Below are positions 1-64,000 of a stretch of 64,000 bases of DNA, one piece after another. Within the stretch, counting starts at the first letter, position 1. Every line of letters starts with the position of its first letter. Location: the NCBI GenBank assembly GCA_000004985.1, contig GG738899.1; one strand, 5' to 3'. The notes under the pieces were generated by a model. That model saw nothing but the letters and a program-made list of their open reading frames with translations, ran no database searches and was not told the origin of the DNA. Origin of the DNA: Naegleria gruberi. Taxonomy: Eukaryota. A program made the translations under genes and the position numbers.

Positions 1-614
1 ACAATAATAATAACAATAACAGGAAACGAAAGTATTGATCAAATCCTCAACAAGGATACTGAAGATGAATCTCTCAGAAAATACAAGGAACAATTGTTGG
101 GAGCTGCTGCTAAAGGAATTCCAAAGACTGATGATCCTCGTCGTGTTGTTGTTGAAACTTTTGGATTGAGATTCCCTGATGGTGAACACCCAGACATTAT
201 TAGAGAAGTTGACACCAAGGAAAAGGTTGCTACTTTGGAAAACGAACCTATCAATATCAAGGAAGGTGTCAAGTATTTATTCATTGTTACTTATAGAGTA
301 CAACACGACATTGTCCCTGCTTTGCACTTTGTTAACACAATCAAGAAGACTATGGTCACTGTCGATCAACAAGTAAGTAATTCAAATTTTGAAACAAATT
401 AGAAATTGAATTAATAATTATATAGAATACTATGATGGGAAGTTATGGTCCTCGTGCTGAACCATACACCTACAAGTCACAACCACAATATGCTCCAAGT
501 GGTATGTTGGCTCGTGGTTCTTTCAAGGCCAACACCAAGTTTGTTGATGATGATGGAAAATGTCACTTGGAAATGAACTACAGTTTGGTCATTAAGAAGG
601 ACTGGACTGATTAA
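1..614 (+). CDS. Rho GDP-dissociation inhibitor (RhoGDI), 5'-truncated by the window edge. Exon 1..372 is in frame from nt 1; intron 373..425 (GTAAGT...TATAG); exon 426..614 including the TAA stop.
   Basis: Translation ...DESLRKYKEQLLGAAAKG...KEGVKYLFIVTYRVQHDIVPALHFVNTIKKTMVTVDQQ joined to NTMMGSYGPRAEPYTYKS...GMLARGSFKANTKFVDDDGKCHLEMNYSLVIKKDWTD. This matches the conserved RhoGDI C-terminal immunoglobulin-like domain (human ...MVGSYGPRAEEY...KGMLARGSY...DDD...). The splice sites are canonical and the phase is consistent with ORFs 94..402 and 432..614. Confidence 0.85.
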
Positions 615-670
615 ACTGTAATAAAATGTAGAGATAGATGTATAGTAACAAATGATTTATTCTATTGCTG

Positions 671-2167
671 CTACTTTTTGGAGGTTGGTTGGATTTTGTT
701 TTTCAATTCTCTAATATTATTCAATAATTTCTCTTGCTCCTTCAGTAAGGCATTGAAATCCTTCACATCTTTCTGAGATCTGTATGAGGAATCACTTAGG
801 AAGCTATTCTGCTTACTAAAGGTATCTTTTGGAACTATTCTGGAGGAAGATTTCATTGTTTGGCTAGTGGAGGAAATGGTTTTTTGTTGAGGTTTAACAG
901 TTTCGATTGATATGGAGCTTTTTGGCCTTTCGGCAAAACTTGAACTAGGTCTCTTACTTGAGTTTGTTGGGGTGGTTGATCTTCTTGTCAATGATGGCGT
1001 GGAAGGTCTTTTAATTTCTGGAATTGGTCGAGAGAGGATACTATCTTCTTTAAGGAAAGTTTCTCTCCTCTGTTTCTCATCTCTTATTGCTTTTGCTCTC
1101 ATGTTCTTGCTCTCTTGAAGCTCCCTTCGCTTATCCTCAATCCTCTTCTTTCGTTTTTCTACTTCCAGTGAGTTTTGCAATTGTGTTAATGTTAAAATCG
1201 GATTACTCTCGTAGAGAGGTTTCGTCACAACTCTTTCTGAACTAGTATACACTCTAGGTTTAGGGGGAACAATCCTTTTTGGAGGTGTCGATTCCCTTTT
1301 CACTCTATCTTCCAAATAACGTTGTCTCACTTTGAGTCTTTCCACTGTCTTTTCAATTTCCTTCTTGTCTTTAAGAGTAATTGAAGAAAGATCAGAAGGA
1401 GGAGTATAAATTGCTTCCTCTGAAATTGTCTTTGAAATTGGAGAAGCTGACCTCACTGACTTTGAGTTTGTAGGAGTGGTTGGCCTATTATGTTGTCCCA
1501 ATAATTCATTTTCCAATTCCAAATCACGTTTAAACGATGGAGAAGATTTTGCTTTTGATTTGGAAGAACTCGAGGTATGATCTAATGAAAATCTACTAGC
1601 TGATGATCCAAATCCAAAACTACCATTCAATGATGACGATGTAGAATTTCTTACCAGAGTTGTGGTTGTATTTCCTTTAAGAAGGTTTGATCGTGAAGAA
1701 GAAAAGGAGCTTCGGAATGACGAATTTTCCTTAGGCTGGTGTTGAACAGTCGTACTTGTTCTAAATTCTGCGTTGGTTTTTAAAGGCTTTGATTTTGGTG
1801 GTGATAATTTTGTCAATTCATGTTGTTGATTAAAATTGAGTTCTTCATTCTCATCTTTTGATTCCTCATCATTATAAGAATGTTCTATTAAAACAAGTTG
1901 ATTAAATTCATCATCTGATTCTTCTTCTTGATCAGAATCTTGATGATTTTGAAAATGGAAAGAAGTGTTGGTTTGTATTCTTGAATTTTGATACTCGGAA
2001 TTTTCCTCAATTTCAATTAAGGAACTACTAATGGTACTTCTTGGACTGCTATCACCAAGTGAGAGTACCTCTGCATTATTTAATGATAATTGTTCTTCTC
2101 GTATGCTCGGAGTTGATTGATTTTCCAAAACATTCATCAATACTGATGAAGCTGACAACATTTTCAA
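671..2167 (-). CDS. Hypothetical Ser/Thr-rich low-complexity protein (498 aa) with a K/E-rich coiled-coil-like segment.
   Basis: Long intact ORF of compositionally biased sequence. No recognisable domain beyond a charged heptad-like region (KDKKEIEKTVERLKVRQRYLEDRVKRE). Confidence 0.45.
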   Translation of the reverse strand: MKMLSASSVLMNVLENQSTPSIREEQLSLNNAEVLSLGDSSPRSTISSSLIEIEENSEYQNSRIQTNTSFHFQNHQDSDQEEESDDEFNQLVLIEHSYNDEESKDENEELNFNQQHELTKLSPPKSKPLKTNAEFRTSTTVQHQPKENSSFRSSFSSSRSNLLKGNTTTTLVRNSTSSSLNGSFGFGSSASRFSLDHTSSSSKSKAKSSPSFKRDLELENELLGQHNRPTTPTNSKSVRSASPISKTISEEAIYTPPSDLSSITLKDKKEIEKTVERLKVRQRYLEDRVKRESTPPKRIVPPKPRVYTSSERVVTKPLYESNPILTLTQLQNSLEVEKRKKRIEDKRRELQESKNMRAKAIRDEKQRRETFLKEDSILSRPIPEIKRPSTPSLTRRSTTPTNSSKRPSSSFAERPKSSISIETVKPQQKTISSTSQTMKSSSRIVPKDTFSKQNSFLSDSSYRSQKDVKDFNALLKEQEKLLNNIRELKNKIQPTSKK

Positions 2168-2473
2168 TTAAATTCTCTGATTCCAACTCTGTTTTCTATT
2201 ATTTTGTACAAGTTTATTATCTTTTAATCAATATAAAAACCTGCTTTATCTTTAAATTATTACTCGAACTACAATTTTTTGTATTTTTTTATTAAGGAAG
2301 TTTCTTTGAATGGATTGAGTCATCAGATGGGTGGGGTTGTGGAGTTTAGTTTGCGACAACATTGCAGAATTGTTGGTGGTTGAATTATTGGATGATTGCT
2401 GTTTTAACGGATTTCAAGTGACTTATTGGAGAGGGTTATTTACAAGAGGAGGGTAATCATGAGCTATCAGAAT

Positions 2474-4807
2474 TTACCATAATCCAAAGCTAAAGACGTC
2501 TCGGTTGAGTATAGATGATGAGGTGTTTTGATTTGAATCCTCTGGGGTGGGCGTGTCTTCATCTACTTTGTGGATTCCAGAGAGAAAATCTTTTACACTA
2601 TGAAGTGAGAGTGTTCTCCTGTTATTGTTTGATTTTTCTGATTCACTTGAGGAAGTGCTGCTATCTTGTTGATGTTGTGAACGGTGGTCATCTTTGGAAT
2701 CTTTGGTTCCAAGAAATATTCCTTTCACTGATTTACCAACACTCAGTAATTGTCTATGTATCTCAATAACTGGATGGATTTTTACACTCCTCTGTTGGCC
2801 AAATATATCTTTTTTGAGGTTTAGTAGAGTTCTCACAAGTTTTTCAGAGTCAGGTCTATCTTTAGGTTCTAGAGAGAGCATTGATATGATGAGATTGGCA
2901 AATCCTTCATGATATTTGCTACACCGTTTTCTGATCAGCCCGTGGAATTGTTGTTGATCTTTCATGGCCATAATGTATGGTGAAAAATTGAGGATTTCAC
3001 ATCCAACAAGCTCTAGAAAAACTATTCCCATTGACCATATATCAGAGGAGTAAATATAATTCATGAATAAAGATGTAGGGGCTATTGGTTCCTTAGAATC
3101 CAACTCTGTTATATCTTTAACACCAATATGACACTCTGGTGATTGATATTTGATAGTACCTGCACTTGAGATTGTATCATTCAAATTTTTAGAGGTTAAT
3201 GATCTCAAATTATAAATTAAACCAAAATCTCCAATTTTACATTCTTTGAATTTTGAACTGAGTAAAATGTTCTTTGGTTTTATATCTCTGTGAAGAAGCC
3301 CATTCAAATGAAGATGATTTAGACCGGCAGACATTTGAATCATCAGAGACAGCAGGTGAGCCTCTTGAATTGTTTGGCCTTGATCTTTGTGTCCATTAAT
3401 GAATTGTTCTAAATCTCCATCATCCATGTATTCCATTACTAGACAGAGTGTAAATAGTGATGAGAATTCATTGTCTGATTTTGAAAAGTAAATGTCCTGT
3501 ATAGATATTAATTGAGGATAGCTGATTTTTCTGATTGGCCAAAATTCAACGAGGGCATCATTTGCATTATTGATATCGTCACAATTAATTTTCTTAATAC
3601 CAACTGTTACTCTATCGGATTTTCTTACAGCTTTGTACACTTTACCAAAAGATCCTCTTCCGACTTCTTCCAGAATTTCATAATGACTCTCTTCATACAG
3701 ATTTTCACTATTATTTTGTGGTAGATCAAAATTGCTGTCACATATGCTTGTCAGTTTTTCAGATGATGGTTTCTTCTTAAGGCCGGATAATATGAACGAG
3801 TCATCAAATGAAATTGTTTCGTAATCATGTAAGCTCTCTAAAGAATTATTTGGTGATATGTGGTGCTTCACACCCTCGAATTTTTGTGGTAATATTAATT
3901 TCATTCCTATTGTAACAACTCCTGTTTTATCTTTACCTCGTTTCAGAGATAGTTCAATCATATCCACAGATCTAGATCTAAAATCCATCAATCTGTTAAT
4001 ATCATACACAGCCTCTCCAATAAAGTTAACATGAGGTTTACATTTCATTATATAGTTGTGAAGCATTTCTGAAGTGGCAGAAATGTTATCCAATTGCATA
4101 GCAATTTGTGGTAGAATTTTCTTCGACTCCAACGATGAAGAATGTTCAAATACATAATGTGATTCATTACTATTATTACTAGCTGAATTGCAAATGGTCA
4201 TAACTTGTTGATATTCTGCCTCTGATAATTGGATTGGTAATATAACCTTCTCTCCTTTCCATTTGAATGTAAATCCATCAGAGAGAGGTGATTTTCTAAT
4301 TCGAGATGAATGGGCTACTACTTGTTTATATTCATCACCTAATAATTCTTCTTGTTCATCACTTCTTTTTACACTAAATGTTAAACAAGTATCAAATATC
4401 GAAGCACTAAAGTATTGAGTAAAACTCAAATCACTTGCAAGTGTTACAGTTCCAATACTAAATTCAATTCCAATATGATTCGGAGGTAAAATTAATGGTT
4501 GTTTGTTATTTTCCTCGATATCTTCTTCATCAGAATGATTATATTTATCACTAATTAAATTATCATTTTCCGTAATTAAATTATGTAACATTTCACTAAA
4601 TGATTTCCTTCTCGGATGTTCTTGTTGCTGTACTTTGAGAGTATTGTTATTATTATTCTGTACATTTGATTTTTCCTTGTTTCGATCATTACTATTATTA
4701 TTATTACTATCGGAAGATGATTGTGGTGGTGTAGTCGTTGGTGTTGGTGAGGAGGTTGATGAACTCTTGTCCAATCCCATAAACGACCTGAATCCACCAA
4801 AGAACAT
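2474..4807 (-). CDS. Ser/Thr protein kinase (777 aa) with a large N-terminal non-kinase region and a C-terminal kinase domain.
   Basis: Kinase subdomain motifs are present: GRGSFGKVYKAVRK...VGIKKI (Gly-loop and VAIK-like Lys), HRDIKPKNILL (catalytic loop), DFGL (DFG) and SDIWSMGIVFLEL (subdomain IX). Single uninterrupted ORF. Confidence 0.8.
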   Translation of the reverse strand: MFFGGFRSFMGLDKSSSTSSPTPTTTPPQSSSDSNNNNSNDRNKEKSNVQNNNNNTLKVQQQEHPRRKSFSEMLHNLITENDNLISDKYNHSDEEDIEENNKQPLILPPNHIGIEFSIGTVTLASDLSFTQYFSASIFDTCLTFSVKRSDEQEELLGDEYKQVVAHSSRIRKSPLSDGFTFKWKGEKVILPIQLSEAEYQQVMTICNSASNNSNESHYVFEHSSSLESKKILPQIAMQLDNISATSEMLHNYIMKCKPHVNFIGEAVYDINRLMDFRSRSVDMIELSLKRGKDKTGVVTIGMKLILPQKFEGVKHHISPNNSLESLHDYETISFDDSFILSGLKKKPSSEKLTSICDSNFDLPQNNSENLYEESHYEILEEVGRGSFGKVYKAVRKSDRVTVGIKKINCDDINNANDALVEFWPIRKISYPQLISIQDIYFSKSDNEFSSLFTLCLVMEYMDDGDLEQFINGHKDQGQTIQEAHLLSLMIQMSAGLNHLHLNGLLHRDIKPKNILLSSKFKECKIGDFGLIYNLRSLTSKNLNDTISSAGTIKYQSPECHIGVKDITELDSKEPIAPTSLFMNYIYSSDIWSMGIVFLELVGCEILNFSPYIMAMKDQQQFHGLIRKRCSKYHEGFANLIISMLSLEPKDRPDSEKLVRTLLNLKKDIFGQQRSVKIHPVIEIHRQLLSVGKSVKGIFLGTKDSKDDHRSQHQQDSSTSSSESEKSNNNRRTLSLHSVKDFLSGIHKVDEDTPTPEDSNQNTSSSILNRDVFSFGLW

Positions 4808-5013
4808 TTTTTATTCTTAAAATTAGCTGAGAAATGAACTTGTAGGTTTATCAGAAATGAATTGGATGATCTTGTTTAAATTGGATATATTTCTCTATGC
4901 AGTTGATCGAAATGTTCAGGCAACGTTTTCAATTCAATATTGAAAATGAATTACAAAATTCTTTATTATTTATTGATAATTTATTGAGCCGAAAGTTAAT
5001 GGTTTCGACTGCC

Positions 5014-5775
5014 TTAGTAGAAGAGTTTATTTGCAACAACATATTGTTCAGTGCTATTTGGTGCATATCCTAGATTACCTCCTTCGAATAAAATTTGGAA
5101 AGCAGCAATAGTTGCATCAAAATCAGAATTCAATTCTGAAACAACTTCATGAAATGAAATGCCTGGTTTCTTAGCAACAAGTTCATAGATAGACACTTCC
5201 AGAGTTTTTTGTTGTTGAACTTTTGGCACTTTCTTCCCTACAAGTGAACCATATTGAGAATGCAGAGATGCAACAATTACGTCCAATAAGTGAGTGGTAA
5301 ATTCATTGATATCCATAATTAGTGATAAACCTGTACCAACAATATATCTTGTTCCAGTTCTATTATCAATATTCAAAATACCATAAATTCTCAAAAAGAG
5401 TCCATTTTCAATAACACCACCACAAGCTTCAAACTTTTTCTCAGTATCAATTGCGTACAAAATTACGCTCATCCTTCCTGTACCATCATCAAGGAATAAA
5501 TTTAATTTTCGTTTCTCGGGTTCATTAGTAAATTTTACAATTTGTGCAACAAGAGTAACTTGTTCAATTCTTTTCTTCTTTGTCTTGCAGTCAATGACGA
5601 AATGATTGGTTTCTGGCATTTCGGCATGGATTAATTGTCTAATATTTACAGGTGTAATACCTCCTTTCTCGGAAGCACTTTCACTACTATTTACATGTGA
5701 TGTGTTATGTACCATGGATTGATCTACATCTTCACCACCATGCACATCACTTCCTCTAAAATCATGATCATCCAT
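5014..5775 (-). CDS. RPA2: Replication protein A 32-kDa subunit (RPA2)-like protein: S-rich N-terminus, OB fold, C-terminal winged helix.
   Basis: TPVNIRQLIHA...VTLVAQIVK...LFLDDGTGRMSVILY...ENGLFLRIYGILN follows the RPA32 OB-fold pattern (TPV.I.Q...V.iVG.i...lDDgTG.i). The C-terminal VSIYELVAKKPGISFHEVVSELN resembles the RPA32 wH domain. Confidence 0.6.
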   Translation of the reverse strand: MDDHDFRGSDVHGGEDVDQSMVHNTSHVNSSESASEKGGITPVNIRQLIHAEMPETNHFVIDCKTKKKRIEQVTLVAQIVKFTNEPEKRKLNLFLDDGTGRMSVILYAIDTEKKFEACGGVIENGLFLRIYGILNIDNRTGTRYIVGTGLSLIMDINEFTTHLLDVIVASLHSQYGSLVGKKVPKVQQQKTLEVSIYELVAKKPGISFHEVVSELNSDFDATIAAFQILFEGGNLGYAPNSTEQYVVANKLFY

Positions 5776-5939
5776 CTTGATTGCTGGGTATTTTTTTAAA
5801 TATTTGATGTTCTAAATTTAATGTTTTTCTATTCTTCTAAAAAATAGAAACAAAATTTCTAGTTTTATCTGGAAGACAAAAAACTATTGATTCATTACAG
5901 AAAATATGTCAAGTTAAATTAATAGTAATTACAATTAGT

Positions 5940-6605
5940 TTAATTCTTCTTATGATGAGAATCCTTTTCATATTCAAATTCAACCAATTCATTAGCACTG
6001 CAGTACATTTGAATAAAGTTCATCAATTGTTTACCAGCCCATGTTGGAACAAGAAGAGCCAAAGCAATAATCAACCAGAGTTGACTCAATTGATAGAAAT
6101 GAATGGCATATAAAAAGACATAGAACAATTCATTACCAACACACAAAATAGCCATGAATGTCTTGTTAGTATAATATAAAGCCAATAAGTAACTTCTGTC
6201 CCAATCAACATCCTTGTGACTAGCAGTACCAATAACCAAACTGACATACATACGGAACCAATGTGAAACAAAGTCCAAAATATTCAACAAGACAAAATAT
6301 GGAGTATAATTTGGATAAAAGTTAGAAAGAATGGTAACAAGAGCAGCAGTACTGAAACGATCAGTGACCATATCTAAAACAGCTCCGAATCTAGAACATT
6401 GATTATAATGACGAGCAGCAATACCATCCAAACCATCCAAAACAAAACTTGTTGTATAGATAACAATCACAGTTCCTGGATATGATTCATAAATAAAGAA
6501 AGATAAAAGTGAAAGGAAAACACGAAGATAACCAATCAAATTTGGAATATAAAAATAAATTTTGTAGGCCTCTGGGTTTCTTGGAGTAACTTTAGTAGCT
6601 GCCAT
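5940..6605 (-). CDS. CDIPT: CDP-diacylglycerol--inositol 3-phosphatidyltransferase (phosphatidylinositol synthase). The true ATG is at 6605 (MAATKV...); the ORF-track start at 6623 is an alternative-codon extension.
   Basis: CDP-alcohol phosphatidyltransferase signature D-G-x2-A-R-x8-G-x3-D-x3-D in LDGLDGIAARHYNQCSRFGAVLDMVTDR. The FGAVLDMVTDR stretch is characteristic of PI synthases. Multi-pass membrane protein. Confidence 0.8.
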   Translation of the reverse strand: MAATKVTPRNPEAYKIYFYIPNLIGYLRVFLSLLSFFIYESYPGTVIVIYTTSFVLDGLDGIAARHYNQCSRFGAVLDMVTDRFSTAALVTILSNFYPNYTPYFVLLNILDFVSHWFRMYVSLVIGTASHKDVDWDRSYLLALYYTNKTFMAILCVGNELFYVFLYAIHFYQLSQLWLIIALALLVPTWAGKQLMNFIQMYCSANELVEFEYEKDSHHKKN

Positions 6606-7023
6606 CTCTTTCCGAATCAACAAATAAATAATAATAATACTAGAAAAATCCGTTGTTGGATGATGAAAATATTTTTTCTTGTTGAAATTTTAAAAAATTC
6701 AAATCCAAATTTTTAAAAACAACGGAAAGTGAATCAAATTAGGCGAACAAAGCGGCACCGTTTTTTAACCCTAATATGTTGAACCAGCATTTAGATTAGG
6801 TTCAGTGTTCGTTTCGAATAGATTGGCTCAATTTCCAAGTTTACAATTTTACGGTATTGCTCTATCTCTTACCAAAAGGTTTTATTTATGAAATTAATGT
6901 CTATTTTACAGACATAAGAATATTATTTGTCTTTTATTGATTCGTTTTTCTAATAGAGGTTTCCACATTATTCGAAATGATTCACATTTAGAAGCACTGT
7001 CACTTGTCAACAATCCAAAAAAA

Positions 7024-8079
7024 ATGAGTTCAAAGGAAATGAAGATTGTCGTCGTTGGTGACGGTGCTGTTGGTAGGTGTTATTTTTACCTAGAATTGGA
7101 TTTGATAATTATTTCAATATATAGGCAAGACATGTTTACTATGGGTTTATGCTAATAACTCATTCCCAGAGACTTATGTTCCAACTGGTAAGTCTTTCTT
7201 ATATGATGATAAGATTCGAATAGAAGAATGATTAGTATTTGACAATTATAAAACAACAGTTTCGCTGGATGGTAGAACTGTAAAATTGGAATTATGGGAT
7301 ACTGGTATGTACACAAAGTTTTTTTGATCATTTTACGACGATGTAAATTATAGCTGGTCAGGAAGAGTAAGTTTTCGAATAGTGATGATGACGAGGAATA
7401 TATATTTTTATTGTATTATTATTATAATGATCGGGTGATGAAACTCTCTTTTTGGAATCAAATATTTGATCAACATGTTGATATGGTGATGAAACATTCA
7501 TGATGATGGATTCTATTGTTATTATTGTTCTTATTATTATTATATTGGAAAAATAACTAAAGATATGACCGTTTGCGTCCACTCTCATATCCTGGTACAC
7601 AAGTTTTCTTGATTTGCTTTTCAACAGTTGATGAAACTAGTTATGCTAACATTAGGTAGGTTTTTTATAATGACAAGATGATGACAATAATCTTCTACTA
7701 CTACTAAACTTTTATTATGATTCACATCAATAATAATAACATTTAAACAACAATTATTAACACAATACTTTAATATAATGATACAAAAACAATTAGAACT
7801 AAATGGTATCCAGAAGTTAATCATCACTCTGATGGTGTTCCAATTGTTCTTGTTGGTACAAAAGTTGATTTACGTGAGATGGGTGACAAATCACAAGGAG
7901 GTGACAATATTTCACCACAATTGGGTGAAAAACTAAAGGCAGAAATTAAAGCTATCAAATATGTTGAATGTTCTGCCAAGACACAACAAGGTGTTAAAAT
8001 GGTCTTTGATGAAGCCATTAGAGCTGTTCTTTTCCCAAGAAGTGGATCTGGAAAGAAATCAGGATGTGAATTATTGTAA
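7024..8079 (+). CDS. Rho-family small GTPase (Rac-like), 6 exons: 7024..7072, 7125..7187, 7236..7304, 7354..7366 (13-nt micro-exon), 7563..7655, 7797..8079. 570 nt = 189 aa plus stop; C-terminal CAAX box CELL.
   Basis: [12 protein letters not shown]|[20 protein letters not shown]|[23 protein letters not shown]|AGQE|[31 protein letters not shown]|[27 protein letters not shown]...[20 protein letters not shown]...CELL. Every junction is GT..AG and phase-consistent, and exon lengths sum to a multiple of 3. Anchored to ORFs 6937..7155 and 7879..8079. Confidence 0.8.
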
Positions 8080-8160
8080 ATTAATTTGCCTTTTTGTAGA
8101 TAATTGCTATTGTAAAGCAATAATGAATTTTATATATTATATTTAGTATTTGTTTCAATA

Positions 8161-8423
8161 GGATTGTAATTTTTGATAACCATTTCAGAGAATATGTCTA
8201 TTTCATCCCAATTTGAGTTTTCGACATTTTCTTCCTCTTGCAGTATCTTTGAAAGATTACTTTTGGAGGTTCTTCTTCTTCTTCTTGTGGTTCTGTATTC
8301 ACTTGACTCTGTGAAGAAATCTTCTTCGTCATCGTGTTAATCTTCCATACTATCAAATCCAAGACTCTTCTTCTTTGGAGATGGCTGAGGTTGTTTTGAA
8401 CAATTAAGTATGGATTTATTAGT
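8161..8423 (-). pseudogene. Degenerate partial duplicate of the 3' end (last ~80 codons, stop and 3' flank) of the SCYL1-like gene at 10414..12687.
   Basis: Blocks are near-identical to 10401..10870: ccatttcagagaa(c/t)atgtctatttcatcccaatttgagttttcgacattttcttcctcttgcagtatctttgaaagattac, then ...tccatactatcaaatccaagac(t/c)cttcttc... Internal deletions and an in-frame TAA interrupt it. The alt-frame motif RRRVLDLIVWK is shared by ORFs 8198..8461 and 10563..10904. Confidence 0.6.
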
Positions 8424-8469
8424 TGAACCACCAACCAAAACAACATCATCAATTTGTACACTGCATCTG

Positions 8470-8632
8470 TACCTGTACCTTATCTAAATATTCCCTACTT
8501 GAGGATCGTAAACACTTTTTTAGTATTCCAAAAGTTCAAGAAATGCTCAGAATTCTTTAATGGAAGGAATTGTGTAAATCAATCCAGATGAAGCAGTTGT
8601 TAATGGTGCTGCAGTTCAAGGTGTGTTTTAAT
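8470..8632 (+). pseudogene. Hsp70 (HSPA-family) gene fragment relic, frameshifted.
   Basis: Translations in shifting frames give ...[12 protein letters not shown] / FNGRELCKS / [15 protein letters not shown]-stop. This matches the highly conserved Hsp70 segment ...[39 protein letters not shown]. No start codon or upstream Hsp70 sequence is present. Confidence 0.5.
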
Positions 8633-8653
8633 TGGTAAATTCTCTTATCGATG

Positions 8654-10275
8654 TTACTCATTATGATTAGATGCACCATCTAGAAGAGATTCATTAATAC
8701 GATTGTTTTGAGATTCCACATTTCTCTTATTGGAAGAATCACTCAATTTTCCACATCTGAAACAAGATTGATAACAAATTTTCAATTCATCCAAACTAAA
8801 TTCCATATATAACAAGCCACTGACCACAATAAATAAAATAAAATTCAGAATGGCACCAATAATTGGTTCAGTAAATTCAGCTCCAGTGTTCTGAGATTCT
8901 TGAACCAGATAAATTATTACCATTAATATAAAACATGGAAATACAATGGAAACAAATATCAAAAAGTTGGCATACTAAAATTGTTAATTATTTCCATATA
9001 TATATTTAACTCACCCCAGTGTTCCAAATATTAATATCTGATACTTTTTTCATAGCTCTAGCGATAATTAATCCAACAATTAAAAATACTTTTTCATTAT
9101 TGTTATGATTTACTTTCTAAAAAAGTATTACTTACTAAATATAGATAATAACAACCAAAGTGCAATAAATATTTTGACATATTGAAAAGCAAATGACTGA
9201 ATAATAGCTATTGATACAATCCCTAATACTGAGAATATAATTGGTATAGCATAAATCAATATACTATAAATGGTTTTTCTCTTATTGACAACGCCAAAAC
9301 TATTCGTGACCAATTTCCTAACCAGGAGAATAAAGCCAAAAATAAGAAAATATGAAAATAATCTGACACTATTACCACAATGGTTCTCTGGTAATTCTCA
9401 AATCTAAGGATGTATCTATACAAATAAGTTCCAAATTCACTACAAATCCTAAAAGTAATATATAAAATAGTAATAATTGGATATAAGGATCTTAATTTGA
9501 CACACTGAATGAGTTTAGGAATGAAAACTAAGAAGAATGCAATAATTAATTGACCAAATGTCAATATTATTGAAATGATACCAACTGCAAAAGTGAGATA
9601 TTGCTTATTTGGAGAATAAAAACATTTTTCAAAGAATGCACTGTCATTAATAGAGCAAGCACAAAAGTATGAAAATGGATATCTCAAAATTCCATTCACA
9701 TTTGATTGATTAAATAAAAAAGGAAATCCAAAAATACTGTCTCCACAATAAAGCAATCTTGTTGGAAAATAATTAATCATCTCATGTAACATAACCAAAT
9801 TAGGATTACATTCTTCTCGTTTCACCATTTTCCTATAAATTAAACTGTTATTTCCACAATATTGACATGCATTAATCCATTCCTCTGCTGAACTATCCAA
9901 TCTTCTCATCATATCAAGAGTAGCAGCATTTGCATTACACAACACTTCAAAGCAAGTTTGATTTAAAGTTTTTTCTAATTTTCCAATTTTTTCACAAATA
10001 TTAATTCTCGGAGATTGATAAATTAATTTGGTTGATTCGGAATCAATGGTTGGTCCTTTGGTTATTACTAGAGAGACATTGCTGGTGTATGAAACATCGA
10101 GACAATTGAAATTATTTGGAAGAAACTGATCTAAATCATATTTCGGAAAGAGAAACATTCGCCAAACGTTTTCAATTGTGCAGTTGGAGAAGAATACTTT
10201 CTCTGAACCATGGACTGTCAGATGGCAGGAAATGAGAAGGAATGCCGAGAGGATAAAGAGATACCTTGTTGACAT
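8654..10275 (-). CDS. Seven-transmembrane receptor-like membrane protein with a signal peptide and a Cys-rich ~190-aa N-terminal ectodomain. Proposed exons 9311..10275, 9136..9263, 9015..9088, 8654..8974, with introns of 47, 47 and 40 bp.
   Basis: MSTRYLFILSAFLLISCHLTVHG (signal), many Cys in the ectodomain, then 7 hydrophobic helices spread across ORFs 9256..10275, 9128..9313 and 8654..8962. Those ORFs lie in different frames and can only be joined by short GT..AG introns. The first donor (GTCACG) is weak, so the exon model is tentative. Confidence 0.45.
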
Positions 10276-10413
10276 TTTTTTACTTTGAGCTTTTCAAACT
10301 CCGAACTAATTTGAATTAGTTAGAAAAGAGATGGAAGATAAATAGATTCATATTATTTCTTATTCTTAAATTCGGAAAGAATATGACAAAATATCCTCAG
10401 CAGCTTGAGGTCT

Positions 10414-13203
10414 TTAATTTTTGATATCCATTTCAGAGAACATGTCTATTTCATCCCAATTTGAGTTTTCGACATTTTCTTCCTCTTGCAGTATCTTTGA
10501 AAGATTACTTTCTTTTGGAGGTTCTTCTTCTTGTGGTGCAGTTGGCAGAGTTGGTTCTGGTTTCACTTGACTCTGTGTAATCTTTGATTTTGGAGGTTTT
10601 CTTTTACCACCTCTTGATGATGGGCTAGCTGTTGTTTTTGTTGTTCCAGCAGTTGGTTTTGGTGAAGTTTGGACAGTTTTAGGTGTGCTTTCTTGTTCCT
10701 TTGAGAAATCTTTGAAGAAATCTTCTTCCTCATCGTGTGGTGTGTATGAATCATCTTCCATACTATCAAATCCAAGACCCTTCTTCTTCTTTTGGGAGGA
10801 GCTGGCTGAACTTGGAGATGGTTGAGGGTTGTTTTGCACAATTGTTGTTTCTTGTGGAATAGCTTTAACTGTTTCAACAACTTGAACAGACTTTTCTTCA
10901 TCATCTGACCAATTCTTCCATTCCTCGTCTTCGCTGTGGGCTGGACTAGAATGGGATTGAGTCTGTTGAGCTACAGCTTCAATAGACTTGTTGGATGCTG
11001 TTTTGATTAATTGTAGTCTTGATTGTTGTTGAGATTCTACTTGAGCTTCAGGTGTCTTCTCTTGTGGTTGAGGATTGAATTCTTTCTTGACAACTGCTGG
11101 GGAAGACGGTGGAGTATTTTCAGTAGAACGTCCACCTTCATCTATTGAAGATTTTGATTGTTGATCACTTTCAGAGAATTGGATTACATGTTTTGGAGAT
11201 TGACCAGAGAAGATTTCAACTCGAACAAGTTCTTTTTGAGATTGTGGAGGGAAGAATGGTGTAACATTTGTAATACCATCATTTGCTGAGGTAATCATTC
11301 CTAAATTACATCGGGAAAGATCAGATTCTGACAAGTACTCTAATGCAACTTTCATTACTTGGGTAGCTTTTGATCTGACTTGTTCCTTTTCATGGAGAGT
11401 TAATGGAAGTACAGGTTTCATTACATAGGTCATGAGTTCTCTTGGATCAAATCTCGACATGTGAATTAAAATTACATTCAAAGCGTGTACTTTGAGTTCT
11501 GAAATATCCTTATCAAACAAGTTAGAGTGTAAAGCTGTTAAAATTATTCCCTTATTGGCTCCAGGTAAATTCCATAATTCCAAAAGGCATAAAAGAGCAT
11601 GAGATCTCAAAGCAATAACACTTTCAATGGCTTTTTCCTTATCAACTTCTTGGCCAATTCTAGGGAATGAGTTTTGTACAGCATAATGATGAAGGGAAGG
11701 AAGGAATTGATTATTAATAATTTCTATTCCAGTGGTGGATTGAGTAGATTGATCAAGTTTGGAAAGGTACTTGGAGAAGGCTACACAGGCATTCATAGTG
11801 AACATGACAAGTTCATTACTAGAGTCTTTGATGGCCTTCATTATTTCTGGAATAACTTCTGAAATGGCTACACTAGGAGGAATTTGATTTTGATAATATT
11901 CCAAGGTTTGAAGTATCCTAATTCTTAAACTATAATTCTTACTAATATAACATTTACGAATAAAAGTAAGAATGTGCTCATCGTAATCCTTGCCAGATAA
12001 GATACCATCAATTCCTCTCTTGGATGACTCTTTAGCTGAGAACAAGTGAGCCAAAAAGGTACCTGAGGCAGGCTCTGTAACGAACGGAAGAGTTGTCATT
12101 CTTGGCAAAATTCTCTTTTTAAAAAGTGAAAGAGACAATTTGTTAACTTGGCTCTTGAGTTCCTTAAAGAAAGATTCCTTTTCAGATGCCTTTTTCAATC
12201 TCATATCATCAAAGAATAGCATAATGCTACAGAGTGGATCTTGTTCAAAAAGTTTCAGTTTTAAAAAGCTGGCAAAGGTAGCTCTTGATTGAGGTTCACT
12301 TTCAAGTGCCTTTGACATCCAAAATTTGATGGCTGGTAATTTCAAAAAAGATTGATAGTTAACTTCGTTAGGAACGTTATTCTTCTTGCAGCTTTCTTCA
12401 ATTTCTGCGAATATCTTGGATACTAATTTTTCAAAAGCATATACATCTCTACATGTACTTGTATATTTTTGGAATTTCTTCATTCCTTCTTCTGGAGTAA
12501 TAGTTTCAGAGTATCTAATTTCCTTAGTATTTTCGTAAAAATCCTTATCAATATTACTAAATTCCATAGCAAATTGGAAATCACCAAGCATCCACCTCAT
12601 TTGTTTATCTTTTGTCACATAAACAGAATCCAAATGAACATTATTAAATGTAATTTGGCATTGATCGTTCAAAAAATTGAGAGCACTCTGAAAAAGATGT
12701 GAGATGACTATTCAAACTAAAATACTCACAGATATTTGAAGTAATCCCAACAAAATTTCCGACATTTCCAATGATGGCAAAACAGATCTGAGGGGTACAA
12801 CAGGCTCTGTAGCTATATAAAAGTGTGAATTATTCAACTCAATGTCATCAACATATTTCAAAATTGATGGATGTCTAAGAGTTTTTAAAAACTTCATTCC
12901 TCTTCTAGCACACTCAATAATTGTTTTTGCAGGTTCCTCATCCAATGGTGAAATTTTAGTTTTTGGCTTTTCCGCAGTTTGATTATCATTTTCATTCTTT
13001 TGTTGTCTCAAAATCTTTGGTAAATCTTTAGCTTGTTTATCCGTTAATTCAAATTCAAAAACAGAAACATTTCTATTATCACTTTGAACATTCTTCTGAA
13101 AAACACCATCATATAATTTCCAAAATTTAAATCTCTTATCCGTATCAACCAATGGAACTGGTTGGAGGGATGAAAACTTTTGTGAGACGTTAGAATTTCC
13201 CAT
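10414..13203 (-). CDS. SCYL1: SCY1-like pseudokinase (N-terminal kinase-like protein, SCYL1-type). Exon 1 12730..13203 (ATG 13203), intron 12688..12729 (GTGAGT...CAG, 42 bp), exon 2 10414..12687; about 915 aa.
   Basis: The N-terminal exon ...VSVFEFEL...GMKFLKTLRHPSILKYVDDIELNNSHFYIATEPVVPL...SEILLGLLQIS joins SALNFLNDQCQITFNNVHLDSVYVTKDKQMRWMLGDFQFAMEF. This matches the SCYL1 pattern (RLKTLRHPNILAYIDGLE...VTEAVTPL...[33 protein letters not shown]). It is followed by a HEAT-like region and an acidic S/T/P-rich tail. The splice is phase-consistent with both ORF-track frames. Confidence 0.75.
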
Positions 13204-13450
13204 CTTGTTGATTGTGATGATGAAAAAAGCCTTCGGAAAAGTAAGCTTTCACCTTGTTGGTGTTTTATTTTTTTAAATAATAATAAAATTAATCGTTGTT
13301 ACAGTATGATGTAATATTGCTTCTAATTAGAAGGTTACAGTTATTAGAAATGTTGTTGTTTGATTGTAAAATAATAATCAAAATACTATAGTAATTTTAA
13401 TTAAATATATTAAATTATTAAAAAATTTGTCGCAATATTAAATTGGATCC

Positions 13451-13957
13451 ATGAACAAGCCTTCCTTGTTGCAAATTTTGTTCAAACGTCATTCGGTGGG
13501 AACTCTCAAACCAACCCGTTCGTTGTTGGATCAGTGGATTGGAAAATTCTCTGAAAAGATTCATGATAAAGTTTGGAATCAATGGTTTACAGTTTCATCA
13601 ATTTACAAGACACAATTAATGTTCGGAAATGTTGAATCTCTTGAGGATGGAAAATATGAGAAGCAAGTTATGAAGGAAAGATTATTATTCTATCAAAAAC
13701 AAAAACGATTATTATTAAAGAAGGCTAAGGAAAGATATCAGGAACAACTTTTGATGGATGAGCTAGCTGTTCTCAATGCAGATATATTTGATGAAATTGA
13801 TAGAAAATATAGAAAGAAAACTCTTGGTGATAGAGTTGAATTTTGGAAGTTGTTTTTCAAGTACTTGTTCACAAAGAAGGAGAAACCATTATTATTGCTT
13901 TCCGATGTCAAGGATTATGATAAATATGCAGAGGAATTCAAGATTAAATCATCATAA
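13451..13957 (+). CDS. Hypothetical basic 168-aa protein; possibly a small mitochondrial or ribosome-associated protein, family unassigned.
   Basis: Clean ATG-initiated ORF, K/R-rich and coiled-coil-like (KQKRLLLKKAKERYQEQLLMDELAVLNADIF). No diagnostic motif recognised. Confidence 0.4.
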   Translation: MNKPSLLQILFKRHSVGTLKPTRSLLDQWIGKFSEKIHDKVWNQWFTVSSIYKTQLMFGNVESLEDGKYEKQVMKERLLFYQKQKRLLLKKAKERYQEQLLMDELAVLNADIFDEIDRKYRKKTLGDRVEFWKLFFKYLFTKKEKPLLLLSDVKDYDKYAEEFKIKSS

Positions 13958-14036
13958 CAATTTAATTTGTGTTTTGGAATGAAAAGAATAATTCAGATTG
14001 AGTGTAATAACTAAAGGAGAAAGAGAAGAACATGTT

Positions 14037-15176
14037 TTATGAAGCAGTTTCTATGGTCAAATCAATAAAAAAGGAAGATCTATCATTGAGCAAGTTCTTA
14101 AAGTTATCATTGAGTTTTTTCTTTTTAGACGAGTTCTTTTTTGCCATACTAACCAATGAAAAGCCATGTCCATATTTCACATCTATAAAGTTGAATCTTT
14201 CCAACAGTTCACTCAAATATTCATGTACTGTTGAGCTATTGTATTTTGGCTCTTTTAGACCTAACTGATTATTTTGGTTAGCTCCACAACAATAAATCTT
14301 ATTATTCTGTTTATCAATCTCAAAATATGATAAATAGGAAGGTAGAATCTCAAAGGTAGATTCTTTAAATTGACTTAAATCAGTTGAATAACCATGACTA
14401 TAATAAGATTTTGCGGTTCCATCCTTCAAGTTCTTGATTTTAAAGCAACTGGCTGAAATTAGATCATAAAATACATAATTTGGAGAATTCAATGTTTCTA
14501 TCCAAGCAGAACCAGAATAAATAAATATTCTTCCATTTTTAGTGGTAAAGGCAAATGAATCCATTGATCCAAGCGCAATTTCTGAAATTTCAGAATATCC
14601 AAATCGTTGTAAAACATCAAATTCCTGTATTCTACCCTCGCAATTCAAAACAATAAACCTCTTATCAATTACAGTCAATATAGTATTTTCAAAAGTCTCT
14701 AAATGTGTGAATTTTTCTTGACCAGGTTTTAAACTCAGTTCCTTGAATGGAATAAACCATGATGATTTAATGGTTTTCCCTTTTCCACAATCATATTCTC
14801 CAGATATCATAATTTTTTTCCAATCATTGCAAATAAGTACTGAATGATTTCTTCCACAAGCAAACTCATTCACACAAAACGTTTTCACAACTACTTGTTC
14901 ACACTTTTCCTTTTTTTTCTTTCTATTCTTATCTGGATTCAATCTTTCCTCCTTTCTTTTATCTTTCCTCCTCTCCTTCTTATTCTTAATTTCATATGAA
15001 ACATTACTTTTCGAAACTCTTGTATTCAAATTATCCTCCATAATCTCACCAATATCAAATAGACATGGATTCCATGCCGAGACGTTTTTAGCCTTTGAAG
15101 AACATGCACATTGTCCCTTGGAATTTCCTCCGAATGAAAATAATTCACCAAATTTTGCTAATTTAATAATCATCAT
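14037..15176 (-). CDS. RCC1-repeat (beta-propeller) protein, 379 aa; upstream exons not excluded.
   Basis: Repeated RCC1-like blades: ELFSFGGNSKGQC, CGRNHSVLI, IYCCGANQNNQLG, KYGHGFSLV, with a lysine-rich insert. Confidence 0.5.
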   Translation of the reverse strand: MMIIKLAKFGELFSFGGNSKGQCACSSKAKNVSAWNPCLFDIGEIMEDNLNTRVSKSNVSYEIKNKKERRKDKRKEERLNPDKNRKKKKEKCEQVVVKTFCVNEFACGRNHSVLICNDWKKIMISGEYDCGKGKTIKSSWFIPFKELSLKPGQEKFTHLETFENTILTVIDKRFIVLNCEGRIQEFDVLQRFGYSEISEIALGSMDSFAFTTKNGRIFIYSGSAWIETLNSPNYVFYDLISASCFKIKNLKDGTAKSYYSHGYSTDLSQFKESTFEILPSYLSYFEIDKQNNKIYCCGANQNNQLGLKEPKYNSSTVHEYLSELLERFNFIDVKYGHGFSLVSMAKKNSSKKKKLNDNFKNLLNDRSSFFIDLTIETAS

Positions 15177-15603
15177 TCATCATTTAATTGTATACTAACA
15201 TTTCATCATTATGTGATTAACTCCACATTTGACATCAAAAATAATTATATCCGATGGTAGACTTGGTAATTTACAAAAACTTGTAGAATGCCATACTTGA
15301 CTATTGTGACCACTTATCTTTTGATGATTTAGTATAAATTAAATTGTTGTTGTGGTATATATTTCTACCTACATAGAAAGCAAGCTCTTCCCCTTCATTA
15401 CTTGTTGACATTTTTTTCAGTTCCAAAATTGAATTTTTATTATTATCTTGTTGTAAAGTTAAGAATACAAATAATGAAGGATGCATTGACTATGGTAATG
15501 TAAAAGTATCATCCAAAATGCTAATGAAACATAAAAAAGGAGGAACTCCATATGAATAGAATGTATTGTTGCTATAAAGAAGTTATTTTCATCATGAATA
15601 ACA

Positions 15604-15675
15604 TCCCGTGTAGTCCAATGGCTAGGATACCTGGCTTTCACCCAGGAGGTCCGGGTTCAATTACCGGCATGGGAG
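15604..15675 (+). tRNA. tRNA-Glu (anticodon UUC), 72 nt.
   Basis: Acceptor stem TCCCGTG/CATGGGA (one G-U pair). Anticodon stem CCTGG/CCAGG with loop CTTTCAC (TTC). T arm CCGGG-TTCAATT-ACCGG, which has an A where the stem-closing C61 is expected. The anticodon position is anchored by ORF 15459..15641. Overall close to eukaryotic tRNA-Glu(UUC). Confidence 0.65.
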
Positions 15676-15792
15676 GATAATTTTAAACTTTTGGAAATCA
15701 ATCCTCAAGGAATCCGCTTGTTGATGACTTTATTAAGGGTGATGATTCATCAAAGCAGAATCTTATAAACTAAGAATTTACTCCATTAATGT

Positions 15793-16332
15793 TTAAATAT
15801 TGGATTCAAATACTCGTCTCTTCTCTAGTTTTGCCTTTCCGAATTCAATCACATATCCCACAGATTTAATCTGATTCAACAACAACAAGACAAACGACAT
15901 TGAATTCAAAATAAGATGGGAGGTGCCAGCAAAAGGACCAAGATAAAAACAAGAATGCACAAAAGCAACAAAATTAACAAGGCTGTACATAAACATTCCA
16001 AGTGGATCTCTGGTTGCCATCGAATAAAAACCACATGCAACTCCAGCCATAGATAACAAGAGGATCCATACCGGTTGGGAGGTGTTAAACAAAAACAATA
16101 CTGACAATACAAAAATTAAGAACAGTTGGAATGAAAACATATTTGCCAAGTTTGCCAAATTAGCTGGTCTGTTGTATTGCTTTTTCTGTACCACTTCAAT
16201 AAATTGTTCAATGTACTTTGCGAACATATCATAGAGTGGAGTTTCGCTGTGGTTAGTGGTATTGTTATTCATTTCTCCAATAGGTGCTGAAGGTGATGCT
16301 TCCAATGTTTGATGAGCTTCGGAATTGTTCAT
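15793..16332 (-). CDS. Hypothetical small multi-pass membrane protein (179 aa).
   Basis: ATG ORF with an N-rich N-terminus and 3-4 hydrophobic helices (FQLFLIFVLSVLFLF, VWILLLSMAGVACGFY, LVNFVAFVHSCFYLGPFA, MSFVLLLL). No family motif recognised. Confidence 0.4.
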   Translation of the reverse strand: MNNSEAHQTLEASPSAPIGEMNNNTTNHSETPLYDMFAKYIEQFIEVVQKKQYNRPANLANLANMFSFQLFLIFVLSVLFLFNTSQPVWILLLSMAGVACGFYSMATRDPLGMFMYSLVNFVAFVHSCFYLGPFAGTSHLILNSMSFVLLLLNQIKSVGYVIEFGKAKLEKRRVFESNI

Positions 16333-16647
16333 TTGTTTTTTAATAGAGATGTGTTCTTTACTGCAACGTGTTTTTTATGTGACATAATTATATCTTCCTT
16401 TTCAAAAGTCTCCGCTTCACTAAATTACAGTTGCTTTTCAAGCTTATTCGTCATGTCAACTATTTTCTTAAGCTTAACATTCTCTGGTTGTGTTATATTA
16501 TTGTAACGTGGTAATGAAAGCTAGTCTATTGCTCATTCATATCCTGTGTTTAGCTGTTTATTAGAGAGTCAACCAATTCCTTAATAGCTTCAATGCTACC
16601 AAGTTATCGTTGATGATATATTAGAACACGATTAGTTTTTGAACAAA

Positions 16648-16657
16648 ACACGTGTTT
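16648..16657. promoter_or_regulatory. ACACGTGT (E-box/G-box-like palindrome) promoter-proximal motif, copy 1; about 80 bp upstream of the SPFH gene ATG. A second partial copy AACAAAACGTGTT lies 20 bp downstream.
   Basis: AACACGTGTTTC. The same core recurs at 43464..43472 and 63334..63343, in each case 30-80 bp upstream of an ATG. Confidence 0.35.
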
Positions 16658-16734
16658 CTGAAATTGGAACAAAACGTGTTATTGGGTTCTTTAAAGTTCA
16701 ACAGCAGCAATTTTGATTTCAACAACAATAAAAA

Positions 16735-17775
16735 ATGTCACAAGAACTTGTAGCCTTGGAAGCAGCCTATCAATACATCTATTTATTCGGAGGAGGTATT
16801 TTAGCCTTCATTGTATTGAGAATTATATTGAATTGTATAATAACAGTCTCAACGAATGAAGTTGTTCTAGTTGAATATTTGGGAAAGTATTCGAGAACAT
16901 TAACGAGTGGTTTTCATATTCTTCTTCCGTTTGTAGAATCAGTGAAGGAAGTAACTTGGATAAGAACCATTGAAGATACTCTAACAAGAAGAACTAAATT
17001 GAGTACAGTTAGAACAGGTAGAATTTCAACATCAGAAGTAATGTTTGATTTTCCTGCATTGGATGTCAGTACAAAGGATAGAATTATTGCCAAAGTCAAT
17101 GGTATTATGTTTTTCAAAATTGTTAATCCATATAAGGCAGTTTATGAAATTTCTGATTTGTATCAATCGATGGAACAATTAGTTTATACTTCAATGAGAG
17201 ATGCCATTTCAAAGATTACACTCGATGAAGCTATTGAAGGTAAATCTACAATCAAAGCTTCTATTCATGAAGATTTTAAAGGATTGGAAAATTCTTGGGG
17301 AGTTAAATTGACCAAATTTGATATTCAATCAATTGAAGCTCCAGAATCTATTCAAAAGAGTATTGAGAAATTAGTTTCAGCCCAAAGAGAAGCCCAAGCC
17401 GAATTGGAAAAAACACGTGCCTTACAAGAAGCTAAAAAGCTCAAAATTCAAACAGAACAAGAAATTCAATTACTGGAATGTGACGCCAAGAATAAGCGAA
17501 ACATTATGGAAGCCAACACTGAAGCACAAGTTTTGAAAGCAAAGGCAGAATCAGAAGCTATGAATATTGAAAAGATGGCAAAAGCTGAAGCTATCTATTT
17601 GGAAAAAATTCTTTCAGTTAAAGGTATTTCACAAGAATATTTACTTCAAAAGGAATACACCAAGTCAATTGAGCATTTAGCAAAGTCAGGAAATAGAACA
17701 TTTATAATTCCATTCGAAAGTGCAAAATATTTTGGCATGAACAATGTTTCCTCTCTTCAAGAAGTTCAACAATAA
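16735..17775 (+). CDS. SPFH/band-7 domain protein (stomatin/prohibitin/HflK-like) with an N-terminal TM anchor and a C-terminal coiled coil.
   Basis: N-terminal hydrophobic anchor, then the SPFH core (VVLVEYLGKYSRTLTSGFHILLPFVESV...IMFFKIVNPYKAVYEISD...) and an A/E/K-rich coiled coil. Confidence 0.7.
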   Translation: MSQELVALEAAYQYIYLFGGGILAFIVLRIILNCIITVSTNEVVLVEYLGKYSRTLTSGFHILLPFVESVKEVTWIRTIEDTLTRRTKLSTVRTGRISTSEVMFDFPALDVSTKDRIIAKVNGIMFFKIVNPYKAVYEISDLYQSMEQLVYTSMRDAISKITLDEAIEGKSTIKASIHEDFKGLENSWGVKLTKFDIQSIEAPESIQKSIEKLVSAQREAQAELEKTRALQEAKKLKIQTEQEIQLLECDAKNKRNIMEANTEAQVLKAKAESEAMNIEKMAKAEAIYLEKILSVKGISQEYLLQKEYTKSIEHLAKSGNRTFIIPFESAKYFGMNNVSSLQEVQQ

Positions 17776-18138
17776 CTTTCATATTCTCTTTAATAATACT
17801 ATTGGACTGCGTTTGTTTCTCAAGAGGTTATTTCTATCTTTGAATATTTAATTGTTGGTATAAACTAAATATTGTAGTTGTTTTGTAACATTAAATACAA
17901 TTGTGGCCCAAAGTACCATGTATTGGTGAACTTGGTTGAAATTATAGAAAAGCATCTTGTTTAGAAATATTCGAAATTAACCTAAAACCATACATCCTTA
18001 CTCAAAAGGAGAGACATTGAAAAATAAACAAGGGGTTTGGTTACTTGTTAAAAACATGGTTCGATATAGTTGACCACCACAACATGGCACATAATTTCGA
18101 AAGAACAGAAGAAACCATCTCTTTAAAAAACAAACAAG

Positions 18139-21100
18139 ATGCCAGAAGTAATTACCAGCAGCACTGTTGGTAGAACAGCTTTCGGTCCCAACCTTTCCTT
18201 GTTGAAGGTAAGTTATTACTCATTTACATCTCGCAGTAATTTTTTTTTGACTTTCTAATAACAAACAAACTAAGAACTTCAAAATGAACATGTTGAAAAT
18301 AATATATAGGGTGGTACAATCTCTCAAACAATTGTTGGTTTAATAGTTTCTGCTTCTGTTGTTGCCTCTCTCGTTGTTACCATTGTAATGATTAGTGTTG
18401 GTGCAGGTGTTCAAAATCCAACATTGAAACCAGACTATTATGAACTTTACAAAAAGACACCATCAAAACTCTATCCTCTTCTCAATGATATTGATCCAAG
18501 AGGTGGTAATTTGACAATTTTAAATGTTACTCAACCATTACATGGTAAAGCTGTGTTATCTTCTGCTGGCATGGTTATTTATACAAGTATTGGTTCTTAT
18601 GCTGGTAATGATACTTTCGAATATTCGGTTACTAATGGATGGACAACTGCGACTGAACATGTTTATCTTAGTATTTTGAATCGTGCTCCAGAAGTAGTTG
18701 ACATGACATATACTGTTAATAAGAATTCAAAGAAAAATTCATTTGATTTATTTGGATATGAAAGTGAAATGGGTGCTAAAATTAAGGATATTGACGGTGA
18801 TGATTTATCTATTACTGACATTATTCTAGTTTCTCCTAATGTTGGTAGTTTAATCTCATTCGATCAAAATTACTTGTACTATACTCCTGCTTATGGTTTT
18901 AATAATATTGAATTACTTAACTATACAATCTCAGATGGTTATGCCAATGTTTCAGGTGTCATTACTATTAATGTTGCCAATGATAAACCAACAGCTGAAC
19001 CTGACACTTATACCATTACAAAGAATGCTTTGGGTACTTTTAATATTCTAGATAATGATTTTGATATTAATGGTGATAACATTTCAATTACCACTGCTGG
19101 TTTAGGTTCATCTGGTGTTGTTTTAATTTCCTCTGATAATTCAAATATCGAATATATTCCAAAGCCATTTGTAGCTCCATATACTGATGCTTTTGAATAT
19201 GAAATCACTGATGGAGCTTTGACAAGTTCTAGTTATGTTTTTGTAAAGATTGTCAATTCTCCTCCAACTGTTTCTGATAAGGTTTTCAATGTTGCAAAGA
19301 ATTCAAAGAATAATCTTTTAGATTTGACATTCTCTGATCCAGATGTACTTGATACTGTTACCTTGACAGCTGTTAGTAAGCTTGCTCGTGGTAATTCCTC
19401 ATTGTCTGTTACTAGCTCAATGGCATCTGTTTATTATCCAACAGGTGACTTTTTACAAGTTAAGAAGAATTTGTACTCTCTTGTTTATACACCAGATCAA
19501 GGTGTTATTTATACTGATTCCTTTAAGGTCAAAGTTAGTGATGGTGTGGATGTTGCTTATGCCACCATTACTATTAATGTAGTTCCTTCTCCTCCTGTTC
19601 CTGTTAATGATACTGTCACTTGTCAAAAGAATGGACAAGTCTCTCTTGATGTTATCAGTAATGATTATAGTGCTTCTGGTGATGTTTTGAAATTGAATTT
19701 TGCATCATCTACTTCCAATTTTGGTGGTAAACTTGTTAAGATTGATGATAATAATGTAAAATATGAGCCAGCTAAAGGATTCCTTGGTCAAGATGAAGCT
19801 CAATACATTGTTATTAACACTAACACTGATGGATCTAGTGAAGGTACTTTCAATAGAGAGGGATATGTTCTTGTTAATGTTGTGAACTCACCTCCAGTTG
19901 CTGTTCCATTAACTTTGACAGTTTCAAAGGGTTTGACAAGTGCTCTTAATTTATTAAGAGATAGTTATGATCCAAATGGTGATTCTATTAATTATAATAG
20001 TATTGCTAAGAGTACTTATGGAGTTTCATTGTCCTTCACTTCTGGTAATGCAAATGTTAATTATGCTGCCTTGTCATCTGTCTACGTTGATTATGTTGAC
20101 TTTACTGTTGTTGATATTGATGGAGCTATTTCACAAGTTGCTACAGCTACCATTAACGTTGTTAATGATGCTCCTGTTCCAGTTGATGATACTGCTGCTG
20201 TTTCTTGGAATAGAAGTATTGTCATTGATGTTTTGGCAAATGACAAGGATGTTAATGGTGATTCTCTAAGTGTTAAGAGTGTTAGTTATACTTCTAATAA
20301 TGGTGCAACTGTTACTGTTCATCAAGGTGGTAAAACTGTTCTCTACACTCCAAAGGATGGATTTGTAGGAAATGATACCTTCTCCTATGTTTGTTTTGAT
20401 GGAATTGATTCATCTGTCACTTCTGGATTGGTGACAGTTGTTGTTAGTAATACTGCTCCATCTACTTCTCCAGTTACTGTTAGTGTTCATTGGAGAGATT
20501 CTTCAGTTATTATTCCAGTATTGACCTATGCCAGTGATATTGATGGTGATTCTCTTCATGTTGAATCTTTCACACAAGGATCAAAGGGATCTGTTTCACG
20601 TGTTACACTTACTGATGGTACAGATGGTTTGCAATTTACTACTTCTGGGTCAAATAACTATGTTGGAAGTGATTCTTTTACTTTTGTTGTTAGTGATTAT
20701 GGTAAATCAAGTGTTGGAAGTGTCAACATTCAAATTACTGACACTGCTCCTGTTGCCAATGCTGATTCATTCTCAATGCATTGGAGATCAACTGATAATG
20801 TTTTATCTGTTCTTGCTAATGATGTCGATGCTAATATTGATCCAATTACTGTCAAATCATTTACTAAACCACAAGGTTTTACTGGAACACTTGTCAATGT
20901 TAATTCTCATTTGACATTTACACCAAGTGCTTCAAGTGTTGGTACTCAAACATTTACTTACACTGCTACTGATGGTCCATCAACAAGTAATGATGCTACT
21001 GTCACATTAACTGTTACCAATAAGGATATTCCACAAGATAAGACAATTTCCAAGACTGTTCACTGGTCAACTCAATCAACTGGTACTACTATTACCATTT

Positions 21101-24100
21101 TCTCAAGTGCCAATCCAGTTGATACTGATGGTGATTCATTGAGTATTTCTTCTACTCTTGTTTCTCCTTCAAGTGGTTCAATTACAATTTCCAATTCTGA
21201 TATTCCAAGTGTTGTTTACAAACAAAATACTGGATTCCTTGGAACTGATACTTTCAAGATTCAAATCTCTGATGGTGCTGCTACTGCTATTGTTACCATT
21301 TCTGTTACTGTTTATGATAATGCTCCATTGTCTAATGATATTTCTGAAAATAGACATTTTACTGAAGTTAGTAATGGATATACTAAGAATGCAATTTCAT
21401 TCTTCAATGTTACTGATATCGATTCTCAAGATAGTGTCACTGTTAAGGATGCTACTGTTGGATCTTGTGGTTCTGTCTCAAAGACTTCTTCAACTGTCAC
21501 ATTCACAAGTAATAAGGGAAGTGTTGGTGTTTGTACTGTAACTATCACATTTACTGATGGTCTATTGAATTCTGTATCCAAGTGGAATGTCAATGTTCAA
21601 AATCAAGATCCTTCTGCCGCACCAATTAGCACTACCGTTCACTGGAGTAAGAGTCAAGCTATTATTGACATTATGTCAACTTTGTCTGATGCTGATAATG
21701 ATGCCTTGTCTTATTCAGTTTCATCTTATGATTCCACATTCGGTAGCCCATCTATCAATTCTGATAAGGCTCTCGTATGGACTCTTCCACAAACACCAAA
21801 ATTAGGAACAACTCAAATTGTAATTTCATTCACAGATGGATGGGTCAGTAAGACTGCTTCTTATCCATTGATTGTTCAAAACGTTGCACCAACTGCAGTT
21901 GCAAAGACAATTTCATCAAAGTGGTCTGCATGTCTTTCTGGTATTACTATTGATATTTTGAGTGAATGCTCAGATAATGACGGAGATAGTTTGTCATTTG
22001 ACAGTACTACGCCAATTGTTACTGCTCCAGCTCAAGGAAGTGCTTCAATTGTTTCTTCAAAGGTTTATTACAAACAATCAACTGCTTCTGTTGGTTCTTA
22101 TTCCATTACTTACAAGATTACTGATGGTATTCAAACTTCATCAAACTCTATTACTGTCAATTGTGAAGATAATGCTCCTGTTGCTAATGCTGATTCAATT
22201 ACTGTTAATTGGAATACCTCTGATGTCGATATTACTATTTTGTCTAACGATATTGATTCAGATAATGATATTCTTTCTGTCACTAATCTTTCAGCTGTCA
22301 GTGAAGGTTCTTTAACTAATTTAGGTACTTTTGTTAAATATACTTTGAAGAAACCACCAACCCTTTCTGACAAGACATTCACCTATAAGGCATTCGACGG
22401 AGCTCTCTATTCCTCTGCTGCAACTGTCACTGTCAAAGTTGTCAATGCCAACAAGCCACAAATTAGTGATCAAAGTACAACTGCTCACTGGAGAACTGTC
22501 AAGGATGGTGTTTCATACACTGTCTATGATACTCTTACCGATGCTGATGGTGATTATTATTCACTTTCATTTGGTAGTGGTTCAAGTGCTTATTGTTCAC
22601 TTATTGACCTTTCGAATGGTATTAAGGGTGTTAAATATACTAGAAATGCATTCGATTCCACTGATTCTTGTAAAGTAGTTCTCTCTGATGGATTCAGTAC
22701 AAGTGCTGCCACATTAACAACCAACTCTTACAATAATGTTCCAGTTGCTGCCAACTTTACTTTAGATTATTCTGGTGGTAATATTCAATATGGTATTTCA
22801 ATTGATGTTTTGTCATCTGCTACAGATGCTGATATTCAAGATGTTCCATTCCTTTCCATTTTAAGTGTTGGAAATTCCAAATTATATGGTAGTGAAGCTG
22901 CAAATATTGTAAATGGACAAGTTTTCTATTTCCCAGATCAATCATTAGTTAAAGCATTGGGTACTGATACTGTTGCTTATACTATTAGTGATGGTTTATC
23001 AACATCTATTGGTTATCTCACTATTAACATCAAGTCAACTTCTCCATCCAGTACTGAACAATATTACAATGTTCATTTTAGATATTCAAGTGTTGGTTAT
23101 GTTTTCACACCATTGACAAAGATTGCAGATGCCACTAAACTTGATACTACTGTTGTTCAAGGAAGTGAACCAAATCAAGGTGGTTCAGTTGTTGTTTCTA
23201 GTGTTGATGAAAAGACAGTTACTTACAAACCATCTGGTTCCTATTTAGGTAATGAAATTTTCAAGTTAAAGTATTATACTGCTAGTGGTAGTAGTGATAT
23301 TACTTTTACAATGAATATTTATGATACTGCTCCAATTGCTCAATCACTTTCTGGTTCAGTTCATTTTGGTAAATCAACAACATTCAATTTAACTGCTTCA
23401 ACTTCAGATGCTGATCCATTGGATGTCAATAATTTGTCATTCTCAATTACTGGTCAACCATCTCAAGGATCTTTGAGTGTTTCATCAAATATTGCCACTT
23501 ATACTGCATCATCAACTGTTGGAACCTATTCTGGTATTTACAGAGTTTCAGATTCTATGAAATCTTCTACTGGTTCTATTACTTTGACTGTAACTAATAC
23601 TGTTCCTACTTCACAAACTAAAACCATTTCAGTTCCTTGGAGAACTTTCAAGGCAGGTTTTAATATTGATGTCTTGAATTTAGCACCAGCTGATTTTGAT
23701 AATGATGGAGATGAGTTGAGTTTGGTTTCAATTGCTCTTCAACCATCAGTTGGTTCAGTAACTAAATTGGATAGTAAGAGAGTTAGTATTGTTGGTTCAG
23801 GAAACTTTGTTGGTTCACTTACATTCAAATACATTGTTAGTGATGGTGCCTCAAATGGTCAAGTCACAACCACAGTTAACTTGAATGTTTACAACACTGC
23901 TCCAGTTGGTATTCCAGATAAGCTCTCTACCCACTGGAATGTTGCCTCAAAGACATTGAATGTTATTGCCAATGACACTGATGCTGAATCAGATCCTTTA
24001 ACTGTCACATCCGTTTATGGATCTTTAGCTTCAACTGCTCCAACTTTCACTTCTGATAGTATTGTCTATTATCCAAAGAATGCTCCATCAACAGATACAG

Positions 24101-27100
24101 TTTATTATACAGTTTCTGATAATGTTGCTACATCTATTTCATATGTCACTGTTACTGTAACTAACACTGCTCCAACTACAACTTCTCAATCATTTGTTGG
24201 TTCTTGGTCTTCAGCTAAGAATGGTTTAACATTTGACGTTGTTTCTACTTCTTCTGATGCTAATGGAGATTCATTGTCATTGCAATCATGCTCTTCATCA
24301 GTTACTTCCTCTCAAGGTAATGTCACTTGTTCTGGAAATGTCAAATTCACTCCAGCCAGTGGTTTCGTTGGTAGTATCAACCCAATCAGTTATATTATCA
24401 CTGATGGTAGAGACACTGTCACTGGTACTGTTTCCATTACAATTTTGAATAATGCTCCTACTGCTAATACTACAAATACTTTCAGATATCATTGGAGAAG
24501 TGTTTTGAGTAATACTGTTATTGATCTTTCTTCATATCTCAAAGATGCTGATGGTGATGCTGTTACTTTGACAGCTGTCACAAAGACACTTGTTGGTGTT
24601 GCTTCTCTTGGATCAGGAAATACCATTAACTATAAGGTTAATAGTGCTTACACTGGTACTGATTCAGTCACTGTCTCATTCACTGATGGATGGTCAACTT
24701 CAAGTGCCACTTTCAATATTGTAATTTACAATAACGCTCCTGTTGCTCAAAATATCATTACTTCAACTCACTTGGCAACTTTGAACATTCCTGTGATTGG
24801 ATCTGGTTCAAATCAACCAACAGATGCTGATGGAAGTGTTGATCTTAATAATTTAGTCATTTCTTCATTCTCAAATCCATCAGTTGGAAGTGTTTCTTTG
24901 AGTGGTGATAAGAAATCATTCACATTCACTAACGTTGCTGGAAATGTTGCCACTCAAACATTTACCTATGTCGTTTCAGATGGAAAGGATACTTCTGCAT
25001 CAAAGACTGTTACAATTTCCATTACAAACAATGCACCATCTGCAACTCCAATTACCATTTCTAAACATTGGGCTACAGTACAAGGTGGATTAGATATTAA
25101 TTTATTGTCTGTTGTAACTGATTCTGATGGTGATTCTCTTTCAATTACTTCATTCACTCAAACAAATAATGGAGCTGTTTCTTCAATCAATTCAACATCT
25201 GTCAAGTATATTCCAACACCATTGACTGCTGGTTTCACAACTTCATTCACCTATTCAGTTTATGATGGTTATACTACAATTTCAAATACTGTTACAATTT
25301 CAATTACCAATACACCACCTGTTGCAGTTGATGATACCATCACTGTTCACTGGACCAATAATACATTGTATTTGAAACCAGTTGTGAATGATTATGATTT
25401 GGATAATGATTACATTTATATTAACAAATTGTATCCATCTCAATTTATGAATGCCTATGCATCAATGGGTAATTATATCATCATTTCAAAGGGAACAACT
25501 ATTGTTAATAACTTTGCAAGTGTTGTCGTTCCTGGAAGCGTTGCAACTGCTGGATTTGTTAATCAAGTTCTTCAACCAACTGGCTCACTAAATGTTAATA
25601 ATGCTGCTCAACTTGCCATTGTTAATGCTGCTACTAATTTGTATCAATCATTGAGTTTATATACTTGTACTGCTTCATTAGATCAATCATTCCCATCTTC
25701 AAATGTTTTGAGTTTCTCACCTGGTGTCTATTGTTTCCCACAAGGTTTATCTGGTTCTGGTACCATCTTGTTGAGTGGTTCAGGTCTTTACATTTTCAGT
25801 ATTTCCACTAATTTGAATGCTAACTTCCAATGGTCATTCACAAATGGAGCTAGTGCTTCAAATGTTTATTGGTTGGTTGGTGCTGCTGGTATTTCAGGAA
25901 CTTTCTATGGTCATGTTTTGAGTAATGGTCAACTCAATTTCAATAATGTTGTTCAAAATGGTGTTATTATGAGTTTAGGATCAAATTCAATGAGTTTGAA
26001 TAGTGTTACTTTTGGTTCCGTTGTTATTCCAACTGGACAAACTGCCTTGGAATTACAATCTGACAAGTTGACTGTCTATTATAAGAATACTTTCATTAAT
26101 GGACCAGCAACTGACTCATTCCAATACACAATTACTGATCAAATTGCCACTTCTAATGTTGCTATTGTCAAATTGGTCTTTACCAATACTGCTCCAGTTG
26201 CCACTTCATTCTCAGCTGGTAAAGTTACATGGAAAAATACCTTAACAACTGCAAGTGTTGTTTCCAAGTATTGTTCTGATGCTGATAAGGATTCATTGAG
26301 TTTATTCGGAGTTACTCAAGGTAAATACGGAACTACTACAGTTACCGATTCTACAAGTGGTACCATTGTTTATACACCAAGTAGTTCAATTTCCTATACC
26401 TCTGTTGATTCCAATGGAGCTAGTTATGTAACTGATCAAATTACTTTTGGATGTTATGATGGAGCTCAAGTTACATATAACACATTCTCTGTTGTCGTTT
26501 ACAATACAGCTCCAAAGAGTGCTTCTAAATCACTTAGTGTTCAAAGAGATACTTCAAATCCAACTGTTACATTGAATGATTTGTTGGTTGGTGCTACAGA
26601 TGCTGAGGGTGATTCAATTTCTGTATCAAGTGTTTCAATGATTTCACAAAATACTGGTGCTTCTGTCTTGTTATCATCCAATACTGCTAAACTCACTTAC
26701 ATAACTTCATATTTAGGTTCAATTGTCTTTTCATTCACTTTAACTGATGGTCAATTGAGTTCAACTTATAATTATAATGTCACTATTACTGGTGCTCCAT
26801 TCTATTGTGTTGATTATACCATTAGTACTACCAAAGATTCCTCTGCTGTCACTTTCGAAACTGATTTAAAGTCTAAATTGTCAAGCTATTGTGTTAATGA
26901 TGTTTGTACTTTGGCTCTTGCTTCAACTGCATCACTCAATGGAGTTGGTTCAATTGCTGCCAATGGTAATAACTTGTTGACATATACTCAAAATTCCAAG
27001 TCATCATCAAATGGAGAATCCTATTCCACTTACTCATATTCTAATAGGGCAGGTCAAAGCGCAATTTGTAAGATTATCATTAATCAACCAAATAATGCAC

Positions 27101-29412
27101 CAACTGTCTATGATTATACTTATAGTTACTCAATTAGTAGAGCTTCTAATGATTATGTTACATTTGATTATGTTAGTTTATCATCCTCTGATGATCCAGA
27201 TGCTTCTGACTCAATTGTATTGAGTAGTATTTCAAGTGTTGGTACATGTACAACTAGTTCTATCAGTAGTTTGTCAATTACTAGTGATAACCAAATCAAA
27301 TTCTTGAGAAATCCATCATTCATTGGAAGTTGTTCATTCTCTTTGGTTGTTTCTGATAGTGATTTGAGAAATCCAATCTCTAAAACTGCAAAAATTACAA
27401 TCAATGCCATTTCTTCTCCACCAGTTGCTGTCAATGATGCTGTTTCTACAACCTATAACACATATATTGATATTCCAGTTTCCACATTACTTGGAAACGA
27501 TTATGATTCACTTGGTGGTACATTCTCATTCACTGGTATTAATTGCCCAACAGGTGATTCAACTTATTGTACAGCAGGCACTCCAACTATTCTCAATCCA
27601 TCTGATCCTGCAAATACAAGAATCATCAGAGTTCAACCAATTAAGGGATCTTGTAATTCTCAAAAATTCGTTTATGGTATCAAATCTGATTCTGATTCAA
27701 CAACTGCCACAGCTATTGTTACAGTTTCTTATACCAAATGTACATGTTCTTTGAATATGGATATTGTATTTGTTTTGGATGGTAGTTCATCTATTGATGC
27801 AGGAAATTGGATTAACATGCAAAACTTTGCATCCAATTTAACTGTTGGATTTGGTTCAAACATTTCACCAACTGCCACCAAGATTGGTATCATTCAATTC
27901 TCTACAACAACTGTAACTCACTTGGATTTGAAAGATGGTACTTCCAAGACAGCTGTTCTTAATGCCATTTCATCAGCTGGTCAACTCAAATCCAGTACCA
28001 ACTCAATTTTAGGTATTAACAATGCTGTTTCAATGGTTTTAAGTCAAGGTAGAAAGGATATCACTAGAAAACTCTTAATTCACATTACAGATGGTATGTC
28101 CAATTTACCTTGTGGTATGGGAGCTTGTCGTGCCATGTATGGTAGTGATAAGTCATTATATGGATCTGTTCCTAATTATTGTAAGTCACCTCGTTTCCCA
28201 GGTACTGATGCAACAATATGCTCATGGAATGAACCACTCAGTAGATGTAATCCTTGTTCTGATGCTACTCTTAGATCAACTGATTTGAATTCTTGGACAG
28301 TTGGAGGTGCTTCAAATCCAGAAAAATCAACTTATGGATCTATTTGGAATTGGAGACAATTAGTTGTAGGTATTGGTGATGGTTTGAGTTCTGGGTATGG
28401 ACAACTTCAAATTCAAAAGATGAATTACGATCCAAACAATTTAATTGTTGTCGATTGGTCTGATTTGAGCTCTGTTTATCAAACTGTTATTGATAATAGT
28501 TGTAATCTTGTCGATTCCACTCAAACCAACGTTCTTGTTCCACTTTCAAGTTCTGGATATTCTATTCAATATCTTGGAAAGACATTGTCCAAATCAAGTT
28601 ACCTTAATTATGAAGCAACCATTTCAACATTCACTTATCGTGTTAGTGTCTCTTCATCAGCACCTGCTTTACAAAGATTTACCTTAGGATTACAACCTGG
28701 TTACAATCAAGATAACTTTGTAAATTATGATCCATACTTCCCAGTTTTCATTGGTCAAGACACTACCACTAATTTGAATGGTTTCACTTTCTTATCACTT
28801 CCAAATTCATATACAATTGCAGCTGGTTCATCAGATACCTATACATTGAGTATTGCTGGTGATATTCCTGAAGGTGTTATTACTTATGGTATGTCGGGTG
28901 GTTCACAATACACACAAGGAACTGTTAAGGGACCAAGTGGAGTGATCAACTCAACCACAGTTGCTCTTCCACCAAATATTAATTACGGTGATGATTCAAG
29001 TTATAGAACTACCTATTGTTCCTCAACCAAATGTTATTTCTTTACCAAGATGAATTATGCCTATCGTATTGAAGCAATGAGTAAGATTTGTAAATATTGG
29101 TCTGCCAATGCAACACTAGTTCAAATTCAATCATCCACTGAAAAGACCACACTCATCAATAATGTTTTACCTTACGATGAGAGTGCTACCTTCTTCTTAG
29201 GTACTAAGGATTCCGATATTGCAGTTGGATCAACAACTACATGGCAAGATGGTACATCCATGTCCTCCTATACAAATTATCAAAGCAAACAACCTGGTTC
29301 CTACACTATTATTTATGCTTCATATAATGCTAATTCTCCAACTGGTACTTGGTGGAAGGGAGGTAGTTATGATACCAACACTCAATATTTACTTTGTCAA
29401 TTTAAGAAATAA
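18139..29412 (+). CDS. Giant type-II membrane adhesin-like protein (~3,720 aa). Exon 1 18139..18207, intron 18208..18309, exon 2 18310..29412. Architecture: TM anchor, about 28 tandem cadherin-like Ca-binding repeats, a DUF3494 (ice-binding-like) beta-helix, vWA domain, C-type lectin domain.
   Basis: MPEVITSSTVGRTAFGPNLSLLK|GGTISQTIVGLIVSASVVASLVVTIVMISVG is the TM segment. It is followed by ~95-100-aa repeats, each ending V-x-N-x-A-P-(V/T)-A (VVNDAPVPVDD, VSNTAPSTSP, VYNTAPVGIPD, ITNNAPSATP...) and containing D-x-D-G-D-S-L. The DUF3494-like stretch is at ~25440..26070; vWA has DIVFVLDGSSSID (MIDAS); the CTLD has KCYFF...WQDG...QP...WWKGG...CQF. The single 11.1-kb ORF is anchored to ORF 18388..29412. 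Confidence 0.8.
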
Positions 29413-29521
29413 GTCTATTGAGAGGCCAAATGTTAATTAAATAAACCCAATCTTTATAAAATACCATTCGGAGTATATTCCACTCCTCGCAACTACGGTT
29501 CAGCTCCTACTAAATGAAATA

Positions 29522-29529
29522 GAGCGCAC
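29522..29529. promoter_or_regulatory. GC-rich GAGCGCAC core-promoter-like motif about 50 bp upstream of ATG 29577.
   Basis: AGAGCGCACT here. GAGCGCAC at 31566..31573 lies ~35 nt upstream of acid-phosphatase ATG 31534 (minus strand), with CTGCGCGC nearby. GAGTGCGCAC at 41124..41133 lies ~20 nt upstream of F-box ATG 41150. Confidence 0.35.
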
Positions 29530-29576
29530 TGGTTCTTTTGCAATAATTTGAAACAAACAAAAAAACAAACAACCAA

Positions 29577-30215
29577 ATGATTAAGCTTGCCATTGCTCTC
29601 ATTCTCCTTGTTGGATGGATCACCTTGTTGGTCCAATCGAAGGATGTTAAATTTTGCATGCCTCCTATTGCTTCCTTCACACAAACCACGAAACATGTTT
29701 CATATTATGGAACGGCCAGAAATTCCTCCTACAAGCTCAAAATTCAATACGATAGTAATTTGAATAAGCAACGCACAGATACTTATGAACAAGATGGCAC
29801 CTTGATCTCATCTGTAATTTCCTTACTAGATGCCTCTAATAATACCATTCTCTATTCCATAAAGAATAATGAATGTTCCTGTATTAATGAAGGTCAGACC
29901 GATGGAGCTATTTGGGCTCAATGTATAACTCAACCAGTTTTAGCTAAGGAAACTATTGCTGAACAACCAGCTCTCAAAGTTGGATACAACACTACAAATT
30001 CTCAATGGACTAATGATGAATATTATTGGATTGTTCCAGCTAGAGAACCAGGTTATTGGTGGTTCCTTTCACAAATTGAATATGTTATTGATAGGAATAA
30101 TGTTGAATTGGGAAGTAGTACTTTTTCTGATCATACTCCTAATGTGAATTATCTTTCACTTGTTGTTCCAACTAATTGTCCTTCAATGGGTGATTGTCCA
30201 TCTCCAAGAAGATGA
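29577..30215 (+). CDS. Small secreted Cys-containing protein (212 aa) with a signal peptide; possibly ependymin-related (low confidence).
   Basis: MIKLAIALILLVGWITLLVQS is a signal peptide. Conserved-looking Cys positions (FCMPP..., ECSCINEG, AQCITQ, TNCPSMGDCPSP), N-glycosylation sites, and no TM segment. Confidence 0.5.
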   Translation: MIKLAIALILLVGWITLLVQSKDVKFCMPPIASFTQTTKHVSYYGTARNSSYKLKIQYDSNLNKQRTDTYEQDGTLISSVISLLDASNNTILYSIKNNECSCINEGQTDGAIWAQCITQPVLAKETIAEQPALKVGYNTTNSQWTNDEYYWIVPAREPGYWWFLSQIEYVIDRNNVELGSSTFSDHTPNVNYLSLVVPTNCPSMGDCPSPRR

Positions 30216-30316
30216 GATATCAAAATAAAAATCAGTCCAATAACGAAGTTCAATTGTTTCCAACCTCTATCAGAAAATATTACAATTAAGATTTTGATGA
30301 TTTTGAACTTATATCA

Positions 30317-31534
30317 TTATTTATCAACTCTAAACTTGAAAATTTCTTTACCATTCTCATCCATTGCAGTGACGAAAATGAAATCCTTTTGAACTTCAAC
30401 ACTGAAAAATCCAGGTGCAGTATAAACATTCAAAGATAATGGATTGTAAACATCTGGAATGATGTTTGAACTACCAGCACCTGAAATAATGTAATTTGTC
30501 TTGTGTTCTGGTTCTTTAAGCCAATTGAGAAGATGTACGTGACCACAAGTGTACAATGGCACTTGATACTTTTCCATGTATGGCAAGAAGGTATTCATCA
30601 TATCCTTACTATTTCCACCAATACCTCCAGAATAAACTATTTAAATTAATAAGAAATGTGAAATTTCAAAACCTACTGTGATGATGACCAAATACTAAAG
30701 TCCAAGAATTATTCTTTCCTTGATTTGTAGATAAAACCCCATCTAACATGTCCAATTGTTCTTGCTTTCTTTTATATTGAGATTCTAAATTAGAACTCTT
30801 CATTAATGGATCAGTCCAGAATGAAACAAATGGACTTGTATCTAACATGACCATTGAAACATCAAATCCACTCAATGTAGAATTCTTAACTAGTGTGTAA
30901 AAATGTGAAGGAAGAACCCAACGATTACTAATCTTGGTATAATCAATTTGAGCTTGAACATTTCCTCTGTAATCTATTTCGAATAATAACAATAAATATA
31001 AATCTCAACCAAAATATACTTACCATGATTTCCTAAAAGCATATGCCATTTCAAATCCTCAATTCCATCGACATTATAAATATCTTCAAACTTGCTCTTG
31101 AATTGTTCATCATTAACATTTTCAACACCATAATTATAAATATTATCACCAATACCAATTACAAAATGACATTTTTGTGTTTTACAGAACTTTCCCATAC
31201 TGGCAGCAACAGCCTTTTGACCATCATCTGCACGTCCCATATCTCCAACAACAAGAAAACGTAAAAAATCATCTGATGCTGTATATTCAGGAGTAGGATA
31301 AATATTTACATTCTTTCTTCCTAAATAAATTGCAATAGCAATAGCAATTACAATACATGTAATTAAACAACACAATCCACAGCCTAGCAAACTACCCACA
31401 CAAATCTTTTTATTCCGAGACCATTTTGTTTTTTTAGGAAGTACATATTTACTATCATCTGCCAACTCGATATCCCTCAAATTGCTATCCGAGCCATTAG
31501 AGAGTGCATCATCATAGTGGAATGATCGAGACAT
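30317..31534 (-). CDS. Membrane-anchored purple/tartrate-resistant acid phosphatase type-5-like metallophosphoesterase, 3 exons: 31024..31534 (ATG 31534), 30677..30973, 30317..30636; introns 50 and 40 bp.
   Basis: Metallophosphatase motifs GDMG, GDNIY, GNH|D (split by intron 1), GHHH, GHVH, and overall similarity to ACP5/PAP (…VAGHYPVWS… versus GHHHIYSGG…). N-terminal TM helix ICVGSLLGCGLCCLITCIVIAIAIAIYL. All junctions are phase-consistent with the three ORF-track frames. Confidence 0.75.
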
Positions 31535-31962
31535 TTTTTTATGAGGCTGAAATTGAATTTTTGAAGAGCGCACTTTCTAAAAACTTAGCGCGCAGTTTTT
31601 TTTCCAATTAGAAGTAAAAAAGATAACAATAATTGGCTCTTAATGTTTCAATTGGTTGAGAGGAAGGTATCTAATTGAAATTGGAATCAAACGAGAAGGG
31701 TGATACAGTATTAAGGTATGAATAACATGTTTAAGATTCATCATCCTATTAATTCCTCTTTACTATTCGAAACTTGGAGATTGATATTATTATTCATGAA
31801 AATCTTTCAAAGTGTTACATGGGTATTTGGCTGAGTCTTATTATGTACAATAGGAGAAATGCGGGTCACCCACACTGTTTGAGAATGTTACACATGAAAA
31901 AGCATCTATCTGTTGTGTAAATAAATATTTGGACAACTCTGAAAGTTATTGAAAAAAAAAGA

Positions 31963-32877
31963 ATGAAATTCACTCCTACATTGTTAGTTTTGAGTTGCAT
32001 GTTGTGCATGGTCATGTGCATGGCCATGAGTAGTCATGTTGTTGTATTAGCATCAACTCCAGAGCAAGCAGATGATACCTATTATTCCGCTCAACAAGTT
32101 GAACATGTTTTGAATGGAAAGAAACAACATTTGAAACAAGTCCAAATTTCCCTATTGGAAACTAACATGGGTTTGGAAGCAAGTGATTTGTTTGGAAAAT
32201 CATCTCCATTGCATGATGTCTATGTTTCTAAAAAGCAAACAAGAAAGACTGAATTATTAGAATTAAAGAGTGAATTAGAATATGAAATTGATAATTTCCA
32301 AAAATTGCTTGCTAAGAAACTTGCCATTAATGAAATGGGAGAATCCACCATCTTGACAACAGCTCATGCTATCAGATTCTATCAAGAAATTATCAATGAA
32401 GTAAAGATGAAACCATTGAAATTACTTTATAAGGCATCAAGAGATGGTTTCCAATCAAAGCAATTCCACACCAAATGTGATAATCAAGGAGCAACTGTTA
32501 CAATTATTAAGGCTGATACAGGTGCTATTTTCGGTGGATATACATCTGCTGCTTGGAATACTACTGTCATGAGTCAATTTGCCTATTCTGAACGTGCCTT
32601 TTTGTTTAGTTTAGTTTCTAATAGTGGTGAAGAAAGATTTAAAAAGTTGAATCAACTTGCTCCACCTAATTCACCAAGTCAAGGAAGATCAATTTATTCC
32701 CATTCTCGTTTTGGTCCTACTTTCGGTGGAGGTCATGATTTATATATTTGTTCTAATGCCCACGAAAATACTGGAAGTTATTGTCATCCAAATACTTATG
32801 CTGATTTCGGAAAAGAGTATTTAGCAGGTTCTTATAAGGAATGGCTTGTAAAGGATATTGAAGTTTATTCACTTTAA
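31963..32877 (+). CDS. TLDc-domain protein with a signal peptide (304 aa).
   Basis: LLYKASRDGFQSKQFHTKCDNQGATVTIIKADTGAIFGGYTSAAWN...YSERAFLFSL is the TLDc (Oxr1/NCOA7-type) signature. Confidence 0.65.
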   Translation: MKFTPTLLVLSCMLCMVMCMAMSSHVVVLASTPEQADDTYYSAQQVEHVLNGKKQHLKQVQISLLETNMGLEASDLFGKSSPLHDVYVSKKQTRKTELLELKSELEYEIDNFQKLLAKKLAINEMGESTILTTAHAIRFYQEIINEVKMKPLKLLYKASRDGFQSKQFHTKCDNQGATVTIIKADTGAIFGGYTSAAWNTTVMSQFAYSERAFLFSLVSNSGEERFKKLNQLAPPNSPSQGRSIYSHSRFGPTFGGGHDLYICSNAHENTGSYCHPNTYADFGKEYLAGSYKEWLVKDIEVYSL

Positions 32878-33314
32878 ATATCCCATCTTCCATATTATTA
32901 TTAATAGGAGGAATTCAAGTAAAGATTTATTAATTCCTCTAAATAATGAATAATTTGTTTTACAGTTTCATTTGCATAATGTTTCTGGATTCTATAAGTC
33001 AATTATGGAGTTATTGTAATCAAAGATCTCAAAGAATGATGAAATAGTAGATGTTGTTTGTCAACTGATGAACAACTTTAAAATGGCTCATTTGTATCTC
33101 TTGAAAAAACTAATTGTTTCAAAAGCAGTGCAAATTGTTAAAGGAGTAAATGTAAAGTATGAAATGCAGCCACAGCAATACATTACTAAACTGATACTTA
33201 AAGCTAAAATGTGAAATTCCATAAAAACTAACTCGTTTCTCCCTCATGGTTTAATTATGATCAATAAACAATTTCAAATTATTAAATATTAATAATTTGA
33301 ATTTTGAACAAAAA

Positions 33315-34766
33315 ATGAGTGAACAACAACAAGAAACTACCACCATTCCTACAACCACTAGTACAACTGATGGTACTACTGTAGGATCTACAACAACTAC
33401 CATTTCATCATCGGAGTTGGTAAATGAACAAAATGACAAGAAGAGAAAGAATAAATTTAATAATAATAATAATAACAATAAGAAAAATAAGAAGCAAAAT
33501 AACAAACAACAAAATAGTAACAAGGAAAGAGATGATGAAGATGCAGATTTTGATGTGAGTGGAGAAGATTTAATGATTGAAGATGAATCTACATTGGTTC
33601 ATTCATCATTTCCATTTGTTATTTCCTTCTCTTATAATGGAATTCCTTTCAATGGATTACAAATTCAAAATGGAGAAAATTTAGTTAAACATCCACATTT
33701 ATTAACTATTGAAGCAGTTTTATTGGATATTCTTTATGGTTCTAATGGTGAATCAGATTTTGAACAAGATGAAACAATTATTAGATATACTAAATCTAAA
33801 AATTGTAAAGATATTAGATTACAAAGAGCTTGTAGAACTGATAGAGGAGTTTCTGCTGTTAGAAATGCATTTGCATGTGTAATGACATTACCAAATACTC
33901 AAAATCATAAGGATACATTTAAATTTAATAACGAAGAACTTTGTAAAACATTGAATGATAGAATTAATAATCATGTTAGAATTAAGAATCTCAATTTGAT
34001 GGATCAAATCAAAATTTTCAATATTCAAAGAGTTCCATCAAGATTTGTATTACACCATTGGTGTCAATTTAGAAGATATCTCTATGTTTTACCATTATCT
34101 GCTTTGGATTTATCATCAAGAAATATTATTACAAAATGTAACAATATTTTCAATTTAGAAACAAATGAACAAAAATGTCAAAAATTGAATGAACTACTTG
34201 GACATTTTGAAGGAATTCACTTATTCCACAATTTTACAGTAGATGCTAAACCAGGTTCAGACAGTTCTAGAAGACATGTTAAAACTTTGAAAATTATTGA
34301 ACAAAACTTAGAAGGAGACTTGCCTCATGTTGTTATTGAAATTAGTGGAAGAAGTTTCATGTTACATCAAATTAGAATGATGATTGGTACTGTTATTGCT
34401 CTCATGCGTGGTATGGCACCAAATATGAATACTACAGTACAAGATAATACTATTGTCAATGATTTTTTCGAAAATTTATTCAAAGCACAAACAGAAGTGT
34501 TATTACCAATGGCTCCAAGTGAAGGATTATTCTTGGACAATTTGGATTTCCCAAATTTCAATGCCAATATTGTTAAACCACCTTTTGAACCAATTAAATG
34601 GACTGGAACAGCAGATGAACATGCAGAAATCTTTAAAAAGGATGTAATTTTACCAAACATTCTCAAAGTTTTGAAAGAAAAGAATGTTGTCAGTAATTGG
34701 CTCATTGATATTCATTGTAATAAGGCAAAATACTTTGCCAAGCTCGCTAATAAAAAGAAAAGGTAA
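33315..34766 (+). CDS. tRNA pseudouridine synthase, TruA/Pus1-Pus3 family. True ATG at 33315 (MSEQQQ); the ORF-track start at 33297 is TTG.
   Basis: Catalytic motif ACRTDRGVSAV (RTDxGVHA-type, with the catalytic Asp) and FMLHQIRMMIG (FLxHQVRxMVG-type). The N-terminus is N/T-rich low complexity (NKFNNNNNNNKKNKKQNNKQQN). Confidence 0.75.
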   Translation: MSEQQQETTTIPTTTSTTDGTTVGSTTTTISSSELVNEQNDKKRKNKFNNNNNNNKKNKKQNNKQQNSNKERDDEDADFDVSGEDLMIEDESTLVHSSFPFVISFSYNGIPFNGLQIQNGENLVKHPHLLTIEAVLLDILYGSNGESDFEQDETIIRYTKSKNCKDIRLQRACRTDRGVSAVRNAFACVMTLPNTQNHKDTFKFNNEELCKTLNDRINNHVRIKNLNLMDQIKIFNIQRVPSRFVLHHWCQFRRYLYVLPLSALDLSSRNIITKCNNIFNLETNEQKCQKLNELLGHFEGIHLFHNFTVDAKPGSDSSRRHVKTLKIIEQNLEGDLPHVVIEISGRSFMLHQIRMMIGTVIALMRGMAPNMNTTVQDNTIVNDFFENLFKAQTEVLLPMAPSEGLFLDNLDFPNFNANIVKPPFEPIKWTGTADEHAEIFKKDVILPNILKVLKEKNVVSNWLIDIHCNKAKYFAKLANKKKR

Positions 34767-34870
34767 AACATTCAGTCAAAAAATTCCCGCCAATTTCGGA
34801 TACAACAAACTACAACAACAAGAAAAAAATACCTCAACACACAGCCTGCAATCTATAGTATCATCAAAAA

Positions 34871-36379
34871 ATGAGGAAAAAAACACAACAAAATCAATCA
34901 TTTCAAGTAGTCTATGAAAATGTTACAGAATTTGAAAAAGCCTTACTCACAAATCAAAATACACCTAACCATGTACTAGTTCTTGATGTACACGCAACAT
35001 GGTGCGGCAAGTGTAATTCAGTATTGTCTACCTTTGAAAAAATTAATATGGATTATGGAGATGACCATCAAATCATTTTTGGTGTGTTGGACTCACAAAA
35101 ATTGGTGACTGAGTTGAATGAAATTATGAAACCTGCTGTTCGTCTAGGAGTGACCATCATGAGTGCAAGAGGTTCATCTAAAAATCTATTAACGCTAGGA
35201 GAAGATGAAGTTCTCAATGATGAAGTTAAAGCAAAGAAATTGTATAAAGAGGATGTAAAAAGAAAAAATTATAAGGCTCTTTTGGAAACATTTGTAGGAT
35301 TATCGGAACCACATTTCCTAATTTTTAAGGAAGGAGAATTAATAAGAAAAATTAGAGGTGTAAATACACCAATGATCCATAAACTGATCGTCCAATTGCT
35401 TACTAATGAACCAGCAGAACATCCTGAGGAACCAAAGGTTGACAAAAATGCTGAGGTACAACTCGTAGTTGAACCAGAGAAGGAAGAAGTTAAACCAGTC
35501 GAGGAAGAAAAAAAGGAGGAAGTCATTGTAGAACAATCTGCAGAGGAACAAAAAACAGAAACAATAGCAACTGAGGAGACAGTAGTCGAGGAAGAAAAGA
35601 AAGAGGAAACAGTTGAGGAACAAAAGGCTGAAAGCTCAGTTGAAACTAAAACTGAAACAACTGTAGATGCTACTACTGTAACTGAAACTAAATCTGAAAC
35701 CACCACTGAGACAACAGAAACAGAAGAAAAAACAGAAGTTAAAGAAACGACAGAAATCCATGAAGAGGAAGCCAAGACTGCAACAGAATCTGTGTCTTTG
35801 GAAACTGTTGAACATTCAACTGATAATCATGAAATAACTACCGAGAAAACTTCTGAAGTGGAAGCACCTCCAAGACCAGTTGAGGATGTTGTTTTTGAGG
35901 AAAAACCTGTTGAAACAGTGGCTGTATCAGAAGAAGTGGAATCACATGGAGATATTTCTAATGAAGAGCAAGTTGAAACAAAAACTGAAGTCAAAACTGA
36001 ACAAGTCGAAACAAAAACTGAAACCAAGGTAGAAACTAAAACTGAAACAACTGTAGATACTACCACAGCAACAAATACAGAAACCACTACCACCACTACA
36101 ACTACAACTGAGGAAGTTAAACCTGAAGTGACTGGAAAGTACAAGGAAAAGTCTGGAAAGATTTGGGCTGTCACAACCTCCACCGCTTCAACATTTGAGT
36201 TATTAAATGAACAGGATGGAAGAAAGGCCACTGGTAAATATACTAAGGATTCCTCAGGAAATTATTCCATCACAATAACTTTCCATGATCCTAGTGGAGA
36301 TGTTGATTTGAACTCTGTAACACCAAACCTTAACACTATTCCACTCAGTAATGAAGATGCCTTCACAAAGGTAGAATAA
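34871..36379 (+). CDS. Thioredoxin-fold protein (WCGKC motif) with a long acidic E/K/T-rich repeat region (502 aa).
   Basis: VLVLDVHATWCGKCNSVLSTFEKI is a Trx-like CxxC active site (CGKC rather than CGPC). It is followed by a low-complexity acidic tract in which the module VETKTETTVD(A/T)TT occurs twice. Confidence 0.55.
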   Translation: MRKKTQQNQSFQVVYENVTEFEKALLTNQNTPNHVLVLDVHATWCGKCNSVLSTFEKINMDYGDDHQIIFGVLDSQKLVTELNEIMKPAVRLGVTIMSARGSSKNLLTLGEDEVLNDEVKAKKLYKEDVKRKNYKALLETFVGLSEPHFLIFKEGELIRKIRGVNTPMIHKLIVQLLTNEPAEHPEEPKVDKNAEVQLVVEPEKEEVKPVEEEKKEEVIVEQSAEEQKTETIATEETVVEEEKKEETVEEQKAESSVETKTETTVDATTVTETKSETTTETTETEEKTEVKETTEIHEEEAKTATESVSLETVEHSTDNHEITTEKTSEVEAPPRPVEDVVFEEKPVETVAVSEEVESHGDISNEEQVETKTEVKTEQVETKTETKVETKTETTVDTTTATNTETTTTTTTTTEEVKPEVTGKYKEKSGKIWAVTTSTASTFELLNEQDGRKATGKYTKDSSGNYSITITFHDPSGDVDLNSVTPNLNTIPLSNEDAFTKVE

Positions 36380-36444
36380 AGAAATGACGCTACAGTGACA
36401 ACTGACACTAAAACTACAGAAATTAAATAAATAATTGTAAATAT

Positions 36445-36895
36445 TTATCCAGATTTGAATAATAAAATTGCTAATCCATTCAGTGTAAAATAAATAAAAC
36501 ATTTAGCTTCGTAAGTTACCTTTAATTTTTAAATGTCACAAATTCACTCCAACTCAACTTACCATAGATCCGAAACTTTTTCCTACTATACAATGCCTTT
36601 TTCATATTTTAAATCCAAATGCTATTACTACTAATAAAACTTACCAGTATTTGCCTTTAAATAATTTTAATAACTTTCATGTATGAACAACACATTAAAA
36701 CCTACCATAAACTTCATCAAATTGTTTTTTAATAAATGTAGCAATATCCCTTTCCACAGAATATTTATCCATAGCTTGTTTGGTTACCGTTATTACTAGA
36801 TCCTTCATTTCATCAGTCATATCTATATTCTTTATATTCAGATTATCATCGGAAGTTGATTTGACAGCACCACTGCTACTAGCAATCGAAGACAT
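36445..36895 (-). CDS. DYNLL: Dynein light chain LC8 (DYNLL), 102 aa, 4 exons: 36706..36895, 36645..36654 (10-nt micro-exon), 36563..36596, 36445..36519.
   Basis: [102 protein letters not shown]. This matches human LC8 ([82 protein letters not shown]). The ATG is anchored to ORF 36695..37057. Confidence 0.7.
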
Positions 36896-36923
36896 TTTTT
36901 TCACAATAATTGAAAGTTTATTA

Positions 36924-39605
36924 TTATTGGTCTGACGAGGAAGCAACATTTGAAGAAACAAAAATAATCTTTTCGATTGTGGTAAAGAGTTCAACCAATT
37001 CTTTTTCTTTGGAGAGTGACATTCCACTTTCTTCATCATTCTTCTTCTTTTTAGCAACTAAACATTCAACAACTAATTGTTGACATTTTGTTAAAGTTGG
37101 AATAATCAAATCTTGATAAGCTGATCCTAATTGACCTTTCGAATATTCTTCCATAATAGAAGGTTCTTCAAGATAGGATAAAACAGGTGAAACTAACTTT
37201 CCAGGAATGAATAAAAGAATTGGCTTATCTCCCATCATTAATAAATATTGACAAATTGAAATCAATCTTGTACCATAAATAATAGCTCCAGAAGATAAAC
37301 TATCATCACTCAATTTAGCCAAATGTTCAACATGATTAATCTTCAATTCTTGTTTTCTTTCTTTCAAATAAGTTTTTTCTCTCTTTTTATCTAAAATCTT
37401 AATAAAAACGCTAAATTGTTTTGCAGTAAATTCAAATTGACTAATAAATGATTGCAATGTAGTATTATTAGCATTCAAACTTTCAACAAGAGTATTTAAT
37501 TCCTTAACTTCCTCCTCTCTTGTCTTATCAAGTTCAACCTTCTGATTAAGTTGTTTCATTAATAATTTAATTTCTCTATTTAATTCAACAAATTGAGTTT
37601 GTTGTTCTTCACTTGCCATTGATAATAAAGTATTATATTCTCTAATGAAATGTAAATTCTTTTCATTAATGTTAATACTTGTAGTATCAACAGGTTTCTT
37701 ACTACTTGATTGTTTACCAGATTGTTGTGTTGGAGTTGATCTTAATAAATTTTTACAAGTATCATAAACCATTAAATAAACAATCATTGTACATTTAGTT
37801 TTGATAATATGTTTTTCAACTGGAACAATAAATTCCTTTTCAATACTTTCTTTACGTTGTCTATGTAAAATTTCAATAGATTTGTTATGTATAACAATTT
37901 GTGTATATAATTCATTGAGTTTTTCTTCAACATTAAGTTCACTGCTCAATTTTTGTTCCAATTTCATAGTTTGTTGATTAACTATTTGTTCCTTGGTTTC
38001 TAAATATAATTTTTCAAGTTTAGGAATGAAATAATTTACAATAGATTCAATAATAGAATCATCTGATCCACCAAACTTGTTAATCATATTTTCATTTTCT
38101 TTATCATTATCTAAATATACAAGTAATTGTTTTTCAATGTGTGAATAAATATCATCCTTCTTTGGTAGTAATTTCTTAATTTGATCATTTTCATTAGAAA
38201 CTGGTGTTGATGATTTGGTTGATTTACTCTTTTGCTTCTTATTCTTATCATTTGAAGGTTGGGAAGGAGGAGGTGTACTAGTTGTTGATGGATTACTCTT
38301 TAAATAAATTTCAATAGCTTGAATAGCAATAGATTTGAATTGATCATTTAAGATTTGATCAATCATTTCAACAGTCATAATATATCTATTATCAAAAACA
38401 ATAATATCCTTGATATTCTTACTAAGAGTAATATACTTATCAACTAATTGTTTCATTTCACATGAAGTATCAATAAGAACACAATGATCACCACCATTAT
38501 TTTCAATATGTAATGGAATTGATTTGTGTTTATCATTATTACCATTAATAGTAGTATCGAATATATTTTTAAAAGATTCAATCATTTTCATGTGAATAAT
38601 AATTTCATCTTCAATATTAATAAGATCATGTTCTTTCATTTCTCCATAACCTGTTAAATAGTTAATAATTTGTTGTGTATTTTTAAATGCTTTATATCCT
38701 AACATTGATTCAACTCTTTCAACAGAAACATAACCATTACTATGAATAAATTTACAAACTTGATCAGTTGCCATCTTTTCATAAATATTTGGAACATATA
38801 AAGTACTATTAACTTGTAAAGTACCATTAATTTGTTTGTTCTTTATCAAATCTTTAACAATATTTTGATAAAGTTCTAATTCAATTTCAATATCATCAGC
38901 ATATTCATTACCATTACTTTCATTCATTAAATAAAACTTTTTAGTTACTTTTAATAAATCATTACATTCCATAGATCTACTAGTAATACTATTACAAATA
39001 CCAATTGTAATAGATTTTAAATTATTAATATATTTCTCTGTATATAAAGAGTTATTACTAAATATTGTTCCATTTAATAATAAGTGCATATATTTTGTAA
39101 TGATATGTTCTTTAATAAAATCAGAAGGTAAAAACAATTGTTTTGTTAATGTTCCGATATAAATATAACCTGATAATTTGAGTAATTCATTAATTTCCAT
39201 AACAACTGATTCAAGATAGGAAGGTGTCAAAATTTCGCATCCATTAATCAAGTCAGGAAGAACAATTTGTTTTTGTATTAAATTATGAATAGGTTGTTCT
39301 AAATAGGTAAAATCGACTCGTAATAATTTTGGTAATTCATTCTTATTAATTCTTCCTCCATATTTTTCTAATAGAATTTGTAATTCATATTCAATTTGAT
39401 CTCTAGTAATATATTCTTTACCATCAGATGTAAAACATAATTGTTCAGCAAAATTAGGATCTTGCTTTTTAATATATTGGATCAATTCAATAATGTTATG
39501 TTCATTCAATTTGTAAGATCCACCCGAAAGTGATTCTTGTTGTACTTGTTCAAATTGCTGTTGCAATTGTTCAATAGATAATTCCATTAAATCTATATCA
39601 GCCAT
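36924..39605 (-). CDS. UFL1: E3 UFM1-protein ligase 1 (UFL1) homologue, 893 aa, single exon.
   Basis: The N-terminus ...CFTSDGKEYITRDQIEYELQILLEKYGGRINKNELPKLLRVDFTYLEQPIHNLI matches human UFL1 (...[53 protein letters not shown]). Length and overall organisation are the same. Confidence 0.8.
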   Translation of the reverse strand: MADIDLMELSIEQLQQQFEQVQQESLSGGSYKLNEHNIIELIQYIKKQDPNFAEQLCFTSDGKEYITRDQIEYELQILLEKYGGRINKNELPKLLRVDFTYLEQPIHNLIQKQIVLPDLINGCEILTPSYLESVVMEINELLKLSGYIYIGTLTKQLFLPSDFIKEHIITKYMHLLLNGTIFSNNSLYTEKYINNLKSITIGICNSITSRSMECNDLLKVTKKFYLMNESNGNEYADDIEIELELYQNIVKDLIKNKQINGTLQVNSTLYVPNIYEKMATDQVCKFIHSNGYVSVERVESMLGYKAFKNTQQIINYLTGYGEMKEHDLINIEDEIIIHMKMIESFKNIFDTTINGNNDKHKSIPLHIENNGGDHCVLIDTSCEMKQLVDKYITLSKNIKDIIVFDNRYIMTVEMIDQILNDQFKSIAIQAIEIYLKSNPSTTSTPPPSQPSNDKNKKQKSKSTKSSTPVSNENDQIKKLLPKKDDIYSHIEKQLLVYLDNDKENENMINKFGGSDDSIIESIVNYFIPKLEKLYLETKEQIVNQQTMKLEQKLSSELNVEEKLNELYTQIVIHNKSIEILHRQRKESIEKEFIVPVEKHIIKTKCTMIVYLMVYDTCKNLLRSTPTQQSGKQSSSKKPVDTTSININEKNLHFIREYNTLLSMASEEQQTQFVELNREIKLLMKQLNQKVELDKTREEEVKELNTLVESLNANNTTLQSFISQFEFTAKQFSVFIKILDKKREKTYLKERKQELKINHVEHLAKLSDDSLSSGAIIYGTRLISICQYLLMMGDKPILLFIPGKLVSPVLSYLEEPSIMEEYSKGQLGSAYQDLIIPTLTKCQQLVVECLVAKKKKNDEESGMSLSKEKELVELFTTIEKIIFVSSNVASSSDQ

Positions 39606-39724
39606 TTTGTCTATCTATTATATTGTTCGATGAAGATGAAGAGAATTGATGATGATGCAGAACACTCAAGGCTTGTTCTTTGATCCTTAAGACAACAATT
39701 TGATTTTTTTAAAATGAATAAAAA

Positions 39725-40837
39725 ATGAATTTTTCATTGTCCAACAAGCCTAAAATTTCCATGTCGATTGGTGTCAACAAGGCTTCCAACAACACCTCAT
39801 CAACAACTGCTACATCATCATCAACAATAGGTAAATCTGGGAATGCCATCAAACAGCAGGGTTCCACAAATACATCATCCACAGTGAGTACTAAATCAAC
39901 AACTTCCAAATCATCATTGTTTGAAGAGGATGAGGAACAAATTGTCGATACCAAATCTAACAACAATAATCAAAAGAAAGGACAACAACACTCTTCTCAT
40001 GCCCACTTTTATGCTAAACTTCAACAGGAAAAGAATAATGATAAGAAGCCATCCATGAATATAGATGTGTCAAGTTGGGGAAGGGATGAGGAAGATGAAT
40101 CGGAACAAACAAACATGATTGAAAGTGGTTTCTCCAACATTAGAAATGTTGTTTCATCACAATCTAATAATTATCCTCTCAACAAGTCAACATCAAATCA
40201 GAATGAAGTAACAGTAGAAGGAGAATCTAAAAAACCAGAAGGCTCCAAATATATTGCTCATTTAGTTAAAGTGGCTGAGGATAGAAAGAAGGAAAAGGAA
40301 TTAGCACAAATGAGAAGAGTACAAAAACAAGCAGAGGCTAACAGTGCCACTACTTCCGAAACTCAAGTATTTGTTACAGAAGAATATAAACAATATTTAA
40401 AGGAACAAGAAAGATGGACCGAACAAAAGGAAAAACAATTACAAGATGAAATTAACAATGATGTAACAAAGAAGGGAATGGGAAACTTTTATAAGAATTT
40501 ATTATCAACACCCAATTCTTCTAATGCAAGTATTAACATGACTCCTGATAGTAATAATCAACAACAACAACAATCAAATGTTATTAATAAGCCTTATGTT
40601 TCAAAGGTTGATGAAAAGAAAGCCTTGGAGGAAACAATTAATAGAAATGATGAACAAGAATTATCATCAGAAAAGAAGAGAAAGAGACAAGATGAGGATA
40701 TTTCAACAACAGCAACAAATAAGGAAGATTTGATCATTGCACCAATTTCAACCAATATCAATAAGGATGAGGCTAAATTGAGTGCTAGAGAAAGATATCT
40801 CAGAAGAAAGGCAGAAAAAGAGAAATCAATTGAATAA
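39725..40837 (+). CDS. Nuclear speckle splicing regulatory protein 1 (NSRP1/CCDC55, DUF2040)-like coiled-coil protein, 370 aa.
   Basis: S/T/N-rich N-terminus. Central charged coiled coil with KKGMGNFYKNLL (NSRP1-type G..NFY.NLL) and a C-terminal ERYLRRKAEKEK. Confidence 0.4.
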   Translation: MNFSLSNKPKISMSIGVNKASNNTSSTTATSSSTIGKSGNAIKQQGSTNTSSTVSTKSTTSKSSLFEEDEEQIVDTKSNNNNQKKGQQHSSHAHFYAKLQQEKNNDKKPSMNIDVSSWGRDEEDESEQTNMIESGFSNIRNVVSSQSNNYPLNKSTSNQNEVTVEGESKKPEGSKYIAHLVKVAEDRKKEKELAQMRRVQKQAEANSATTSETQVFVTEEYKQYLKEQERWTEQKEKQLQDEINNDVTKKGMGNFYKNLLSTPNSSNASINMTPDSNNQQQQQSNVINKPYVSKVDEKKALEETINRNDEQELSSEKKRKRQDEDISTTATNKEDLIIAPISTNINKDEAKLSARERYLRRKAEKEKSIE

Positions 40838-41002
40838 CAAATATTGGAATCCTTGTAAAGATAGAAGATACGTTTCGAATGAAATTTCCTTAATTCAAAG
40901 ATCAGATTAAGCAACCTTTTTGGTACTATAGCTGTAGGAGGTGTGGATTTACGGATTCCAATGTGAGGTTGGAGAAAATGGTCAAAATATTGGAATTTCC
41001 AG

Positions 41003-41022
41003 GTTCATATTCGAATATGAAC
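41003..41022. promoter_or_regulatory. 20-bp perfect palindrome GTTCATATTCGAATATGAAC about 130 bp upstream of the F-box gene ATG, inside a dyad-rich block (40990..41100).
   Basis: Self-complementary 20-mer. Flanked by the inverted pair TGCAACTTCAAATTGG / CAATTTGAAGTGCA. Confidence 0.4.
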
Positions 41023-41149
41023 GCAATGCAACTTCAAATTGGCATATGAAGCCAATATAAACTCATTCAATTTGAAGTGCAACTCTCAATTTGAAACTAT
41101 TCATCCCACCCATTGAAACGAAAGAGTGCGCACCAATTCAAACAAAAAA

Positions 41150-42655
41150 ATGTTACCACAACAAGAAAGCCTTCATGAACAAGAAGAGGTTAATTCAAAT
41201 AGTATTATGGAAGATGCTATTGTTGAAGCCTTTGAGAATGATGATGATTATATAACTGATCCAACAGTTAATATTGATAATTTTGATACATTATCTTTAT
41301 CATCACTTTCATCATTGGTGATCGGAAGTAATAAATCACATCATGATTCAATGACAGGATCTTCATCTCTATTAGAAGAACATCACGAATTATTACTCAA
41401 TTCATCTCGTAATATTATTGCTAATTCATTCAATGAACTTCCGAATGAAATACTTGTACACATCTTAATTTACTTGAATGGTGCTCAAATTATTAAATTA
41501 GAATGTTTATCAAAGAGATTTTATCAATTAATTCATCATGAAGATGAATCAGAACGTAATTATAATAAAAAGATTAGAAGAGGAAGAATACCTTCAAAGG
41601 AAAAGAGAAAACATCAAAGAAGATTGTCAATTAATTTGGCAAATATGATTGCAAGCTCTGGTTTAGATTTGAATTCAATCACTTCTGGTTATGAATTTTG
41701 GATGTTTTTAAATGAAGTACACTTTAGAGTATGTATTTACAATATTTCACATTTACAAATACTTTTATACAACTATAATATATTATTCAATATCTTTTAC
41801 AAATAATACTAATACAAATAATAATATAAATAGGATGAAACTCAAAAACGTAGAAGAGATTATTCTTCAGCAATTCAACCTAGAATTTTCTACATGTATC
41901 AATTAAGAGTTCAATGGTTAAATGAAAAGTATAATTTAGAAAAAGCCATCAGATCACTTGAAGATGAAATTACATCTCATTCCTATTTTAATGAGGTTTG
42001 CATATTTTCACCACATTTACTCTATCTTCAATATTTATTATTTTTATTAGATAGAGATTATGCTGCTATGGATTTGAGATTTCATGCATTCAATGAATTG
42101 AATTTAAATATTGATACTCATGTTAAACCACTTATTAATCATATTTTACATTCAATTTATGATAATAGTGATTCCAAATTATCAATGGTTGCTATTGTCA
42201 ATTTGGCATCACCTGATATTATTAAGAGACCAATTACTAGCAGTTCAGTACATGGAATTACACAAGAATCTCAAGCTCAACAATTACTTGAAGAAGCTTA
42301 TGCTCATGATTTTAAAGATAGACAAGATGTTGGTATGATTAAATTCATTCATGAAATGCATTTCAATAATCCAATTACAACCTCAACTTCAATGAGTAAT
42401 AGAACATTGAGTAAGGTTGATAATGAAAAAGTTCAATCATCACTCAATACAATCTATGCTAAATGGTTTAAGAAATGGGGTGAAATTATCAAAACAAAAC
42501 CTGAATATTCCTCACTCAATTATTACAATACTAGACAAATTGAAACCATTCAAATCAAGTCAGGATTTACCTATGATAATTTATTGAGATGTGCAAATGG
42601 TTGGTTAAAGAGAGAATATGTTTATGCAAGACTTTTAAAGAAGGAATTACAATAA
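41150..42655 (+). CDS. F-box domain protein. Exon 1 41150..41728, intron 41729..41833 (GTATGT...AATAG), exon 2 41834..42655.
   Basis: F-box: LPNEILVHILIYLNGAQIIKLECLSKRFYQLI. The splice joins ...FWMFLNEVHFR|DETQKRRRDYSSAIQPRIFYMYQLRV..., bridging ORFs 41126..41806 and 41894..42655 in phase. The true ATG is MLPQQE at 41150. Confidence 0.6.
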
Positions 42656-42743
42656 TCTTTTTTATATATAAATTTAAATATTATCATATTATATCACATA
42701 CTATATTTTGTAAATAGATCTTTACTCAGCATCCGGATCAAAA

Positions 42744-42965
42744 TTATTTAACTTTTCTATACTTGTATTCCAATTCCTTATATATTTCCATATATTTATC
42801 ATCCTTAATATATGTATCCATAAAATCTCTATACATTCTCTTCACATCATAATGAGCAGAAAGATAAAATCCAGAAACGACACCTATCACAAAGTACATG
42901 TTTTTTTTAATTTGAGTTTTCCTTACAAGACTGCCAGGAGAATTGTTTTCCTTCACGATGTTCAT
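42744..42965 (-). CDS. Hypothetical 73-aa single-TM protein (possibly a small mitochondrial or ER membrane subunit).
   Basis: ATG ORF. Central TM with GxxxG (YFVIGVVSGFYLSAHY) and a charged C-terminal tail. It sits only ~36 nt downstream of the SPCS1 stop on the same strand. Confidence 0.35.
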   Translation of the reverse strand: MNIVKENNSPGSLVRKTQIKKNMYFVIGVVSGFYLSAHYDVKRMYRDFMDTYIKDDKYMEIYKELEYKYRKVK

Positions 42966-43001
42966 TAAAGGAACTTTTGATTACATTGGATATATTGGTC
43001 T

Positions 43002-43402
43002 TTATTTTGATTTCTTATCATTATTATTAGTATCTAATTCATCACTAATTGGAATATCACTTCTCCATTTAACAGCAGCTCTTTTATAGAATGGCCAAGG
43101 TGGAACAACAAATATCAAGGCTAAAACTATTCCTAACAGGAAAATTCCTAATGTAAATGAAAACCTTTCAAAATAAAATCCAACAATAAATCCTATTATC
43201 TATTTAAACGTAATTATTAATATTATTCAATTATTCGTGATGATCAATTTTGGTTCCGATGATGAATAAAATAATGATGATTTATAAATTGATTAATACA
43301 TCTATAATAATATATATATTGAAACATTACTGATGATGAAATTAATAAATATCTGTACACTGATTCGGCAAGACTTTGTCCTCTAAAATCGATTGAAGTC
43401 AT
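43002..43402 (-). CDS. SPCS1: Signal peptidase complex subunit 1 (SPCS1/Spc12), 2 exons: ~43360..43402 and ~43005..43200, with a ~160-bp intron; coordinates ±1-2 nt.
   Basis: MTSIDFRGQSLAES|IIGFIVGFYFERFSFTLGIFLLGIVLALIFVVPPWPFYKRAAVKWRSD... matches SPCS1 (DYKGQKLAEQ...GFIYGY...LTLPPWPIYRRHPLKW). The donor is GTGTAC, which is non-consensus. Confidence 0.55.
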
Positions 43403-43547
43403 TTTTTATTATTTGAATTTTATTATTACTACTTGGTTGACGACGTATTTTGTTTATCATCATACACGTGTTTTTATTTCGAAAATAATGACAATAGGTT
43501 TTATTACACTCTTACAACATTGATGATTTATTAGAAAAGCCTAATTG

Positions 43548-43598
43548 NNNNNNNNNNNNNNNNNNNNNNNNNNNNNNNNNNNNNNNNNNNNNNNNNNN
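43548..43598. other. Assembly gap (51 N).
   Basis: Run of n. Confidence 0.99.
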
Positions 43599-45163
43599 GT
43601 GATTCAACTTATTGTACAGCAGGCACTCCAACTATTCTCAATCCATCTGATCCTGCAAATACAAGAATCATCAGAGTTCAACCAATTAAGGGATCTTGTA
43701 ATTCTCAAAAATTCGTTTATGGTATCAAATCTGATTCTGATTCAACAACTGCCACAGCTATTGTTACAGTTTCTTATACCAAATGTACATGTTCTTTGAA
43801 TATGGATATTGTATTTGTTTTGGATGGTAGTTCATCTATTGATGCAGGAAATTGGATTAACATGCAAAACTTTGCATCCAATTTAACTGTTGGATTTGGT
43901 TCAAACATTTCACCAACTGCCACCAAGATTGGTATCATTCAATTCTCTACAACAACTGTAACTCACTTGGATTTGAAAGATGGTACTTCCAAGACAGCTG
44001 TTCTTAATGCCATTTCATCAGCTGGTCAACTCAAATCCAGTACCAACTCAATTTTAGGTATTAACAATGCTGTTTCAATGGTTTTAAGTCAAGGTAGAAA
44101 GGATATCACTAGAAAACTCTTAATTCACATTACAGATGGTATGTCCAATTTACCTTGTGGTATGGGAGCTTGTCGTGCCATGTATGGTAGTGATAAGTCA
44201 TTATATGGATCTGTTCCTAATTATTGTAAATCACCTCGTTTCCCAGGTACTGATGCAACAATATGCTCATGGAATGAGCCACTCAGTAGATGTAATCCTT
44301 GTTCTGATGCTACTCTTAGATCAACTGATTTGAATTCTTGGACAGTTGGAGGTGCTTCAAATCCAGAAAAATCAACTTATGGATCTATTTGGAATTGGAG
44401 ACAATTAGTTGTAGGTATTGGTGATGGTTTGAGTTCAGGGTATGGACAACTTCAAATTCAAAAGATGAATTACGATCCAAACAATTTAATTGTTGTCGAT
44501 TGGTCTGATTTGAGCTCTGTTTATCAAACTGTTATTGATAATAGTTGTAATCTTGTCGATTCCACTCAAACCAACGTTCTTGTTCCACTTTCAAGTTCTG
44601 GATATTCTATTCAATATCTTGGAAAGACATTGTCCAAATCAAGTTACCTTAATTATGAAGCAACCATTTCAACATTCACTTATCGTGTTAGTGTCTCTTC
44701 ATCAGCACCTGCTTTACAAAGATTTACCTTAGGATTACAACCTGGTTACAATCAAGATAACTTTGTAAATTATGATCCATACTTCCCAGTTTTCATTGGT
44801 CAAGACACTACCACTAATTTGAATGGTTTCACTTTCTTATCACTTCCAAATTCATATACAATTGCAGCTGGTTCATCAGATACCTATACATTGAGTATTG
44901 CTGGTGATATTCCTGAAGGTGTTATTACTTATGGTATGTCGGGTGGTTCACAATACACACAAGGAACTGTTAAGGGACCAAGTGGAGTGATCAACTCAAC
45001 CACAGTTGCTCTTCCACCAAATATTAATTACGGTGATGATTCAAGTTATAGAACTACCTATTGTTCCTCAACCAAATGTTATTTCTTTACCAAGATGAAT
45101 TATGCCTATCGTATTGAAGCAATGAGTAAGATTTGTAAATATTGGTCTGCCAATGCAACACTA
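43599..45163 (+). CDS. 3'-partial second copy (paralogue or haplotig) of the giant adhesin gene covering the last cadherin-like repeat, vWA and most of the CTLD. It has no 5' part (gap) and no stop (runs into the next gap).
   Basis: 1,565 nt co-linear with 27554..29118 at >99.8% identity. I see only 3 substitutions (aag>aaa, gaa>gag, tct>tca), all synonymous in the adhesin frame. Confidence 0.6.
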
Positions 45164-48100
45164 NNNNNNNNNNNNNNNNNNNNNNNNNNNNNNNNNNNNN
45201 NNNNNNNNNNNNNNNNNNNNNNNNNNNNNNNNNNNNNNNNNNNNNNNNNNNNNNNNNNNNNNNNNNNNNNNNNNNNNNNNNNNNNNNNNNNNNNNNNNNN
45301 NNNNNNNNNNNNNNNNNNNNNNNNNNNNNNNNNNNNNNNNNNNNNNNNNNNNNNNNNNNNNNNNNNNNNNNNNNNNNNNNNNNNNNNNNNNNNNNNNNNN
45401 NNNNNNNNNNNNNNNNNNNNNNNNNNNNNNNNNNNNNNNNNNNNNNNNNNNNNNNNNNNNNNNNNNNNNNNNNNNNNNNNNNNNNNNNNNNNNNNNNNNN
45501 NNNNNNNNNNNNNNNNNNNNNNNNNNNNNNNNNNNNNNNNNNNNNNNNNNNNNNNNNNNNNNNNNNNNNNNNNNNNNNNNNNNNNNNNNNNNNNNNNNNN
45601 NNNNNNNNNNNNNNNNNNNNNNNNNNNNNNNNNNNNNNNNNNNNNNNNNNNNNNNNNNNNNNNNNNNNNNNNNNNNNNNNNNNNNNNNNNNNNNNNNNNN
45701 NNNNNNNNNNNNNNNNNNNNNNNNNNNNNNNNNNNNNNNNNNNNNNNNNNNNNNNNNNNNNNNNNNNNNNNNNNNNNNNNNNNNNNNNNNNNNNNNNNNN
45801 NNNNNNNNNNNNNNNNNNNNNNNNNNNNNNNNNNNNNNNNNNNNNNNNNNNNNNNNNNNNNNNNNNNNNNNNNNNNNNNNNNNNNNNNNNNNNNNNNNNN
45901 NNNNNNNNNNNNNNNNNNNNNNNNNNNNNNNNNNNNNNNNNNNNNNNNNNNNNNNNNNNNNNNNNNNNNNNNNNNNNNNNNNNNNNNNNNNNNNNNNNNN
46001 NNNNNNNNNNNNNNNNNNNNNNNNNNNNNNNNNNNNNNNNNNNNNNNNNNNNNNNNNNNNNNNNNNNNNNNNNNNNNNNNNNNNNNNNNNNNNNNNNNNN
46101 NNNNNNNNNNNNNNNNNNNNNNNNNNNNNNNNNNNNNNNNNNNNNNNNNNNNNNNNNNNNNNNNNNNNNNNNNNNNNNNNNNNNNNNNNNNNNNNNNNNN
46201 NNNNNNNNNNNNNNNNNNNNNNNNNNNNNNNNNNNNNNNNNNNNNNNNNNNNNNNNNNNNNNNNNNNNNNNNNNNNNNNNNNNNNNNNNNNNNNNNNNNN
46301 NNNNNNNNNNNNNNNNNNNNNNNNNNNNNNNNNNNNNNNNNNNNNNNNNNNNNNNNNNNNNNNNNNNNNNNNNNNNNNNNNNNNNNNNNNNNNNNNNNNN
46401 NNNNNNNNNNNNNNNNNNNNNNNNNNNNNNNNNNNNNNNNNNNNNNNNNNNNNNNNNNNNNNNNNNNNNNNNNNNNNNNNNNNNNNNNNNNNNNNNNNNN
46501 NNNNNNNNNNNNNNNNNNNNNNNNNNNNNNNNNNNNNNNNNNNNNNNNNNNNNNNNNNNNNNNNNNNNNNNNNNNNNNNNNNNNNNNNNNNNNNNNNNNN
46601 NNNNNNNNNNNNNNNNNNNNNNNNNNNNNNNNNNNNNNNNNNNNNNNNNNNNNNNNNNNNNNNNNNNNNNNNNNNNNNNNNNNNNNNNNNNNNNNNNNNN
46701 NNNNNNNNNNNNNNNNNNNNNNNNNNNNNNNNNNNNNNNNNNNNNNNNNNNNNNNNNNNNNNNNNNNNNNNNNNNNNNNNNNNNNNNNNNNNNNNNNNNN
46801 NNNNNNNNNNNNNNNNNNNNNNNNNNNNNNNNNNNNNNNNNNNNNNNNNNNNNNNNNNNNNNNNNNNNNNNNNNNNNNNNNNNNNNNNNNNNNNNNNNNN
46901 NNNNNNNNNNNNNNNNNNNNNNNNNNNNNNNNNNNNNNNNNNNNNNNNNNNNNNNNNNNNNNNNNNNNNNNNNNNNNNNNNNNNNNNNNNNNNNNNNNNN
47001 NNNNNNNNNNNNNNNNNNNNNNNNNNNNNNNNNNNNNNNNNNNNNNNNNNNNNNNNNNNNNNNNNNNNNNNNNNNNNNNNNNNNNNNNNNNNNNNNNNNN
47101 NNNNNNNNNNNNNNNNNNNNNNNNNNNNNNNNNNNNNNNNNNNNNNNNNNNNNNNNNNNNNNNNNNNNNNNNNNNNNNNNNNNNNNNNNNNNNNNNNNNN
47201 NNNNNNNNNNNNNNNNNNNNNNNNNNNNNNNNNNNNNNNNNNNNNNNNNNNNNNNNNNNNNNNNNNNNNNNNNNNNNNNNNNNNNNNNNNNNNNNNNNNN
47301 NNNNNNNNNNNNNNNNNNNNNNNNNNNNNNNNNNNNNNNNNNNNNNNNNNNNNNNNNNNNNNNNNNNNNNNNNNNNNNNNNNNNNNNNNNNNNNNNNNNN
47401 NNNNNNNNNNNNNNNNNNNNNNNNNNNNNNNNNNNNNNNNNNNNNNNNNNNNNNNNNNNNNNNNNNNNNNNNNNNNNNNNNNNNNNNNNNNNNNNNNNNN
47501 NNNNNNNNNNNNNNNNNNNNNNNNNNNNNNNNNNNNNNNNNNNNNNNNNNNNNNNNNNNNNNNNNNNNNNNNNNNNNNNNNNNNNNNNNNNNNNNNNNNN
47601 NNNNNNNNNNNNNNNNNNNNNNNNNNNNNNNNNNNNNNNNNNNNNNNNNNNNNNNNNNNNNNNNNNNNNNNNNNNNNNNNNNNNNNNNNNNNNNNNNNNN
47701 NNNNNNNNNNNNNNNNNNNNNNNNNNNNNNNNNNNNNNNNNNNNNNNNNNNNNNNNNNNNNNNNNNNNNNNNNNNNNNNNNNNNNNNNNNNNNNNNNNNN
47801 NNNNNNNNNNNNNNNNNNNNNNNNNNNNNNNNNNNNNNNNNNNNNNNNNNNNNNNNNNNNNNNNNNNNNNNNNNNNNNNNNNNNNNNNNNNNNNNNNNNN
47901 NNNNNNNNNNNNNNNNNNNNNNNNNNNNNNNNNNNNNNNNNNNNNNNNNNNNNNNNNNNNNNNNNNNNNNNNNNNNNNNNNNNNNNNNNNNNNNNNNNNN
48001 NNNNNNNNNNNNNNNNNNNNNNNNNNNNNNNNNNNNNNNNNNNNNNNNNNNNNNNNNNNNNNNNNNNNNNNNNNNNNNNNNNNNNNNNNNNNNNNNNNNN

Positions 48101-51100
48101 NNNNNNNNNNNNNNNNNNNNNNNNNNNNNNNNNNNNNNNNNNNNNNNNNNNNNNNNNNNNNNNNNNNNNNNNNNNNNNNNNNNNNNNNNNNNNNNNNNNN
48201 NNNNNNNNNNNNNNNNNNNNNNNNNNNNNNNNNNNNNNNNNNNNNNNNNNNNNNNNNNNNNNNNNNNNNNNNNNNNNNNNNNNNNNNNNNNNNNNNNNNN
48301 NNNNNNNNNNNNNNNNNNNNNNNNNNNNNNNNNNNNNNNNNNNNNNNNNNNNNNNNNNNNNNNNNNNNNNNNNNNNNNNNNNNNNNNNNNNNNNNNNNNN
48401 NNNNNNNNNNNNNNNNNNNNNNNNNNNNNNNNNNNNNNNNNNNNNNNNNNNNNNNNNNNNNNNNNNNNNNNNNNNNNNNNNNNNNNNNNNNNNNNNNNNN
48501 NNNNNNNNNNNNNNNNNNNNNNNNNNNNNNNNNNNNNNNNNNNNNNNNNNNNNNNNNNNNNNNNNNNNNNNNNNNNNNNNNNNNNNNNNNNNNNNNNNNN
48601 NNNNNNNNNNNNNNNNNNNNNNNNNNNNNNNNNNNNNNNNNNNNNNNNNNNNNNNNNNNNNNNNNNNNNNNNNNNNNNNNNNNNNNNNNNNNNNNNNNNN
48701 NNNNNNNNNNNNNNNNNNNNNNNNNNNNNNNNNNNNNNNNNNNNNNNNNNNNNNNNNNNNNNNNNNNNNNNNNNNNNNNNNNNNNNNNNNNNNNNNNNNN
48801 NNNNNNNNNNNNNNNNNNNNNNNNNNNNNNNNNNNNNNNNNNNNNNNNNNNNNNNNNNNNNNNNNNNNNNNNNNNNNNNNNNNNNNNNNNNNNNNNNNNN
48901 NNNNNNNNNNNNNNNNNNNNNNNNNNNNNNNNNNNNNNNNNNNNNNNNNNNNNNNNNNNNNNNNNNNNNNNNNNNNNNNNNNNNNNNNNNNNNNNNNNNN
49001 NNNNNNNNNNNNNNNNNNNNNNNNNNNNNNNNNNNNNNNNNNNNNNNNNNNNNNNNNNNNNNNNNNNNNNNNNNNNNNNNNNNNNNNNNNNNNNNNNNNN
49101 NNNNNNNNNNNNNNNNNNNNNNNNNNNNNNNNNNNNNNNNNNNNNNNNNNNNNNNNNNNNNNNNNNNNNNNNNNNNNNNNNNNNNNNNNNNNNNNNNNNN
49201 NNNNNNNNNNNNNNNNNNNNNNNNNNNNNNNNNNNNNNNNNNNNNNNNNNNNNNNNNNNNNNNNNNNNNNNNNNNNNNNNNNNNNNNNNNNNNNNNNNNN
49301 NNNNNNNNNNNNNNNNNNNNNNNNNNNNNNNNNNNNNNNNNNNNNNNNNNNNNNNNNNNNNNNNNNNNNNNNNNNNNNNNNNNNNNNNNNNNNNNNNNNN
49401 NNNNNNNNNNNNNNNNNNNNNNNNNNNNNNNNNNNNNNNNNNNNNNNNNNNNNNNNNNNNNNNNNNNNNNNNNNNNNNNNNNNNNNNNNNNNNNNNNNNN
49501 NNNNNNNNNNNNNNNNNNNNNNNNNNNNNNNNNNNNNNNNNNNNNNNNNNNNNNNNNNNNNNNNNNNNNNNNNNNNNNNNNNNNNNNNNNNNNNNNNNNN
49601 NNNNNNNNNNNNNNNNNNNNNNNNNNNNNNNNNNNNNNNNNNNNNNNNNNNNNNNNNNNNNNNNNNNNNNNNNNNNNNNNNNNNNNNNNNNNNNNNNNNN
49701 NNNNNNNNNNNNNNNNNNNNNNNNNNNNNNNNNNNNNNNNNNNNNNNNNNNNNNNNNNNNNNNNNNNNNNNNNNNNNNNNNNNNNNNNNNNNNNNNNNNN
49801 NNNNNNNNNNNNNNNNNNNNNNNNNNNNNNNNNNNNNNNNNNNNNNNNNNNNNNNNNNNNNNNNNNNNNNNNNNNNNNNNNNNNNNNNNNNNNNNNNNNN
49901 NNNNNNNNNNNNNNNNNNNNNNNNNNNNNNNNNNNNNNNNNNNNNNNNNNNNNNNNNNNNNNNNNNNNNNNNNNNNNNNNNNNNNNNNNNNNNNNNNNNN
50001 NNNNNNNNNNNNNNNNNNNNNNNNNNNNNNNNNNNNNNNNNNNNNNNNNNNNNNNNNNNNNNNNNNNNNNNNNNNNNNNNNNNNNNNNNNNNNNNNNNNN
50101 NNNNNNNNNNNNNNNNNNNNNNNNNNNNNNNNNNNNNNNNNNNNNNNNNNNNNNNNNNNNNNNNNNNNNNNNNNNNNNNNNNNNNNNNNNNNNNNNNNNN
50201 NNNNNNNNNNNNNNNNNNNNNNNNNNNNNNNNNNNNNNNNNNNNNNNNNNNNNNNNNNNNNNNNNNNNNNNNNNNNNNNNNNNNNNNNNNNNNNNNNNNN
50301 NNNNNNNNNNNNNNNNNNNNNNNNNNNNNNNNNNNNNNNNNNNNNNNNNNNNNNNNNNNNNNNNNNNNNNNNNNNNNNNNNNNNNNNNNNNNNNNNNNNN
50401 NNNNNNNNNNNNNNNNNNNNNNNNNNNNNNNNNNNNNNNNNNNNNNNNNNNNNNNNNNNNNNNNNNNNNNNNNNNNNNNNNNNNNNNNNNNNNNNNNNNN
50501 NNNNNNNNNNNNNNNNNNNNNNNNNNNNNNNNNNNNNNNNNNNNNNNNNNNNNNNNNNNNNNNNNNNNNNNNNNNNNNNNNNNNNNNNNNNNNNNNNNNN
50601 NNNNNNNNNNNNNNNNNNNNNNNNNNNNNNNNNNNNNNNNNNNNNNNNNNNNNNNNNNNNNNNNNNNNNNNNNNNNNNNNNNNNNNNNNNNNNNNNNNNN
50701 NNNNNNNNNNNNNNNNNNNNNNNNNNNNNNNNNNNNNNNNNNNNNNNNNNNNNNNNNNNNNNNNNNNNNNNNNNNNNNNNNNNNNNNNNNNNNNNNNNNN
50801 NNNNNNNNNNNNNNNNNNNNNNNNNNNNNNNNNNNNNNNNNNNNNNNNNNNNNNNNNNNNNNNNNNNNNNNNNNNNNNNNNNNNNNNNNNNNNNNNNNNN
50901 NNNNNNNNNNNNNNNNNNNNNNNNNNNNNNNNNNNNNNNNNNNNNNNNNNNNNNNNNNNNNNNNNNNNNNNNNNNNNNNNNNNNNNNNNNNNNNNNNNNN
51001 NNNNNNNNNNNNNNNNNNNNNNNNNNNNNNNNNNNNNNNNNNNNNNNNNNNNNNNNNNNNNNNNNNNNNNNNNNNNNNNNNNNNNNNNNNNNNNNNNNNN

Positions 51101-54100
51101 NNNNNNNNNNNNNNNNNNNNNNNNNNNNNNNNNNNNNNNNNNNNNNNNNNNNNNNNNNNNNNNNNNNNNNNNNNNNNNNNNNNNNNNNNNNNNNNNNNNN
51201 NNNNNNNNNNNNNNNNNNNNNNNNNNNNNNNNNNNNNNNNNNNNNNNNNNNNNNNNNNNNNNNNNNNNNNNNNNNNNNNNNNNNNNNNNNNNNNNNNNNN
51301 NNNNNNNNNNNNNNNNNNNNNNNNNNNNNNNNNNNNNNNNNNNNNNNNNNNNNNNNNNNNNNNNNNNNNNNNNNNNNNNNNNNNNNNNNNNNNNNNNNNN
51401 NNNNNNNNNNNNNNNNNNNNNNNNNNNNNNNNNNNNNNNNNNNNNNNNNNNNNNNNNNNNNNNNNNNNNNNNNNNNNNNNNNNNNNNNNNNNNNNNNNNN
51501 NNNNNNNNNNNNNNNNNNNNNNNNNNNNNNNNNNNNNNNNNNNNNNNNNNNNNNNNNNNNNNNNNNNNNNNNNNNNNNNNNNNNNNNNNNNNNNNNNNNN
51601 NNNNNNNNNNNNNNNNNNNNNNNNNNNNNNNNNNNNNNNNNNNNNNNNNNNNNNNNNNNNNNNNNNNNNNNNNNNNNNNNNNNNNNNNNNNNNNNNNNNN
51701 NNNNNNNNNNNNNNNNNNNNNNNNNNNNNNNNNNNNNNNNNNNNNNNNNNNNNNNNNNNNNNNNNNNNNNNNNNNNNNNNNNNNNNNNNNNNNNNNNNNN
51801 NNNNNNNNNNNNNNNNNNNNNNNNNNNNNNNNNNNNNNNNNNNNNNNNNNNNNNNNNNNNNNNNNNNNNNNNNNNNNNNNNNNNNNNNNNNNNNNNNNNN
51901 NNNNNNNNNNNNNNNNNNNNNNNNNNNNNNNNNNNNNNNNNNNNNNNNNNNNNNNNNNNNNNNNNNNNNNNNNNNNNNNNNNNNNNNNNNNNNNNNNNNN
52001 NNNNNNNNNNNNNNNNNNNNNNNNNNNNNNNNNNNNNNNNNNNNNNNNNNNNNNNNNNNNNNNNNNNNNNNNNNNNNNNNNNNNNNNNNNNNNNNNNNNN
52101 NNNNNNNNNNNNNNNNNNNNNNNNNNNNNNNNNNNNNNNNNNNNNNNNNNNNNNNNNNNNNNNNNNNNNNNNNNNNNNNNNNNNNNNNNNNNNNNNNNNN
52201 NNNNNNNNNNNNNNNNNNNNNNNNNNNNNNNNNNNNNNNNNNNNNNNNNNNNNNNNNNNNNNNNNNNNNNNNNNNNNNNNNNNNNNNNNNNNNNNNNNNN
52301 NNNNNNNNNNNNNNNNNNNNNNNNNNNNNNNNNNNNNNNNNNNNNNNNNNNNNNNNNNNNNNNNNNNNNNNNNNNNNNNNNNNNNNNNNNNNNNNNNNNN
52401 NNNNNNNNNNNNNNNNNNNNNNNNNNNNNNNNNNNNNNNNNNNNNNNNNNNNNNNNNNNNNNNNNNNNNNNNNNNNNNNNNNNNNNNNNNNNNNNNNNNN
52501 NNNNNNNNNNNNNNNNNNNNNNNNNNNNNNNNNNNNNNNNNNNNNNNNNNNNNNNNNNNNNNNNNNNNNNNNNNNNNNNNNNNNNNNNNNNNNNNNNNNN
52601 NNNNNNNNNNNNNNNNNNNNNNNNNNNNNNNNNNNNNNNNNNNNNNNNNNNNNNNNNNNNNNNNNNNNNNNNNNNNNNNNNNNNNNNNNNNNNNNNNNNN
52701 NNNNNNNNNNNNNNNNNNNNNNNNNNNNNNNNNNNNNNNNNNNNNNNNNNNNNNNNNNNNNNNNNNNNNNNNNNNNNNNNNNNNNNNNNNNNNNNNNNNN
52801 NNNNNNNNNNNNNNNNNNNNNNNNNNNNNNNNNNNNNNNNNNNNNNNNNNNNNNNNNNNNNNNNNNNNNNNNNNNNNNNNNNNNNNNNNNNNNNNNNNNN
52901 NNNNNNNNNNNNNNNNNNNNNNNNNNNNNNNNNNNNNNNNNNNNNNNNNNNNNNNNNNNNNNNNNNNNNNNNNNNNNNNNNNNNNNNNNNNNNNNNNNNN
53001 NNNNNNNNNNNNNNNNNNNNNNNNNNNNNNNNNNNNNNNNNNNNNNNNNNNNNNNNNNNNNNNNNNNNNNNNNNNNNNNNNNNNNNNNNNNNNNNNNNNN
53101 NNNNNNNNNNNNNNNNNNNNNNNNNNNNNNNNNNNNNNNNNNNNNNNNNNNNNNNNNNNNNNNNNNNNNNNNNNNNNNNNNNNNNNNNNNNNNNNNNNNN
53201 NNNNNNNNNNNNNNNNNNNNNNNNNNNNNNNNNNNNNNNNNNNNNNNNNNNNNNNNNNNNNNNNNNNNNNNNNNNNNNNNNNNNNNNNNNNNNNNNNNNN
53301 NNNNNNNNNNNNNNNNNNNNNNNNNNNNNNNNNNNNNNNNNNNNNNNNNNNNNNNNNNNNNNNNNNNNNNNNNNNNNNNNNNNNNNNNNNNNNNNNNNNN
53401 NNNNNNNNNNNNNNNNNNNNNNNNNNNNNNNNNNNNNNNNNNNNNNNNNNNNNNNNNNNNNNNNNNNNNNNNNNNNNNNNNNNNNNNNNNNNNNNNNNNN
53501 NNNNNNNNNNNNNNNNNNNNNNNNNNNNNNNNNNNNNNNNNNNNNNNNNNNNNNNNNNNNNNNNNNNNNNNNNNNNNNNNNNNNNNNNNNNNNNNNNNNN
53601 NNNNNNNNNNNNNNNNNNNNNNNNNNNNNNNNNNNNNNNNNNNNNNNNNNNNNNNNNNNNNNNNNNNNNNNNNNNNNNNNNNNNNNNNNNNNNNNNNNNN
53701 NNNNNNNNNNNNNNNNNNNNNNNNNNNNNNNNNNNNNNNNNNNNNNNNNNNNNNNNNNNNNNNNNNNNNNNNNNNNNNNNNNNNNNNNNNNNNNNNNNNN
53801 NNNNNNNNNNNNNNNNNNNNNNNNNNNNNNNNNNNNNNNNNNNNNNNNNNNNNNNNNNNNNNNNNNNNNNNNNNNNNNNNNNNNNNNNNNNNNNNNNNNN
53901 NNNNNNNNNNNNNNNNNNNNNNNNNNNNNNNNNNNNNNNNNNNNNNNNNNNNNNNNNNNNNNNNNNNNNNNNNNNNNNNNNNNNNNNNNNNNNNNNNNNN
54001 NNNNNNNNNNNNNNNNNNNNNNNNNNNNNNNNNNNNNNNNNNNNNNNNNNNNNNNNNNNNNNNNNNNNNNNNNNNNNNNNNNNNNNNNNNNNNNNNNNNN

Positions 54101-57100
54101 NNNNNNNNNNNNNNNNNNNNNNNNNNNNNNNNNNNNNNNNNNNNNNNNNNNNNNNNNNNNNNNNNNNNNNNNNNNNNNNNNNNNNNNNNNNNNNNNNNNN
54201 NNNNNNNNNNNNNNNNNNNNNNNNNNNNNNNNNNNNNNNNNNNNNNNNNNNNNNNNNNNNNNNNNNNNNNNNNNNNNNNNNNNNNNNNNNNNNNNNNNNN
54301 NNNNNNNNNNNNNNNNNNNNNNNNNNNNNNNNNNNNNNNNNNNNNNNNNNNNNNNNNNNNNNNNNNNNNNNNNNNNNNNNNNNNNNNNNNNNNNNNNNNN
54401 NNNNNNNNNNNNNNNNNNNNNNNNNNNNNNNNNNNNNNNNNNNNNNNNNNNNNNNNNNNNNNNNNNNNNNNNNNNNNNNNNNNNNNNNNNNNNNNNNNNN
54501 NNNNNNNNNNNNNNNNNNNNNNNNNNNNNNNNNNNNNNNNNNNNNNNNNNNNNNNNNNNNNNNNNNNNNNNNNNNNNNNNNNNNNNNNNNNNNNNNNNNN
54601 NNNNNNNNNNNNNNNNNNNNNNNNNNNNNNNNNNNNNNNNNNNNNNNNNNNNNNNNNNNNNNNNNNNNNNNNNNNNNNNNNNNNNNNNNNNNNNNNNNNN
54701 NNNNNNNNNNNNNNNNNNNNNNNNNNNNNNNNNNNNNNNNNNNNNNNNNNNNNNNNNNNNNNNNNNNNNNNNNNNNNNNNNNNNNNNNNNNNNNNNNNNN
54801 NNNNNNNNNNNNNNNNNNNNNNNNNNNNNNNNNNNNNNNNNNNNNNNNNNNNNNNNNNNNNNNNNNNNNNNNNNNNNNNNNNNNNNNNNNNNNNNNNNNN
54901 NNNNNNNNNNNNNNNNNNNNNNNNNNNNNNNNNNNNNNNNNNNNNNNNNNNNNNNNNNNNNNNNNNNNNNNNNNNNNNNNNNNNNNNNNNNNNNNNNNNN
55001 NNNNNNNNNNNNNNNNNNNNNNNNNNNNNNNNNNNNNNNNNNNNNNNNNNNNNNNNNNNNNNNNNNNNNNNNNNNNNNNNNNNNNNNNNNNNNNNNNNNN
55101 NNNNNNNNNNNNNNNNNNNNNNNNNNNNNNNNNNNNNNNNNNNNNNNNNNNNNNNNNNNNNNNNNNNNNNNNNNNNNNNNNNNNNNNNNNNNNNNNNNNN
55201 NNNNNNNNNNNNNNNNNNNNNNNNNNNNNNNNNNNNNNNNNNNNNNNNNNNNNNNNNNNNNNNNNNNNNNNNNNNNNNNNNNNNNNNNNNNNNNNNNNNN
55301 NNNNNNNNNNNNNNNNNNNNNNNNNNNNNNNNNNNNNNNNNNNNNNNNNNNNNNNNNNNNNNNNNNNNNNNNNNNNNNNNNNNNNNNNNNNNNNNNNNNN
55401 NNNNNNNNNNNNNNNNNNNNNNNNNNNNNNNNNNNNNNNNNNNNNNNNNNNNNNNNNNNNNNNNNNNNNNNNNNNNNNNNNNNNNNNNNNNNNNNNNNNN
55501 NNNNNNNNNNNNNNNNNNNNNNNNNNNNNNNNNNNNNNNNNNNNNNNNNNNNNNNNNNNNNNNNNNNNNNNNNNNNNNNNNNNNNNNNNNNNNNNNNNNN
55601 NNNNNNNNNNNNNNNNNNNNNNNNNNNNNNNNNNNNNNNNNNNNNNNNNNNNNNNNNNNNNNNNNNNNNNNNNNNNNNNNNNNNNNNNNNNNNNNNNNNN
55701 NNNNNNNNNNNNNNNNNNNNNNNNNNNNNNNNNNNNNNNNNNNNNNNNNNNNNNNNNNNNNNNNNNNNNNNNNNNNNNNNNNNNNNNNNNNNNNNNNNNN
55801 NNNNNNNNNNNNNNNNNNNNNNNNNNNNNNNNNNNNNNNNNNNNNNNNNNNNNNNNNNNNNNNNNNNNNNNNNNNNNNNNNNNNNNNNNNNNNNNNNNNN
55901 NNNNNNNNNNNNNNNNNNNNNNNNNNNNNNNNNNNNNNNNNNNNNNNNNNNNNNNNNNNNNNNNNNNNNNNNNNNNNNNNNNNNNNNNNNNNNNNNNNNN
56001 NNNNNNNNNNNNNNNNNNNNNNNNNNNNNNNNNNNNNNNNNNNNNNNNNNNNNNNNNNNNNNNNNNNNNNNNNNNNNNNNNNNNNNNNNNNNNNNNNNNN
56101 NNNNNNNNNNNNNNNNNNNNNNNNNNNNNNNNNNNNNNNNNNNNNNNNNNNNNNNNNNNNNNNNNNNNNNNNNNNNNNNNNNNNNNNNNNNNNNNNNNNN
56201 NNNNNNNNNNNNNNNNNNNNNNNNNNNNNNNNNNNNNNNNNNNNNNNNNNNNNNNNNNNNNNNNNNNNNNNNNNNNNNNNNNNNNNNNNNNNNNNNNNNN
56301 NNNNNNNNNNNNNNNNNNNNNNNNNNNNNNNNNNNNNNNNNNNNNNNNNNNNNNNNNNNNNNNNNNNNNNNNNNNNNNNNNNNNNNNNNNNNNNNNNNNN
56401 NNNNNNNNNNNNNNNNNNNNNNNNNNNNNNNNNNNNNNNNNNNNNNNNNNNNNNNNNNNNNNNNNNNNNNNNNNNNNNNNNNNNNNNNNNNNNNNNNNNN
56501 NNNNNNNNNNNNNNNNNNNNNNNNNNNNNNNNNNNNNNNNNNNNNNNNNNNNNNNNNNNNNNNNNNNNNNNNNNNNNNNNNNNNNNNNNNNNNNNNNNNN
56601 NNNNNNNNNNNNNNNNNNNNNNNNNNNNNNNNNNNNNNNNNNNNNNNNNNNNNNNNNNNNNNNNNNNNNNNNNNNNNNNNNNNNNNNNNNNNNNNNNNNN
56701 NNNNNNNNNNNNNNNNNNNNNNNNNNNNNNNNNNNNNNNNNNNNNNNNNNNNNNNNNNNNNNNNNNNNNNNNNNNNNNNNNNNNNNNNNNNNNNNNNNNN
56801 NNNNNNNNNNNNNNNNNNNNNNNNNNNNNNNNNNNNNNNNNNNNNNNNNNNNNNNNNNNNNNNNNNNNNNNNNNNNNNNNNNNNNNNNNNNNNNNNNNNN
56901 NNNNNNNNNNNNNNNNNNNNNNNNNNNNNNNNNNNNNNNNNNNNNNNNNNNNNNNNNNNNNNNNNNNNNNNNNNNNNNNNNNNNNNNNNNNNNNNNNNNN
57001 NNNNNNNNNNNNNNNNNNNNNNNNNNNNNNNNNNNNNNNNNNNNNNNNNNNNNNNNNNNNNNNNNNNNNNNNNNNNNNNNNNNNNNNNNNNNNNNNNNNN

Positions 57101-59552
57101 NNNNNNNNNNNNNNNNNNNNNNNNNNNNNNNNNNNNNNNNNNNNNNNNNNNNNNNNNNNNNNNNNNNNNNNNNNNNNNNNNNNNNNNNNNNNNNNNNNNN
57201 NNNNNNNNNNNNNNNNNNNNNNNNNNNNNNNNNNNNNNNNNNNNNNNNNNNNNNNNNNNNNNNNNNNNNNNNNNNNNNNNNNNNNNNNNNNNNNNNNNNN
57301 NNNNNNNNNNNNNNNNNNNNNNNNNNNNNNNNNNNNNNNNNNNNNNNNNNNNNNNNNNNNNNNNNNNNNNNNNNNNNNNNNNNNNNNNNNNNNNNNNNNN
57401 NNNNNNNNNNNNNNNNNNNNNNNNNNNNNNNNNNNNNNNNNNNNNNNNNNNNNNNNNNNNNNNNNNNNNNNNNNNNNNNNNNNNNNNNNNNNNNNNNNNN
57501 NNNNNNNNNNNNNNNNNNNNNNNNNNNNNNNNNNNNNNNNNNNNNNNNNNNNNNNNNNNNNNNNNNNNNNNNNNNNNNNNNNNNNNNNNNNNNNNNNNNN
57601 NNNNNNNNNNNNNNNNNNNNNNNNNNNNNNNNNNNNNNNNNNNNNNNNNNNNNNNNNNNNNNNNNNNNNNNNNNNNNNNNNNNNNNNNNNNNNNNNNNNN
57701 NNNNNNNNNNNNNNNNNNNNNNNNNNNNNNNNNNNNNNNNNNNNNNNNNNNNNNNNNNNNNNNNNNNNNNNNNNNNNNNNNNNNNNNNNNNNNNNNNNNN
57801 NNNNNNNNNNNNNNNNNNNNNNNNNNNNNNNNNNNNNNNNNNNNNNNNNNNNNNNNNNNNNNNNNNNNNNNNNNNNNNNNNNNNNNNNNNNNNNNNNNNN
57901 NNNNNNNNNNNNNNNNNNNNNNNNNNNNNNNNNNNNNNNNNNNNNNNNNNNNNNNNNNNNNNNNNNNNNNNNNNNNNNNNNNNNNNNNNNNNNNNNNNNN
58001 NNNNNNNNNNNNNNNNNNNNNNNNNNNNNNNNNNNNNNNNNNNNNNNNNNNNNNNNNNNNNNNNNNNNNNNNNNNNNNNNNNNNNNNNNNNNNNNNNNNN
58101 NNNNNNNNNNNNNNNNNNNNNNNNNNNNNNNNNNNNNNNNNNNNNNNNNNNNNNNNNNNNNNNNNNNNNNNNNNNNNNNNNNNNNNNNNNNNNNNNNNNN
58201 NNNNNNNNNNNNNNNNNNNNNNNNNNNNNNNNNNNNNNNNNNNNNNNNNNNNNNNNNNNNNNNNNNNNNNNNNNNNNNNNNNNNNNNNNNNNNNNNNNNN
58301 NNNNNNNNNNNNNNNNNNNNNNNNNNNNNNNNNNNNNNNNNNNNNNNNNNNNNNNNNNNNNNNNNNNNNNNNNNNNNNNNNNNNNNNNNNNNNNNNNNNN
58401 NNNNNNNNNNNNNNNNNNNNNNNNNNNNNNNNNNNNNNNNNNNNNNNNNNNNNNNNNNNNNNNNNNNNNNNNNNNNNNNNNNNNNNNNNNNNNNNNNNNN
58501 NNNNNNNNNNNNNNNNNNNNNNNNNNNNNNNNNNNNNNNNNNNNNNNNNNNNNNNNNNNNNNNNNNNNNNNNNNNNNNNNNNNNNNNNNNNNNNNNNNNN
58601 NNNNNNNNNNNNNNNNNNNNNNNNNNNNNNNNNNNNNNNNNNNNNNNNNNNNNNNNNNNNNNNNNNNNNNNNNNNNNNNNNNNNNNNNNNNNNNNNNNNN
58701 NNNNNNNNNNNNNNNNNNNNNNNNNNNNNNNNNNNNNNNNNNNNNNNNNNNNNNNNNNNNNNNNNNNNNNNNNNNNNNNNNNNNNNNNNNNNNNNNNNNN
58801 NNNNNNNNNNNNNNNNNNNNNNNNNNNNNNNNNNNNNNNNNNNNNNNNNNNNNNNNNNNNNNNNNNNNNNNNNNNNNNNNNNNNNNNNNNNNNNNNNNNN
58901 NNNNNNNNNNNNNNNNNNNNNNNNNNNNNNNNNNNNNNNNNNNNNNNNNNNNNNNNNNNNNNNNNNNNNNNNNNNNNNNNNNNNNNNNNNNNNNNNNNNN
59001 NNNNNNNNNNNNNNNNNNNNNNNNNNNNNNNNNNNNNNNNNNNNNNNNNNNNNNNNNNNNNNNNNNNNNNNNNNNNNNNNNNNNNNNNNNNNNNNNNNNN
59101 NNNNNNNNNNNNNNNNNNNNNNNNNNNNNNNNNNNNNNNNNNNNNNNNNNNNNNNNNNNNNNNNNNNNNNNNNNNNNNNNNNNNNNNNNNNNNNNNNNNN
59201 NNNNNNNNNNNNNNNNNNNNNNNNNNNNNNNNNNNNNNNNNNNNNNNNNNNNNNNNNNNNNNNNNNNNNNNNNNNNNNNNNNNNNNNNNNNNNNNNNNNN
59301 NNNNNNNNNNNNNNNNNNNNNNNNNNNNNNNNNNNNNNNNNNNNNNNNNNNNNNNNNNNNNNNNNNNNNNNNNNNNNNNNNNNNNNNNNNNNNNNNNNNN
59401 NNNNNNNNNNNNNNNNNNNNNNNNNNNNNNNNNNNNNNNNNNNNNNNNNNNNNNNNNNNNNNNNNNNNNNNNNNNNNNNNNNNNNNNNNNNNNNNNNNNN
59501 NNNNNNNNNNNNNNNNNNNNNNNNNNNNNNNNNNNNNNNNNNNNNNNNNNNN
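45164..59552. other. Assembly gap (14,389 N).
   Basis: Run of n. All ORF-track proteins made of X here are artefacts. Confidence 0.99.
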
Positions 59553-60470
59553 ACAAATGTGGTGATCATAAAGCAGTAGAACATCAACATCATCAACATC
59601 ATGGTGAACAATGTTCTCATCAACATCATCATCAACATGATAAAGTAGAATCATCATCTGCTAATCTTTCTGCTGTACAAATTAATAGCATGTCATTTGA
59701 TCAAATTGCTAGTGGATGGGATTCAAATCCAAACAAGTCTCAATTCTCTCGTAATGTAGCTAATGGTATTATGGAAGTACATGAACATGCTAGAAATCAA
59801 AGTGAAAAATTATCAAATTCTAATTTACTTGTTATGGATTTTGGAGCAGGAACTGGTACTTTAACTTTAATGTTTTTGAATCATTATCTTTCACAAATTG
59901 AAAGAATTGATGCTGTTGATGTTAGTTCTGGAATGTTATCACAATTACAAGATAAAATTACCAAATTAACAAATGATAACATGTTAACATGTGGTGAAAA
60001 GATTGTTATTAATAATATTGACTTGGAATTGGCTGAACAATCTTTACATCCTATTAGTTTAAATAAGGGTAAATATAATGTTATCATGTCTGGTATGGTT
60101 TTCCACCACTTGGAAAATATTCCAGAAAAGATTAAATTAATTTCATCTTATTTGGCTCCTGGAGGTATGTTTATTTTGGATTAGAATAATCATCATTTAT
60201 ACTATATTTAAATAATATTAAGGTGTTTTAATTTTCACAGATATTGATAAGGATGAAGAACATTCTGATAAATTCCATTGTAAACATATGAGTGATGCAG
60301 TTCAATATAAGGGTGGATTCAGTGCTTCTGAATTAAAAGTTTGGTTAAATGATGCTGGTTTAGTTAATGAACAATTTTTCAGAAATGTTGAAAATGCAAA
60401 GAAGGGAAATGATGGAATGGAACGAAAATTCACTTTAATGACCACATTAGCTTTCAAACCAGAAATTTAA
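59553..60470 (+). CDS. Class I SAM-dependent methyltransferase with a His-rich N-region, 5'-truncated by the gap. Exon ..59553..60164, intron 60165..60240, exon 60241..60470.
   Basis: Motif I LVMDFGAGTGTLTLMFL, motif post-II/III VIMSGMVFHHL...LAPGG. The splice GGAG|gtatgt...cacag|ATATT continues in frame into DIDKDEEHS...MERKFTLMTTLAFKPEI and joins ORF 60288..60470. Confidence 0.65.
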
Positions 60471-63259
60471 TAAAACTCTTTCATATTTGGATCTAACATA
60501 AAGTTTTCAACAATTGATAAAACTGAAGATCCTTTCTCAACTCGAGGAGATTCTATTGGTTTGGCTTTTTGATATAACAATTCTTCCAATCTCTTTGATG
60601 GTACATTCCTAACTGGTGTTTTCAATTGTGCTTGTTGGAATTGTTGTGAATAAGACATTGTCTGTTGTTGAGATTGTCTTATTGGATCTGATCTTGAAAC
60701 TTCCATTATTGGCTTTGGCCTTTCTGGTATTCTTTCTCGTTCTTGATTAAGTTTTTCTGTTGGAATTGGTGTAATTATTGGTCTAGGTCTTTCTGGTACC
60801 TTTTCTCTTTCTGTAATTCTTTCAGGTACCTTATCTATAGGTTGAGTAGGCTTAGAAATTATATTTTGTTGAGTTGATGCTCTATTAGAATATTGTGGTA
60901 CATAACCACCCATATTACTTGGATTTGTTTGATTTCTTACTATTGATTGAGGCTTAACTGGTGGTGGATTTTGAGGAGGTAAGGAAATTTCTTGTTGTTT
61001 TGGAATTGGTGTTGAAGATTGTCTTGTTAATCTTGGTGGAGGTTTGGAAACTATAAAGTTTGAAACATTATCTTGTTGAGGAGTTTCTTCATCTTCATGG
61101 ACATTTGGCTTATCTTTTGGAATTGGTGGTGGTTTAGATTTTACAGGTGAATCAATTTTAGAAATATTTGATGCATCTATTATTTCAGATGAATTTAAAA
61201 CTGGTTCATCTCTAATTGCTGTCTCTTCATTCTTCGATGTTACTAAAACAGGTTCAAAATTACCCTTATGTGGATTTGTTTTTTTATCCATTTGAATTTG
61301 ATCTTTAATTTTAGATTCAATTCTATTCAAATTATATGGAATACTGTAATGATATTATGTAAAAATTGTAATGAAAATATTTGAACATACCCAAATTTAG
61401 GTGGAACAGAAGAATGCCTAGTATTTGATTGTTTTTTCAAAGGTGTCTTTTTTGTAGGATCTTTCTTAGATGTTACTCCTTTCTTCTTTTTTGCAGGAGA
61501 TGCCATATTAGTTGACCATGCAATTGATTTTGGATTTTCTTCTTCTTGAATAATTGGTCCTTCTTCTATTGGAATTGTTAATTTTTGAGGTCTTGGTTTT
61601 GAGATTGGTACTTGCTCATTAATAATATCTGAATTTGCTCTTCCTCTAGGTGTTGTTACTTGAGAAGGTGTTTGACTATTTGAATAGGATGATGGAGGAG
61701 GTGAAATACTACTAGTAGCATTATAATTTATAATTTTGAATTGGATTTGATTGAATTGGAATTGCTGGTTGTTGGGATGGTTGCATGTAAACTTGTGATT
61801 GTTGAGGTGGAAAAGAAGATTGAGGAGGATTAATATGATGATGAATTACAGGTGAACTTAATGGATGACTTTGATAGGAAGGATAATGAACAAATGTTGG
61901 TTGGTGAGGAATAATTTGAGGTGAAAATGTTGGTGGATAGGCATGTTGAGTATTATTTGGATATGGAGGGTTGAAATAATCATGAACATTAGGTATTGCT
62001 TGTTGGTGATTTGGTGTATTGGAATAATAAGAAGGACGTTGCTGAGCATCATATTGAGGTTGTTGTCTCATTAATGTTGGTGAATCATCATATGAATTAT
62101 TGGAATAAGGATTGTTATTATAATTATTTTGTTGTTGCTGTTGTTGATAAGATGATCTATTGTTATTATTATTGGATTGTTGTCCCTTATTGGGTGATGA
62201 TGGTATCATATTATTAGGCTTTTCAGTCAAGTAATCACCTTCTCTATTATTATAATTTGAATACTGTTGTTGTTGATTATTGTTGTTTGATTGAAAATTA
62301 ACTCCTTGTCTTTCACCTTTTCGCCATCTAGAAGAAGGCTTGAATCTACTTTCATCATTTTCATAATTATCATCATACTCCTGTTGTTGTCTATTATATC
62401 CATTATTATTATTATTATTGAATCCAGTGTTATTATTATTATTGTATGACTGTCTTTGATCATAAGGTTGTTGAGGCTGTTGCTGTTGTGGTTGAGAATT
62501 GTTTGTATTGTGGAGTGATTCTATAATATATAAATTTGAATAAGACATCATCTCCGATATTAAATTAAAACATACCAGCAATATCTCTAATAACTTCCAG
62601 TGATGAATAAGGTCCATTTCTCTTATTGACTGTCCTAATTCCAATCAAGACAAGATATGCAATAATTTGATCCAATTCTTCGGAGAAGGNNNNNNNNNNN
62701 NNNNNNNNNNNNNNNNNNNNNNNNNNNNNNNNNNNNNNNGTAAATTTTTAAAACTAGTAAAACTCCAATTAATTATATTTTCAATTTGTTTGTTAATTAA
62801 TTCTAATTCATTTAAATTATTAATCATATCATTATCAATTGTAATTATTAAATGATTTGGAAATTTTATTTCATTTTCATCTTTAAATTCTAAATTATTA
62901 ACATTTATTGTTTTGGATTTAAATAATTTTATAATCATTAAATATATTAAATATATTAAATATAATATTAAATAAAGTGTATGTATTATATAATTAAGAA
63001 TTCTTCTAAATATATTATTACTATTATTACTAATATTATTACTATTATTATCAATTTTATCATAATTCAATGATGAGCCTAATGATGATGATGATGAGGC
63101 TTTTAAAGGTGGAGAAGGAGAAAGTGATTCCGTTGTAGTAGGTGATGATGATGATAACTTTCTTGTTGTTGATAATAATTCATCTTCCTCTTGTTTTATA
63201 TATTTCTTACTAGTCGTCAAGTTAGGCTGATGATGATGATGATTATTCTTGTTGGACAT
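60467..63259 (-). CDS. Q/N/P-rich low-complexity multi-exon gene. The terminal exon 60467..61343 is well defined (intron 61344..61390). Upstream Q/N-rich exons (61391..~62644) and the N-terminal exon (~62645..63259, interrupted by the 50-N gap 62690..62739) are tentative.
   Basis: GTATGT...ACAG intron joins ...SSVPPKFG|IPYNLNRIESKIKDQ... The C-terminal exon is Pro-rich (KPPPIPKDKP..., PPQNPPPVKP) and ends ...SKRLEELLYQKAKPIESPRVEKGSSVLSIVENFMLDPNMKEFY. Upstream frames (61721..62644 and 62645..63259) are open and Q/N-rich, but I could not fully reconcile their phases. Confidence 0.35.
62690..62739. other. Assembly gap (50 N).
   Basis: Run of n. Confidence 0.99.
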
Positions 63260-63580
63260 TTTTTTGCAAATTGAAATTTCGGAAATTTAAAACACGTAAA
63301 ATTCATTGAAGGCTTGAAAATTTAAACTCTTCGACACGTGTATGAAAAACAACTAGATTGTAAAGAGATCTCTTAATATTAAATATATTTAATGGATGAG
63401 AATTTCATGATAACATTTCTAATAAAAAATTAAATATAAAAAAATGAAAGTAATGAAATATGCTTCATTGTACGTTTCTTTTTTTAAAGGCTTTTTTATT
63501 CATCATCACTTTATCATCATCAAATAATCATCATAATCAACAACAACATGAACATTATCATATATACATCATCATCATCA

Positions 63581-63625
63581 ATATAATAATAATAATAATA
63601 TAAATATAAATATAAATAATAACAA
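63581..63625. repeat. AT microsatellite / simple repeat ((ATA)n, (TAAATA)n).
   Basis: ataataataataataataatataaatataaatataaataataaca. Confidence 0.7.
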
Positions 63626-63630
63626 GTGGA

Positions 63631-63843
63631 ATGATAATACCAGTTATATTAGCAATAGTAGGAGTACGTGATGATGAAAAGAAAGGATTAATGTTTCATA
63701 ATGAAAGACTTGAATATGAAGAATTATTAAGAGAGAAATTTCATGTACAAAAAAATCATAGAATGTATGATCAAATTAATCCACAAATATTTAAAAATCA
63801 AAATCCAGCACTTTTACATCAAATTAGAACAAGAAGAGATTAA
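63631..63843 (+). CDS. Possible small ORF (70 aa) in an extremely AT-rich region.
   Basis: ATG ORF MIIPVILAIVGVRDDEKKGLMFHNERLEYEELLREKF... with no recognised motif; could be spurious. Confidence 0.2.
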   Translation: MIIPVILAIVGVRDDEKKGLMFHNERLEYEELLREKFHVQKNHRMYDQINPQIFKNQNPALLHQIRTRRD

Positions 63844-64000
63844 TTATTATTATTATATTATTAAATATTATTGTAATAGTATTATTGTAATAATTAATTT
63901 AAAAGAAATTTATTCATTTAAAGTATTAATTTCAATATTCTTAATATTATTAACATTTTCAGTTTCATTTTGAATTTCTAATTTTGGAATTGTAATTAAG

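What the first reader, a model, noticed from the sequence alone, without database searches (positions are those of the whole stretch)
8161..8640. Gene-fragment junkyard: relic of the SCYL1 3' end plus a frameshifted Hsp70 fragment between Rac and the 7TM gene
8161..8423 (minus strand) is a decayed copy of the last ~80 codons, stop codon and 3' flank of the SCYL1-like gene 2 kb away. It has long near-identical blocks, internal deletions and an in-frame stop. Immediately after it, 8470..8632 (plus strand) encodes in broken frames ...[35 protein letters not shown], the signature segment of Hsp70 ([34 protein letters not shown]). Neither fragment has a start codon or promoter. Together they mark a breakpoint-repair or segmental-duplication scar. 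The same event may have delivered the SCYL1 3' flank, which would help date local rearrangements.
Basis: seen in the sequence. Interest (0 to 1): 0.55.

Follow-up and report, generated by a model that had tools for sequence, protein, structure and literature searches.

The report
Insertion scar beside SCYL1 in Naegleria
The two gene fragments are real, dead leftovers of a Naegleria gruberi-specific event that put about 2 kb of foreign DNA (a membrane-protein gene plus scraps of Hsp70) into the tail of a SCYL1-like gene and duplicated that tail; this is an ordinary rearrangement scar, not a new functional element.

Summary
The window is Naegleria gruberi.

- **SCYL1 relic.** 8166-8405 (minus) is a decayed direct-repeat copy of the last 430 nt of the SCYL1-like gene NAEGRDRAFT_81290 (10414-10843). 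Aligned columns are 95.7% identical. The relic has six deletions, one insertion, an in-frame stop, a frameshift, and its old stop codon mutated to TAC.
- **Hsp70 fragment.** 8522-8672 (plus) is a multiply frameshifted cytosolic-type Hsp70 fragment.
- **Synteny.** In N. lovaniensis, N. fowleri and a third Naegleria contig, SCYL1 and the Rac gene converge tail to tail with only 13-54 nt between them. There is no 7TM gene and no Hsp70 scrap there.
- **Reading.** The relic sits 86 nt from the Rac stop, so it occupies the ancestral position of the SCYL1 3' end. About 2 kb (Hsp70 scraps plus a 3-exon 7TM gene) was inserted in the N. gruberi lineage, flanked by a ~430-nt duplication of the target. 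The gene-side copy stayed functional and the Rac-side copy decayed.
- **Mechanism.** Inferred only: template switching or break repair with filler DNA. No transposon hallmarks were found.

Ordinary in kind; modest interest.

The parts
7024..8079 (+). Rac/Rho-family GTPase gene with several introns, ending ...CELL*. This is the left anchor of the ancestral convergent gene pair.
   Evidence: Sequence read. The C-terminal 89 aa are 82-85% identical to the Ras-family gene next to SCYL1 in N. lovaniensis and N. fowleri.
8080..8165 (.). Ancestral Rac-SCYL1 intergenic spacer, 86 nt.
   Evidence: The equivalent spacer is 53-54 nt in L001 and L002 and about 13 nt in L005. The motif TTGTAgATAATTgC next to the Rac stop is shared with L001.
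8166..8405 (-). Decayed Rac-side copy of the SCYL1-like 3' end (the relic). It has 6 deletions, 1 insertion, an in-frame stop, a frameshift, and its stop codon changed from TAA to TAC.
   Evidence: The M-to-I and D-to-V changes fall at residues conserved in the other Naegleria sequences.
8406..8420 (.). 15-nt junction filler (AAGTATGGATTTATT on the plus strand) between the SCYL1 relic and the inverted Hsp70 piece. Origin unresolved.
   Evidence: Alignment. It is not homologous to the parent. Any Hsp70 resemblance is not significant (my own inspection).
8421..8461 (-). Inverted Hsp70 piece encoding VQIDDVVLVGGST (Pfam HSP70 profile about 326-338).
   Evidence: tblastn. Adding it raises the Pfam score from 39.3 to 64.1 bits with a contiguous profile range.
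8462..8521 (.). Spacer of unknown origin between the two Hsp70 pieces. It ends in ttttttag, which may be a remnant of an intron 3' end or may be chance.
   Evidence: Adding its minus-strand translation gives no extension of the Hsp70 match.
8522..8672 (+). Forward Hsp70 piece, (S)[42 protein letters not shown].LSL. It has at least 4 frameshifts, stops and about an 8-codon deletion. Its last 19 nt lie antisense under the final codons and stop of the 7TM reading frame.
   Evidence: The best database matches to a repaired peptide are cytosolic Hsc70-type fragments. The stretch 8633-8672 is supported by only about 6 bits.
8654..10275 (-). The payload gene: a 3-exon multi-pass membrane (7TM-like) gene. 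Introns are at 9089-9135 and 8975-9014. There is one 1-nt frameshift in a T-run at about 9295-9299. The repaired product is 511 aa.
   Evidence: It is 35% identical over 440 aa to N. gruberi NAEGRDRAFT_76488 (513 aa). No protein with 50% identity or more exists in public sets.
10276..10413 (.). 7TM upstream region, which now also serves as the new 3' flank of SCYL1. It contains the hairpin CCTCAGCAGCTTGAGG (10395-10410) at the junction.
   Evidence: It shows no homology to the relic's flank beyond about 6 nt.
10414..10843 (-). Gene-side, functional copy of the duplicated segment: the last 142 codons plus stop of the SCYL1-like gene.
10414..13209 (-). SCYL1-like pseudokinase gene NAEGRDRAFT_81290 (main ORF 10414-12672 plus upstream exon(s) to about 13209).
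   Evidence: 100% match to the N. gruberi protein; orthologues are 61-63% identical in other Naegleria. tblastx collinearity with L001.

Best explanation
The region is a non-functional scar of one insertion event in the Naegleria gruberi lineage.

**Ancestral state.** The SCYL1-like gene and the Rac gene lay tail to tail, a few dozen bases apart.

**The event.** About 2 kb of DNA from elsewhere was joined in at the 3' end of SCYL1. It consists of a complete 7TM-family gene with its upstream region, two short scraps of a cytosolic Hsp70 gene (one of them inverted), and two short fillers of 15 and 60 nt. The last ~430 nt of the SCYL1 coding sequence ended up on both sides of the insert.

**Fate of the two copies.**
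- The copy still attached to the gene body (10414-10843) kept the conserved C-terminal motif and stayed under selection.
- The copy stranded next to Rac (8166-8405) lost 196 nt through deletions, picked up a stop and a frameshift, and lost its stop codon.

**Mechanism (inferred, not shown).** I favour a single replicative template-switching or break-repair event of the MMBIR/FoSTeS or filler-DNA type. Synthesis would leave SCYL1 at its stop codon, copy the 7TM gene, copy two Hsp70 stretches in opposite orientations, then re-enter SCYL1 430 nt upstream and copy its tail a second time.

**Status of the payload.** The 7TM gene has only one frameshift in about 1.5 kb. The relics carry about 3 indels per 100 nt. 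So the payload was, or still is, under selection. The fragments themselves do nothing.
For: **Shown**
- Direct-repeat homology of 8166-8405 with 10414-10843: 95.7% identity, 7 indels.
- Disabling lesions in the relic, and relic-specific changes at residues conserved across Naegleria.
- Empty site in relatives: SCYL1 and Rac converge with 53-54 nt between them in N. lovaniensis L001 and N. fowleri L002/L003, and about 13 nt in L005. No 7TM or Hsp70 homology occurs anywhere in those loci.
- The relic lies 86 nt from the Rac stop, the ancestral position.
- The Hsp70 identity of both pieces and their contiguity in the Pfam profile, 326-338 inverted and 339-394 forward.
- The 7TM gene is complete from signal peptide to C-terminus, with GT-AG introns and a single frameshift.
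- No terminal inverted repeats at the insert ends and no RNA family match.

**Inferred**
- That it was a single event.
- The template-switching mechanism.
- Past or present selection on the 7TM gene.
Against: - The rest of the N. gruberi genome could not be reached. The Hsp70 parent and the donor locus of the 7TM gene are therefore unknown, and junction microhomology, the hallmark of template switching, could not be examined.
- No near-identical donor copy of the 7TM gene exists in any public protein set. The move may have been non-duplicative, or the donor may be unannotated.
- The Hsp70 scraps look more decayed than the SCYL1 relic. That would also fit their being older than the duplication, for example already dead when moved.
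- A staggered break with fill-in, a two-step history, or single-crossover integration of a circular DNA would all give the same final layout.
Confidence: 0.7

Rival explanations
1. Two or more separate events. First came a small tandem duplication of the SCYL1 3' end. Later the 7TM gene, and separately the Hsp70 scraps, were inserted between the two copies.
For: The final layout is the same as under the single-event model. The Hsp70 pieces have at least 4 frameshifts in 150 nt and seem at least as decayed as the relic, so their ages could differ.
Against: It needs several independent hits in the same few hundred bases. The duplication boundaries coincide exactly with the insert boundaries (8405/8406 and about 10407-10413).
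Confidence: 0.17
2. The insertion is ancestral to Naegleria and was lost in the N. fowleri, N. lovaniensis and L005 lineages by recombination between the two direct repeats. That would restore a clean SCYL1-Rac pair.
For: Recombination between direct repeats would excise the insert precisely. Only three outgroup lineages were sampled.
Against: The repeats are 95.7% identical at the DNA level. SCYL1 proteins of these species are only 61-63% identical to the N. gruberi protein. A duplication that old would be unrecognisable in a neutrally evolving copy. No 7TM orthologue above 37% identity exists anywhere.
Confidence: 0.03
3. A gene-fragment-capturing transposon (Pack-MULE-like, Helitron-like or similar) carried the Hsp70 scraps and the 7TM gene into the site.
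For: Mosaics of fragments from unrelated genes are typical of such elements. There is a 16-nt hairpin at one insert end (10395-10410).
Against: - No terminal inverted repeats bound 8406-10407.
- The ends do not read 5'-TC...CTRR-3' on either strand (sequence).
- A 430-nt flanking duplication is far longer than any transposon target-site duplication.
- No transposase is present, and no second copy occurs in the window.
Confidence: 0.05
4. The fragments are retained because they now do something, for example as the 3' UTR or terminator of Rac or the 7TM gene, or as a source of antisense RNA against SCYL1 or Hsp70.
For: They lie in a 575-nt tail-to-tail intergenic region that both neighbouring transcripts probably enter. 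The Hsp70 piece overlaps the 7TM stop codon.
Against: The pattern is rapid, deletion-biased decay with no preserved frame. The two Hsp70 pieces come from different parts of the gene, so they cannot pair into a hairpin. Nothing equivalent exists in relatives.
Confidence: 0.04
5. Assembly artefact, such as a collapsed or chimeric join of haplotypes.
For: The window has large N gaps and a 99.8% identical 1.5-kb duplicate next to gaps elsewhere.
Against: There are no Ns near 8000-10900. The relic differs from the parent by seven indels and sits in an orthologous flank. Misassembly does not create decayed copies.
Confidence: 0.01

Closest known systems
Duplicated (non-processed) pseudogene fragments at segmental-duplication or insertion boundaries
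   Same: A truncated copy of a nearby parent gene in the same orientation, carrying stops, frameshifts and deletions, and created by DNA-level duplication.
   Different: The copy is only 430 nt long. It forms one arm of a flanking duplication around an inserted gene, and it occupies the ancestral position. The 'parent' is the arm that stayed attached to the gene.
Complex rearrangements by replicative template switching (FoSTeS/MMBIR), and filler or templated insertions at double-strand-break repair junctions. Comparison is from general knowledge.
   Same: A patchwork of short segments from unrelated loci, one of them inverted; short unassignable fillers at the junctions; and a duplication where synthesis returns to the original template.
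   Different: Junction microhomology and the donor sequences could not be checked. The event is old enough that the pieces have decayed. It also carried a whole gene.
Transposon target-site duplications and gene-fragment capture (Pack-MULEs, Helitrons)
   Same: Direct repeats flank inserted DNA, the orthologous site is empty in relatives, and the insert holds a mosaic of gene fragments.
   Different: The duplication is 430 nt rather than 2-20 nt. No terminal repeats, Helitron termini or transposase were found.
Campbell-type (single-crossover) integration of a circular DNA carrying a stretch of homology
   Same: It would give exactly this layout: the homologous segment duplicated as direct repeats on either side of the rest of the circle.
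   Different: There is no evidence for a circular intermediate. This is purely a formal possibility.

Membership tests
Duplicated pseudogene fragment | Significant DNA homology to an intact parent gene | tested here: met
   E 4e-51, 7e-17 and 2e-5 for three collinear blocks; 95.7% identity in aligned columns.
Duplicated pseudogene fragment | Disabling lesions (premature stop, frameshift, truncation, no start codon) | tested here: met
   In-frame TAA, 4-nt and 1-nt frameshifting deletions, loss of 196 nt, and only the last third of one exon present.
Duplicated pseudogene fragment | Not expressed as a protein | not testable with these tools
Hsp70 (Pfam PF00012) | Scores above the curated family threshold | tested here: met
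   39.3 bits (forward piece alone), 64.1 bits (with the inverted piece) and 70 bits (with the 3' extension), against a gathering score of 20.6.
Hsp70 (Pfam PF00012) | Intact reading frame covering the ATPase and substrate-binding domains | tested here: not met
   Only profile positions 326-394 of 599 are present. They are split into two opposite orientations with at least 4 frameshifts. No other Hsp70 sequence occurs in the window.
Lineage-specific insertion with flanking duplication | Orthologous empty site in relatives | tested here: met
   SCYL1 and Rac converge with 13-54 nt between them in N. lovaniensis, N. fowleri and L005.
Lineage-specific insertion with flanking duplication | Direct repeats of target sequence immediately bounding the insert | tested here: met
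   8166-8405 and 10414-10843 have the same orientation, and homology ends at the insert edges.
Transposable-element insertion (TIR element, Helitron, Pack-MULE) | Terminal inverted repeats or Helitron 5'-TC/CTRR-3' termini at the insert ends | tested here: not met
   No inverted repeat pairs the two ends. The termini read AA.../...TTG on the plus strand and CA.../...CTT on the minus strand.
Transposable-element insertion (TIR element, Helitron, Pack-MULE) | Multiple copies of the element termini in the genome | not testable with these tools
There is no second copy in the window.
MMBIR/FoSTeS-type template-switch rearrangement | Several joined segments from different loci, including inverted ones, with a duplication at the return point | tested here: met
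   The layout runs: SCYL1 tail, 15-nt filler, Hsp70 (inverted), 60-nt filler, Hsp70 (forward), 7TM gene, SCYL1 tail.
MMBIR/FoSTeS-type template-switch rearrangement | Microhomology of 2-15 nt between donor and acceptor at each junction | not testable with these tools
   Donor sequences (the Hsp70 parent and the 7TM source locus) are unavailable. At most an AGG is shared at the 10408-10410 junction.
Processed (retro-copied) pseudogene, for the Hsp70 scraps | Poly(A) tract, a full 3' end of the mRNA, and absence of parental introns | tested here: inconclusive
   There is no A-tract and the fragment comes from mid-gene, which argues against a classical retrocopy. The intron positions of the parent gene are unknown.

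The most novel reading that the evidence does not exclude
The scar records a single replicative template-switching event that moved a working, lineage-restricted 7TM gene into the middle of a conserved convergent gene pair. It would have rescued the interrupted SCYL1 gene by re-copying its tail. The short mid-gene Hsp70 filler would have been templated from the very abundant Hsp70 transcript or its cDNA rather than from the gene. That would be a clear natural footprint of MMBIR-like, possibly RNA-templated, repair creating gene relocation in a heterolobosean.
Probability: 0.2. Interest if true: 0.45.

Novelty: new member of a known kind. Interest (0 to 1): 0.28.

Why it matters
- **Annotation.** 8166-8672 should be annotated as pseudogene fragments, not as genes or exons.
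- **SCYL1 3' end.** The N. gruberi SCYL1-like gene has a second-hand 3' end region and a new 3' flank.
- **An unannotated gene.** The scar flags a 7TM-family gene, absent from public protein sets, that arrived recently at this locus and carries a possible frameshift.
- **Genome evolution.** It is a clean, datable example of how a gene can be inserted between two tightly packed convergent genes without destroying either. The repeats have diverged 4.3%, and relatives provide the empty site. It also gives a direct look at the strongly deletion-biased decay of neutral DNA in Naegleria: 7 indels against 10 substitutions.
- **Limits.** It does not reveal a new kind of element or function.

Tried and rejected
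- **Fetching N. gruberi DNA outside the window.** Exact-protein look-ups for the kinase ORF, NAEGRDRAFT_81290 and NAEGRDRAFT_76488 all returned nothing. Neither the Hsp70 parent nor a donor locus could be located.
- **Searching for the Hsp70 parent protein.** A search with a repaired 54-aa peptide returned only short Hsp70 fragments from many organisms and no Naegleria entry. It confirms the family and the cytosolic type only.
- **Extending the inverted Hsp70 piece through the 8462-8521 spacer.** No gain in Pfam score and no extension of the profile match. Rejected.
- **Two 24-nt matches of the GGST region at 27770 and 43815.** These turned out to be a VWA-like DIVFVLDGSSS motif in a duplicated giant gene, not Hsp70.
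- **Transposon hypothesis.** No terminal inverted repeats or Helitron ends.
- **Non-coding RNA hypothesis.** No Rfam family match in 7900-10500 apart from one sub-threshold snoRNA hit inside the 7TM exon.
- **Tandem repeats.** Only a (TTC)n run in the relic.
- **More distant SCYL1 homologue (L006, 42% identity).** It lacks the Rac neighbour, so the adjacency is informative only within Naegleria.
- **Literature search.** Found nothing on this locus.
- **Overlap of the two Hsp70 pieces.** I considered that the 15-nt filler 8406-8420 is a decayed '(R)IPKV', so that the pieces overlap. By eye this is 13 of 19 columns with two gaps, which is not significant in AT-rich DNA. Not claimed.

Full report
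**Source and setting.** The window is eukaryotic, about 32% G+C, with GT-AG introns. The long minus-strand ORF 10414-12672 is 100% identical to the Naegleria gruberi protein NAEGRDRAFT_81290. Its next relatives are 61-63% identical proteins of N. lovaniensis and other Naegleria. More distant hits are named SCY1-like or PACE-1. Pfam itself does not recognise the ORF, so 'SCYL1-like' rests on those homologues. The local gene order is:
- a Rac/Rho-type GTPase gene (plus strand, about 7024-8079, ending CELL*);
- the flagged region;
- a 3-exon multi-pass membrane ('7TM') gene (minus strand, 8654-10275);
- the SCYL1-like gene (minus strand, stop at 10414-10416).

**Checking the SCYL1 relic.**
- The repeat finder and blastn both show that 8160-8405 matches the 3' end of the SCYL1-like gene in the same orientation. 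The collinear blocks reach E-values down to 4e-51.
- A gapped alignment of 8166-8405 (240 nt) with 10414-10843 (430 nt) gives 224 identities and 10 mismatches (95.7%). The relic has six deletions (1, 24, 12, 137, 18 and 4 nt) and one 6-nt insertion.
- Read in the parental frame, the relic has a TAA right after ...GLGFDSMED. It changes frame at the 4-nt deletion, and its old stop codon has become TAC.
- Two of its substitutions, M to I and D to V in ...WDEIDMFSEMDIKN, hit residues identical in N. lovaniensis, N. fowleri and a third Naegleria sequence. The changes therefore happened in the relic under relaxed constraint.
- Homology ends at 8405, not 8423. On the other side it ends within about 6 nt of the stop codon, so no real 3' flank was copied.

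**Checking the Hsp70 fragment.**
- Concatenating the raw frame pieces on the plus strand, without repairing any residue, gives [36 protein letters not shown]. This scores 39.3 bits (E 3e-10) against Pfam HSP70, profile positions 339-372.
- tblastn with an Hsp70 segment written from memory also picked up QIDDVVLVGGST on the opposite strand at 8456..8421.
- Putting that minus-strand piece in front raises the Pfam score to 64.1 bits, and the match becomes one continuous stretch, 326-372.
- So the fragment is broken exactly between ...GGST and (R)IPKVQ, and the upstream 13 codons are inverted.
- Downstream, 8633-8672 still reads [10 protein letters not shown].LSL in shifting frames. That extends the match to profile 394 but adds only about 6 bits, and I chose the frames, so I call this probable. 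If it is real, the last five codons and the stop of the 7TM reading frame (8654-8671) are the antisense of Hsp70-derived DNA.
- The 60-nt spacer between the two pieces is not recognisably Hsp70.
- A repaired peptide finds cytosolic Hsc70-type fragments best, up to 87-88% identity.
- There is no other Hsp70 sequence in the window.

**The decisive evidence: relatives.** I fetched the loci that encode the SCYL1 orthologues.
- In N. lovaniensis (L001), the SCYL1 gene is followed 53 nt later by a Ras-family gene on the opposite strand. That gene's C-terminus is 82-85% identical to the window's Rac.
- The same holds in L002/L003, with a 54-nt spacer. These belong to N. fowleri, because the protein clusters at 90% identity or more with FDP41_000643.
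- It also holds in a third Naegleria-like contig, L005, with a spacer of about 13 nt.
- None of these loci contains any 7TM-family or Hsp70 homology.
- A much more distant homologue (L006, 42% identity) lacks the Rac neighbour.

In N. gruberi the relic's former stop codon lies 86 nt from the Rac stop. A short motif next to the Rac stop is shared with N. lovaniensis. The relic therefore sits at the ancestral place of the SCYL1 3' end. Everything from 8406 to about 10410 is an insertion specific to the N. gruberi lineage, and the two SCYL1 tails are a duplication of the target flanking that insertion.

The alternative, an ancient insertion lost three times, is very unlikely. The repeats are 95.7% identical, while the SCYL1 proteins of the other Naegleria are only 61-63% identical to the N. 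gruberi protein.

**The payload.**
- The 7TM gene can be reconstructed as three exons with GT-AG introns of 47 and 40 nt. The product is 511 aa and aligns over 440 residues (35% identity, E 2e-88) with the 513-aa N. gruberi protein NAEGRDRAFT_76488.
- In the assembly it carries a single 1-nt frameshift in a T-run near 9295-9299. Four Ts are present where the reading frame calls for five.
- Neither this gene nor anything 50% identical or more is present in two very large protein collections. The family has only about 20 cluster representatives. The gene is therefore unannotated, and no recent donor copy is known.
- It has one indel in about 1.5 kb, against about 3 indels per 100 nt in the SCYL1 relic. 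This suggests the gene was under selection for most of the time since the event. That is an inference.

**Mechanism.**
- What is shown is the layout: Rac, ancestral spacer, SCYL1 tail (decayed), 15-nt filler, Hsp70 codons 326-338 inverted, 60-nt filler, Hsp70 codons 339-394 forward, 7TM gene with 138 nt of upstream DNA, then SCYL1 tail (intact) joined to the gene body.
- No terminal inverted repeats or Helitron-type ends bound the insert. A 430-nt flanking duplication is far beyond transposon target-site duplications.
- The patchwork of short segments from unrelated genes, one of them inverted, with small fillers and a duplication at the point of return, is what replicative template switching (MMBIR/FoSTeS) or break repair with filler DNA produces. 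That comparison is from general knowledge. I favour a single such event.
- A staggered break with fill-in, a two-step history, or single-crossover integration of a circular DNA carrying the SCYL1 segment would give the same end product. They cannot be separated without the donor sequences, which were out of reach.
- The conserved C-terminal motif NS(N/A)WDEIDMFS(E/Q)M(D/E)IK explains why only an event that left a complete tail on the gene would survive.

**Function.** None is indicated for the fragments. There is no preserved frame, no RNA family match, and no counterpart in relatives. They lie in a 575-nt tail-to-tail intergenic region and are probably crossed by the 3' UTRs of Rac and the 7TM gene. 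This could not be tested.

**Verdict.** This is a new example of a well-known kind of genomic scar. It is useful for annotation and as a small case study of gene insertion and deletion-biased decay in Naegleria, but it is not surprising to a specialist.

Noticed in passing
window 8654-10275 (minus), frameshift near 9295-9299: The 7TM-family gene is complete (3 exons; 511 aa once repaired) but has a 1-nt frameshift in a T-run. It is absent from public protein sets, and its closest relative is only 35-37% identical. It may be a very young pseudogene, or a live gene hidden by an assembly error.
   Followed up: partly
window 43599-45163 versus 27554-29118: A 1565-nt stretch next to the N runs (43548-43598 and 45164-59552) is 99.8% identical to the 3' part of the 3674-aa ORF 18388-29412, which has a VWA-like DIVFVLDGSSS motif. 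This is either a recent segmental duplication of a giant gene or a haplotype or assembly artefact.
   Followed up: partly
window 2474-6936 versus L001 1-2182: Relative to N. lovaniensis, the block Rac-SCYL1-168aa-RCC1-like is inverted with respect to the kinase gene (2474-4807) and the 253-aa gene (5014-5775). A further gene (5940-6623) lies between them in N. gruberi. This is a second rearrangement breakpoint, just upstream of Rac.
   Followed up: partly
window 10395-10410: A 16-nt hairpin, CCTCAGCAGCTTGAGG, lies exactly at the junction between the inserted DNA and the SCYL1 stop codon. It may serve as a 3'-end signal for SCYL1, be part of the junction history, or be chance.
   Followed up: no
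window 10417-10480; L001 12760-12837; L002 12130-12208; L005 3250-3325: The SCYL1-like proteins of four Naegleria lineages share an acidic tryptophan C-terminal motif, NS(N/A)WDEIDMFS(E/Q)M(D/E)IK. It may be a binding motif. It is the part that the duplication preserved.
   Followed up: no
L001 12838-12890, L002 12209-12262, L005 3326-3338: The convergent SCYL1 and Rac genes are separated by only 13-54 nt in other Naegleria. This implies overlapping or extremely short 3' UTRs.
   Followed up: no
L004 582-1871 and 2352-3818: A metagenome contig carries two tandem members of the same small 7TM family.
   Followed up: no
window 9858-9921 (minus): A sub-threshold Rfam hit to C/D-box snoRNA snR60/Z15 (24.9 bits against a gathering score of 41, E 0.42) lies inside the first 7TM exon. 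It is probably chance.
   Followed up: no

Follow-up and report, generated by a model that had tools for sequence, protein, structure and literature searches.

A palindromic 8-mer upstream of a stomatin-like SPFH gene, conserved among Naegleria and other Heterolobosea

Close to the starts of three unrelated genes of Naegleria gruberi stands one and the same palindrome, ACACGTGT, which an earlier note on this DNA took for a shared cis-regulatory element. Is the palindrome a regulatory element at all, and if it is, do the three genes share it? The window (the whole stretch of 64,000 nucleotides of contig GG738899.1 that was analysed) holds 49,510 readable N. gruberi bases, with N runs at 43548-43598, 45164-59552 and 62690-62739; ∼70 kb of related loci were read for comparison.

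Genes and sites in the window

The gene layout in the window is compact, mostly with few introns. The genes next to the palindrome are as follows.

15793..16332, minus strand: divergent gene of a predicted multi-pass membrane protein, 179 aa, having a 402-bp intergenic region in common with the SPFH gene
16735..17775, plus strand: stomatin/QmcA/HflK-like SPFH (Band 7) gene, 346 aa (Pfam Band_7, E=3e-28; PDB QmcA 8z5g, E=7e-24)
43002..43402, minus strand: SPCS1 (signal peptidase complex subunit 1), 89 aa (Pfam SPC12, E=9e-22)
62645..63259, minus strand: first ORF of the third gene, a transmembrane protein, cut by the 50-N gap at 62690-62739

The SPFH product (346 aa) matches a predicted protein of N. 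gruberi with 100% identity, and the solved structures nearest to it are those of bacterial QmcA, archaeal and human stomatins and HflK; for the 179-aa protein no Pfam family was found. The SPCS1 gene is spliced from exon 1 (43331-43402) and exon 2 (43002-43199) around an intron at 43200-43330 (GT..AG), and its protein is 55% identical to SPCS1 of N. fowleri. A word-indexed search of the protein collection, made with a query carrying a 2-residue junction error, returned no self-match for SPCS1; as an error of this size should not block a self-match, SPCS1 may be absent from the public N. gruberi gene set.

The earlier note placed the third site upstream of a Q/N-rich gene. The site is there; the ORF adjoining it encodes the transmembrane protein, and the Q/N-rich part comes from a public 756-aa model, P0019, which joins Q/N/P-rich ORFs (60467-62644) to the 62645-63259 ORF across the 50-N gap. 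The latter ORF is homologous to a 352-aa N. fowleri protein (BLASTP E=5e-12), which has a hydrophobic segment and no Pfam family and is encoded as a stand-alone protein (positions 4716-5821 of locus L010; such codes are our handles for the loci compared). P0019 is probably a chimeric or gap-truncated model, and its join may have been produced by the gap. A query combining the third gene's N-terminus with the 179-aa protein and SPCS1 recovered only P0019, low-complexity words having filled the candidate list, and gave no orthologue of the 179-aa gene. For the third gene we also considered a Nus1/NgBR identity; Pfam and PDB sequence searches gave nothing for it.

Two other features of the window were seen in passing. 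A tRNA-Glu(TTC) gene lies at 15604-15675, between an RCC1-like gene and the 179-aa gene, and a 3674-aa ORF at 18388-29412 (plus strand) encodes many bacterial-type Ig/cadherin-like repeats (Big_9, Cadherin_4/5) and a VWA domain.

The full sites and the non-coding half-sites are listed below; distances to ATG codons are counted from the motif start, and no strand is assigned to the palindromes.

16648..16655: full palindromic site ACACGTGT, 87 bp 5′ of the SPFH ATG (16735)
43464..43471: full site ACACGTGT, 62 bp 5′ of the SPCS1 ATG (43402, minus strand)
63334..63341: full site ACACGTGT, 75 bp 5′ of the ATG at 63259 (minus strand)
16366..16371, plus strand: half-site ACGTGT in the context AACGTGTTTTTT (16365-16376), 34 bp 5′ of the ATG of the 179-aa gene
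16672..16679, plus strand: auxiliary half-site AAACGTGT, with ACGTGT at 16674-16679
63292-63299, minus strand: half-site ACACGTAA, which is TTACGTGT on the minus strand, with TACGTGT (ACACGTA on the plus strand) at 63292..63298, 33 bp 5′ of the ATG at 63259

All palindromes and half-sites given in the earlier note were borne out in position and sequence; the half-site at 16366-16371 had been overlooked. The site at 16648-16655 is the middle of a perfect 12-bp palindrome, AAACACGTGTTT, at 16646-16657. The remaining copies of ACGTGT in the window, two in number, are both coding (at 17413 and 20598).

All three exact copies of ACACGTGT are non-coding. In dinucleotide shuffles of the whole window 0.13 copies were expected, and none of 100 shuffles reached three; for the non-coding DNA (10.7 kb) order-1 and order-2 Markov models predicted 0.045, with Poisson p ∼1.4e-5. 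Among all 8-mers of the non-coding DNA ACACGTGT ranked 12th to 16th, after simple repeats; with trinucleotide repeats excluded, it was among the most over-represented 8-mers together with its overlapping extension AAACACGT (five copies versus 0.23 expected in non-coding DNA). The three full sites, as well as all three extra non-coding ACGTGT half-sites, fall 1-120 bp upstream of ATGs, a zone to which 5.2% of the readable bases belong (24% of the non-coding ones). Promoter-proximal positions are held by 3/3 copies of ACACGTGT in the window, and by 8/9 in the related loci. The assertion that three such copies are unlikely by chance agrees with these counts. The AT content of the intergenic DNA was overstated: it had been put at >85%, and the three motif-bearing regions measured 69%, 76% and 78-79%. 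One-mismatch variants of ACACGTGT were not enriched in the window (10 versus 10.3 expected); the enrichment signal is the exact palindrome plus a few clustered half-sites.

Simple repeats aside, the most over-represented non-repetitive 8-mer was a different one, TATTCGAA/TTCGAATA: eight non-coding copies (6813, 6969, 7215, 7374, 17968, 30978, 31764 and 41008-41017) versus 0.5-1.2 expected, along with coding copies at 5083, 18616 and 37138. One of its copies forms a 10-bp palindrome, TATTCGAATA, 142 bp 5′ of an F-box gene at 41150. This 8-mer could represent another cis-element or else a dispersed repeat.

The SPFH promoter in six taxa

Orthologous SPFH loci of N. lovaniensis, N. fowleri, Willaertia magna and two metagenomic contigs, L004 and L005, were compared with that of N. 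gruberi; the SPFH proteins of the two metagenomic heteroloboseans share 62% and 45% identity with that of N. gruberi. Metagenome scans with SPCS1 and with the SPFH alignment added nothing usable: in L008 the 5′ end is missing, and L009, a homologue at 27%, comes with no DNA 5′ of the gene. The protein alignment was used to reset the start codons of the orthologues. With these starts, the positions of ACACGTGT relative to the SPFH ATG are:

N. gruberi: -87
N. lovaniensis: -258 and -197
N. fowleri: -226 and -192
Willaertia magna: -77
L004 (metagenomic): -95 and -31
L005 (metagenomic): -100

Annotated SPFH starts appear to lie too far upstream in N. fowleri (by 49 codons, L002 4001-4147) and in L004 (by 27 codons, L004 5001-5081); the annotated start of L004 would put one copy of ACACGTGT within coding sequence.

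In an unbiased k-mer comparison of 300 bp upstream of each gene, ACACGTGT was the only 8-mer common to all six SPFH promoters, and none of 2000 order-1 Markov null sets had an 8-mer shared by all six. The six taxa should be counted as about five independent lineages, N. fowleri and N. lovaniensis being closely related. Another word, AACACGTGT, was found in five of the six promoters, and the remainder of the aligned promoter DNA had ∼43% column identity; the site has been kept while the DNA surrounding it diverged. Around the SPFH genes no further ACACGTGT was seen in 17.8 kb of N. lovaniensis and 21 kb of Willaertia.

What adjoins SPFH changes from one species to the next: N. gruberi has the 179-aa gene there, N. 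fowleri and N. lovaniensis have squalene synthase, and the other taxa have other genes. The motif thus goes with SPFH itself. In a tblastn comparison the 179-aa N. gruberi neighbour did not correspond to the 190-aa gene that lies 3′ of SPFH in N. lovaniensis and N. fowleri. The presence of squalene synthase next to SPFH in these two species prompted an SREBP-type reading of the motif; we rejected it, as the sites are >900 bp away from squalene synthase and this neighbour is not conserved.

Judged by the sequence comparison, ACACGTGT at SPFH is a real and deeply conserved cis-element, as expected of a functional cis-regulatory site, and SPFH is the only target gene for which the alignments indicate conservation of the motif across the species checked.

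The SPFH promoters of the three Naegleria species also have a second conserved block, AAAGTTC(A/C)A, located 3′ of the motif (window 16690-16706; L006 ∼9860-9875; L002 ∼3963-3975). In N. gruberi a TATA-like TTTAAA at ∼-45 overlaps the block, which may serve as a core-promoter or start-site element.

SPCS1 and the third gene

SPCS1 proteins of N. fowleri and Willaertia were retrieved by an exhaustive HMMER search with SPCS1 exon 2. Neither ACACGTGT nor ACGTGT nor CACGTG was present in the SPCS1 promoters of N. fowleri (165 bp, L010 2836-3000) and Willaertia (310 bp, L011 2691-3000), or in the N. fowleri promoter of the third-gene homologue (292 bp, L010 4424-4715). The sole ACACGTGT at this N. 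fowleri locus is coding: at L010 4891 it spells codons Tyr-Thr-Cys of the third-gene homologue. At SPCS1 and the third gene, then, no footprint was found in the relatives checked. With sites absent there, comparative support extends to one of the three genes, and the support for the SPCS1 and third-gene sites, unconserved as they are, is statistical only. As a proposal of a shared cis-regulatory element, the earlier note stands with respect to the conserved footprint at SPFH; it does not carry over to the SPCS1 and third-gene sites, which are missing from the relatives checked. A regulon shared by the three genes is partly supported, with the window statistics alone behind it.

One could argue that only the SPFH site is functional, the SPCS1 and third-gene copies being neutral products of chance or recent mutation, with no shared regulon in the window. 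The promoters of the relatives just described, free of ACGTGT and CACGTG, fit this explanation, as does the coding copy at L010 4891, which demonstrates that incidental copies exist; so does the lack of enrichment of one-mismatch variants. On the other hand, with the SPFH site excluded, two more exact copies remain in 10.7 kb of non-coding DNA, a Poisson probability of ∼1e-3 for an expectation of 0.045, and each of them lies within 120 bp 5′ of an ATG; the third-gene promoter carries a second ACGTGT half-site 42 bp away from the full one. Further, the orthologous proteins are only 55-65% identical, which makes turnover of binding sites plausible, and at such identity some loss of sites would be expected. 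We consider neutrality of the two copies unlikely, though it deserves to be taken seriously. We rather suppose that the copies at SPCS1 and the transmembrane gene are probably extra, lineage-specific targets in N. gruberi of the same factor that would act at SPFH. A survey of ∼33 other promoters in related species gave no copy of ACACGTGT; any regulon, hence, would be small.

Some observations on gene order are added here. SPCS1 and the third-gene homologue are 1.3 kb apart in N. fowleri (L010 3001-5821); in N. gruberi the two genes are ∼20 kb apart on one scaffold (43002-63259), with a 14.4-kb N gap between them. This suggests residual synteny of SPCS1 and the third gene between N. fowleri and N. 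gruberi. A second ORF, VWA-like by eye (43599-45163, plus strand), is divergent from SPCS1 and enters the large gap; the 51-N gap at 43548-43598 hides the start of this ORF and, with it, the full extent of the intergenic region in which the SPCS1 motif lies.

Anatomy of the element and its likely reader

The 8-bp palindrome is invariant in 11 of 11 full sites from six taxa, with the CACGTG core in all of them; the bases flanking the 8-mer have a weak preference, purine then A (RA), over two positions. Around this constant unit the arrangement changes. Pairs of ACACGTGT are 61 bp apart in N. lovaniensis, 34 bp in N. fowleri and 64 bp in L004, inverted and with outer flanks TTGRAAC; in N. fowleri the pair makes a perfect 14-nt inverted repeat, TTTGGAACACGTGT / ACACGTGTTCCAAA. 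The SPFH promoter of N. gruberi has instead a direct repeat with a 26-bp period, TTTGAACAAAACACGTGTT / TTGGAACAAAAC--GTGTT, the second copy being short of two bases, and the SPFH promoters of Willaertia and L005 have a single copy of ACACGTGT each.

Inverted arms such as these could in principle act at the level of RNA or single-stranded nucleic acid: the 5′ leader would fold into a hairpin through motif-containing arms of 13-19 nt, or an RNA-binding protein would recognise the 8-mer. The perfect 14-nt repeat of N. fowleri, with a 26-nt loop, and its imperfect versions in N. lovaniensis and L004 are what one would look for in this case; besides, the N. fowleri and N. lovaniensis sites, at 190-260 bp from the ATG, could be transcribed. 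However, the hairpin is not a conserved feature, given the single copies in Willaertia and L005 and the direct, not inverted, repeat in N. gruberi; a perfect palindrome points to a dimer bound to duplex DNA, and the N. gruberi site is upstream of the TATA-like TTTAAA. Action through RNA appears highly improbable to us. With spacing and orientation variable and the 8-mer alone constant, the pattern speaks for a protein that reads the duplex, and against hairpin formation as the conserved property.

We hold it probable that ACACGTGT is a transcription-factor binding site and an ancient proximal-promoter element of SPFH, with the SPCS1 and transmembrane-gene copies being, probably, lineage-specific targets. 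In such a mechanism a sequence-specific factor reading the ACGT core would bind ACACGTGT on double-stranded DNA; the factor would most likely be a homodimer, either bZIP (G-box/ABRE-type) or bHLH (E-box-type; bHLH-ZIP). The element would have served the stomatin-like SPFH gene since an early point in the history of Heterolobosea. The usual two sites, 24-64 bp apart, might provide for cooperative or higher-occupancy binding, and weaker hybrid sites nearby might raise occupancy further. Binding of the factor would then set the level or the inducibility of SPFH transcription. A perfect palindrome with an ACGT centre, proximal, often duplicated and deeply conserved, has the look that would be expected of a site for a dimeric basic-region factor.

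An assignment to bHLH or bZIP factors, as in the earlier note, is reasonable in view of the sequence. The half-sites bear further on the class of the factor. The auxiliary sites read AACGTGT, AACGTGT and TACGTGT: ACGTGT is kept in all three and CACGTG in none, so that a bZIP or CAMTA-type reader fits at least as well as bHLH. The CANNTG core of an E-box, in the form of CACGTG, is found in all 11 full sites, and the AACGTG and TACGTG of the auxiliary sites fall outside CANNTG. ACGTGT, the ACGT core with defined flanks of the G-box/ABRE type, is found in every full site and half-site.

As the half-sites preserve ACGTGT, a CAMTA CG-1 reader is a minority alternative. Here the recognised unit would be the hexamer ACGTGT, read by a CAMTA-type (CG-1) factor, and the palindrome would be two overlapping, opposed CG-1 sites. 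All three auxiliary sites, with ACGTGT and not CACGTG, agree with this, and CG-1 domains bind (A/C)CGTGT (PMC10417383), a consensus that is intact in every full and half-site. The element differs from a CAMTA element in that the entire 8-mer palindrome is conserved; a monomeric reader of a hexamer needs no palindrome, while the full palindrome is invariant in 11/11 sites, and no CGCG-type CAMTA boxes were noted adjoining the sites. We regard a CAMTA-type reader as improbable, and keep to a dimeric basic-region factor as the preferred one.

Several known elements are close to ACACGTGT. T...A flanks (TCACGTGA) are typical of USF, TFE or Cbf1 sites. With the class B E-box (USF, Max, TFE/MITF, fungal Cbf1 and Pho4; bHLH-ZIP) the Naegleria element has in common a palindromic, promoter-proximal CACGTG core, but its flanks are A...T. 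The canonical E-box CACGTG is read by both bHLH and bZIP factors (PMC9451156). Likeness to the plant G-box/ABRE/Z-box group (CACGTG, ACGTGT/G-C and ATACGTGT; HY5, GBFs, ABFs) goes further: the sequence is identical to the acACGTgt G-box of the HY5 bZIP, binding to which was detected by yeast one-hybrid and gel-shift assays (PMC11869179), ACGTGT is the ABRE core (PMC7762296), and the ACGT core, the palindrome, the proximal location, frequent multiple copies and weaker ACGT-containing partners are common to both. In contrast to the plant elements, the one described here belongs to Discoba, has a stomatin-like gene as a target with no light or ABA context, and is accompanied by a TTGRAA flank that is conserved only in SPFH promoters.

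The class of factor that we prefer is not the one reported to prevail in this genus. Zn2Cys6 factors typically read CGG triplets, which are absent from the element. The dominant factor family reported for Naegleria is Zn2Cys6 (C6 finger), and not bZIP/bHLH (PMC3537659).

A more specific proposal connects ACACGTGT with stress at membranes. It was noted above that SPCS1 is among the genes with a copy. Elements of the ER-stress response include yeast Hac1 UPRE-2 (TACGTGT), mammalian ERSE-II (ATTGG-N-CCACG) and plant P-UPRE. They have in common with our sites the ACGTG(T) core, and one of the targets here, SPCS1, is an ER gene; moreover, in the SPFH sites an (A/T)TTG(G/A) pentamer stands 3 nt before ACG, in the geometry of ATTGG-N-CC-ACG. 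Unlike in ERSE-II, this pentamer reads TTTGG or ATTGA in most cases and does not match the complement of CCAAT. An outright assignment to ERSE-II/UPRE (ATTGG-N-CCACG or TGACGTGG/TACGTGT) was rejected: the flank is TTTGG/ATTGA/TTGG, with ATTGG only at the second site of N. gruberi, the core is ACACG and not CCACG, and the SPCS1 orthologues lack the motif. Other ER-related genes of the window, those of a PI synthase-like protein, UFL1 and a thioredoxin-domain protein, have no copy. One could speculate that ACACGTGT plus a TTGGAA-type flank makes a membrane- or ER-stress response element ancestral to Heterolobosea, read by a Hac1/XBP1/bZIP60-like ACGT-core bZIP, with SPFH as the core target and SPCS1-type ER genes as lineage-specific recruits; to our knowledge, no such bZIP has been described in any Discoba, and we see this as quite improbable. 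If true, it would open a first way into the study of stress-responsive transcription in Naegleria, the pathogen N. fowleri included.

None of the literature searched described a CACGTG-type promoter element from Naegleria or from other Heterolobosea. As G-box/E-box elements are a familiar class, the result carries known biology into a deep-branching lineage and brings no new principle. An 8-bp site that Naegleria, Willaertia and two uncultured relatives have all kept 5′ of the same gene is a testable entry point into transcriptional regulation in Heterolobosea, N. fowleri among them; it could be used for finding the cognate factor, for defining the target set and for supplying regulated promoters to the still-limited genetic tools of Naegleria.

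CACGTG also occurs in Willaertia without the A...T flanks, in three copies of a repeat, GCCCCACGTGGGGCTCGAAC (L007 1215, 7250 and 9652), which is tRNA-like by eye.

Follow-up and report, generated by a model that had tools for sequence, protein, structure and literature searches.

A giant, probably membrane-anchored protein of Naegleria gruberi with a tandem-95 repeat array and a nested DUF3494 domain, a candidate fibrillar adhesin or receptor

The locus NAEGRDRAFT_72752 of Naegleria gruberi is a real gene for a predicted membrane-anchored surface protein. It occupies positions 18139-29412 (+) of the window, the whole stretch of 64,000 nucleotides analysed here, and encodes a computed product of 3,723 amino acids (aa), in line with the ~3,720 aa of a first-pass annotation made from the sequence alone. 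The best reading of this protein is a lineage-restricted, apparently type II-anchored fibrillar adhesin or receptor, and we consider it fairly likely that this giant gene product spans the membrane once, sits at the cell surface and works in this way. The gene had not gone undetected, since it is deposited as D2VUR0 ('predicted protein') and has a public model of 2,816 aa (XP_002672240.1), but it is unstudied and uncharacterised in databases; the earlier statement that it was not described as a family holds in the latter sense only.

From position 18310 to the stop codon at 29410-29412, an open frame of 3,701 codons runs without interruption, for which the chance expectation is ~1e-119 (at ~0.071 stops per codon). 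The hydrophobic helix begins upstream of the first ATG inside this frame (18388), so that an upstream exon is needed; joining exon 1 to 18310 across intron 1 keeps the frame and gives the 3,723-aa product (Table 1). The public model has an identical exon 1 and shares aa 1-658, the exon 1/intron 1 splice included. The same exon 1, MPEQITFSSTTVGRSTLGVNLSLL, is found at 2596-2667 in L002, a 49%-identical orthologue, and an intron beginning with GTAAGT comes after it there at the matching position; additional short introns are present in L002. The structure first proposed, with a short exon, one intron and a giant exon, is confirmed, the first two by public model and orthologue and the giant exon by open frame and orthologue. 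Likewise, the conserved intron, an RSCU correlation of r=0.91 with neighbouring genes (GC3 0.19) and the eukaryotic character of these neighbours (kinase, Band 7, UFL1, RCC1 and NSRP1) bear out its description as an intron-containing eukaryotic gene with native codon usage.

Table 1. Features of the NAEGRDRAFT_72752 locus, in window coordinates.
Feature	Position	Strand	Evidence and remarks
Exon 1 (69 nt)	18139..18207	+	ATG start, GTAAGT after; encodes MPEVITSSTVGRTAFGPNLSLLK, the predicted short cytoplasmic head
Intron 1 (102 nt, GTAAGT...TAG)	18208..18309	+	Same-position intron in L002
Exon 2 (11.1-kb coding exon incl. stop codon)	18310..29412	+	Stop-free; collinear with L002
Single hydrophobic helix (aa ~26-55)	18316..18405	+	Kyte-Doolittle; conserved in L002, P0231
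Tandem-95/Big_9/Cadherin-like repeats 1-24 (aa 57-2352)	18409..25296	+	1:1 positional orthologues in L002
Segment 1, 'intron' of XP_002672240.1, probably coding	20216..20506	+	291 nt, GT..AG, in frame, stop-free, repeat-coding; conserved in L002
Segment 2, 'intron' of XP_002672240.1, probably coding	20720..21367	+	648 nt, in frame, stop-free; repeats with L002 orthologues
Segment 3, 'intron' of XP_002672240.1, probably coding	22163..22324	+	162 nt, in frame, stop-free
Segment 4, 'intron' of XP_002672240.1, probably coding	23271..24890	+	1,620 nt, in frame, stop-free; ~5.5 repeats, each with L002 orthologue
Repeat 25, N-terminal half (aa 2353-2395)	25297..25425	+	Repeat-HMM positions 1-54; aligns with intact L002, P0173 repeat
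DUF3494/Ice_binding-like beta-solenoid (aa ~2396-2601)	25426..26043	+	Inserted in repeat 25; Pfam, AF2, Foldseek
Repeat 25, C-terminal half (aa 2602-2644)	26044..26172	+	Repeat-HMM positions 37-89; L002/P0173 alignment
Repeats 26-27 (aa 2645-2846)	26173..26778	+	Repeat HMM
Cys-containing ~100-aa segment (aa 2847-2946), possibly degenerate repeat	26779..27078	+	Conserved in L002, P0173; no match to self-built repeat HMM
Repeats 28-29 (aa 2947-3165), last a Cys-containing variant	27079..27735	+	Pfam and repeat HMM
VWA domain (aa ~3166-3424), Cys-rich insert aa ~3289-3341	27736..28512	+	Pfam VWA E 5e-20, VWA_2; DGSSS (DxSxS)
Beta-rich domain (aa ~3425-3576)	28513..28968	+	AF2 strands only, pLDDT 40-70
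C-type lectin-like domain (aa 3577-3723)	28969..29409	+	Profile vs PDB; orthologous domains pass Pfam Lectin_C

A self-built repeat HMM found 30 matches in the protein, corresponding to ~29 diverged repeats, and Pfam matched Big_9 in 23 stretches (E 1e-187), Cadherin_4 in 18 and Cadherin_5 in 16, which agrees well with the ~28 cadherin-like repeats originally counted; NCBIfam tand_rpt_95 likewise matches. The D-x-D-G-D and N-x-A-P motifs that had been pointed out both far exceed their expected counts (D.[DN]GD, 12 observed vs 0.16; N.[AP]P, 16 vs 1.06). Acidic Ca-type motifs are present in only ~12 of the 29 repeats, which may nevertheless bind Ca2+ and become rigid. The repeats are mutually 26-41% identical. 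No tandem repeat is detectable at the DNA level in the gene, which indicates that they are old and diverged. Among solved structures, the one closest to a repeat is 36gk_A, a chain described as 'RTX protein' (E 1e-4), and the named nearest relatives are all bacterial or archaeal (29-39% identity). Judged by taxonomic distribution and named matches, the repeat type probably goes back to bacteria, the presumed donors in an ancient transfer. A search of the protein for RTX nonapeptides and for Pfam HemolysinCabind gave no match, so that the RTX build once suggested for it does not stand, and no type I secretion signal was found in it.

Members of the family, 30-60% identical, occur in at least four further assemblies. 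Exon 2 aligns with L002 at 49-50% identity over its whole length, the DUF3494 insert excepted, and all 27 repeats compared have a 1:1 orthologue there, with a mean of 85 bits as against averages of 43 for the best internal and 48 for the best bacterial matches. One-to-one orthology at only 49% identity implies an old array, and the complete array would already have been present in an ancestor shared by at least two species. Relatives with the N-terminus present (L002, P0231) have the same head and helix, and those with the C-terminal part present (L002, P0231, P0006) the same VWA domain.

The presence of a DUF3494-like domain, also predicted at first pass, was confirmed by Pfam Ice_binding (39.1 bits, cutoff 28.7), by a match to PDB 7bwx (E 6e-6) and by an AF2 model with core pLDDT >90, whose top 31 Foldseek matches are all DUF3494 ice-binding proteins. 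Its location proved different: instead of following the repeats, the ~206-aa domain is nested inside repeat 25, and at least four further repeats lie downstream. In L002 and P0173, the two related copies spanning it, the homologous repeat is intact, DUF3494 being found in the N. gruberi copy only. Its closest relatives are two N. gruberi paralogues (41-43% identity), and in the domain phylogeny it forms a clade with them (49989 and 61915; 62/100 bootstrap). The domain is a later insertion, for which Naegleria's own family of DUF3494 genes is the probable source, the layout having apparently arisen inside Naegleria. Because the domain is absent from L002 and P0173 and groups with N. gruberi paralogues, the combination of repeats and ice-binding domain was not inherited from a bacterial adhesin as had been supposed; ancient horizontal acquisition, proposed in the same context, keeps the prokaryotic relatives of the repeats in its favour and loses this layout. 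In the DUF3494 fold the first coil lies next to the last, according to PMC11645318, so that the domain can be inserted into a loop. The split beta-sandwich of repeat 25 may reassemble around it, its flanking halves being modelled by AF2 at low confidence.

At the C-terminus, the claimed VWA domain with an intact DxSxS MIDAS motif is substantiated by Pfam and by DGSSS at aa 3180, and the Cys-rich insert within it recurs in the distant homologue P0231. Bacterial adhesins with the same repeats can also contain VWA, as does the adhesin-like protein P0140, so that VWA alone is no eukaryotic marker; the window VWA nevertheless matched mollusc VWA proteins and not the VWA of P0140. The beta-rich domain (aa ~3425-3576) had no Pfam match, with a weak Kre9_KNH Ig-like hint in the orthologue only (E 0.023). 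The window sequence alone does not match Pfam Lectin_C, whereas the orthologous domains pass (35.6 and 23.7 bits, cutoff 22.6) and a two-sequence profile matched C-type lectin-like PDB chains exclusively (21 in number, best E 6e-6). The proposed C-type lectin is thus sound as a fold, but QPG stands in place of EPN/QPD and WWK in place of WND; since the canonical Ca/sugar-binding residues are absent, the domain may not bind carbohydrate. It appears to have outer disulfides only, and AF2 modelled the last 302 aa of the protein with a pLDDT of just 41. Overall, every domain call of the first-pass annotation was verified.

The sole stretch of the 3,723 aa with a Kyte-Doolittle 19-residue mean >1.6 is aa 26-59, in accordance with the short head and one transmembrane helix described before, and ~3,660 aa of extracellular-type domains follow. 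This helix is probably a type II signal anchor (N-in, C-out), although net positive charge is similar on both flanks and not decisive for orientation. We propose that the ~25-aa cytoplasmic head and this helix fix the protein in the plasma membrane by its N-terminal end, and that ~29 beta-sandwich tandem-95 repeats, many with DxDGD-type motifs and N-x-A-P linkers, form a stalk perhaps ~130-150 nm long that Ca2+ binding would stiffen. The distal C-terminal end would present three ligand-binding modules (VWA with a metal-ion-dependent adhesion site, beta-rich and C-type-lectin-like). In the N. gruberi copy, the DUF3494 beta-solenoid would be mounted sideways in a loop of repeat 25, about three-quarters of the distance to its tip along the stalk. 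The protein probably serves to attach the amoeba to substrate, to prey bacteria or to other cells. Historically, the repeat type would have come from bacteria long ago, with DUF3494 added later by domain insertion.

XP_002672240.1 splices out four in-frame, stop-free, repeat-coding segments (~907 aa in total). If these were genuine introns, whether constitutive or alternatively spliced, ~20 repeats and not 29 would be left in the protein. All four are bounded by GT..AG, and as their lengths are multiples of three, skipping them leaves the frame intact and the register of the repeats roughly so. It is nonetheless very unlikely that the public model is correct: each of the four is free of stops (chance value for the 1,620-nt one ~1e-17), the repeats they encode score normally against the repeat HMM and all have positional orthologues in L002, and the 5' splice sites are weak (GTATTG, GTGTCA, GTATTA) compared with GTAAGT of intron 1. 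The 3,723-aa model is therefore probably the better one and the public model too short. Exceedingly improbable is bacterial contamination, or a recent, near-unmodified transfer of an RTX/ice-binding adhesin, despite the exclusively prokaryotic named relatives of the repeats and the pairing of tandem-95 repeats with VWA domains in bacterial P0140. Eukaryotic housekeeping genes on both sides on a 331-kb N. gruberi scaffold, a spliceosomal intron conserved between species, host-like codon usage, the further short introns of L002, the lack of RTX repeats, the age of the array and the apparently later addition of DUF3494 from within Naegleria together refute this reading as far as sequence data can.

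The N-terminal position of the hydrophobic segment, the indecisive flanking charge and the occurrence of VWA, lectin-like and repeat modules in extracellular matrix proteins would also suit a component of matrix or cyst wall that is secreted or shed after cleavage of a signal peptide. This is unlikely, as a hydrophobic stretch of ~30 residues preceded by ~25 residues typically marks a signal anchor rather than a signal peptide that is cleaved, and conservation of the head across species (N-[LF]-S-L-L-K motif) argues that it is retained and functional. Alternatively, DUF3494 might bind ice, the stalk tethering the amoeba or cyst to it in ice adhesion or freeze protection. The fold is genuine and most closely matched, in structure, by ice-binding proteins that have been characterised by experiment, at least three DUF3494 genes occur in N. 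gruberi, and bacterial DUF3494 proteins with Ig-like tethers have been interpreted as ice adhesins (PMC9957290). We regard this role as quite unlikely, however: the domain is missing from the orthologues, so that ice binding cannot be the function that the family conserves, proven ice-binding proteins are no more than 14-25% identical to it, and DUF3494 of the other two N. gruberi genes adjoins PhoPQ-related, EGF and REJ modules. In addition, N. gruberi is an amoeba of temperate soil and freshwater.

Read as a membrane-anchored fibrillar adhesin or receptor, the protein resembles bacterial RTX and fibrillar adhesins in its order of anchor, Ig-/cadherin-like repeats with acidic Ca-type motifs and C-terminal binding modules, the RTX-adhesin blueprint running from an anchor at the N-terminus through a Ca-stiffened beta-sandwich extender to ligand-binding modules at the C-terminus (PMC5550230). 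In contrast to these adhesins, it has a nuclear, eukaryotic gene interrupted by a spliceosomal intron, is apparently anchored by a transmembrane helix instead of a periplasmic retention module, and lacks both RTX nonapeptides and a type I secretion signal. Bacterial tandem-95 repeat proteins (NCBIfam NF012211) have repeats of the same sequence family and, like the Naegleria protein, can carry VWA, as in P0140; the Naegleria repeats all differ (26-41% identity), whereas those of P0140 and of Marinomonas primoryensis MpIBP are near-identical copies. Metazoan VWA/C-type lectin receptors (integrin I-domains, collagen VI-like VWA proteins) share VWA with DxSxS; among named proteins, the Naegleria VWA is best matched by those of molluscs (VWA proteins, 28-33% identity, 20-24% of the query covered), and snaclecs and CD209 come closest to the C-type lectin-like domain. 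Unlike these receptors, the protein has no detected integrin, collagen or classical cadherin architecture, its VWA has a family-specific Cys-rich insert, and its lectin-like domain is without the EPN/QPD and WND of canonical C-type lectins.

For the DUF3494 domain, the Marinomonas analogy drawn in the first-pass annotation concerns the wrong fold: the ice-binding region RIV of MpIBP, a 0.6-um long protein with ~120 extender domains, is an RTX beta-roll, and Marinomonas genomes are without DUF3494 (PMC5550230). A closer analogue is Shewanella frigidimarina SfIBP_1, whose DUF3494 structure (6bg8) is among the Foldseek matches and which, with other bacterial DUF3494/BIg proteins, likewise combines DUF3494, tandem beta-sandwich domains and a membrane anchor. 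In those proteins DUF3494 is terminal on a short tether of up to ~7 BIg domains (PMC9957290), whereas in Naegleria it is nested in one repeat of a 29-repeat stalk, is lineage-specific and is closest to its own paralogues. These closest relatives, NAEGRDRAFT_49989 (PhoPQ_related + Ice_binding) and NAEGRDRAFT_61915 (EGF + Ice_binding + REJ/PKD), have entirely different partner domains, neither with tandem-95 repeats, and share the motifs GVYCFPQGL, STNLNAN and FTNGA with the inserted domain.

The gene for the giant protein, NAEGRDRAFT_72752 (18139-29412, plus strand), is located in nuclear N. gruberi DNA, the products of three neighbouring ORFs being identical to NAEGRDRAFT_72749, 72751 and 72753 of a 331-kb scaffold. 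From 18310 onwards a single frame runs without interruption for 3,701 codons, until the stop codon at 29410-29412; the chance expectation for this length is near 1e-119 (at about 35% G+C). Because the first ATG in this frame (18388) lies downstream of the start of the hydrophobic helix, the coding start must be sought in an upstream exon (see the table). This 5' structure has two independent supports. Over aa 1-658, splice included, our 3,723-aa model agrees completely with the public model XP_002672240.1 / D2VUR0 ('predicted protein', 2,816 aa). In the orthologue encoded by the Logan contig L002, exon 1 is the same (MPEQITFSSTTVGRSTLGVNLSLL), a GTAAGT intron interrupts the coding sequence at the corresponding place, and KGGTITQTIVG comes next.

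Exact look-ups of the 3,723-aa model and of the ORF product starting at ATG 18388 returned no identical database entry, because the public model differs. Four segments are treated there as introns. All are bounded by GT..AG, have lengths that are multiples of three, lack stops and are in frame; according to a repeat HMM they code for normal repeats, and the region that contains them is collinear with L002 (49% identity), where every repeat has a positional orthologue. These features argue for the single large exon already proposed in the first-pass annotation, which is probably the better model, and XP_002672240.1 is probably short by about 907 aa. The gene is already deposited, uncharacterised and with a probably truncated public model, probably an instance of a reference annotation that misses about a quarter of a repetitive protein.

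The flanking genes encode a protein kinase, Band 7, RCC1, pseudouridine synthase, UFL1 and NSRP1 proteins, and relative synonymous codon usage of the giant gene follows that of its pooled neighbours (r=0.91; GC3 0.19). No record turned up when contigs encoding the adjacent Band 7 gene were looked for. Bacterial contamination and recent transfer were rejected on the basis of these flanking genes, the conserved intron and the codon usage, in keeping with the first-pass annotation, which had considered contamination unlikely; both are excluded to the extent that sequence data allow. Elsewhere in the window, a 14.4-kb run of N (45164-59552) represents an assembly gap, so that the very long 'ORFs' across it are artefacts, and 50-nt gaps are found at 43548-43598 and 62690-62739.

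Features of the giant gene and protein, other ORFs of the window, and relatives (nucleotide positions refer to the window, aa positions to the 3,723-aa model)
Feature	Position	Strand	Description
Exon 1	18139..18207	+	Starts with ATG; joins the large exon in frame to give 3,723 aa
Intron 1	18208-18309	+	GTAAGT...TAG; removal gives an in-frame join
Head-coding parts	18139-18207 + 18310-18315	+	aa 1-25
'Intron' segments of XP_002672240.1	20216-20506, 20720-21367, 22163-22324, 23271-24890	+	From model comparison
24 full repeats	aa 57-2352		Repeat HMM
One split repeat (repeat 25)	flanking the DUF3494 domain		Repeat HMM
Two more repeats	aa 2645-2846		Repeat HMM
Segment of ~100 aa	between aa 2846 and the last two repeats		No repeat-HMM match
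Two further repeats	up to aa ~3165		Repeat HMM; partly aberrant
Beta-rich domain	between VWA and lectin-like domain		About 150 aa; no family match
ORF	10414-12672	-	752 aa; no Pfam match
ORF	9256-10275	-	339 aa; no Pfam match
ORF NAEGRDRAFT_72753	29577-30215	+	212 aa; no Pfam match; directly downstream of the giant gene
L002 protein			Conceptual, 3,548 aa; 49-50% identical, collinear; three extra short introns
P0173			1,778-aa fragment; identity 45% with the window protein and 59% with L002
P0006/L001			C-terminal piece of 753 aa; 60% identity
P0231 (L003/L004)			2,238 aa; about 30% identical; shares head motif N-F-S-L-L-K, helix, repeats and Cys-insert VWA

At the N-terminus of the giant protein, a head of 25 aa precedes a transmembrane helix. 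A head motif, N-[LF]-S-L-L-K, is kept even in the 30%-identical relative (window aa 1-25; L002 2596-2667; L003 25-120) and hints at a sorting or cytoskeleton-linking signal. Beyond the helix, repeats of about 95 aa pass the curated cutoffs of the Big_9, Cadherin_4, Cadherin_5 and tandem-95 families. When the whole protein was scanned with Pfam, Big_9 reached 609.6 bits (cutoff 23.6; 23 stretches, E 1e-187), Cadherin_4 417.7 bits (18 stretches) and Cadherin_5 362.9 bits (16 stretches), and the NCBIfam tandem-95 model NF012211 scored 255.6 and 177.8 bits (cutoff 90) over the first two thirds of the protein. The repeat HMM, built from the protein itself, gave 30 matches. The repeat consensus, inv.NtAPva..dt.svhW.t...tidvLsnd.DaDGDsLSv...V.Ytp..sfvGtdtFtY.vsDG, is accompanied by strong enrichment of two motifs: D.[DN]GD is observed 12 times (0.16 expected by shuffling) and N.[AP]P 16 times (1.06 expected). 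The DxDxDG-type motifs and linkers of the repeats may therefore coordinate Ca2+.

Tandem Repeats Finder detected no array in the DNA of the gene; the repeats are visible at the protein level only, and the best internal repeat-to-repeat matches show only 26-41% identity. The named matches to a four-repeat query are all bacterial or archaeal, with 29-39% identity. The matches listed for this query are all shorter than 700 aa, which probably explains why the gene's own entry is absent from the results. The Pfam scan of the whole protein gave no match to Cadherin (PF00028), only to the bacterial-type Cadherin_3/4/5 and Big_9.

Relatives were collected by an exhaustive representative search and contig look-ups. 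Considering their 30-60% identity and shared gene structure, our guess is that L001, L002, L003/L004 and P0173 may come from other Naegleria or heterolobosean species. Each N. gruberi repeat that was compared scores best against the repeat at the corresponding position of L002 (mean 85 bits), whereas the best internal match averages 43 bits and the best bacterial match 48 bits. Hence the whole array is older than the split of N. gruberi and the L002 species, and no homogenisation has taken place since then.

The extra introns of L002 (2873-3019, 11669-11724 and ~11959-12018) are bounded by GT..AG and are lacking in the N. gruberi gene. The upstream neighbours of L002 encode an enoyl-CoA hydratase and QRPTase, as against Band 7 in the window, so that local synteny is not conserved. 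On L001, a 5-kb metagenome contig, the 60%-identical copy (2531-4801) starts mid-repeat, directly adjoins unrelated genes on the opposite strand and no longer has the final conserved Cys in its lectin-like domain; truncation of a paralogue, decay to a pseudogene or faulty assembly could each account for it.

The first-pass annotation had also noted a DUF3494-like beta-helix, and this assignment is confirmed. Scanned alone, aa ~2396-2601 match Pfam Ice_binding/DUF3494 (PF11999) with 39.1 bits (gathering threshold 28.7), although the whole-protein Pfam scan gave no Ice_binding match at E<=0.01, and a search of the PDB with the same region returned a fungal ice-binding protein (E 6e-6). In an AF2 model based on 48 sequences, pLDDT exceeds 90 in the core (167 residues with pLDDT >=90), and the chain forms a right-handed beta-solenoid with a flanking alpha-helix at model residues 103-120. 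When this model was compared with the PDB by Foldseek, DUF3494 ice-binding proteins took all of the top 31 places; the target-normalised TM-score is mostly 0.58-0.74 (0.38 for the two-domain 5uyt chains) and the rmsd about 3-4.5 A.

This domain interrupts a repeat. Positions 1-54 of the repeat HMM are matched just before it and positions 37-89 just after it, and the homologous repeat is intact in L002 and P0173, in which about 12 aa occupy the place of about 206 aa in N. gruberi. Sequence comparison thus identifies the DUF3494 domain as a nested, lineage-specific insertion. A word-indexed homologue search with the region alone gave no match; relatives were found by the exhaustive representative search, in which, out of 1.84 billion representatives, two genes of N. 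gruberi itself give the best two single-domain matches: NAEGRDRAFT_49989 (PhoPQ_related + Ice_binding; 43% identity to the inserted domain) and NAEGRDRAFT_61915 (EGF + Ice_binding + REJ/PKD; 41%). In a neighbour-joining tree of 103 DUF3494 domains, built with capped distances, the three N. gruberi domains form one clade (bootstrap 62/100), which joins one unnamed sequence with a bootstrap of 88/100. The first-pass annotation had read the combination of repeats and an ice-binding-like domain as the layout of giant bacterial surface adhesins, due to ancient horizontal acquisition or to convergent assembly; since the insert is absent from L002 and P0173 and is closest to N. gruberi paralogues, the combination arose inside Naegleria and does not descend from a bacterial adhesin. 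In the canonical DUF3494 fold the last coil adjoins the first (PMC11645318), which accounts for the ability of the domain to sit in a loop.

With at least two further DUF3494 proteins whose partner domains are quite different, N. gruberi seems to use this fold as a reusable extracellular module. DUF3494 proteins also occur in warm habitats and probably bind various substrates (PMC7783341), and N. gruberi, a mesophilic amoeba in which three or more such genes are present, adds to the debate on the role of the 'ice-binding' fold outside cold habitats. The best-scoring match of the representative search, the giant gene's own database entry aside, is P0131, a JGI metagenome protein of 1,468 aa with six tandem DUF3494 domains and a DUF7450 repeat.

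The C-terminal part of the protein comprises a VWA, a beta-rich and a lectin-like domain. VWA (PF00092) scores 72.9 to 76.9 bits (cutoff 23.8; E 5e-20) and VWA_2 41.4 bits (cutoff 27) in Pfam, and the DxSxS motif is present as DGSSS at aa 3180, in agreement with the first reading of this region; candidates for the distal MIDAS Thr (SSTNS) and Asp (HITDG) are read from the sequence. A Cys-rich insert in this domain is kept in the distant family member P0231. The C-type lectin domain called at the first pass stands as a fold, and lacks a direct Pfam match: the last 147 aa gave no Lectin_C (PF00059) match even at E<=10. A two-sequence profile of the domain matched 21 PDB chains, all of them C-type lectin-like (best E 6e-6), and the orthologous domains of L002 and P0006 pass the Lectin_C cutoff of 22.6 bits with 35.6 and 23.7 bits, respectively. 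Profiles and orthologues were relied upon because the AF2 model of the C-terminal 302 aa, derived from a two-sequence alignment, had a pLDDT of 41 and was unusable for fold search. In the family's own three-sequence alignment, residues placed by eye show QPG where EPN/QPD and WWK where WND would be expected, so that canonical Ca/sugar binding is not expected. These 147 aa are best described, from their sequence, as a C-type-lectin-like fold and not as a demonstrable lectin.

Taken together, these modules suggest the following arrangement. The short conserved head would stay in the cytoplasm, with the helix anchoring the N-terminus, and the 29 repeats, presumably stiffened by Ca2+, would form a stalk. 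Its length may be roughly 130-150 nm when scaled from the Marinomonas primoryensis adhesin MpIBP, in which about 120 domains span about 0.6 um (PMC5550230). The VWA, beta-rich and lectin-like domains would constitute an adhesive tip, and the DUF3494 solenoid of N. gruberi an extra lateral binding face. As to origin, we tentatively consider, at somewhat less than even chances, that a family confined to heterolobosean-like amoebae derives from an ancient bacterial fibrillar-adhesin stalk, which was turned into a type II transmembrane protein and given VWA and lectin-like tips, and that N. gruberi later gained a new binding site by placing one of its own DUF3494 solenoids in a loop of one stalk repeat. 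If true, a domain nested in an Ig-like bead would provide a eukaryotic surface fibre with a side-mounted substrate- or ice-binding module.

To our knowledge, almost nothing is known of the molecular basis of Naegleria attachment to surfaces, prey or host matrix, and a literature search on NAEGRDRAFT_72752 and on Naegleria DUF3494, cadherin-like or ice-binding proteins retrieved nothing relevant. In a Naegleria pangenome study, VWA and C-type lectin genes were only counted (PMC9928731). The giant protein offers a concrete candidate of unusual size for studies of Naegleria adhesion biology and domain evolution, and several related organisms possess relatives of it. It bears on the domestication of a bacterial stalk-repeat family in a eukaryote (here with introns and a membrane-spanning anchor, the repeats not being homogenised) and on the acquisition of new binding functions by insertion of one domain into another. 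The protein is built entirely from known modules; its two unusual features are a DUF3494 domain nested in a repeat and an array whose repeats have escaped homogenisation and keep 1:1 orthologues.

The giant protein may be rated a counterpart, in a eukaryote and with a type II anchor, of the fibrillar adhesins of bacteria. Classical (metazoan) cadherins combine PF00028 repeats with type I topology and a catenin-binding tail; the giant protein falls outside this class, having no PF00028 repeats and an anchor at the N-terminus. Its repeats belong to the same sequence family as those of bacterial tandem-95 proteins. In bacterial RTX or fibrillar adhesins, an anchor is followed by a long extender of beta-sandwich domains that carries binding modules at its far end (PMC5550230), and the giant protein resembles them, in layout only, by its long beta-sandwich extender followed by C-terminal ligand-binding modules. 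The RTX nonapeptide GG.G.D occurs nowhere in the protein and Pfam HemolysinCabind gave no match; lacking RTX repeats, a type I secretion signal and an N-terminal periplasmic retention module, the protein falls outside the RTX-adhesin class. The analogy with the Marinomonas ice-binding RTX adhesin drawn at the first pass was also imprecise: the ice-binding region of MpIBP (RIV) is a Ca-bound RTX beta-roll and DUF3494 is absent from Marinomonas genomes (PMC5550230), whereas the ice-binding-like domain here is DUF3494. The combination of a tandem-95 stalk with VWA also exists in prokaryote-type proteins, as exemplified by P0140, a bacterial-looking adhesin of 2,271 aa from the representative search in which two modules containing VWA come after about 11 near-identical tandem-95 repeats; BLASTP gave no match between its VWA and that of Naegleria. 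Closer than MpIBP are those bacterial proteins in which DUF3494 is joined to BIg tethers, for example SfIBP_1 of Shewanella frigidimarina (PMC9957290; 6bg8 is among the Foldseek matches), but in proteins of this type DUF3494 is terminal, whereas in the giant protein it is nested in a repeat.

Follow-up and report, generated by a model that had tools for sequence, protein, structure and literature searches.

DUF3494 is the most widespread ice-binding fold, and most of its members come from ice-free places. In SfIBP_1 of Shewanella frigidimarina, a proposed ice adhesin, the DUF3494 domain is reportedly terminal rather than nested. The family has been described as both ice-binding and substrate-binding (PMC12337378). 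The ligand-binding domains of bacterial RTX adhesins are recognised because they bud, close to the distal end, from Ig-like domains that are split, and their N- and C-termini are adjacent (PMC12077191; PMC5550230). Marinomonas primoryensis has a 1.5-MDa ice adhesin, MpIBP, with about 120 Ig-like extender repeats that carry modules for binding sugar, peptide and ice at the distal end, and Marinomonas genomes are stated to lack DUF3494 (PMC5550230). Among eukaryotes, a temperate diatom adheres by means of Trailins, through their IBP-like CAA domains; one Trailin has a vWA-like domain, and the proteins are read as serving surface adhesion, not ice binding (bioRxiv 10.1101/2023.03.06.531300). Here, a DUF3494 domain that interrupts one repeat of a giant repetitive protein is described from the window, a stretch of 64,000 nucleotides of contig GG738899.1 of Naegleria gruberi.

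Host gene and order of its modules

The source of the reading frame is the gene NAEGRDRAFT_72752 of N. gruberi, a member of Heterolobosea (Discoba), and the public N. gruberi protein XP_002672240.1 carries the identical domain; the preliminary description, made from the sequence, was thus mistaken in treating the host as an amoebozoan. An uninterrupted ORF at 18388..29412 (+) of about 11 kb encodes 3674 aa, and the peptide quoted in that description lies in its frame. Exon 1 (MPEVITSSTVGRTAFGPNLSLLK; 18139..18207, +) matches the N-terminus of XP_002672240.1 (P0121) and is directly followed by a GT...AG intron at 18208-18309 (+), while the main coding exon (18310..29412, +) extends the ORF back in frame and runs to the stop codon. 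The two exons together give a protein of 3723 aa. In the following, amino acid numbers of the repeats, the IBP domain and the von Willebrand factor A (VWA) domain refer to the 3674-aa ORF, and residues of the hydrophobic segment to the 3723-aa protein. The public gene model drops four in-frame repeat blocks, none of which is interrupted by a stop codon. The order of the protein is a putative N-terminal hydrophobic anchor, 24 repeats, a split repeat with the IBP domain, four to five further repeats, a VWA domain and a tail.

The sole hydrophobic segment (TIVGLIVSASVVASLVVTIVMISVGAG; 18328..18408, +) is a putative signal anchor or transmembrane helix: the 19-aa Kyte–Doolittle window exceeds 1.6 only for starts at residues 26-41, which together span residues 26-59. 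The segment would form a membrane anchor of predicted topology, an assignment that holds only if the 5' exon and intron are annotated correctly; a cleaved signal peptide is the alternative. N-x-S/T sequons are depleted in every region of the protein, with 26 observed against 70 ± 7 expected, although the z-score of this depletion is inflated because the repeats are not independent of each other. Of 12 neighbouring ORFs, nine deviate from the expected count by less than 1 SD, and the sole low one (33297..34766) lies about 2 SD below it. The depletion is consistent with passage through the ER. The IBP domain has no sequon at all against 4.7 expected, which suggests a constraint on its surface.

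Repeats 1-24 (18418..25290, +) are of the tandem-95/Big_9/cadherin-like β-sandwich type and would form an extender stalk. Pfam Big_9 matches the protein with 610 bits over 26 stretches, Cadherin_4 and Cadherin_5 match it as well, and the NCBIfam tandem-95 model NF012211 reaches 423.7 bits over 18 stretches against a cut-off of 90. With an HMM of 96 positions, trained on 18 repeats of the same protein, 24 complete repeats are recognised upstream of aa 2300 and four to five downstream of aa 2593, which makes 29-30 in total with the split repeat. The later, more degenerate tandem-95 repeats, numbered 26-30 (26164..27534, +), are recognised by the repeat HMM at aa 2593-2680, 2698-2794, 2803-2888 (weak), 2898-2991 and 3002-3049 (partial), and Big_9 matches this region as well.

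Beyond the repeats, PF00092 identifies the N-terminal two thirds of a VWA domain at 27760..28104 (+; aa 3125-3239, E=4.7e-20, profile 1-116 of 174 only), in which the D-x-S-x-S motif can be read from the sequence as LDGSSS. The distal tail (28105..29409, +) consists of an 83-aa segment with six cysteines and about 350 aa without a family; Pfam and NCBIfam scans of it gave no match. A VWA domain with the 83-aa Cys-rich segment as an insertion was considered and found no support, as excision of the segment left the Pfam match unextended. The last ~130 aa show weak snaclec matches (E=0.1-0.15), and to call them C-type-lectin-like is a guess; a single-sequence AF2 run on the last 163 aa gave an unusable model (pLDDT 41).

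A DUF3494 domain inside repeat 25

The window at 25444..26034 (+; aa 2353-2549) encodes a genuine and complete DUF3494/IBP-1 domain. The preliminary description had proposed such a domain at 25440-26070 (aa 2352-2561), and the profile search that it suggested bears this out: a 310-aa sub-query (window 25291-26220) matches PF11999 (Ice_binding) with 38.8 bits and E=1e-9, above the gathering cut-off of 28.7, and the alignment covers profile positions 26-196 of 208 at aa 2370-2530 (nt 25495-25977). The match was not reported when the full-length protein was scanned with default HMMER filters, because the default bias filter hides the domain there, and default full-length HMMER/Pfam scans probably miss similar domains in other giant repetitive proteins. 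An independent profile of 120 prokaryotic homologues, from which the window sequence was left out, agrees with the assignment. With the bias filter off it finds aa 2355-2542 in the full protein with 56.0 bits, and in a 301-aa excerpt it gives 62.8 bits, of which the best stretch contributes 62.2. The alignment runs over profile positions 9-197 of about 206, with an envelope of aa 2349-2547, and the domain is complete. Its last coils lack the GR.LA motif that is usual there. In the excerpt scan PF11999 is the sole solenoid family listed, and PF20597 (CAA/pAdhesive_15) has no match at E<=1. Searches of PDB sequences by phmmer also return ice-binding proteins (7bwx, E=8e-6; 3wp9, E=3e-4; 6bg8, E=0.024). 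Exhaustive phmmer against 1.84 billion representatives gives 256 matches at E<=1e-3; six of the best eight non-self matches contain PF11999 (five above and one below the cut-off), and P0126 and P0128 do not. A word-indexed homologue search with the IBP segment returned one match and missed the source protein itself, and in a later search all proteins returned were below ~770 aa in length. Absence in the word-indexed search means little, since giant proteins seem to be poorly reachable there.

The fold expected from the family is supported by modelling. AF2, given an alignment of IBP homologues only, predicts stacked strands that follow a helix (construct residues 109-126). The pLDDT is 84-96 over construct residues ~105-240 and only 48-58 in the first IBP coil. 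The top 30 Foldseek matches to this model in the PDB, which are all the matches with E<=0.001, are without exception IBP-1 crystal structures (probability 1.00; target TM 0.33-0.66, and 0.46-0.66 for single-domain targets), and the next match has E=0.23. The predicted fold is accordingly an IBP-1 β-solenoid with a long flanking helix, as the β-helix forecast of the preliminary description had it.

The same description placed the domain between two repeats, as a discrete module that breaks the periodicity of the array. The break does occur there, with 24 repeats before it and four to five after it at a period of ~95 aa in the own-repeat HMM, but the domain is nested within repeat 25, halves of which flank it on both sides. 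The N-terminal half (25285..25443, +; aa 2300-2352) matches repeat HMM positions 1-53 with 34.2 bits (E=1.3e-12). The C-terminal half is assigned to 26035..26166 (+; aa 2550-2593), and HMM positions 43-94 align with aa 2539-2591 (12.3 bits, E=8.6e-6). When aa 2353-2549 are excised and aa 2300-2352 are joined to aa 2550-2593, a repeat of 66.7 bits results, within the range of most intact repeats; the repeat HMM thus shows that the domain interrupts repeat 25. The geometry of the split repeat rests on this HMM evidence, because the alignment of IBP homologues gave the repeat halves no depth in the AF2 model, where they have pLDDT <50. Combined alignments of the 303-aa construct and whole or half repeats were dropped, because IBP homologues were wrongly aligned with the repeat halves in them. 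In the canonical DUF3494 topology, the first and last coils are adjacent (PMC11645318), as a nested domain needs. Among 98 fetched loci, there was no second protein in which a tandem-95 repeat encloses an IBP domain. The nested 303-aa construct gave no match in a metagenome scan, and a scan with the three N. gruberi IBP domains found 80 IBP loci, none of which has tandem-95 repeats beside the IBP domain.

Relatives, origin and possible function

The nearest relatives of the domain are found in two other N. gruberi proteins, XP_002675978.1 (PhoPQ-related + IBP; 46% identity) and XP_002682683.1 (EGF + IBP + REJ; 41-42%), which have the motifs GVYCFPQGL, TNLNA and N.NN in common with it. The three domains score 122-137 bits mutually and 90-124 bits to the related P0126, against at most 79 bits to any other domain. 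The paralogues differ from the window protein in their partner domains, and their IBP domain is terminal or lies amid unrelated domains, not inside a repeat. The composition of the IBP segment (GC 0.350, GC3 0.203) equals that of the ORF (0.348 and 0.188), and its codon usage has an RSCU cosine of 0.886 against 0.932 ± 0.038. In the databases searched, the DUF3494/PF11999 family is overwhelmingly prokaryotic; a GTDB scan returned 18 loci of soil and aquatic prokaryotes with 27-42% identity, among which no donor can be named. The matches also include working IBPs of Chlamydomonas sp. ICE-MDV (E~1e-12 to 1e-13). Of the horizontal transfer that had been suggested for this domain, the prokaryotic source stands as a plausible ultimate origin, while a recent event does not fit: any transfer appears to be old, because the closest relatives are N. 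gruberi domains and the composition is that of the host gene. At least three IBP architectures in one genome point to domain shuffling after an old acquisition, and they add Heterolobosea to the eukaryotic groups with DUF3494. In N. lovaniensis, a partial orthologue of the N-terminal repeats is present. A search of the literature on Naegleria with DUF3494 or ice binding, or with the gene or protein accessions, found nothing relevant.

Taken together, these features are read, with somewhat better than even confidence, as those of a surface-anchored, adhesin-like protein in which a repeat, split in one of its loops, displays an IBP-like ligand- or surface-binding head, acquired from prokaryotes long ago and later shuffled. 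The identity, fold and nesting of the domain are shown by the searches and the model above; secretion, anchoring and the roles of stalk and head are inferred from them. The protein would pass through the secretory pathway and remain anchored at the cell surface, where the stalk would keep the distal modules off the membrane. Like the split Ig-like domains of bacterial RTX adhesins, the split repeat may make the IBP-like solenoid project to one side, and the flat face of the solenoid would most likely bind an ordered surface or polymer, such as a substratum, the surface of bacteria or other cells, or material of the cyst or matrix. The acquisition from prokaryotes is probably ancient, and shuffling of the module in the Naegleria lineage would have come later. 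The IBP domain probably serves to bind surfaces, and its architectural setting suggests a generic ligand-binding head of an adhesin.

A functional ice-binding domain would make the protein a eukaryotic ice adhesin, or a recrystallisation-inhibiting factor of freeze tolerance at the cell or cyst surface, like MpIBP or SfIBP_1. Such a role would suit amoebae exposed to frost in soil, and there are described Naegleria species from polar regions, whereas N. gruberi NEG-M was isolated from temperate soil and fresh water. A regex search of aa 2353-2549 finds no FfIBP-type T-A/G-x-T/N motif, which the Trailin study took as an indicator (bioRxiv 10.1101/2023.03.06.531300). This speaks against ice binding and yet does not exclude it, since no motif is known to be common to all IBP-1 ice-binding sites. 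Proven IBPs have the same fold and belong to the same family, the working Chlamydomonas IBPs are among the matches, and an extender with an ice-binding head is the layout of known or proposed ice adhesins (PMC5550230; 6bg8). On the other hand, DUF3494 is common in soil prokaryotes that are not cold-adapted, the paralogues join the domain to hydrolase-like and EGF/REJ modules, which a general binding module fits better, and the IBP-like fold occurs in diatoms without predicted ice binding (bioRxiv 10.1101/2023.03.06.531300). Ice binding is considered unlikely, and less likely than general binding of surfaces or ligands.

A neutral passenger or structural spacer, that is, a mobile domain that sits ligand-free in the loop of one repeat, is rated lower still. 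It would agree with the lack of a known ligand, with an arrangement shown in one genome only, and with a divergent domain that scores 38.8 bits on PF11999 and lacks GR.LA in its last coils; but the reading frame is intact across 11 kb, the domain is complete by profile (9-197 of ~206) and confidently modelled, it has lineage-specific conserved motifs in common with the paralogues, and its lack of sequons (zero against 4.7) suggests a constrained surface. An artefact, whether bacterial contamination, a chimeric assembly or a pseudogene fragment, is highly improbable. The scaffold has gaps, a near-identical 1.56-kb copy of part of the gene sits between two of them, and the repeats belong to 'bacterial' Pfam families. 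However, the domain lies in frame in a continuous ORF between the halves of one repeat, its composition and codon usage equal those of the rest of the gene, the neighbouring genes are typically eukaryotic, XP_002672240.1 has the identical domain, and other N. gruberi proteins are the closest relatives. Contamination and chimerism were rejected on frame, composition and paralogy.

The favoured reading, in which an IBP domain buds as a head from an adhesin-like megaprotein of a temperate amoeba that can be cultured, offers a concrete and testable case for surface binding other than to ice, and the split-domain rule for finding ligand-binding heads may also hold for eukaryotic surface proteins. 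More tentatively, and well short of an even chance, the protein might correspond in eukaryotes to the split-domain mega-adhesins of prokaryotes, and might even descend from one by domestication. An N-terminal transmembrane helix would anchor it, and its laterally projecting solenoid, VWA domain and lectin-like tip would grip substrata or bacterial prey in crawling and feeding, or ice in freezing soil. If so, the rule that a split repeat marks a ligand-binding head would reach from Gram-negative bacteria to protists, and DUF3494 would be a general module for binding ordered surfaces, with ice binding as one specialisation.

Comparison with described adhesins and ice-binding proteins

The canonical eukaryotic IBPs, namely TisAFP, LeIBP, AnpIBP, FcIBP and those of Chlamydomonas sp. 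ICE-MDV, have the same fold and family as the window domain. They differ in being small, secreted proteins with a single or tandem IBP domain and demonstrated activity, from ice-associated fungi and algae, whereas Naegleria has one divergent domain buried in a 3723-aa protein with a putative anchor, in a temperate amoeboflagellate. Diatom Trailins (CAA/pAdhesive_15, PF20597) resemble the Naegleria protein as eukaryotic, very large, extracellular adhesion proteins with an IBP-fold solenoid of bacterial origin. Unlike it, they belong to another Pfam family, are secreted without an anchor and have PTS-rich spacers instead of Ig-like repeats, and their domain is not nested.

Of the ice adhesins, which are characterised by a long tandem Ig-like extender and a surface anchor, the Naegleria protein has the extender and, by prediction, the anchor. 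SfIBP_1 (6bg8) combines DUF3494 with tandem bacterial Ig-like domains, as here, and matches the window domain in structure (Foldseek E=1.1e-6) and sequence (E=0.024); it differs in that it is bacterial and far smaller, has Big_2 repeats, and comes from a cold-adapted host, and in that ice-binding activity of its domain has been measured. MpIBP is likewise a giant surface protein with an Ig-like extender, but it binds ice with a Ca-dependent RTX-like solenoid instead of a DUF3494 domain.

The layout resembles that of RTX adhesins (AhLap, FrhA and region III of MpIBP), in which a membrane-proximal anchor is followed by a tandem Ca-type Ig-like extender and distal ligand-binding domains, the order also seen in Naegleria. 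A few ordinary repeats between the heads and a vWFA domain near the C-terminus (PMC12077191; PMC5550230) recur in the Naegleria protein. Budding of the head from a split Ig-like extender domain is found by HMM, with the halves at pLDDT <50 in the AF2 model. The differences are that the Naegleria protein is eukaryotic and has a hydrophobic N-terminal segment as its putative anchor instead of an outer-membrane retention domain, that its extender is of the tandem-95/Big_9 type, and that its head is a DUF3494 solenoid, which is not described as a split-domain head in PMC12077191 or PMC5550230. The Pfam scan of the whole protein revealed neither RTX nonapeptide repeats nor a type I secretion signal, and it listed no RTX/HemolysinCabind family. 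Because RTX families were not reported and the host is eukaryotic, the protein is not a member of the RTX adhesins, but by analogy of its parts it would work like one.

The ice-binding-protein-like domain and the repeat that carries it

An uninterrupted ORF of 3674 codons (18388..29412, + strand) houses a segment related to the ice-binding proteins. The peptide read from 25440-26070 in the preliminary description is correct and lies in frame in this ORF, as aa 2352-2561. On a 310-aa excerpt, PF11999 (Ice_binding, DUF3494) scores 38.8 bits (E=1e-9; curated cut-off, 28.7 bits), with positions 26-196 of its 208 aligned, and phmmer against PDB sequences retrieves ice-binding proteins (7bwx, 8e-6; 3wp9, 3e-4; 6bg8, 0.024). 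Starting from the segment and its single first-round match, a profile search collected 5433 proteins; among the matches listed, all have PF11999, and the named ones are prokaryotic or labelled just ice-binding. An independent profile made from 120 of these homologues, with the window sequence left out, gives the region 56.0 bits when the whole protein is scanned and 62.8 bits for an excerpt, its positions 9-197 aligning to aa 2355-2542. Because the PF11999, PDB and independent-profile matches agree, the proposed DUF3494 domain is real, far beyond chance.

The fold has been predicted by AlphaFold2 for aa 2298-2600 with an alignment of the 120 homologues. The domain core (construct ~105-240, aa 2402-2537) consists of a long helix and then a stack of strands, with pLDDT 84-96. 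The first coil reaches just 48-58, and the flanking repeat halves stay below 50 because alignment depth is absent there. At E<=2e-4, Foldseek matches in the PDB number 30, and all are IBP-1/DUF3494 crystal structures (including FfIBP, SfIBP_1, IBPv, AnpIBP, ColAFP, FcIBP, TisAFP, LeIBP and EfcIBP), and the next match is at E=0.23. The outcome named beforehand as counting against the domain, neither a PF11999 match nor a beta-helix, was thus not observed. Sequence, fold and completeness all place the domain in DUF3494/PF11999, and it does not belong to PF20597 (CAA).

A repeat HMM of 96 positions, derived from 18 of the giant protein's own repeats, recognises 24 complete repeats in the part up to aa 2301 and 4-5 more downstream of the domain. 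Its positions 1-53 match aa 2300-2352 (34.2 bits, E=1.3e-12) just before the domain, and positions 43-94 match aa 2539-2591 (12.3 bits, E=8.6e-6) just after it. When aa 2300-2352 are joined to aa 2550-2593, the product scores 66.7 bits, most intact repeats scoring 65-102 bits. At the sequence level, these flanking halves and the joined repeat argue that repeat 25 is a split repeat, in which aa 2353-2549 (nt 25444-26034) form a nested domain. In the canonical DUF3494 topology, as outlined in PMC11645318, the last coil adjoins the first, which is a requirement of a nested domain. A discrete module that breaks the periodicity had been recognised from the start; its placement between repeats gives way to one inside repeat 25.

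The giant gene, its public model and its annotation

When 1.84 billion representatives were searched exhaustively with phmmer, a 100% identical stretch emerged in the 'predicted protein' NAEGRDRAFT_72752 of Naegleria gruberi (P0121; XP_002672240.1 / EFC39496.1). The source is hence a heterolobosean amoeboflagellate, not an amoebozoan as the preliminary description had it. The 5' exon (18139-18207, +) and the GT...AG intron (18208-18309, +) of the public model are visible in the window. This exon encodes the N-terminus MPEVITSSTVGRTAFGPNLSLLK, and the sole hydrophobic segment (residues 26-59 of 3723) derives from it and the start of the main exon. The public model (2816 aa) drops four in-frame repeat blocks (ORF aa 610-707, 778-994, 1260-1313 and 1628-2168), through all of which the frame is open and the repeats are regular. 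The internal 'introns' look to be artefacts of the gene model, which makes a protein of 3723 aa probable. A tRNA-Glu gene (anticodon TTC; 15604-15675, +) lies upstream of the giant gene between two protein-coding ORFs. A 1565-bp sequence at 43599-45163, between N-gaps 43548-43598 and 45164-59552, is a copy of 27554-29118 with 99.8% identity (3 mismatches), covering the end of the repeats, the VWA domain and some of the tail. Either the scaffold includes an allelic or misplaced contig here, or a second copy lies in the 14.4-kb gap and shows only this piece.

The repeats are of the 'tandem-95' type (NCBIfam NF012211, 423.7 bits; Pfam Big_9, 610 bits; also Cadherin_4 and Cadherin_5), and most of them have a D-x-D-G-D type motif. 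Repeats 26-30 are followed by a VWA domain with a D-x-S-x-S motif (PF00092, E=4.7e-20), the match being limited to profile positions 1-116 of 174 and growing no longer when the following 83-aa six-Cys stretch is excised. This stretch and the last ~350 aa, which gave no family match, make up the distal part (28105-29409, +). By eye, the final ~130 aa resemble a C-type lectin, for which snaclec matches are weak (E~0.1) and a single-sequence structure model is unusable. N-x-S/T sequons number 26 against 70+-7 in shuffles, a ~2.7-fold depletion whose z-score is inflated because the repeats are not independent. The depletion is found in every region of the protein (0 against 4.7 expected in the nested domain), and the reverse motif is not depleted. 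Among 12 neighbouring ORFs, nine are within 1 SD of expectation, 33297..34766 is low by ~2 SD (2 against 6.6) and 9256..10275 is enriched. This suggests that the protein passes through the ER and that N-glycans are selected against on its bacterial-type beta surfaces.

In a default HMMER scan of the full-length ORF or the public 2816-aa protein, PF11999 is absent even at E<=10. Our independent profile also recovers nothing in a default run, and gives the domain at 56 bits with --nobias or --max. The match is hidden by the HMMER bias filter, which is set off by the Ser/Thr/Asn-rich repetitive protein. Public domain annotation of XP_002672240.1 probably lacks PF11999 as well, and standard annotation may overlook domains like it in other giant, low-complexity repeat proteins. 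For the domain query, a word-indexed protein search missed the source protein, which is 100% identical; for an N-terminal query, the matches listed were all shorter than ~770 aa. Such searches seem to cover very long proteins poorly, and negatives from them are therefore weak evidence.

Relatives and origin of the domain

The three N. gruberi domains and that of P0126, a metagenome protein with a signal peptide and an Asn-rich tail, are mutual best matches with lineage-specific motifs in common. The N. gruberi domains score 122-137 bits mutually and 90-124 bits against P0126, and any other domain scores at most 79 bits. At least two further N. gruberi proteins carry the lineage-specific domain, fused to a PhoPQ-related domain in XP_002675978.1 (P0270) and placed between EGF and REJ modules in XP_002682683.1 (P0124); in the metagenome pair P0128+P0131 it follows an S8 peptidase. 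These combinations point to a binding module shuffled among protist proteins.

The closest named prokaryotic relatives, several from soil, are 27-42% identical and come from MAGs of Nitrosotalea, Cytophagales, Acidobacteriota, Vicinamibacterales and Burkholderiales. Among organism-named proteins, the most similar prokaryotic one (P0095) is from the MAG of Nitrosotalea, an ammonia-oxidising archaeon. Many of the soil metagenome contigs with the most similar domains (L019-L051 and others) have a low GC of 0.33-0.42. In N. lovaniensis, the N-terminal repeats have a partial orthologue (51% identity). The segment has GC 0.350 and GC3 0.203 against 0.348 and 0.188+-0.029 for the gene, and its codon usage is inside the spread of the gene's other chunks. 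Contamination or chimerism is excluded by reading frame, composition and paralogy. For the head, initially suggested to stem from horizontal transfer from bacteria, and also for the tandem-95 stalk, an ultimately prokaryotic origin is plausible; such an acquisition would be old rather than recent, given the gene-like GC and GC3 and the closeness of the N. gruberi paralogues, with domains shuffled in the lineage afterwards.

Putative ligand and comparison with adhesins

The domain may bind ice, given that no motif is universal among IBP-1 ice-binding sites and that soil amoebae encounter frost. As the predicted ligand, an ordered surface or polymer other than ice nevertheless ranks higher, on five points: DUF3494 is frequent in soil prokaryotes from habitats other than ice; the FfIBP-type T-A/G-x-T/N motif does not occur in this domain; its nearest relatives are joined to a hydrolase-like domain, to EGF and REJ modules or to a peptidase; in diatom Trailins, CAA domains of the IBP fold have an adhesive role, with no ice binding predicted; and in a recent survey DUF3494 counts as substrate-binding as well as ice-binding (PMC12337378).

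In RTX adhesins, ligand-binding domains, whose N and C termini are adjacent, have been recognised because they project, close to the distal end, from split Ig-like domains that accompany them (PMC12077191; PMC5550230). The giant protein appears to have the same order: an anchor, a long Ig-like extender, a split repeat from which a domain buds, some further repeats, VWA and a tail. If the RTX split-domain rule is applied to this architecture, the IBP-like solenoid would be a ligand- or surface-binding head kept off the cell by the stalk. None of 98 fetched loci has tandem-95 repeats adjoining an IBP match, and therefore these loci hold no further example of the nesting; in the literature searched, nothing links Naegleria with DUF3494 or mentions NAEGRDRAFT_72752. 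What is new is the architecture, in which a eukaryotic protein presents a DUF3494 domain on a split extender repeat; the kinds of component are already known. In logic the giant protein resembles MpIBP and SfIBP_1, a proposed ice adhesin with DUF3494 and Ig-like domains. It is a tandem-95 repeat protein whose mode of action would, by analogy, be that of the RTX split-domain adhesins, but it falls outside their group, as it has neither RTX repeats nor a type I signal and its host is a eukaryote.

Follow-up and report, generated by a model that had tools for sequence, protein, structure and literature searches.

A self-complementary GCGC-centred motif upstream of three Naegleria gruberi gene starts: a candidate transcription-factor site

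Three short GC-rich sites that fit the self-complementary consensus AGWGCGCWCT, with half-sites AGWGC and GCWCT, are located immediately upstream of three start codons in a 64,000-nucleotide stretch of Naegleria gruberi DNA, referred to here as the window. The sites exist, are statistically non-random, fit the palindromic consensus and are confined to promoter-proximal DNA. The consensus is a candidate site for a transcription factor or a general regulatory factor acting in a subset of compact promoters, a reading of the sequence that we regard as about evenly balanced between correct and incorrect. The motif is a statistically credible small-sample candidate of an ordinary feature class; it is uncorroborated in relatives and nothing decisive stands against it.

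The window is part of an N. gruberi nuclear scaffold, with ~ 32% G+C, uniform composition, high gene density and short intergenic regions, and it includes a 14.4 kb gap of Ns (45164–59552). A UFL1-type ORF (36924–39605, minus strand) and a kinase (2474–4807, minus strand) are each 100% identical to predicted N. gruberi proteins, and the homology search with the kinase returned no N. gruberi paralogues on other scaffolds. The UFL1, NSRP1 and thioredoxin genes share synteny with other Naegleria, which together with the uniform composition makes a viral or foreign insertion unlikely. The sole RNA gene detected in the window by ARAGORN and Rfam is a tRNA-Glu(TTC) gene (15604–15675, plus strand), located between protein-coding genes. 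CpG is strongly depleted, with 395 dinucleotides observed versus ~ 1263 expected (observed/expected ratio, o/e, of 0.31); the ratio is 0.27 in ORFs compared with 0.51 in non-ORF DNA. This depletion stands beside published methylomes with almost no 5mC in N. gruberi, the reported level being 0.28% without CpG preference (PMC12344493).

Site 1 (29521–29530) has the sequence AGAGCGCACT, with the reverse complement AGTGCGCTCT. It matches the consensus at 10 of 10 positions and is centred at −51 from the ATG at 29577, the start of a 212-aa ORF (29577–30215, plus strand) that has a hydrophobic N-terminus and no Pfam family. An exact-product look-up did not find this ORF as an annotated product. The initial annotation, made from the sequence, had placed a secreted-protein gene here; the ORF is present, but the hydrophobic N-terminus is the sole indication of secretion. 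Site 1 is also ~ 75 nt 3′ of an AATAAA string at 29441, AAUAAA being the N. gruberi poly(A) signal (PMC11529991), and this string belongs to the preceding giant gene. The location of this poly(A)-signal string places site 1 within ~ 100 nt that must accommodate the entire promoter and leader of the following gene. The giant gene itself (18388–29412), which encodes a 3674-aa protein with repeats and a VWA domain, has a duplicated 3′ part: the segment 27554–29118 recurs at 43599–45163, 16,045 nt downstream, with 1562/1565 identity. The second copy, flanked by a run of Ns at 43548–43598 and by the 45164–59552 gap, represents an assembly artefact or else a segmental duplication of very recent date. 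Should it extend further, the gap would contain another copy of site 1.

Site 2 (31565–31574) is the same 10-mer, AGAGCGCACT on the plus strand, again with 10 of 10 consensus positions, and its centre is at −35 from the ATG at 31534 (minus strand) of a three-exon acid phosphatase gene (30317–31534, minus strand). The site lies in a divergent intergenic region and is thus also ~ 390 nt upstream of the ATG (31963) of a TLDc gene. A weaker companion site, AGCGCGCAGT (31587–31596), matches 8 of 10 consensus positions and is separated from site 2 by 12 bp. The assignment of an acid phosphatase on the minus strand in the initial annotation is supported by the Pfam Metallophos match. The protein is a TRAP/ACP5-type metallophosphoesterase, as are its closest named homologues, and its N-terminus aligns with that of the N. 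lovaniensis orthologue. The protein database contains no 100% match to it, the best being an N. lovaniensis protein with 68% identity, which suggests that the N. gruberi gene set lacks this gene. In N. fowleri, an acid-phosphatase paralogue is found within 8 kb of genes for a second metallophosphoesterase and a ZIP-family metal transporter (L009, 2659–6589 and 10001–11312).

Site 3 (41125–41134), AGTGCGCACC, matches the consensus at 9 of 10 positions, and GTGCGCAC within it is a perfect palindrome. The site is centred at −20 from the ATG at 41150, which begins the first exon or ORF of an F-box gene (41150–41806, plus strand); the Pfam F-box match bears out the earlier naming of this gene. The three genes that carry sites are closely spaced and have no obvious common function.

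The strings on which attention had originally been drawn are all present. The 8-mer GAGCGCAC occupies 29522–29529 on the plus strand, as proposed, and has a second plus-strand copy at 31566–31573; the CTGCGCGC proposed near the acid phosphatase gene occurs as its reverse complement, GCGCGCAG, at 31588–31595; and GAGTGCGCAC spans 41124–41133. Relative to the ATGs at 29577, 31534 and 41150, the strings extend from −55 to −48, from −39 to −32 and from −26 to −17, respectively, and the GCGCGC string adjacent to site 2 is at about −61 to −54. The spacing of 20–55 nt originally given is therefore close, but the actual range is about 17–61 nt. Sites 1 and 2 are identical 10-mers on the same strand, yet their downstream genes are on opposite strands, such that the 8-mer runs in the sense direction relative to the gene in the case of site 1 and in the antisense direction in that of site 2. 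Inspection of the flanks of the three sites showed them to be unrelated, with no extended similarity around the sites. Direct reading identified TATA-like strings 40–70 nt upstream of sites 1 and 3.

The motif is rare in the window outside these promoters. The claim that these were almost the only intergenic GCGC strings proved to be an understatement: GCGC occurs seven times in the window, two copies being in ORFs (14573 and 27059) and all five intergenic copies being in the three regions described above. Two exact copies of GAGCGCAC were counted on both strands versus 0.08 expected, and none of 100 shuffles yielded two. Allowing up to one mismatch, the consensus AGWGCGCWCT has four matches versus 0.83 expected, a number reached in 0/100 shuffles. 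The fourth match (12680, AGAGCACTCT) is without the GCGC core and appears to belong to coding sequence that closely follows a splice acceptor.

Because the motif had been picked by eye, a k-mer scan was run over all words. It covered the 100 nt upstream of 19 plausible gene starts and all 6-, 7- and 8-mers, with reverse complements merged. Words were scored by the binomial probability of their promoter count under a first-order Markov model, and the best score was set against the best obtained when each promoter was shuffled with its dinucleotides preserved. The best 6-mer was GCGCAC (4/300 shuffles as good) and the best 7-mer was AGTGCGC (0/300). The latter stayed in first place when the promoter length was set to 60 or 150 nt and when a more inclusive set of 26 ORF starts was used (shuffles as good: 0/200, 1/200, 0/200 and 6/200). 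In addition, every GCGCAC in the window is located within 100 nt upstream of an ATG, a region that makes up 3.7% of the sequence. The recurrence of the motif, present at three of the window's ~ 19 gene starts, is real at roughly the 0.5–3% level per window and is convincing for one window. The sample comprises three sites in one 50-kb stretch; as the window was singled out in a search for oddities, the result carries a look-elsewhere effect should many windows have been screened.

Other words are also associated with promoters in the window. AACACGT, which includes the E-box-like palindrome AACACGTGTT, has eight copies versus 1.7 expected (0/100 shuffles) and is confined to promoters. Four copies are clustered in the divergent region 16333–16734 (sites at 16366, 16647–16656 and 16674), between the ORF 15793–16332 (minus strand) and the Band-7/SPFH gene starting at 16735 (plus strand), and a copy at 63291 is 32 nt upstream of the ATG at 63259 (minus strand). 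Its statistical support is no weaker than that of the GCGC motif, and the word is probably a bHLH-type site. The AT-rich AATTTGAA / TTCAAATT occurs 26 times and is enriched close to gene starts, with seven copies no more than 100 nt upstream of a start codon (p about 3e-5). It is found near 5 of the 19 gene starts, namely those of 9256–10275 (minus strand), 29577, 33315, 41150 and 60467–61291 (minus strand), and it thereby adjoins sites 1 and 3. As a general promoter word, it is more credible than the GCGC motif.

The comparison with other Naegleria used a 132 kb sample comprising N. lovaniensis (L001, L003 and L008), N. fowleri (L002, L009 and L010) and two further lineages (L004–L007). No GCGC-type motif was found upstream of the acid-phosphatase orthologues of N. 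lovaniensis (L003) and of the two further lineages (L004–L006 and L007). However, the control intergenic region between UFL1 and NSRP1 is completely unalignable among three species, and the absence of the motif at an orthologue is for this reason weak evidence. The synteny around the 212-aa ORF and the F-box gene is not kept in other Naegleria, and metagenome scans for relatives of the 212-aa ORF and of the ORF downstream of the F-box exon gave no matches. Among 59 proximal promoters GCGC showed no enrichment, with 0/31 in N. lovaniensis and 1/28 in N. fowleri, and the top de novo words in these promoters were simple CAA/CAT repeats. GTGCGC is intergenic only twice in the 132 kb, 72 nt upstream of an N. 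fowleri XPB-type helicase gene and 227 nt upstream of an UNC-93 gene. A copy of GAGCGCAC in N. lovaniensis (L001, 8769) was discounted, as it is in coding sequence for the C-terminus of NSRP1. The comparison argues that the motif would not be a genus-wide promoter word. Literature searches with the motif strings and for promoter motifs in Naegleria and Heterolobosea found no relevant description.

The factor-site reading is favoured because the motif is a self-complementary 10-bp sequence that occurs in either orientation, at variable distances from the ATG and in a minority of promoters, and that contains a CpG although the genome is poor in this dinucleotide. AGWGCGCWCT would be bound as double-stranded DNA, in very compact proximal promoters, by a sequence-specific protein that is probably a homodimer; with the half-sites AGWGC and GCWCT, this binding would not depend on orientation. 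The CpG-containing word would be kept by selection for binding, despite the CpG depletion of the genome. The bound factor may activate or repress the adjacent gene, or may exclude nucleosomes or insulate tightly packed genes from one another. Protein binding, recognition by a dimer and any effect on transcription are steps that we infer from the motif itself. A more specific version, in which the consensus is read by an N. gruberi-specific dimeric factor that jointly controls a local group of adjacent genes, or is an MRE-like metal switch that arose outside animals, is quite improbable. If the N. gruberi-specific factor were real, its site would be the first cis-regulatory code word described in Heterolobosea. 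More generally, a palindromic site that had been validated would provide an initial way into the study of transcriptional regulation in this deep-branching lineage, and could aid the design of constructs for expression in Naegleria, the genus of the pathogen N. fowleri.

The simplest alternative is that three GC-rich words fell into three promoters by chance and have no function. There are just three sites, and the motif is absent from the orthologous and other sampled Naegleria promoters. Once corrected by the Bonferroni method, the simple positional test is of borderline significance (0.0367^3 = 5e-5, multiplied by about 1,900–6,000 k-mers), one robustness run gave 6/200, and the weaker CpG depletion of non-ORF DNA raises the intergenic background for such words. 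However, dinucleotide shuffles of each promoter matched the observed score in only 0–4 of 200–300 trials in most settings. Moreover, two of the sites have an exact 10-mer in common and the third agrees with the same palindromic consensus at 9 of 10 positions. We consider a chance origin rather unlikely on balance. The initial annotation had instead proposed a core promoter, initiator or 5′-UTR element, that is, a directional element close to the start site that positions RNA polymerase II or acts in the mRNA leader. Its promoter-proximal placing and non-random recurrence hold, and the 17–61 nt that separate the sites from the ATGs, in promoters of perhaps just ~ 100 nt (for site 1, from the AATAAA at 29441 to the ATG at 29577), are compatible with such an element. 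The TATA-like strings upstream of sites 1 and 3 would likewise allow the motif to sit at or after the start site. Nonetheless, a specific element type is weakly supported because the motif is found at only 3 of ~ 19 starts, with an ATG distance that varies by 30 nt, in both orientations and with a self-complementary consensus. The more widespread promoter-enriched word in the window is the AT-rich AATTTGAA. A directional core or leader element is accordingly judged distinctly unlikely.

A metal-response-element (MRE) site was considered after the 8-mer led to a match in the literature. TGCGCWC, present in all three sites, fits the MTF-1 core TGCRCNC, a second core-like TGCGCGC is near site 2, and the acid phosphatase, one of the targets, is a di-metal enzyme. 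The core TGCRCNC is nevertheless not over-represented in the window, with seven copies versus 10.7 expected and at least seven in 93/100 shuffles; it is the GCGC-centred palindrome alone that is over-represented, and MREs are not palindromic. Furthermore, the three targets include no metallothionein or metal-transporter genes. MTF-1 is a metazoan protein that, to our knowledge, does not occur outside animals. The resemblance to the metal-response core is probably coincidental, and an MRE-like site is very improbable.

Several other explanations were rejected. A role at 3′ ends or in termination does not fit site 2, because its promoter is divergent and no gene ends upstream of it. An origin from a tRNA gene or a Pol III promoter (the TAGAGCGC of the D-arm and A box) was dismissed as ARAGORN and Rfam find just the tRNA-Glu gene and none at the sites; a tRNA-like TAGAGCGCA...GGTTC resemblance is seen at site 1 only. 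A CpG island or an effect of methylation is contradicted by the non-ORF CpG ratio given above, by promoters that are not CpG-rich overall, and by the low 5mC level without CpG preference. None of the four sites shows, on direct reading, the E2F pattern TTTSSCGC (TTT followed by SSCGC). An NRF1 site (GCGCATGCGC) does not fit either, since every site has one GCGC core only and not tandem GCGCA half-sites with the spacing of that consensus. Lastly, a dispersed repeat or duplicated promoter is inconsistent with the unrelated flanks, and the sole long repeat of the window (27554–29118 / 43599–45163) excludes the sites.

Among known systems, core promoter elements such as TATA and Inr, including the Inr-like elements of Trichomonas, Entamoeba and Giardia, resemble the motif in being within a few tens of nucleotides of the gene start. 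They are, however, found in most promoters, with a set direction and position, whereas AGWGCGCWCT is self-complementary, varies in its distance from the ATG and occurs in a minority of promoters. The MREs bound by MTF-1 resemble it in their 7-bp core, found at all three sites (TGCGCTC, TGCGCTC and TGCGCAC, in addition to TGCGCGC), and in the occurrence of two copies in one promoter, whereas the MRE itself is asymmetric, usually present in multiple copies and located upstream of metallothionein or ZnT genes. The sites of the yeast factors Reb1, Abf1 and Rsc3 (CGCGC) are also GC-rich words in AT-rich intergenic DNA, placed in either orientation ~ 50–150 bp from the gene start. Sites of general regulatory factors usually occupy a large share of promoters and are conserved across a genus, in contrast to a motif carried by 3 of 19 gene starts and not seen in the other Naegleria species sampled. 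The palindromic sites of homodimers comprise the E-box CACGTG of bHLH-Zip proteins, the NRF1 site GCGCATGCGC and the Kaiso/ZBTB33-type site TCTCGCGAGA. AGWGCGCWCT matches none of these consensus sequences and is known here from the sequence of one window. Nonetheless, like the motif, these sites are short (8–10 bp), self-complementary and CpG-containing, and they are independent of orientation, located near the gene start in a subset of promoters and kept in CpG-poor DNA.
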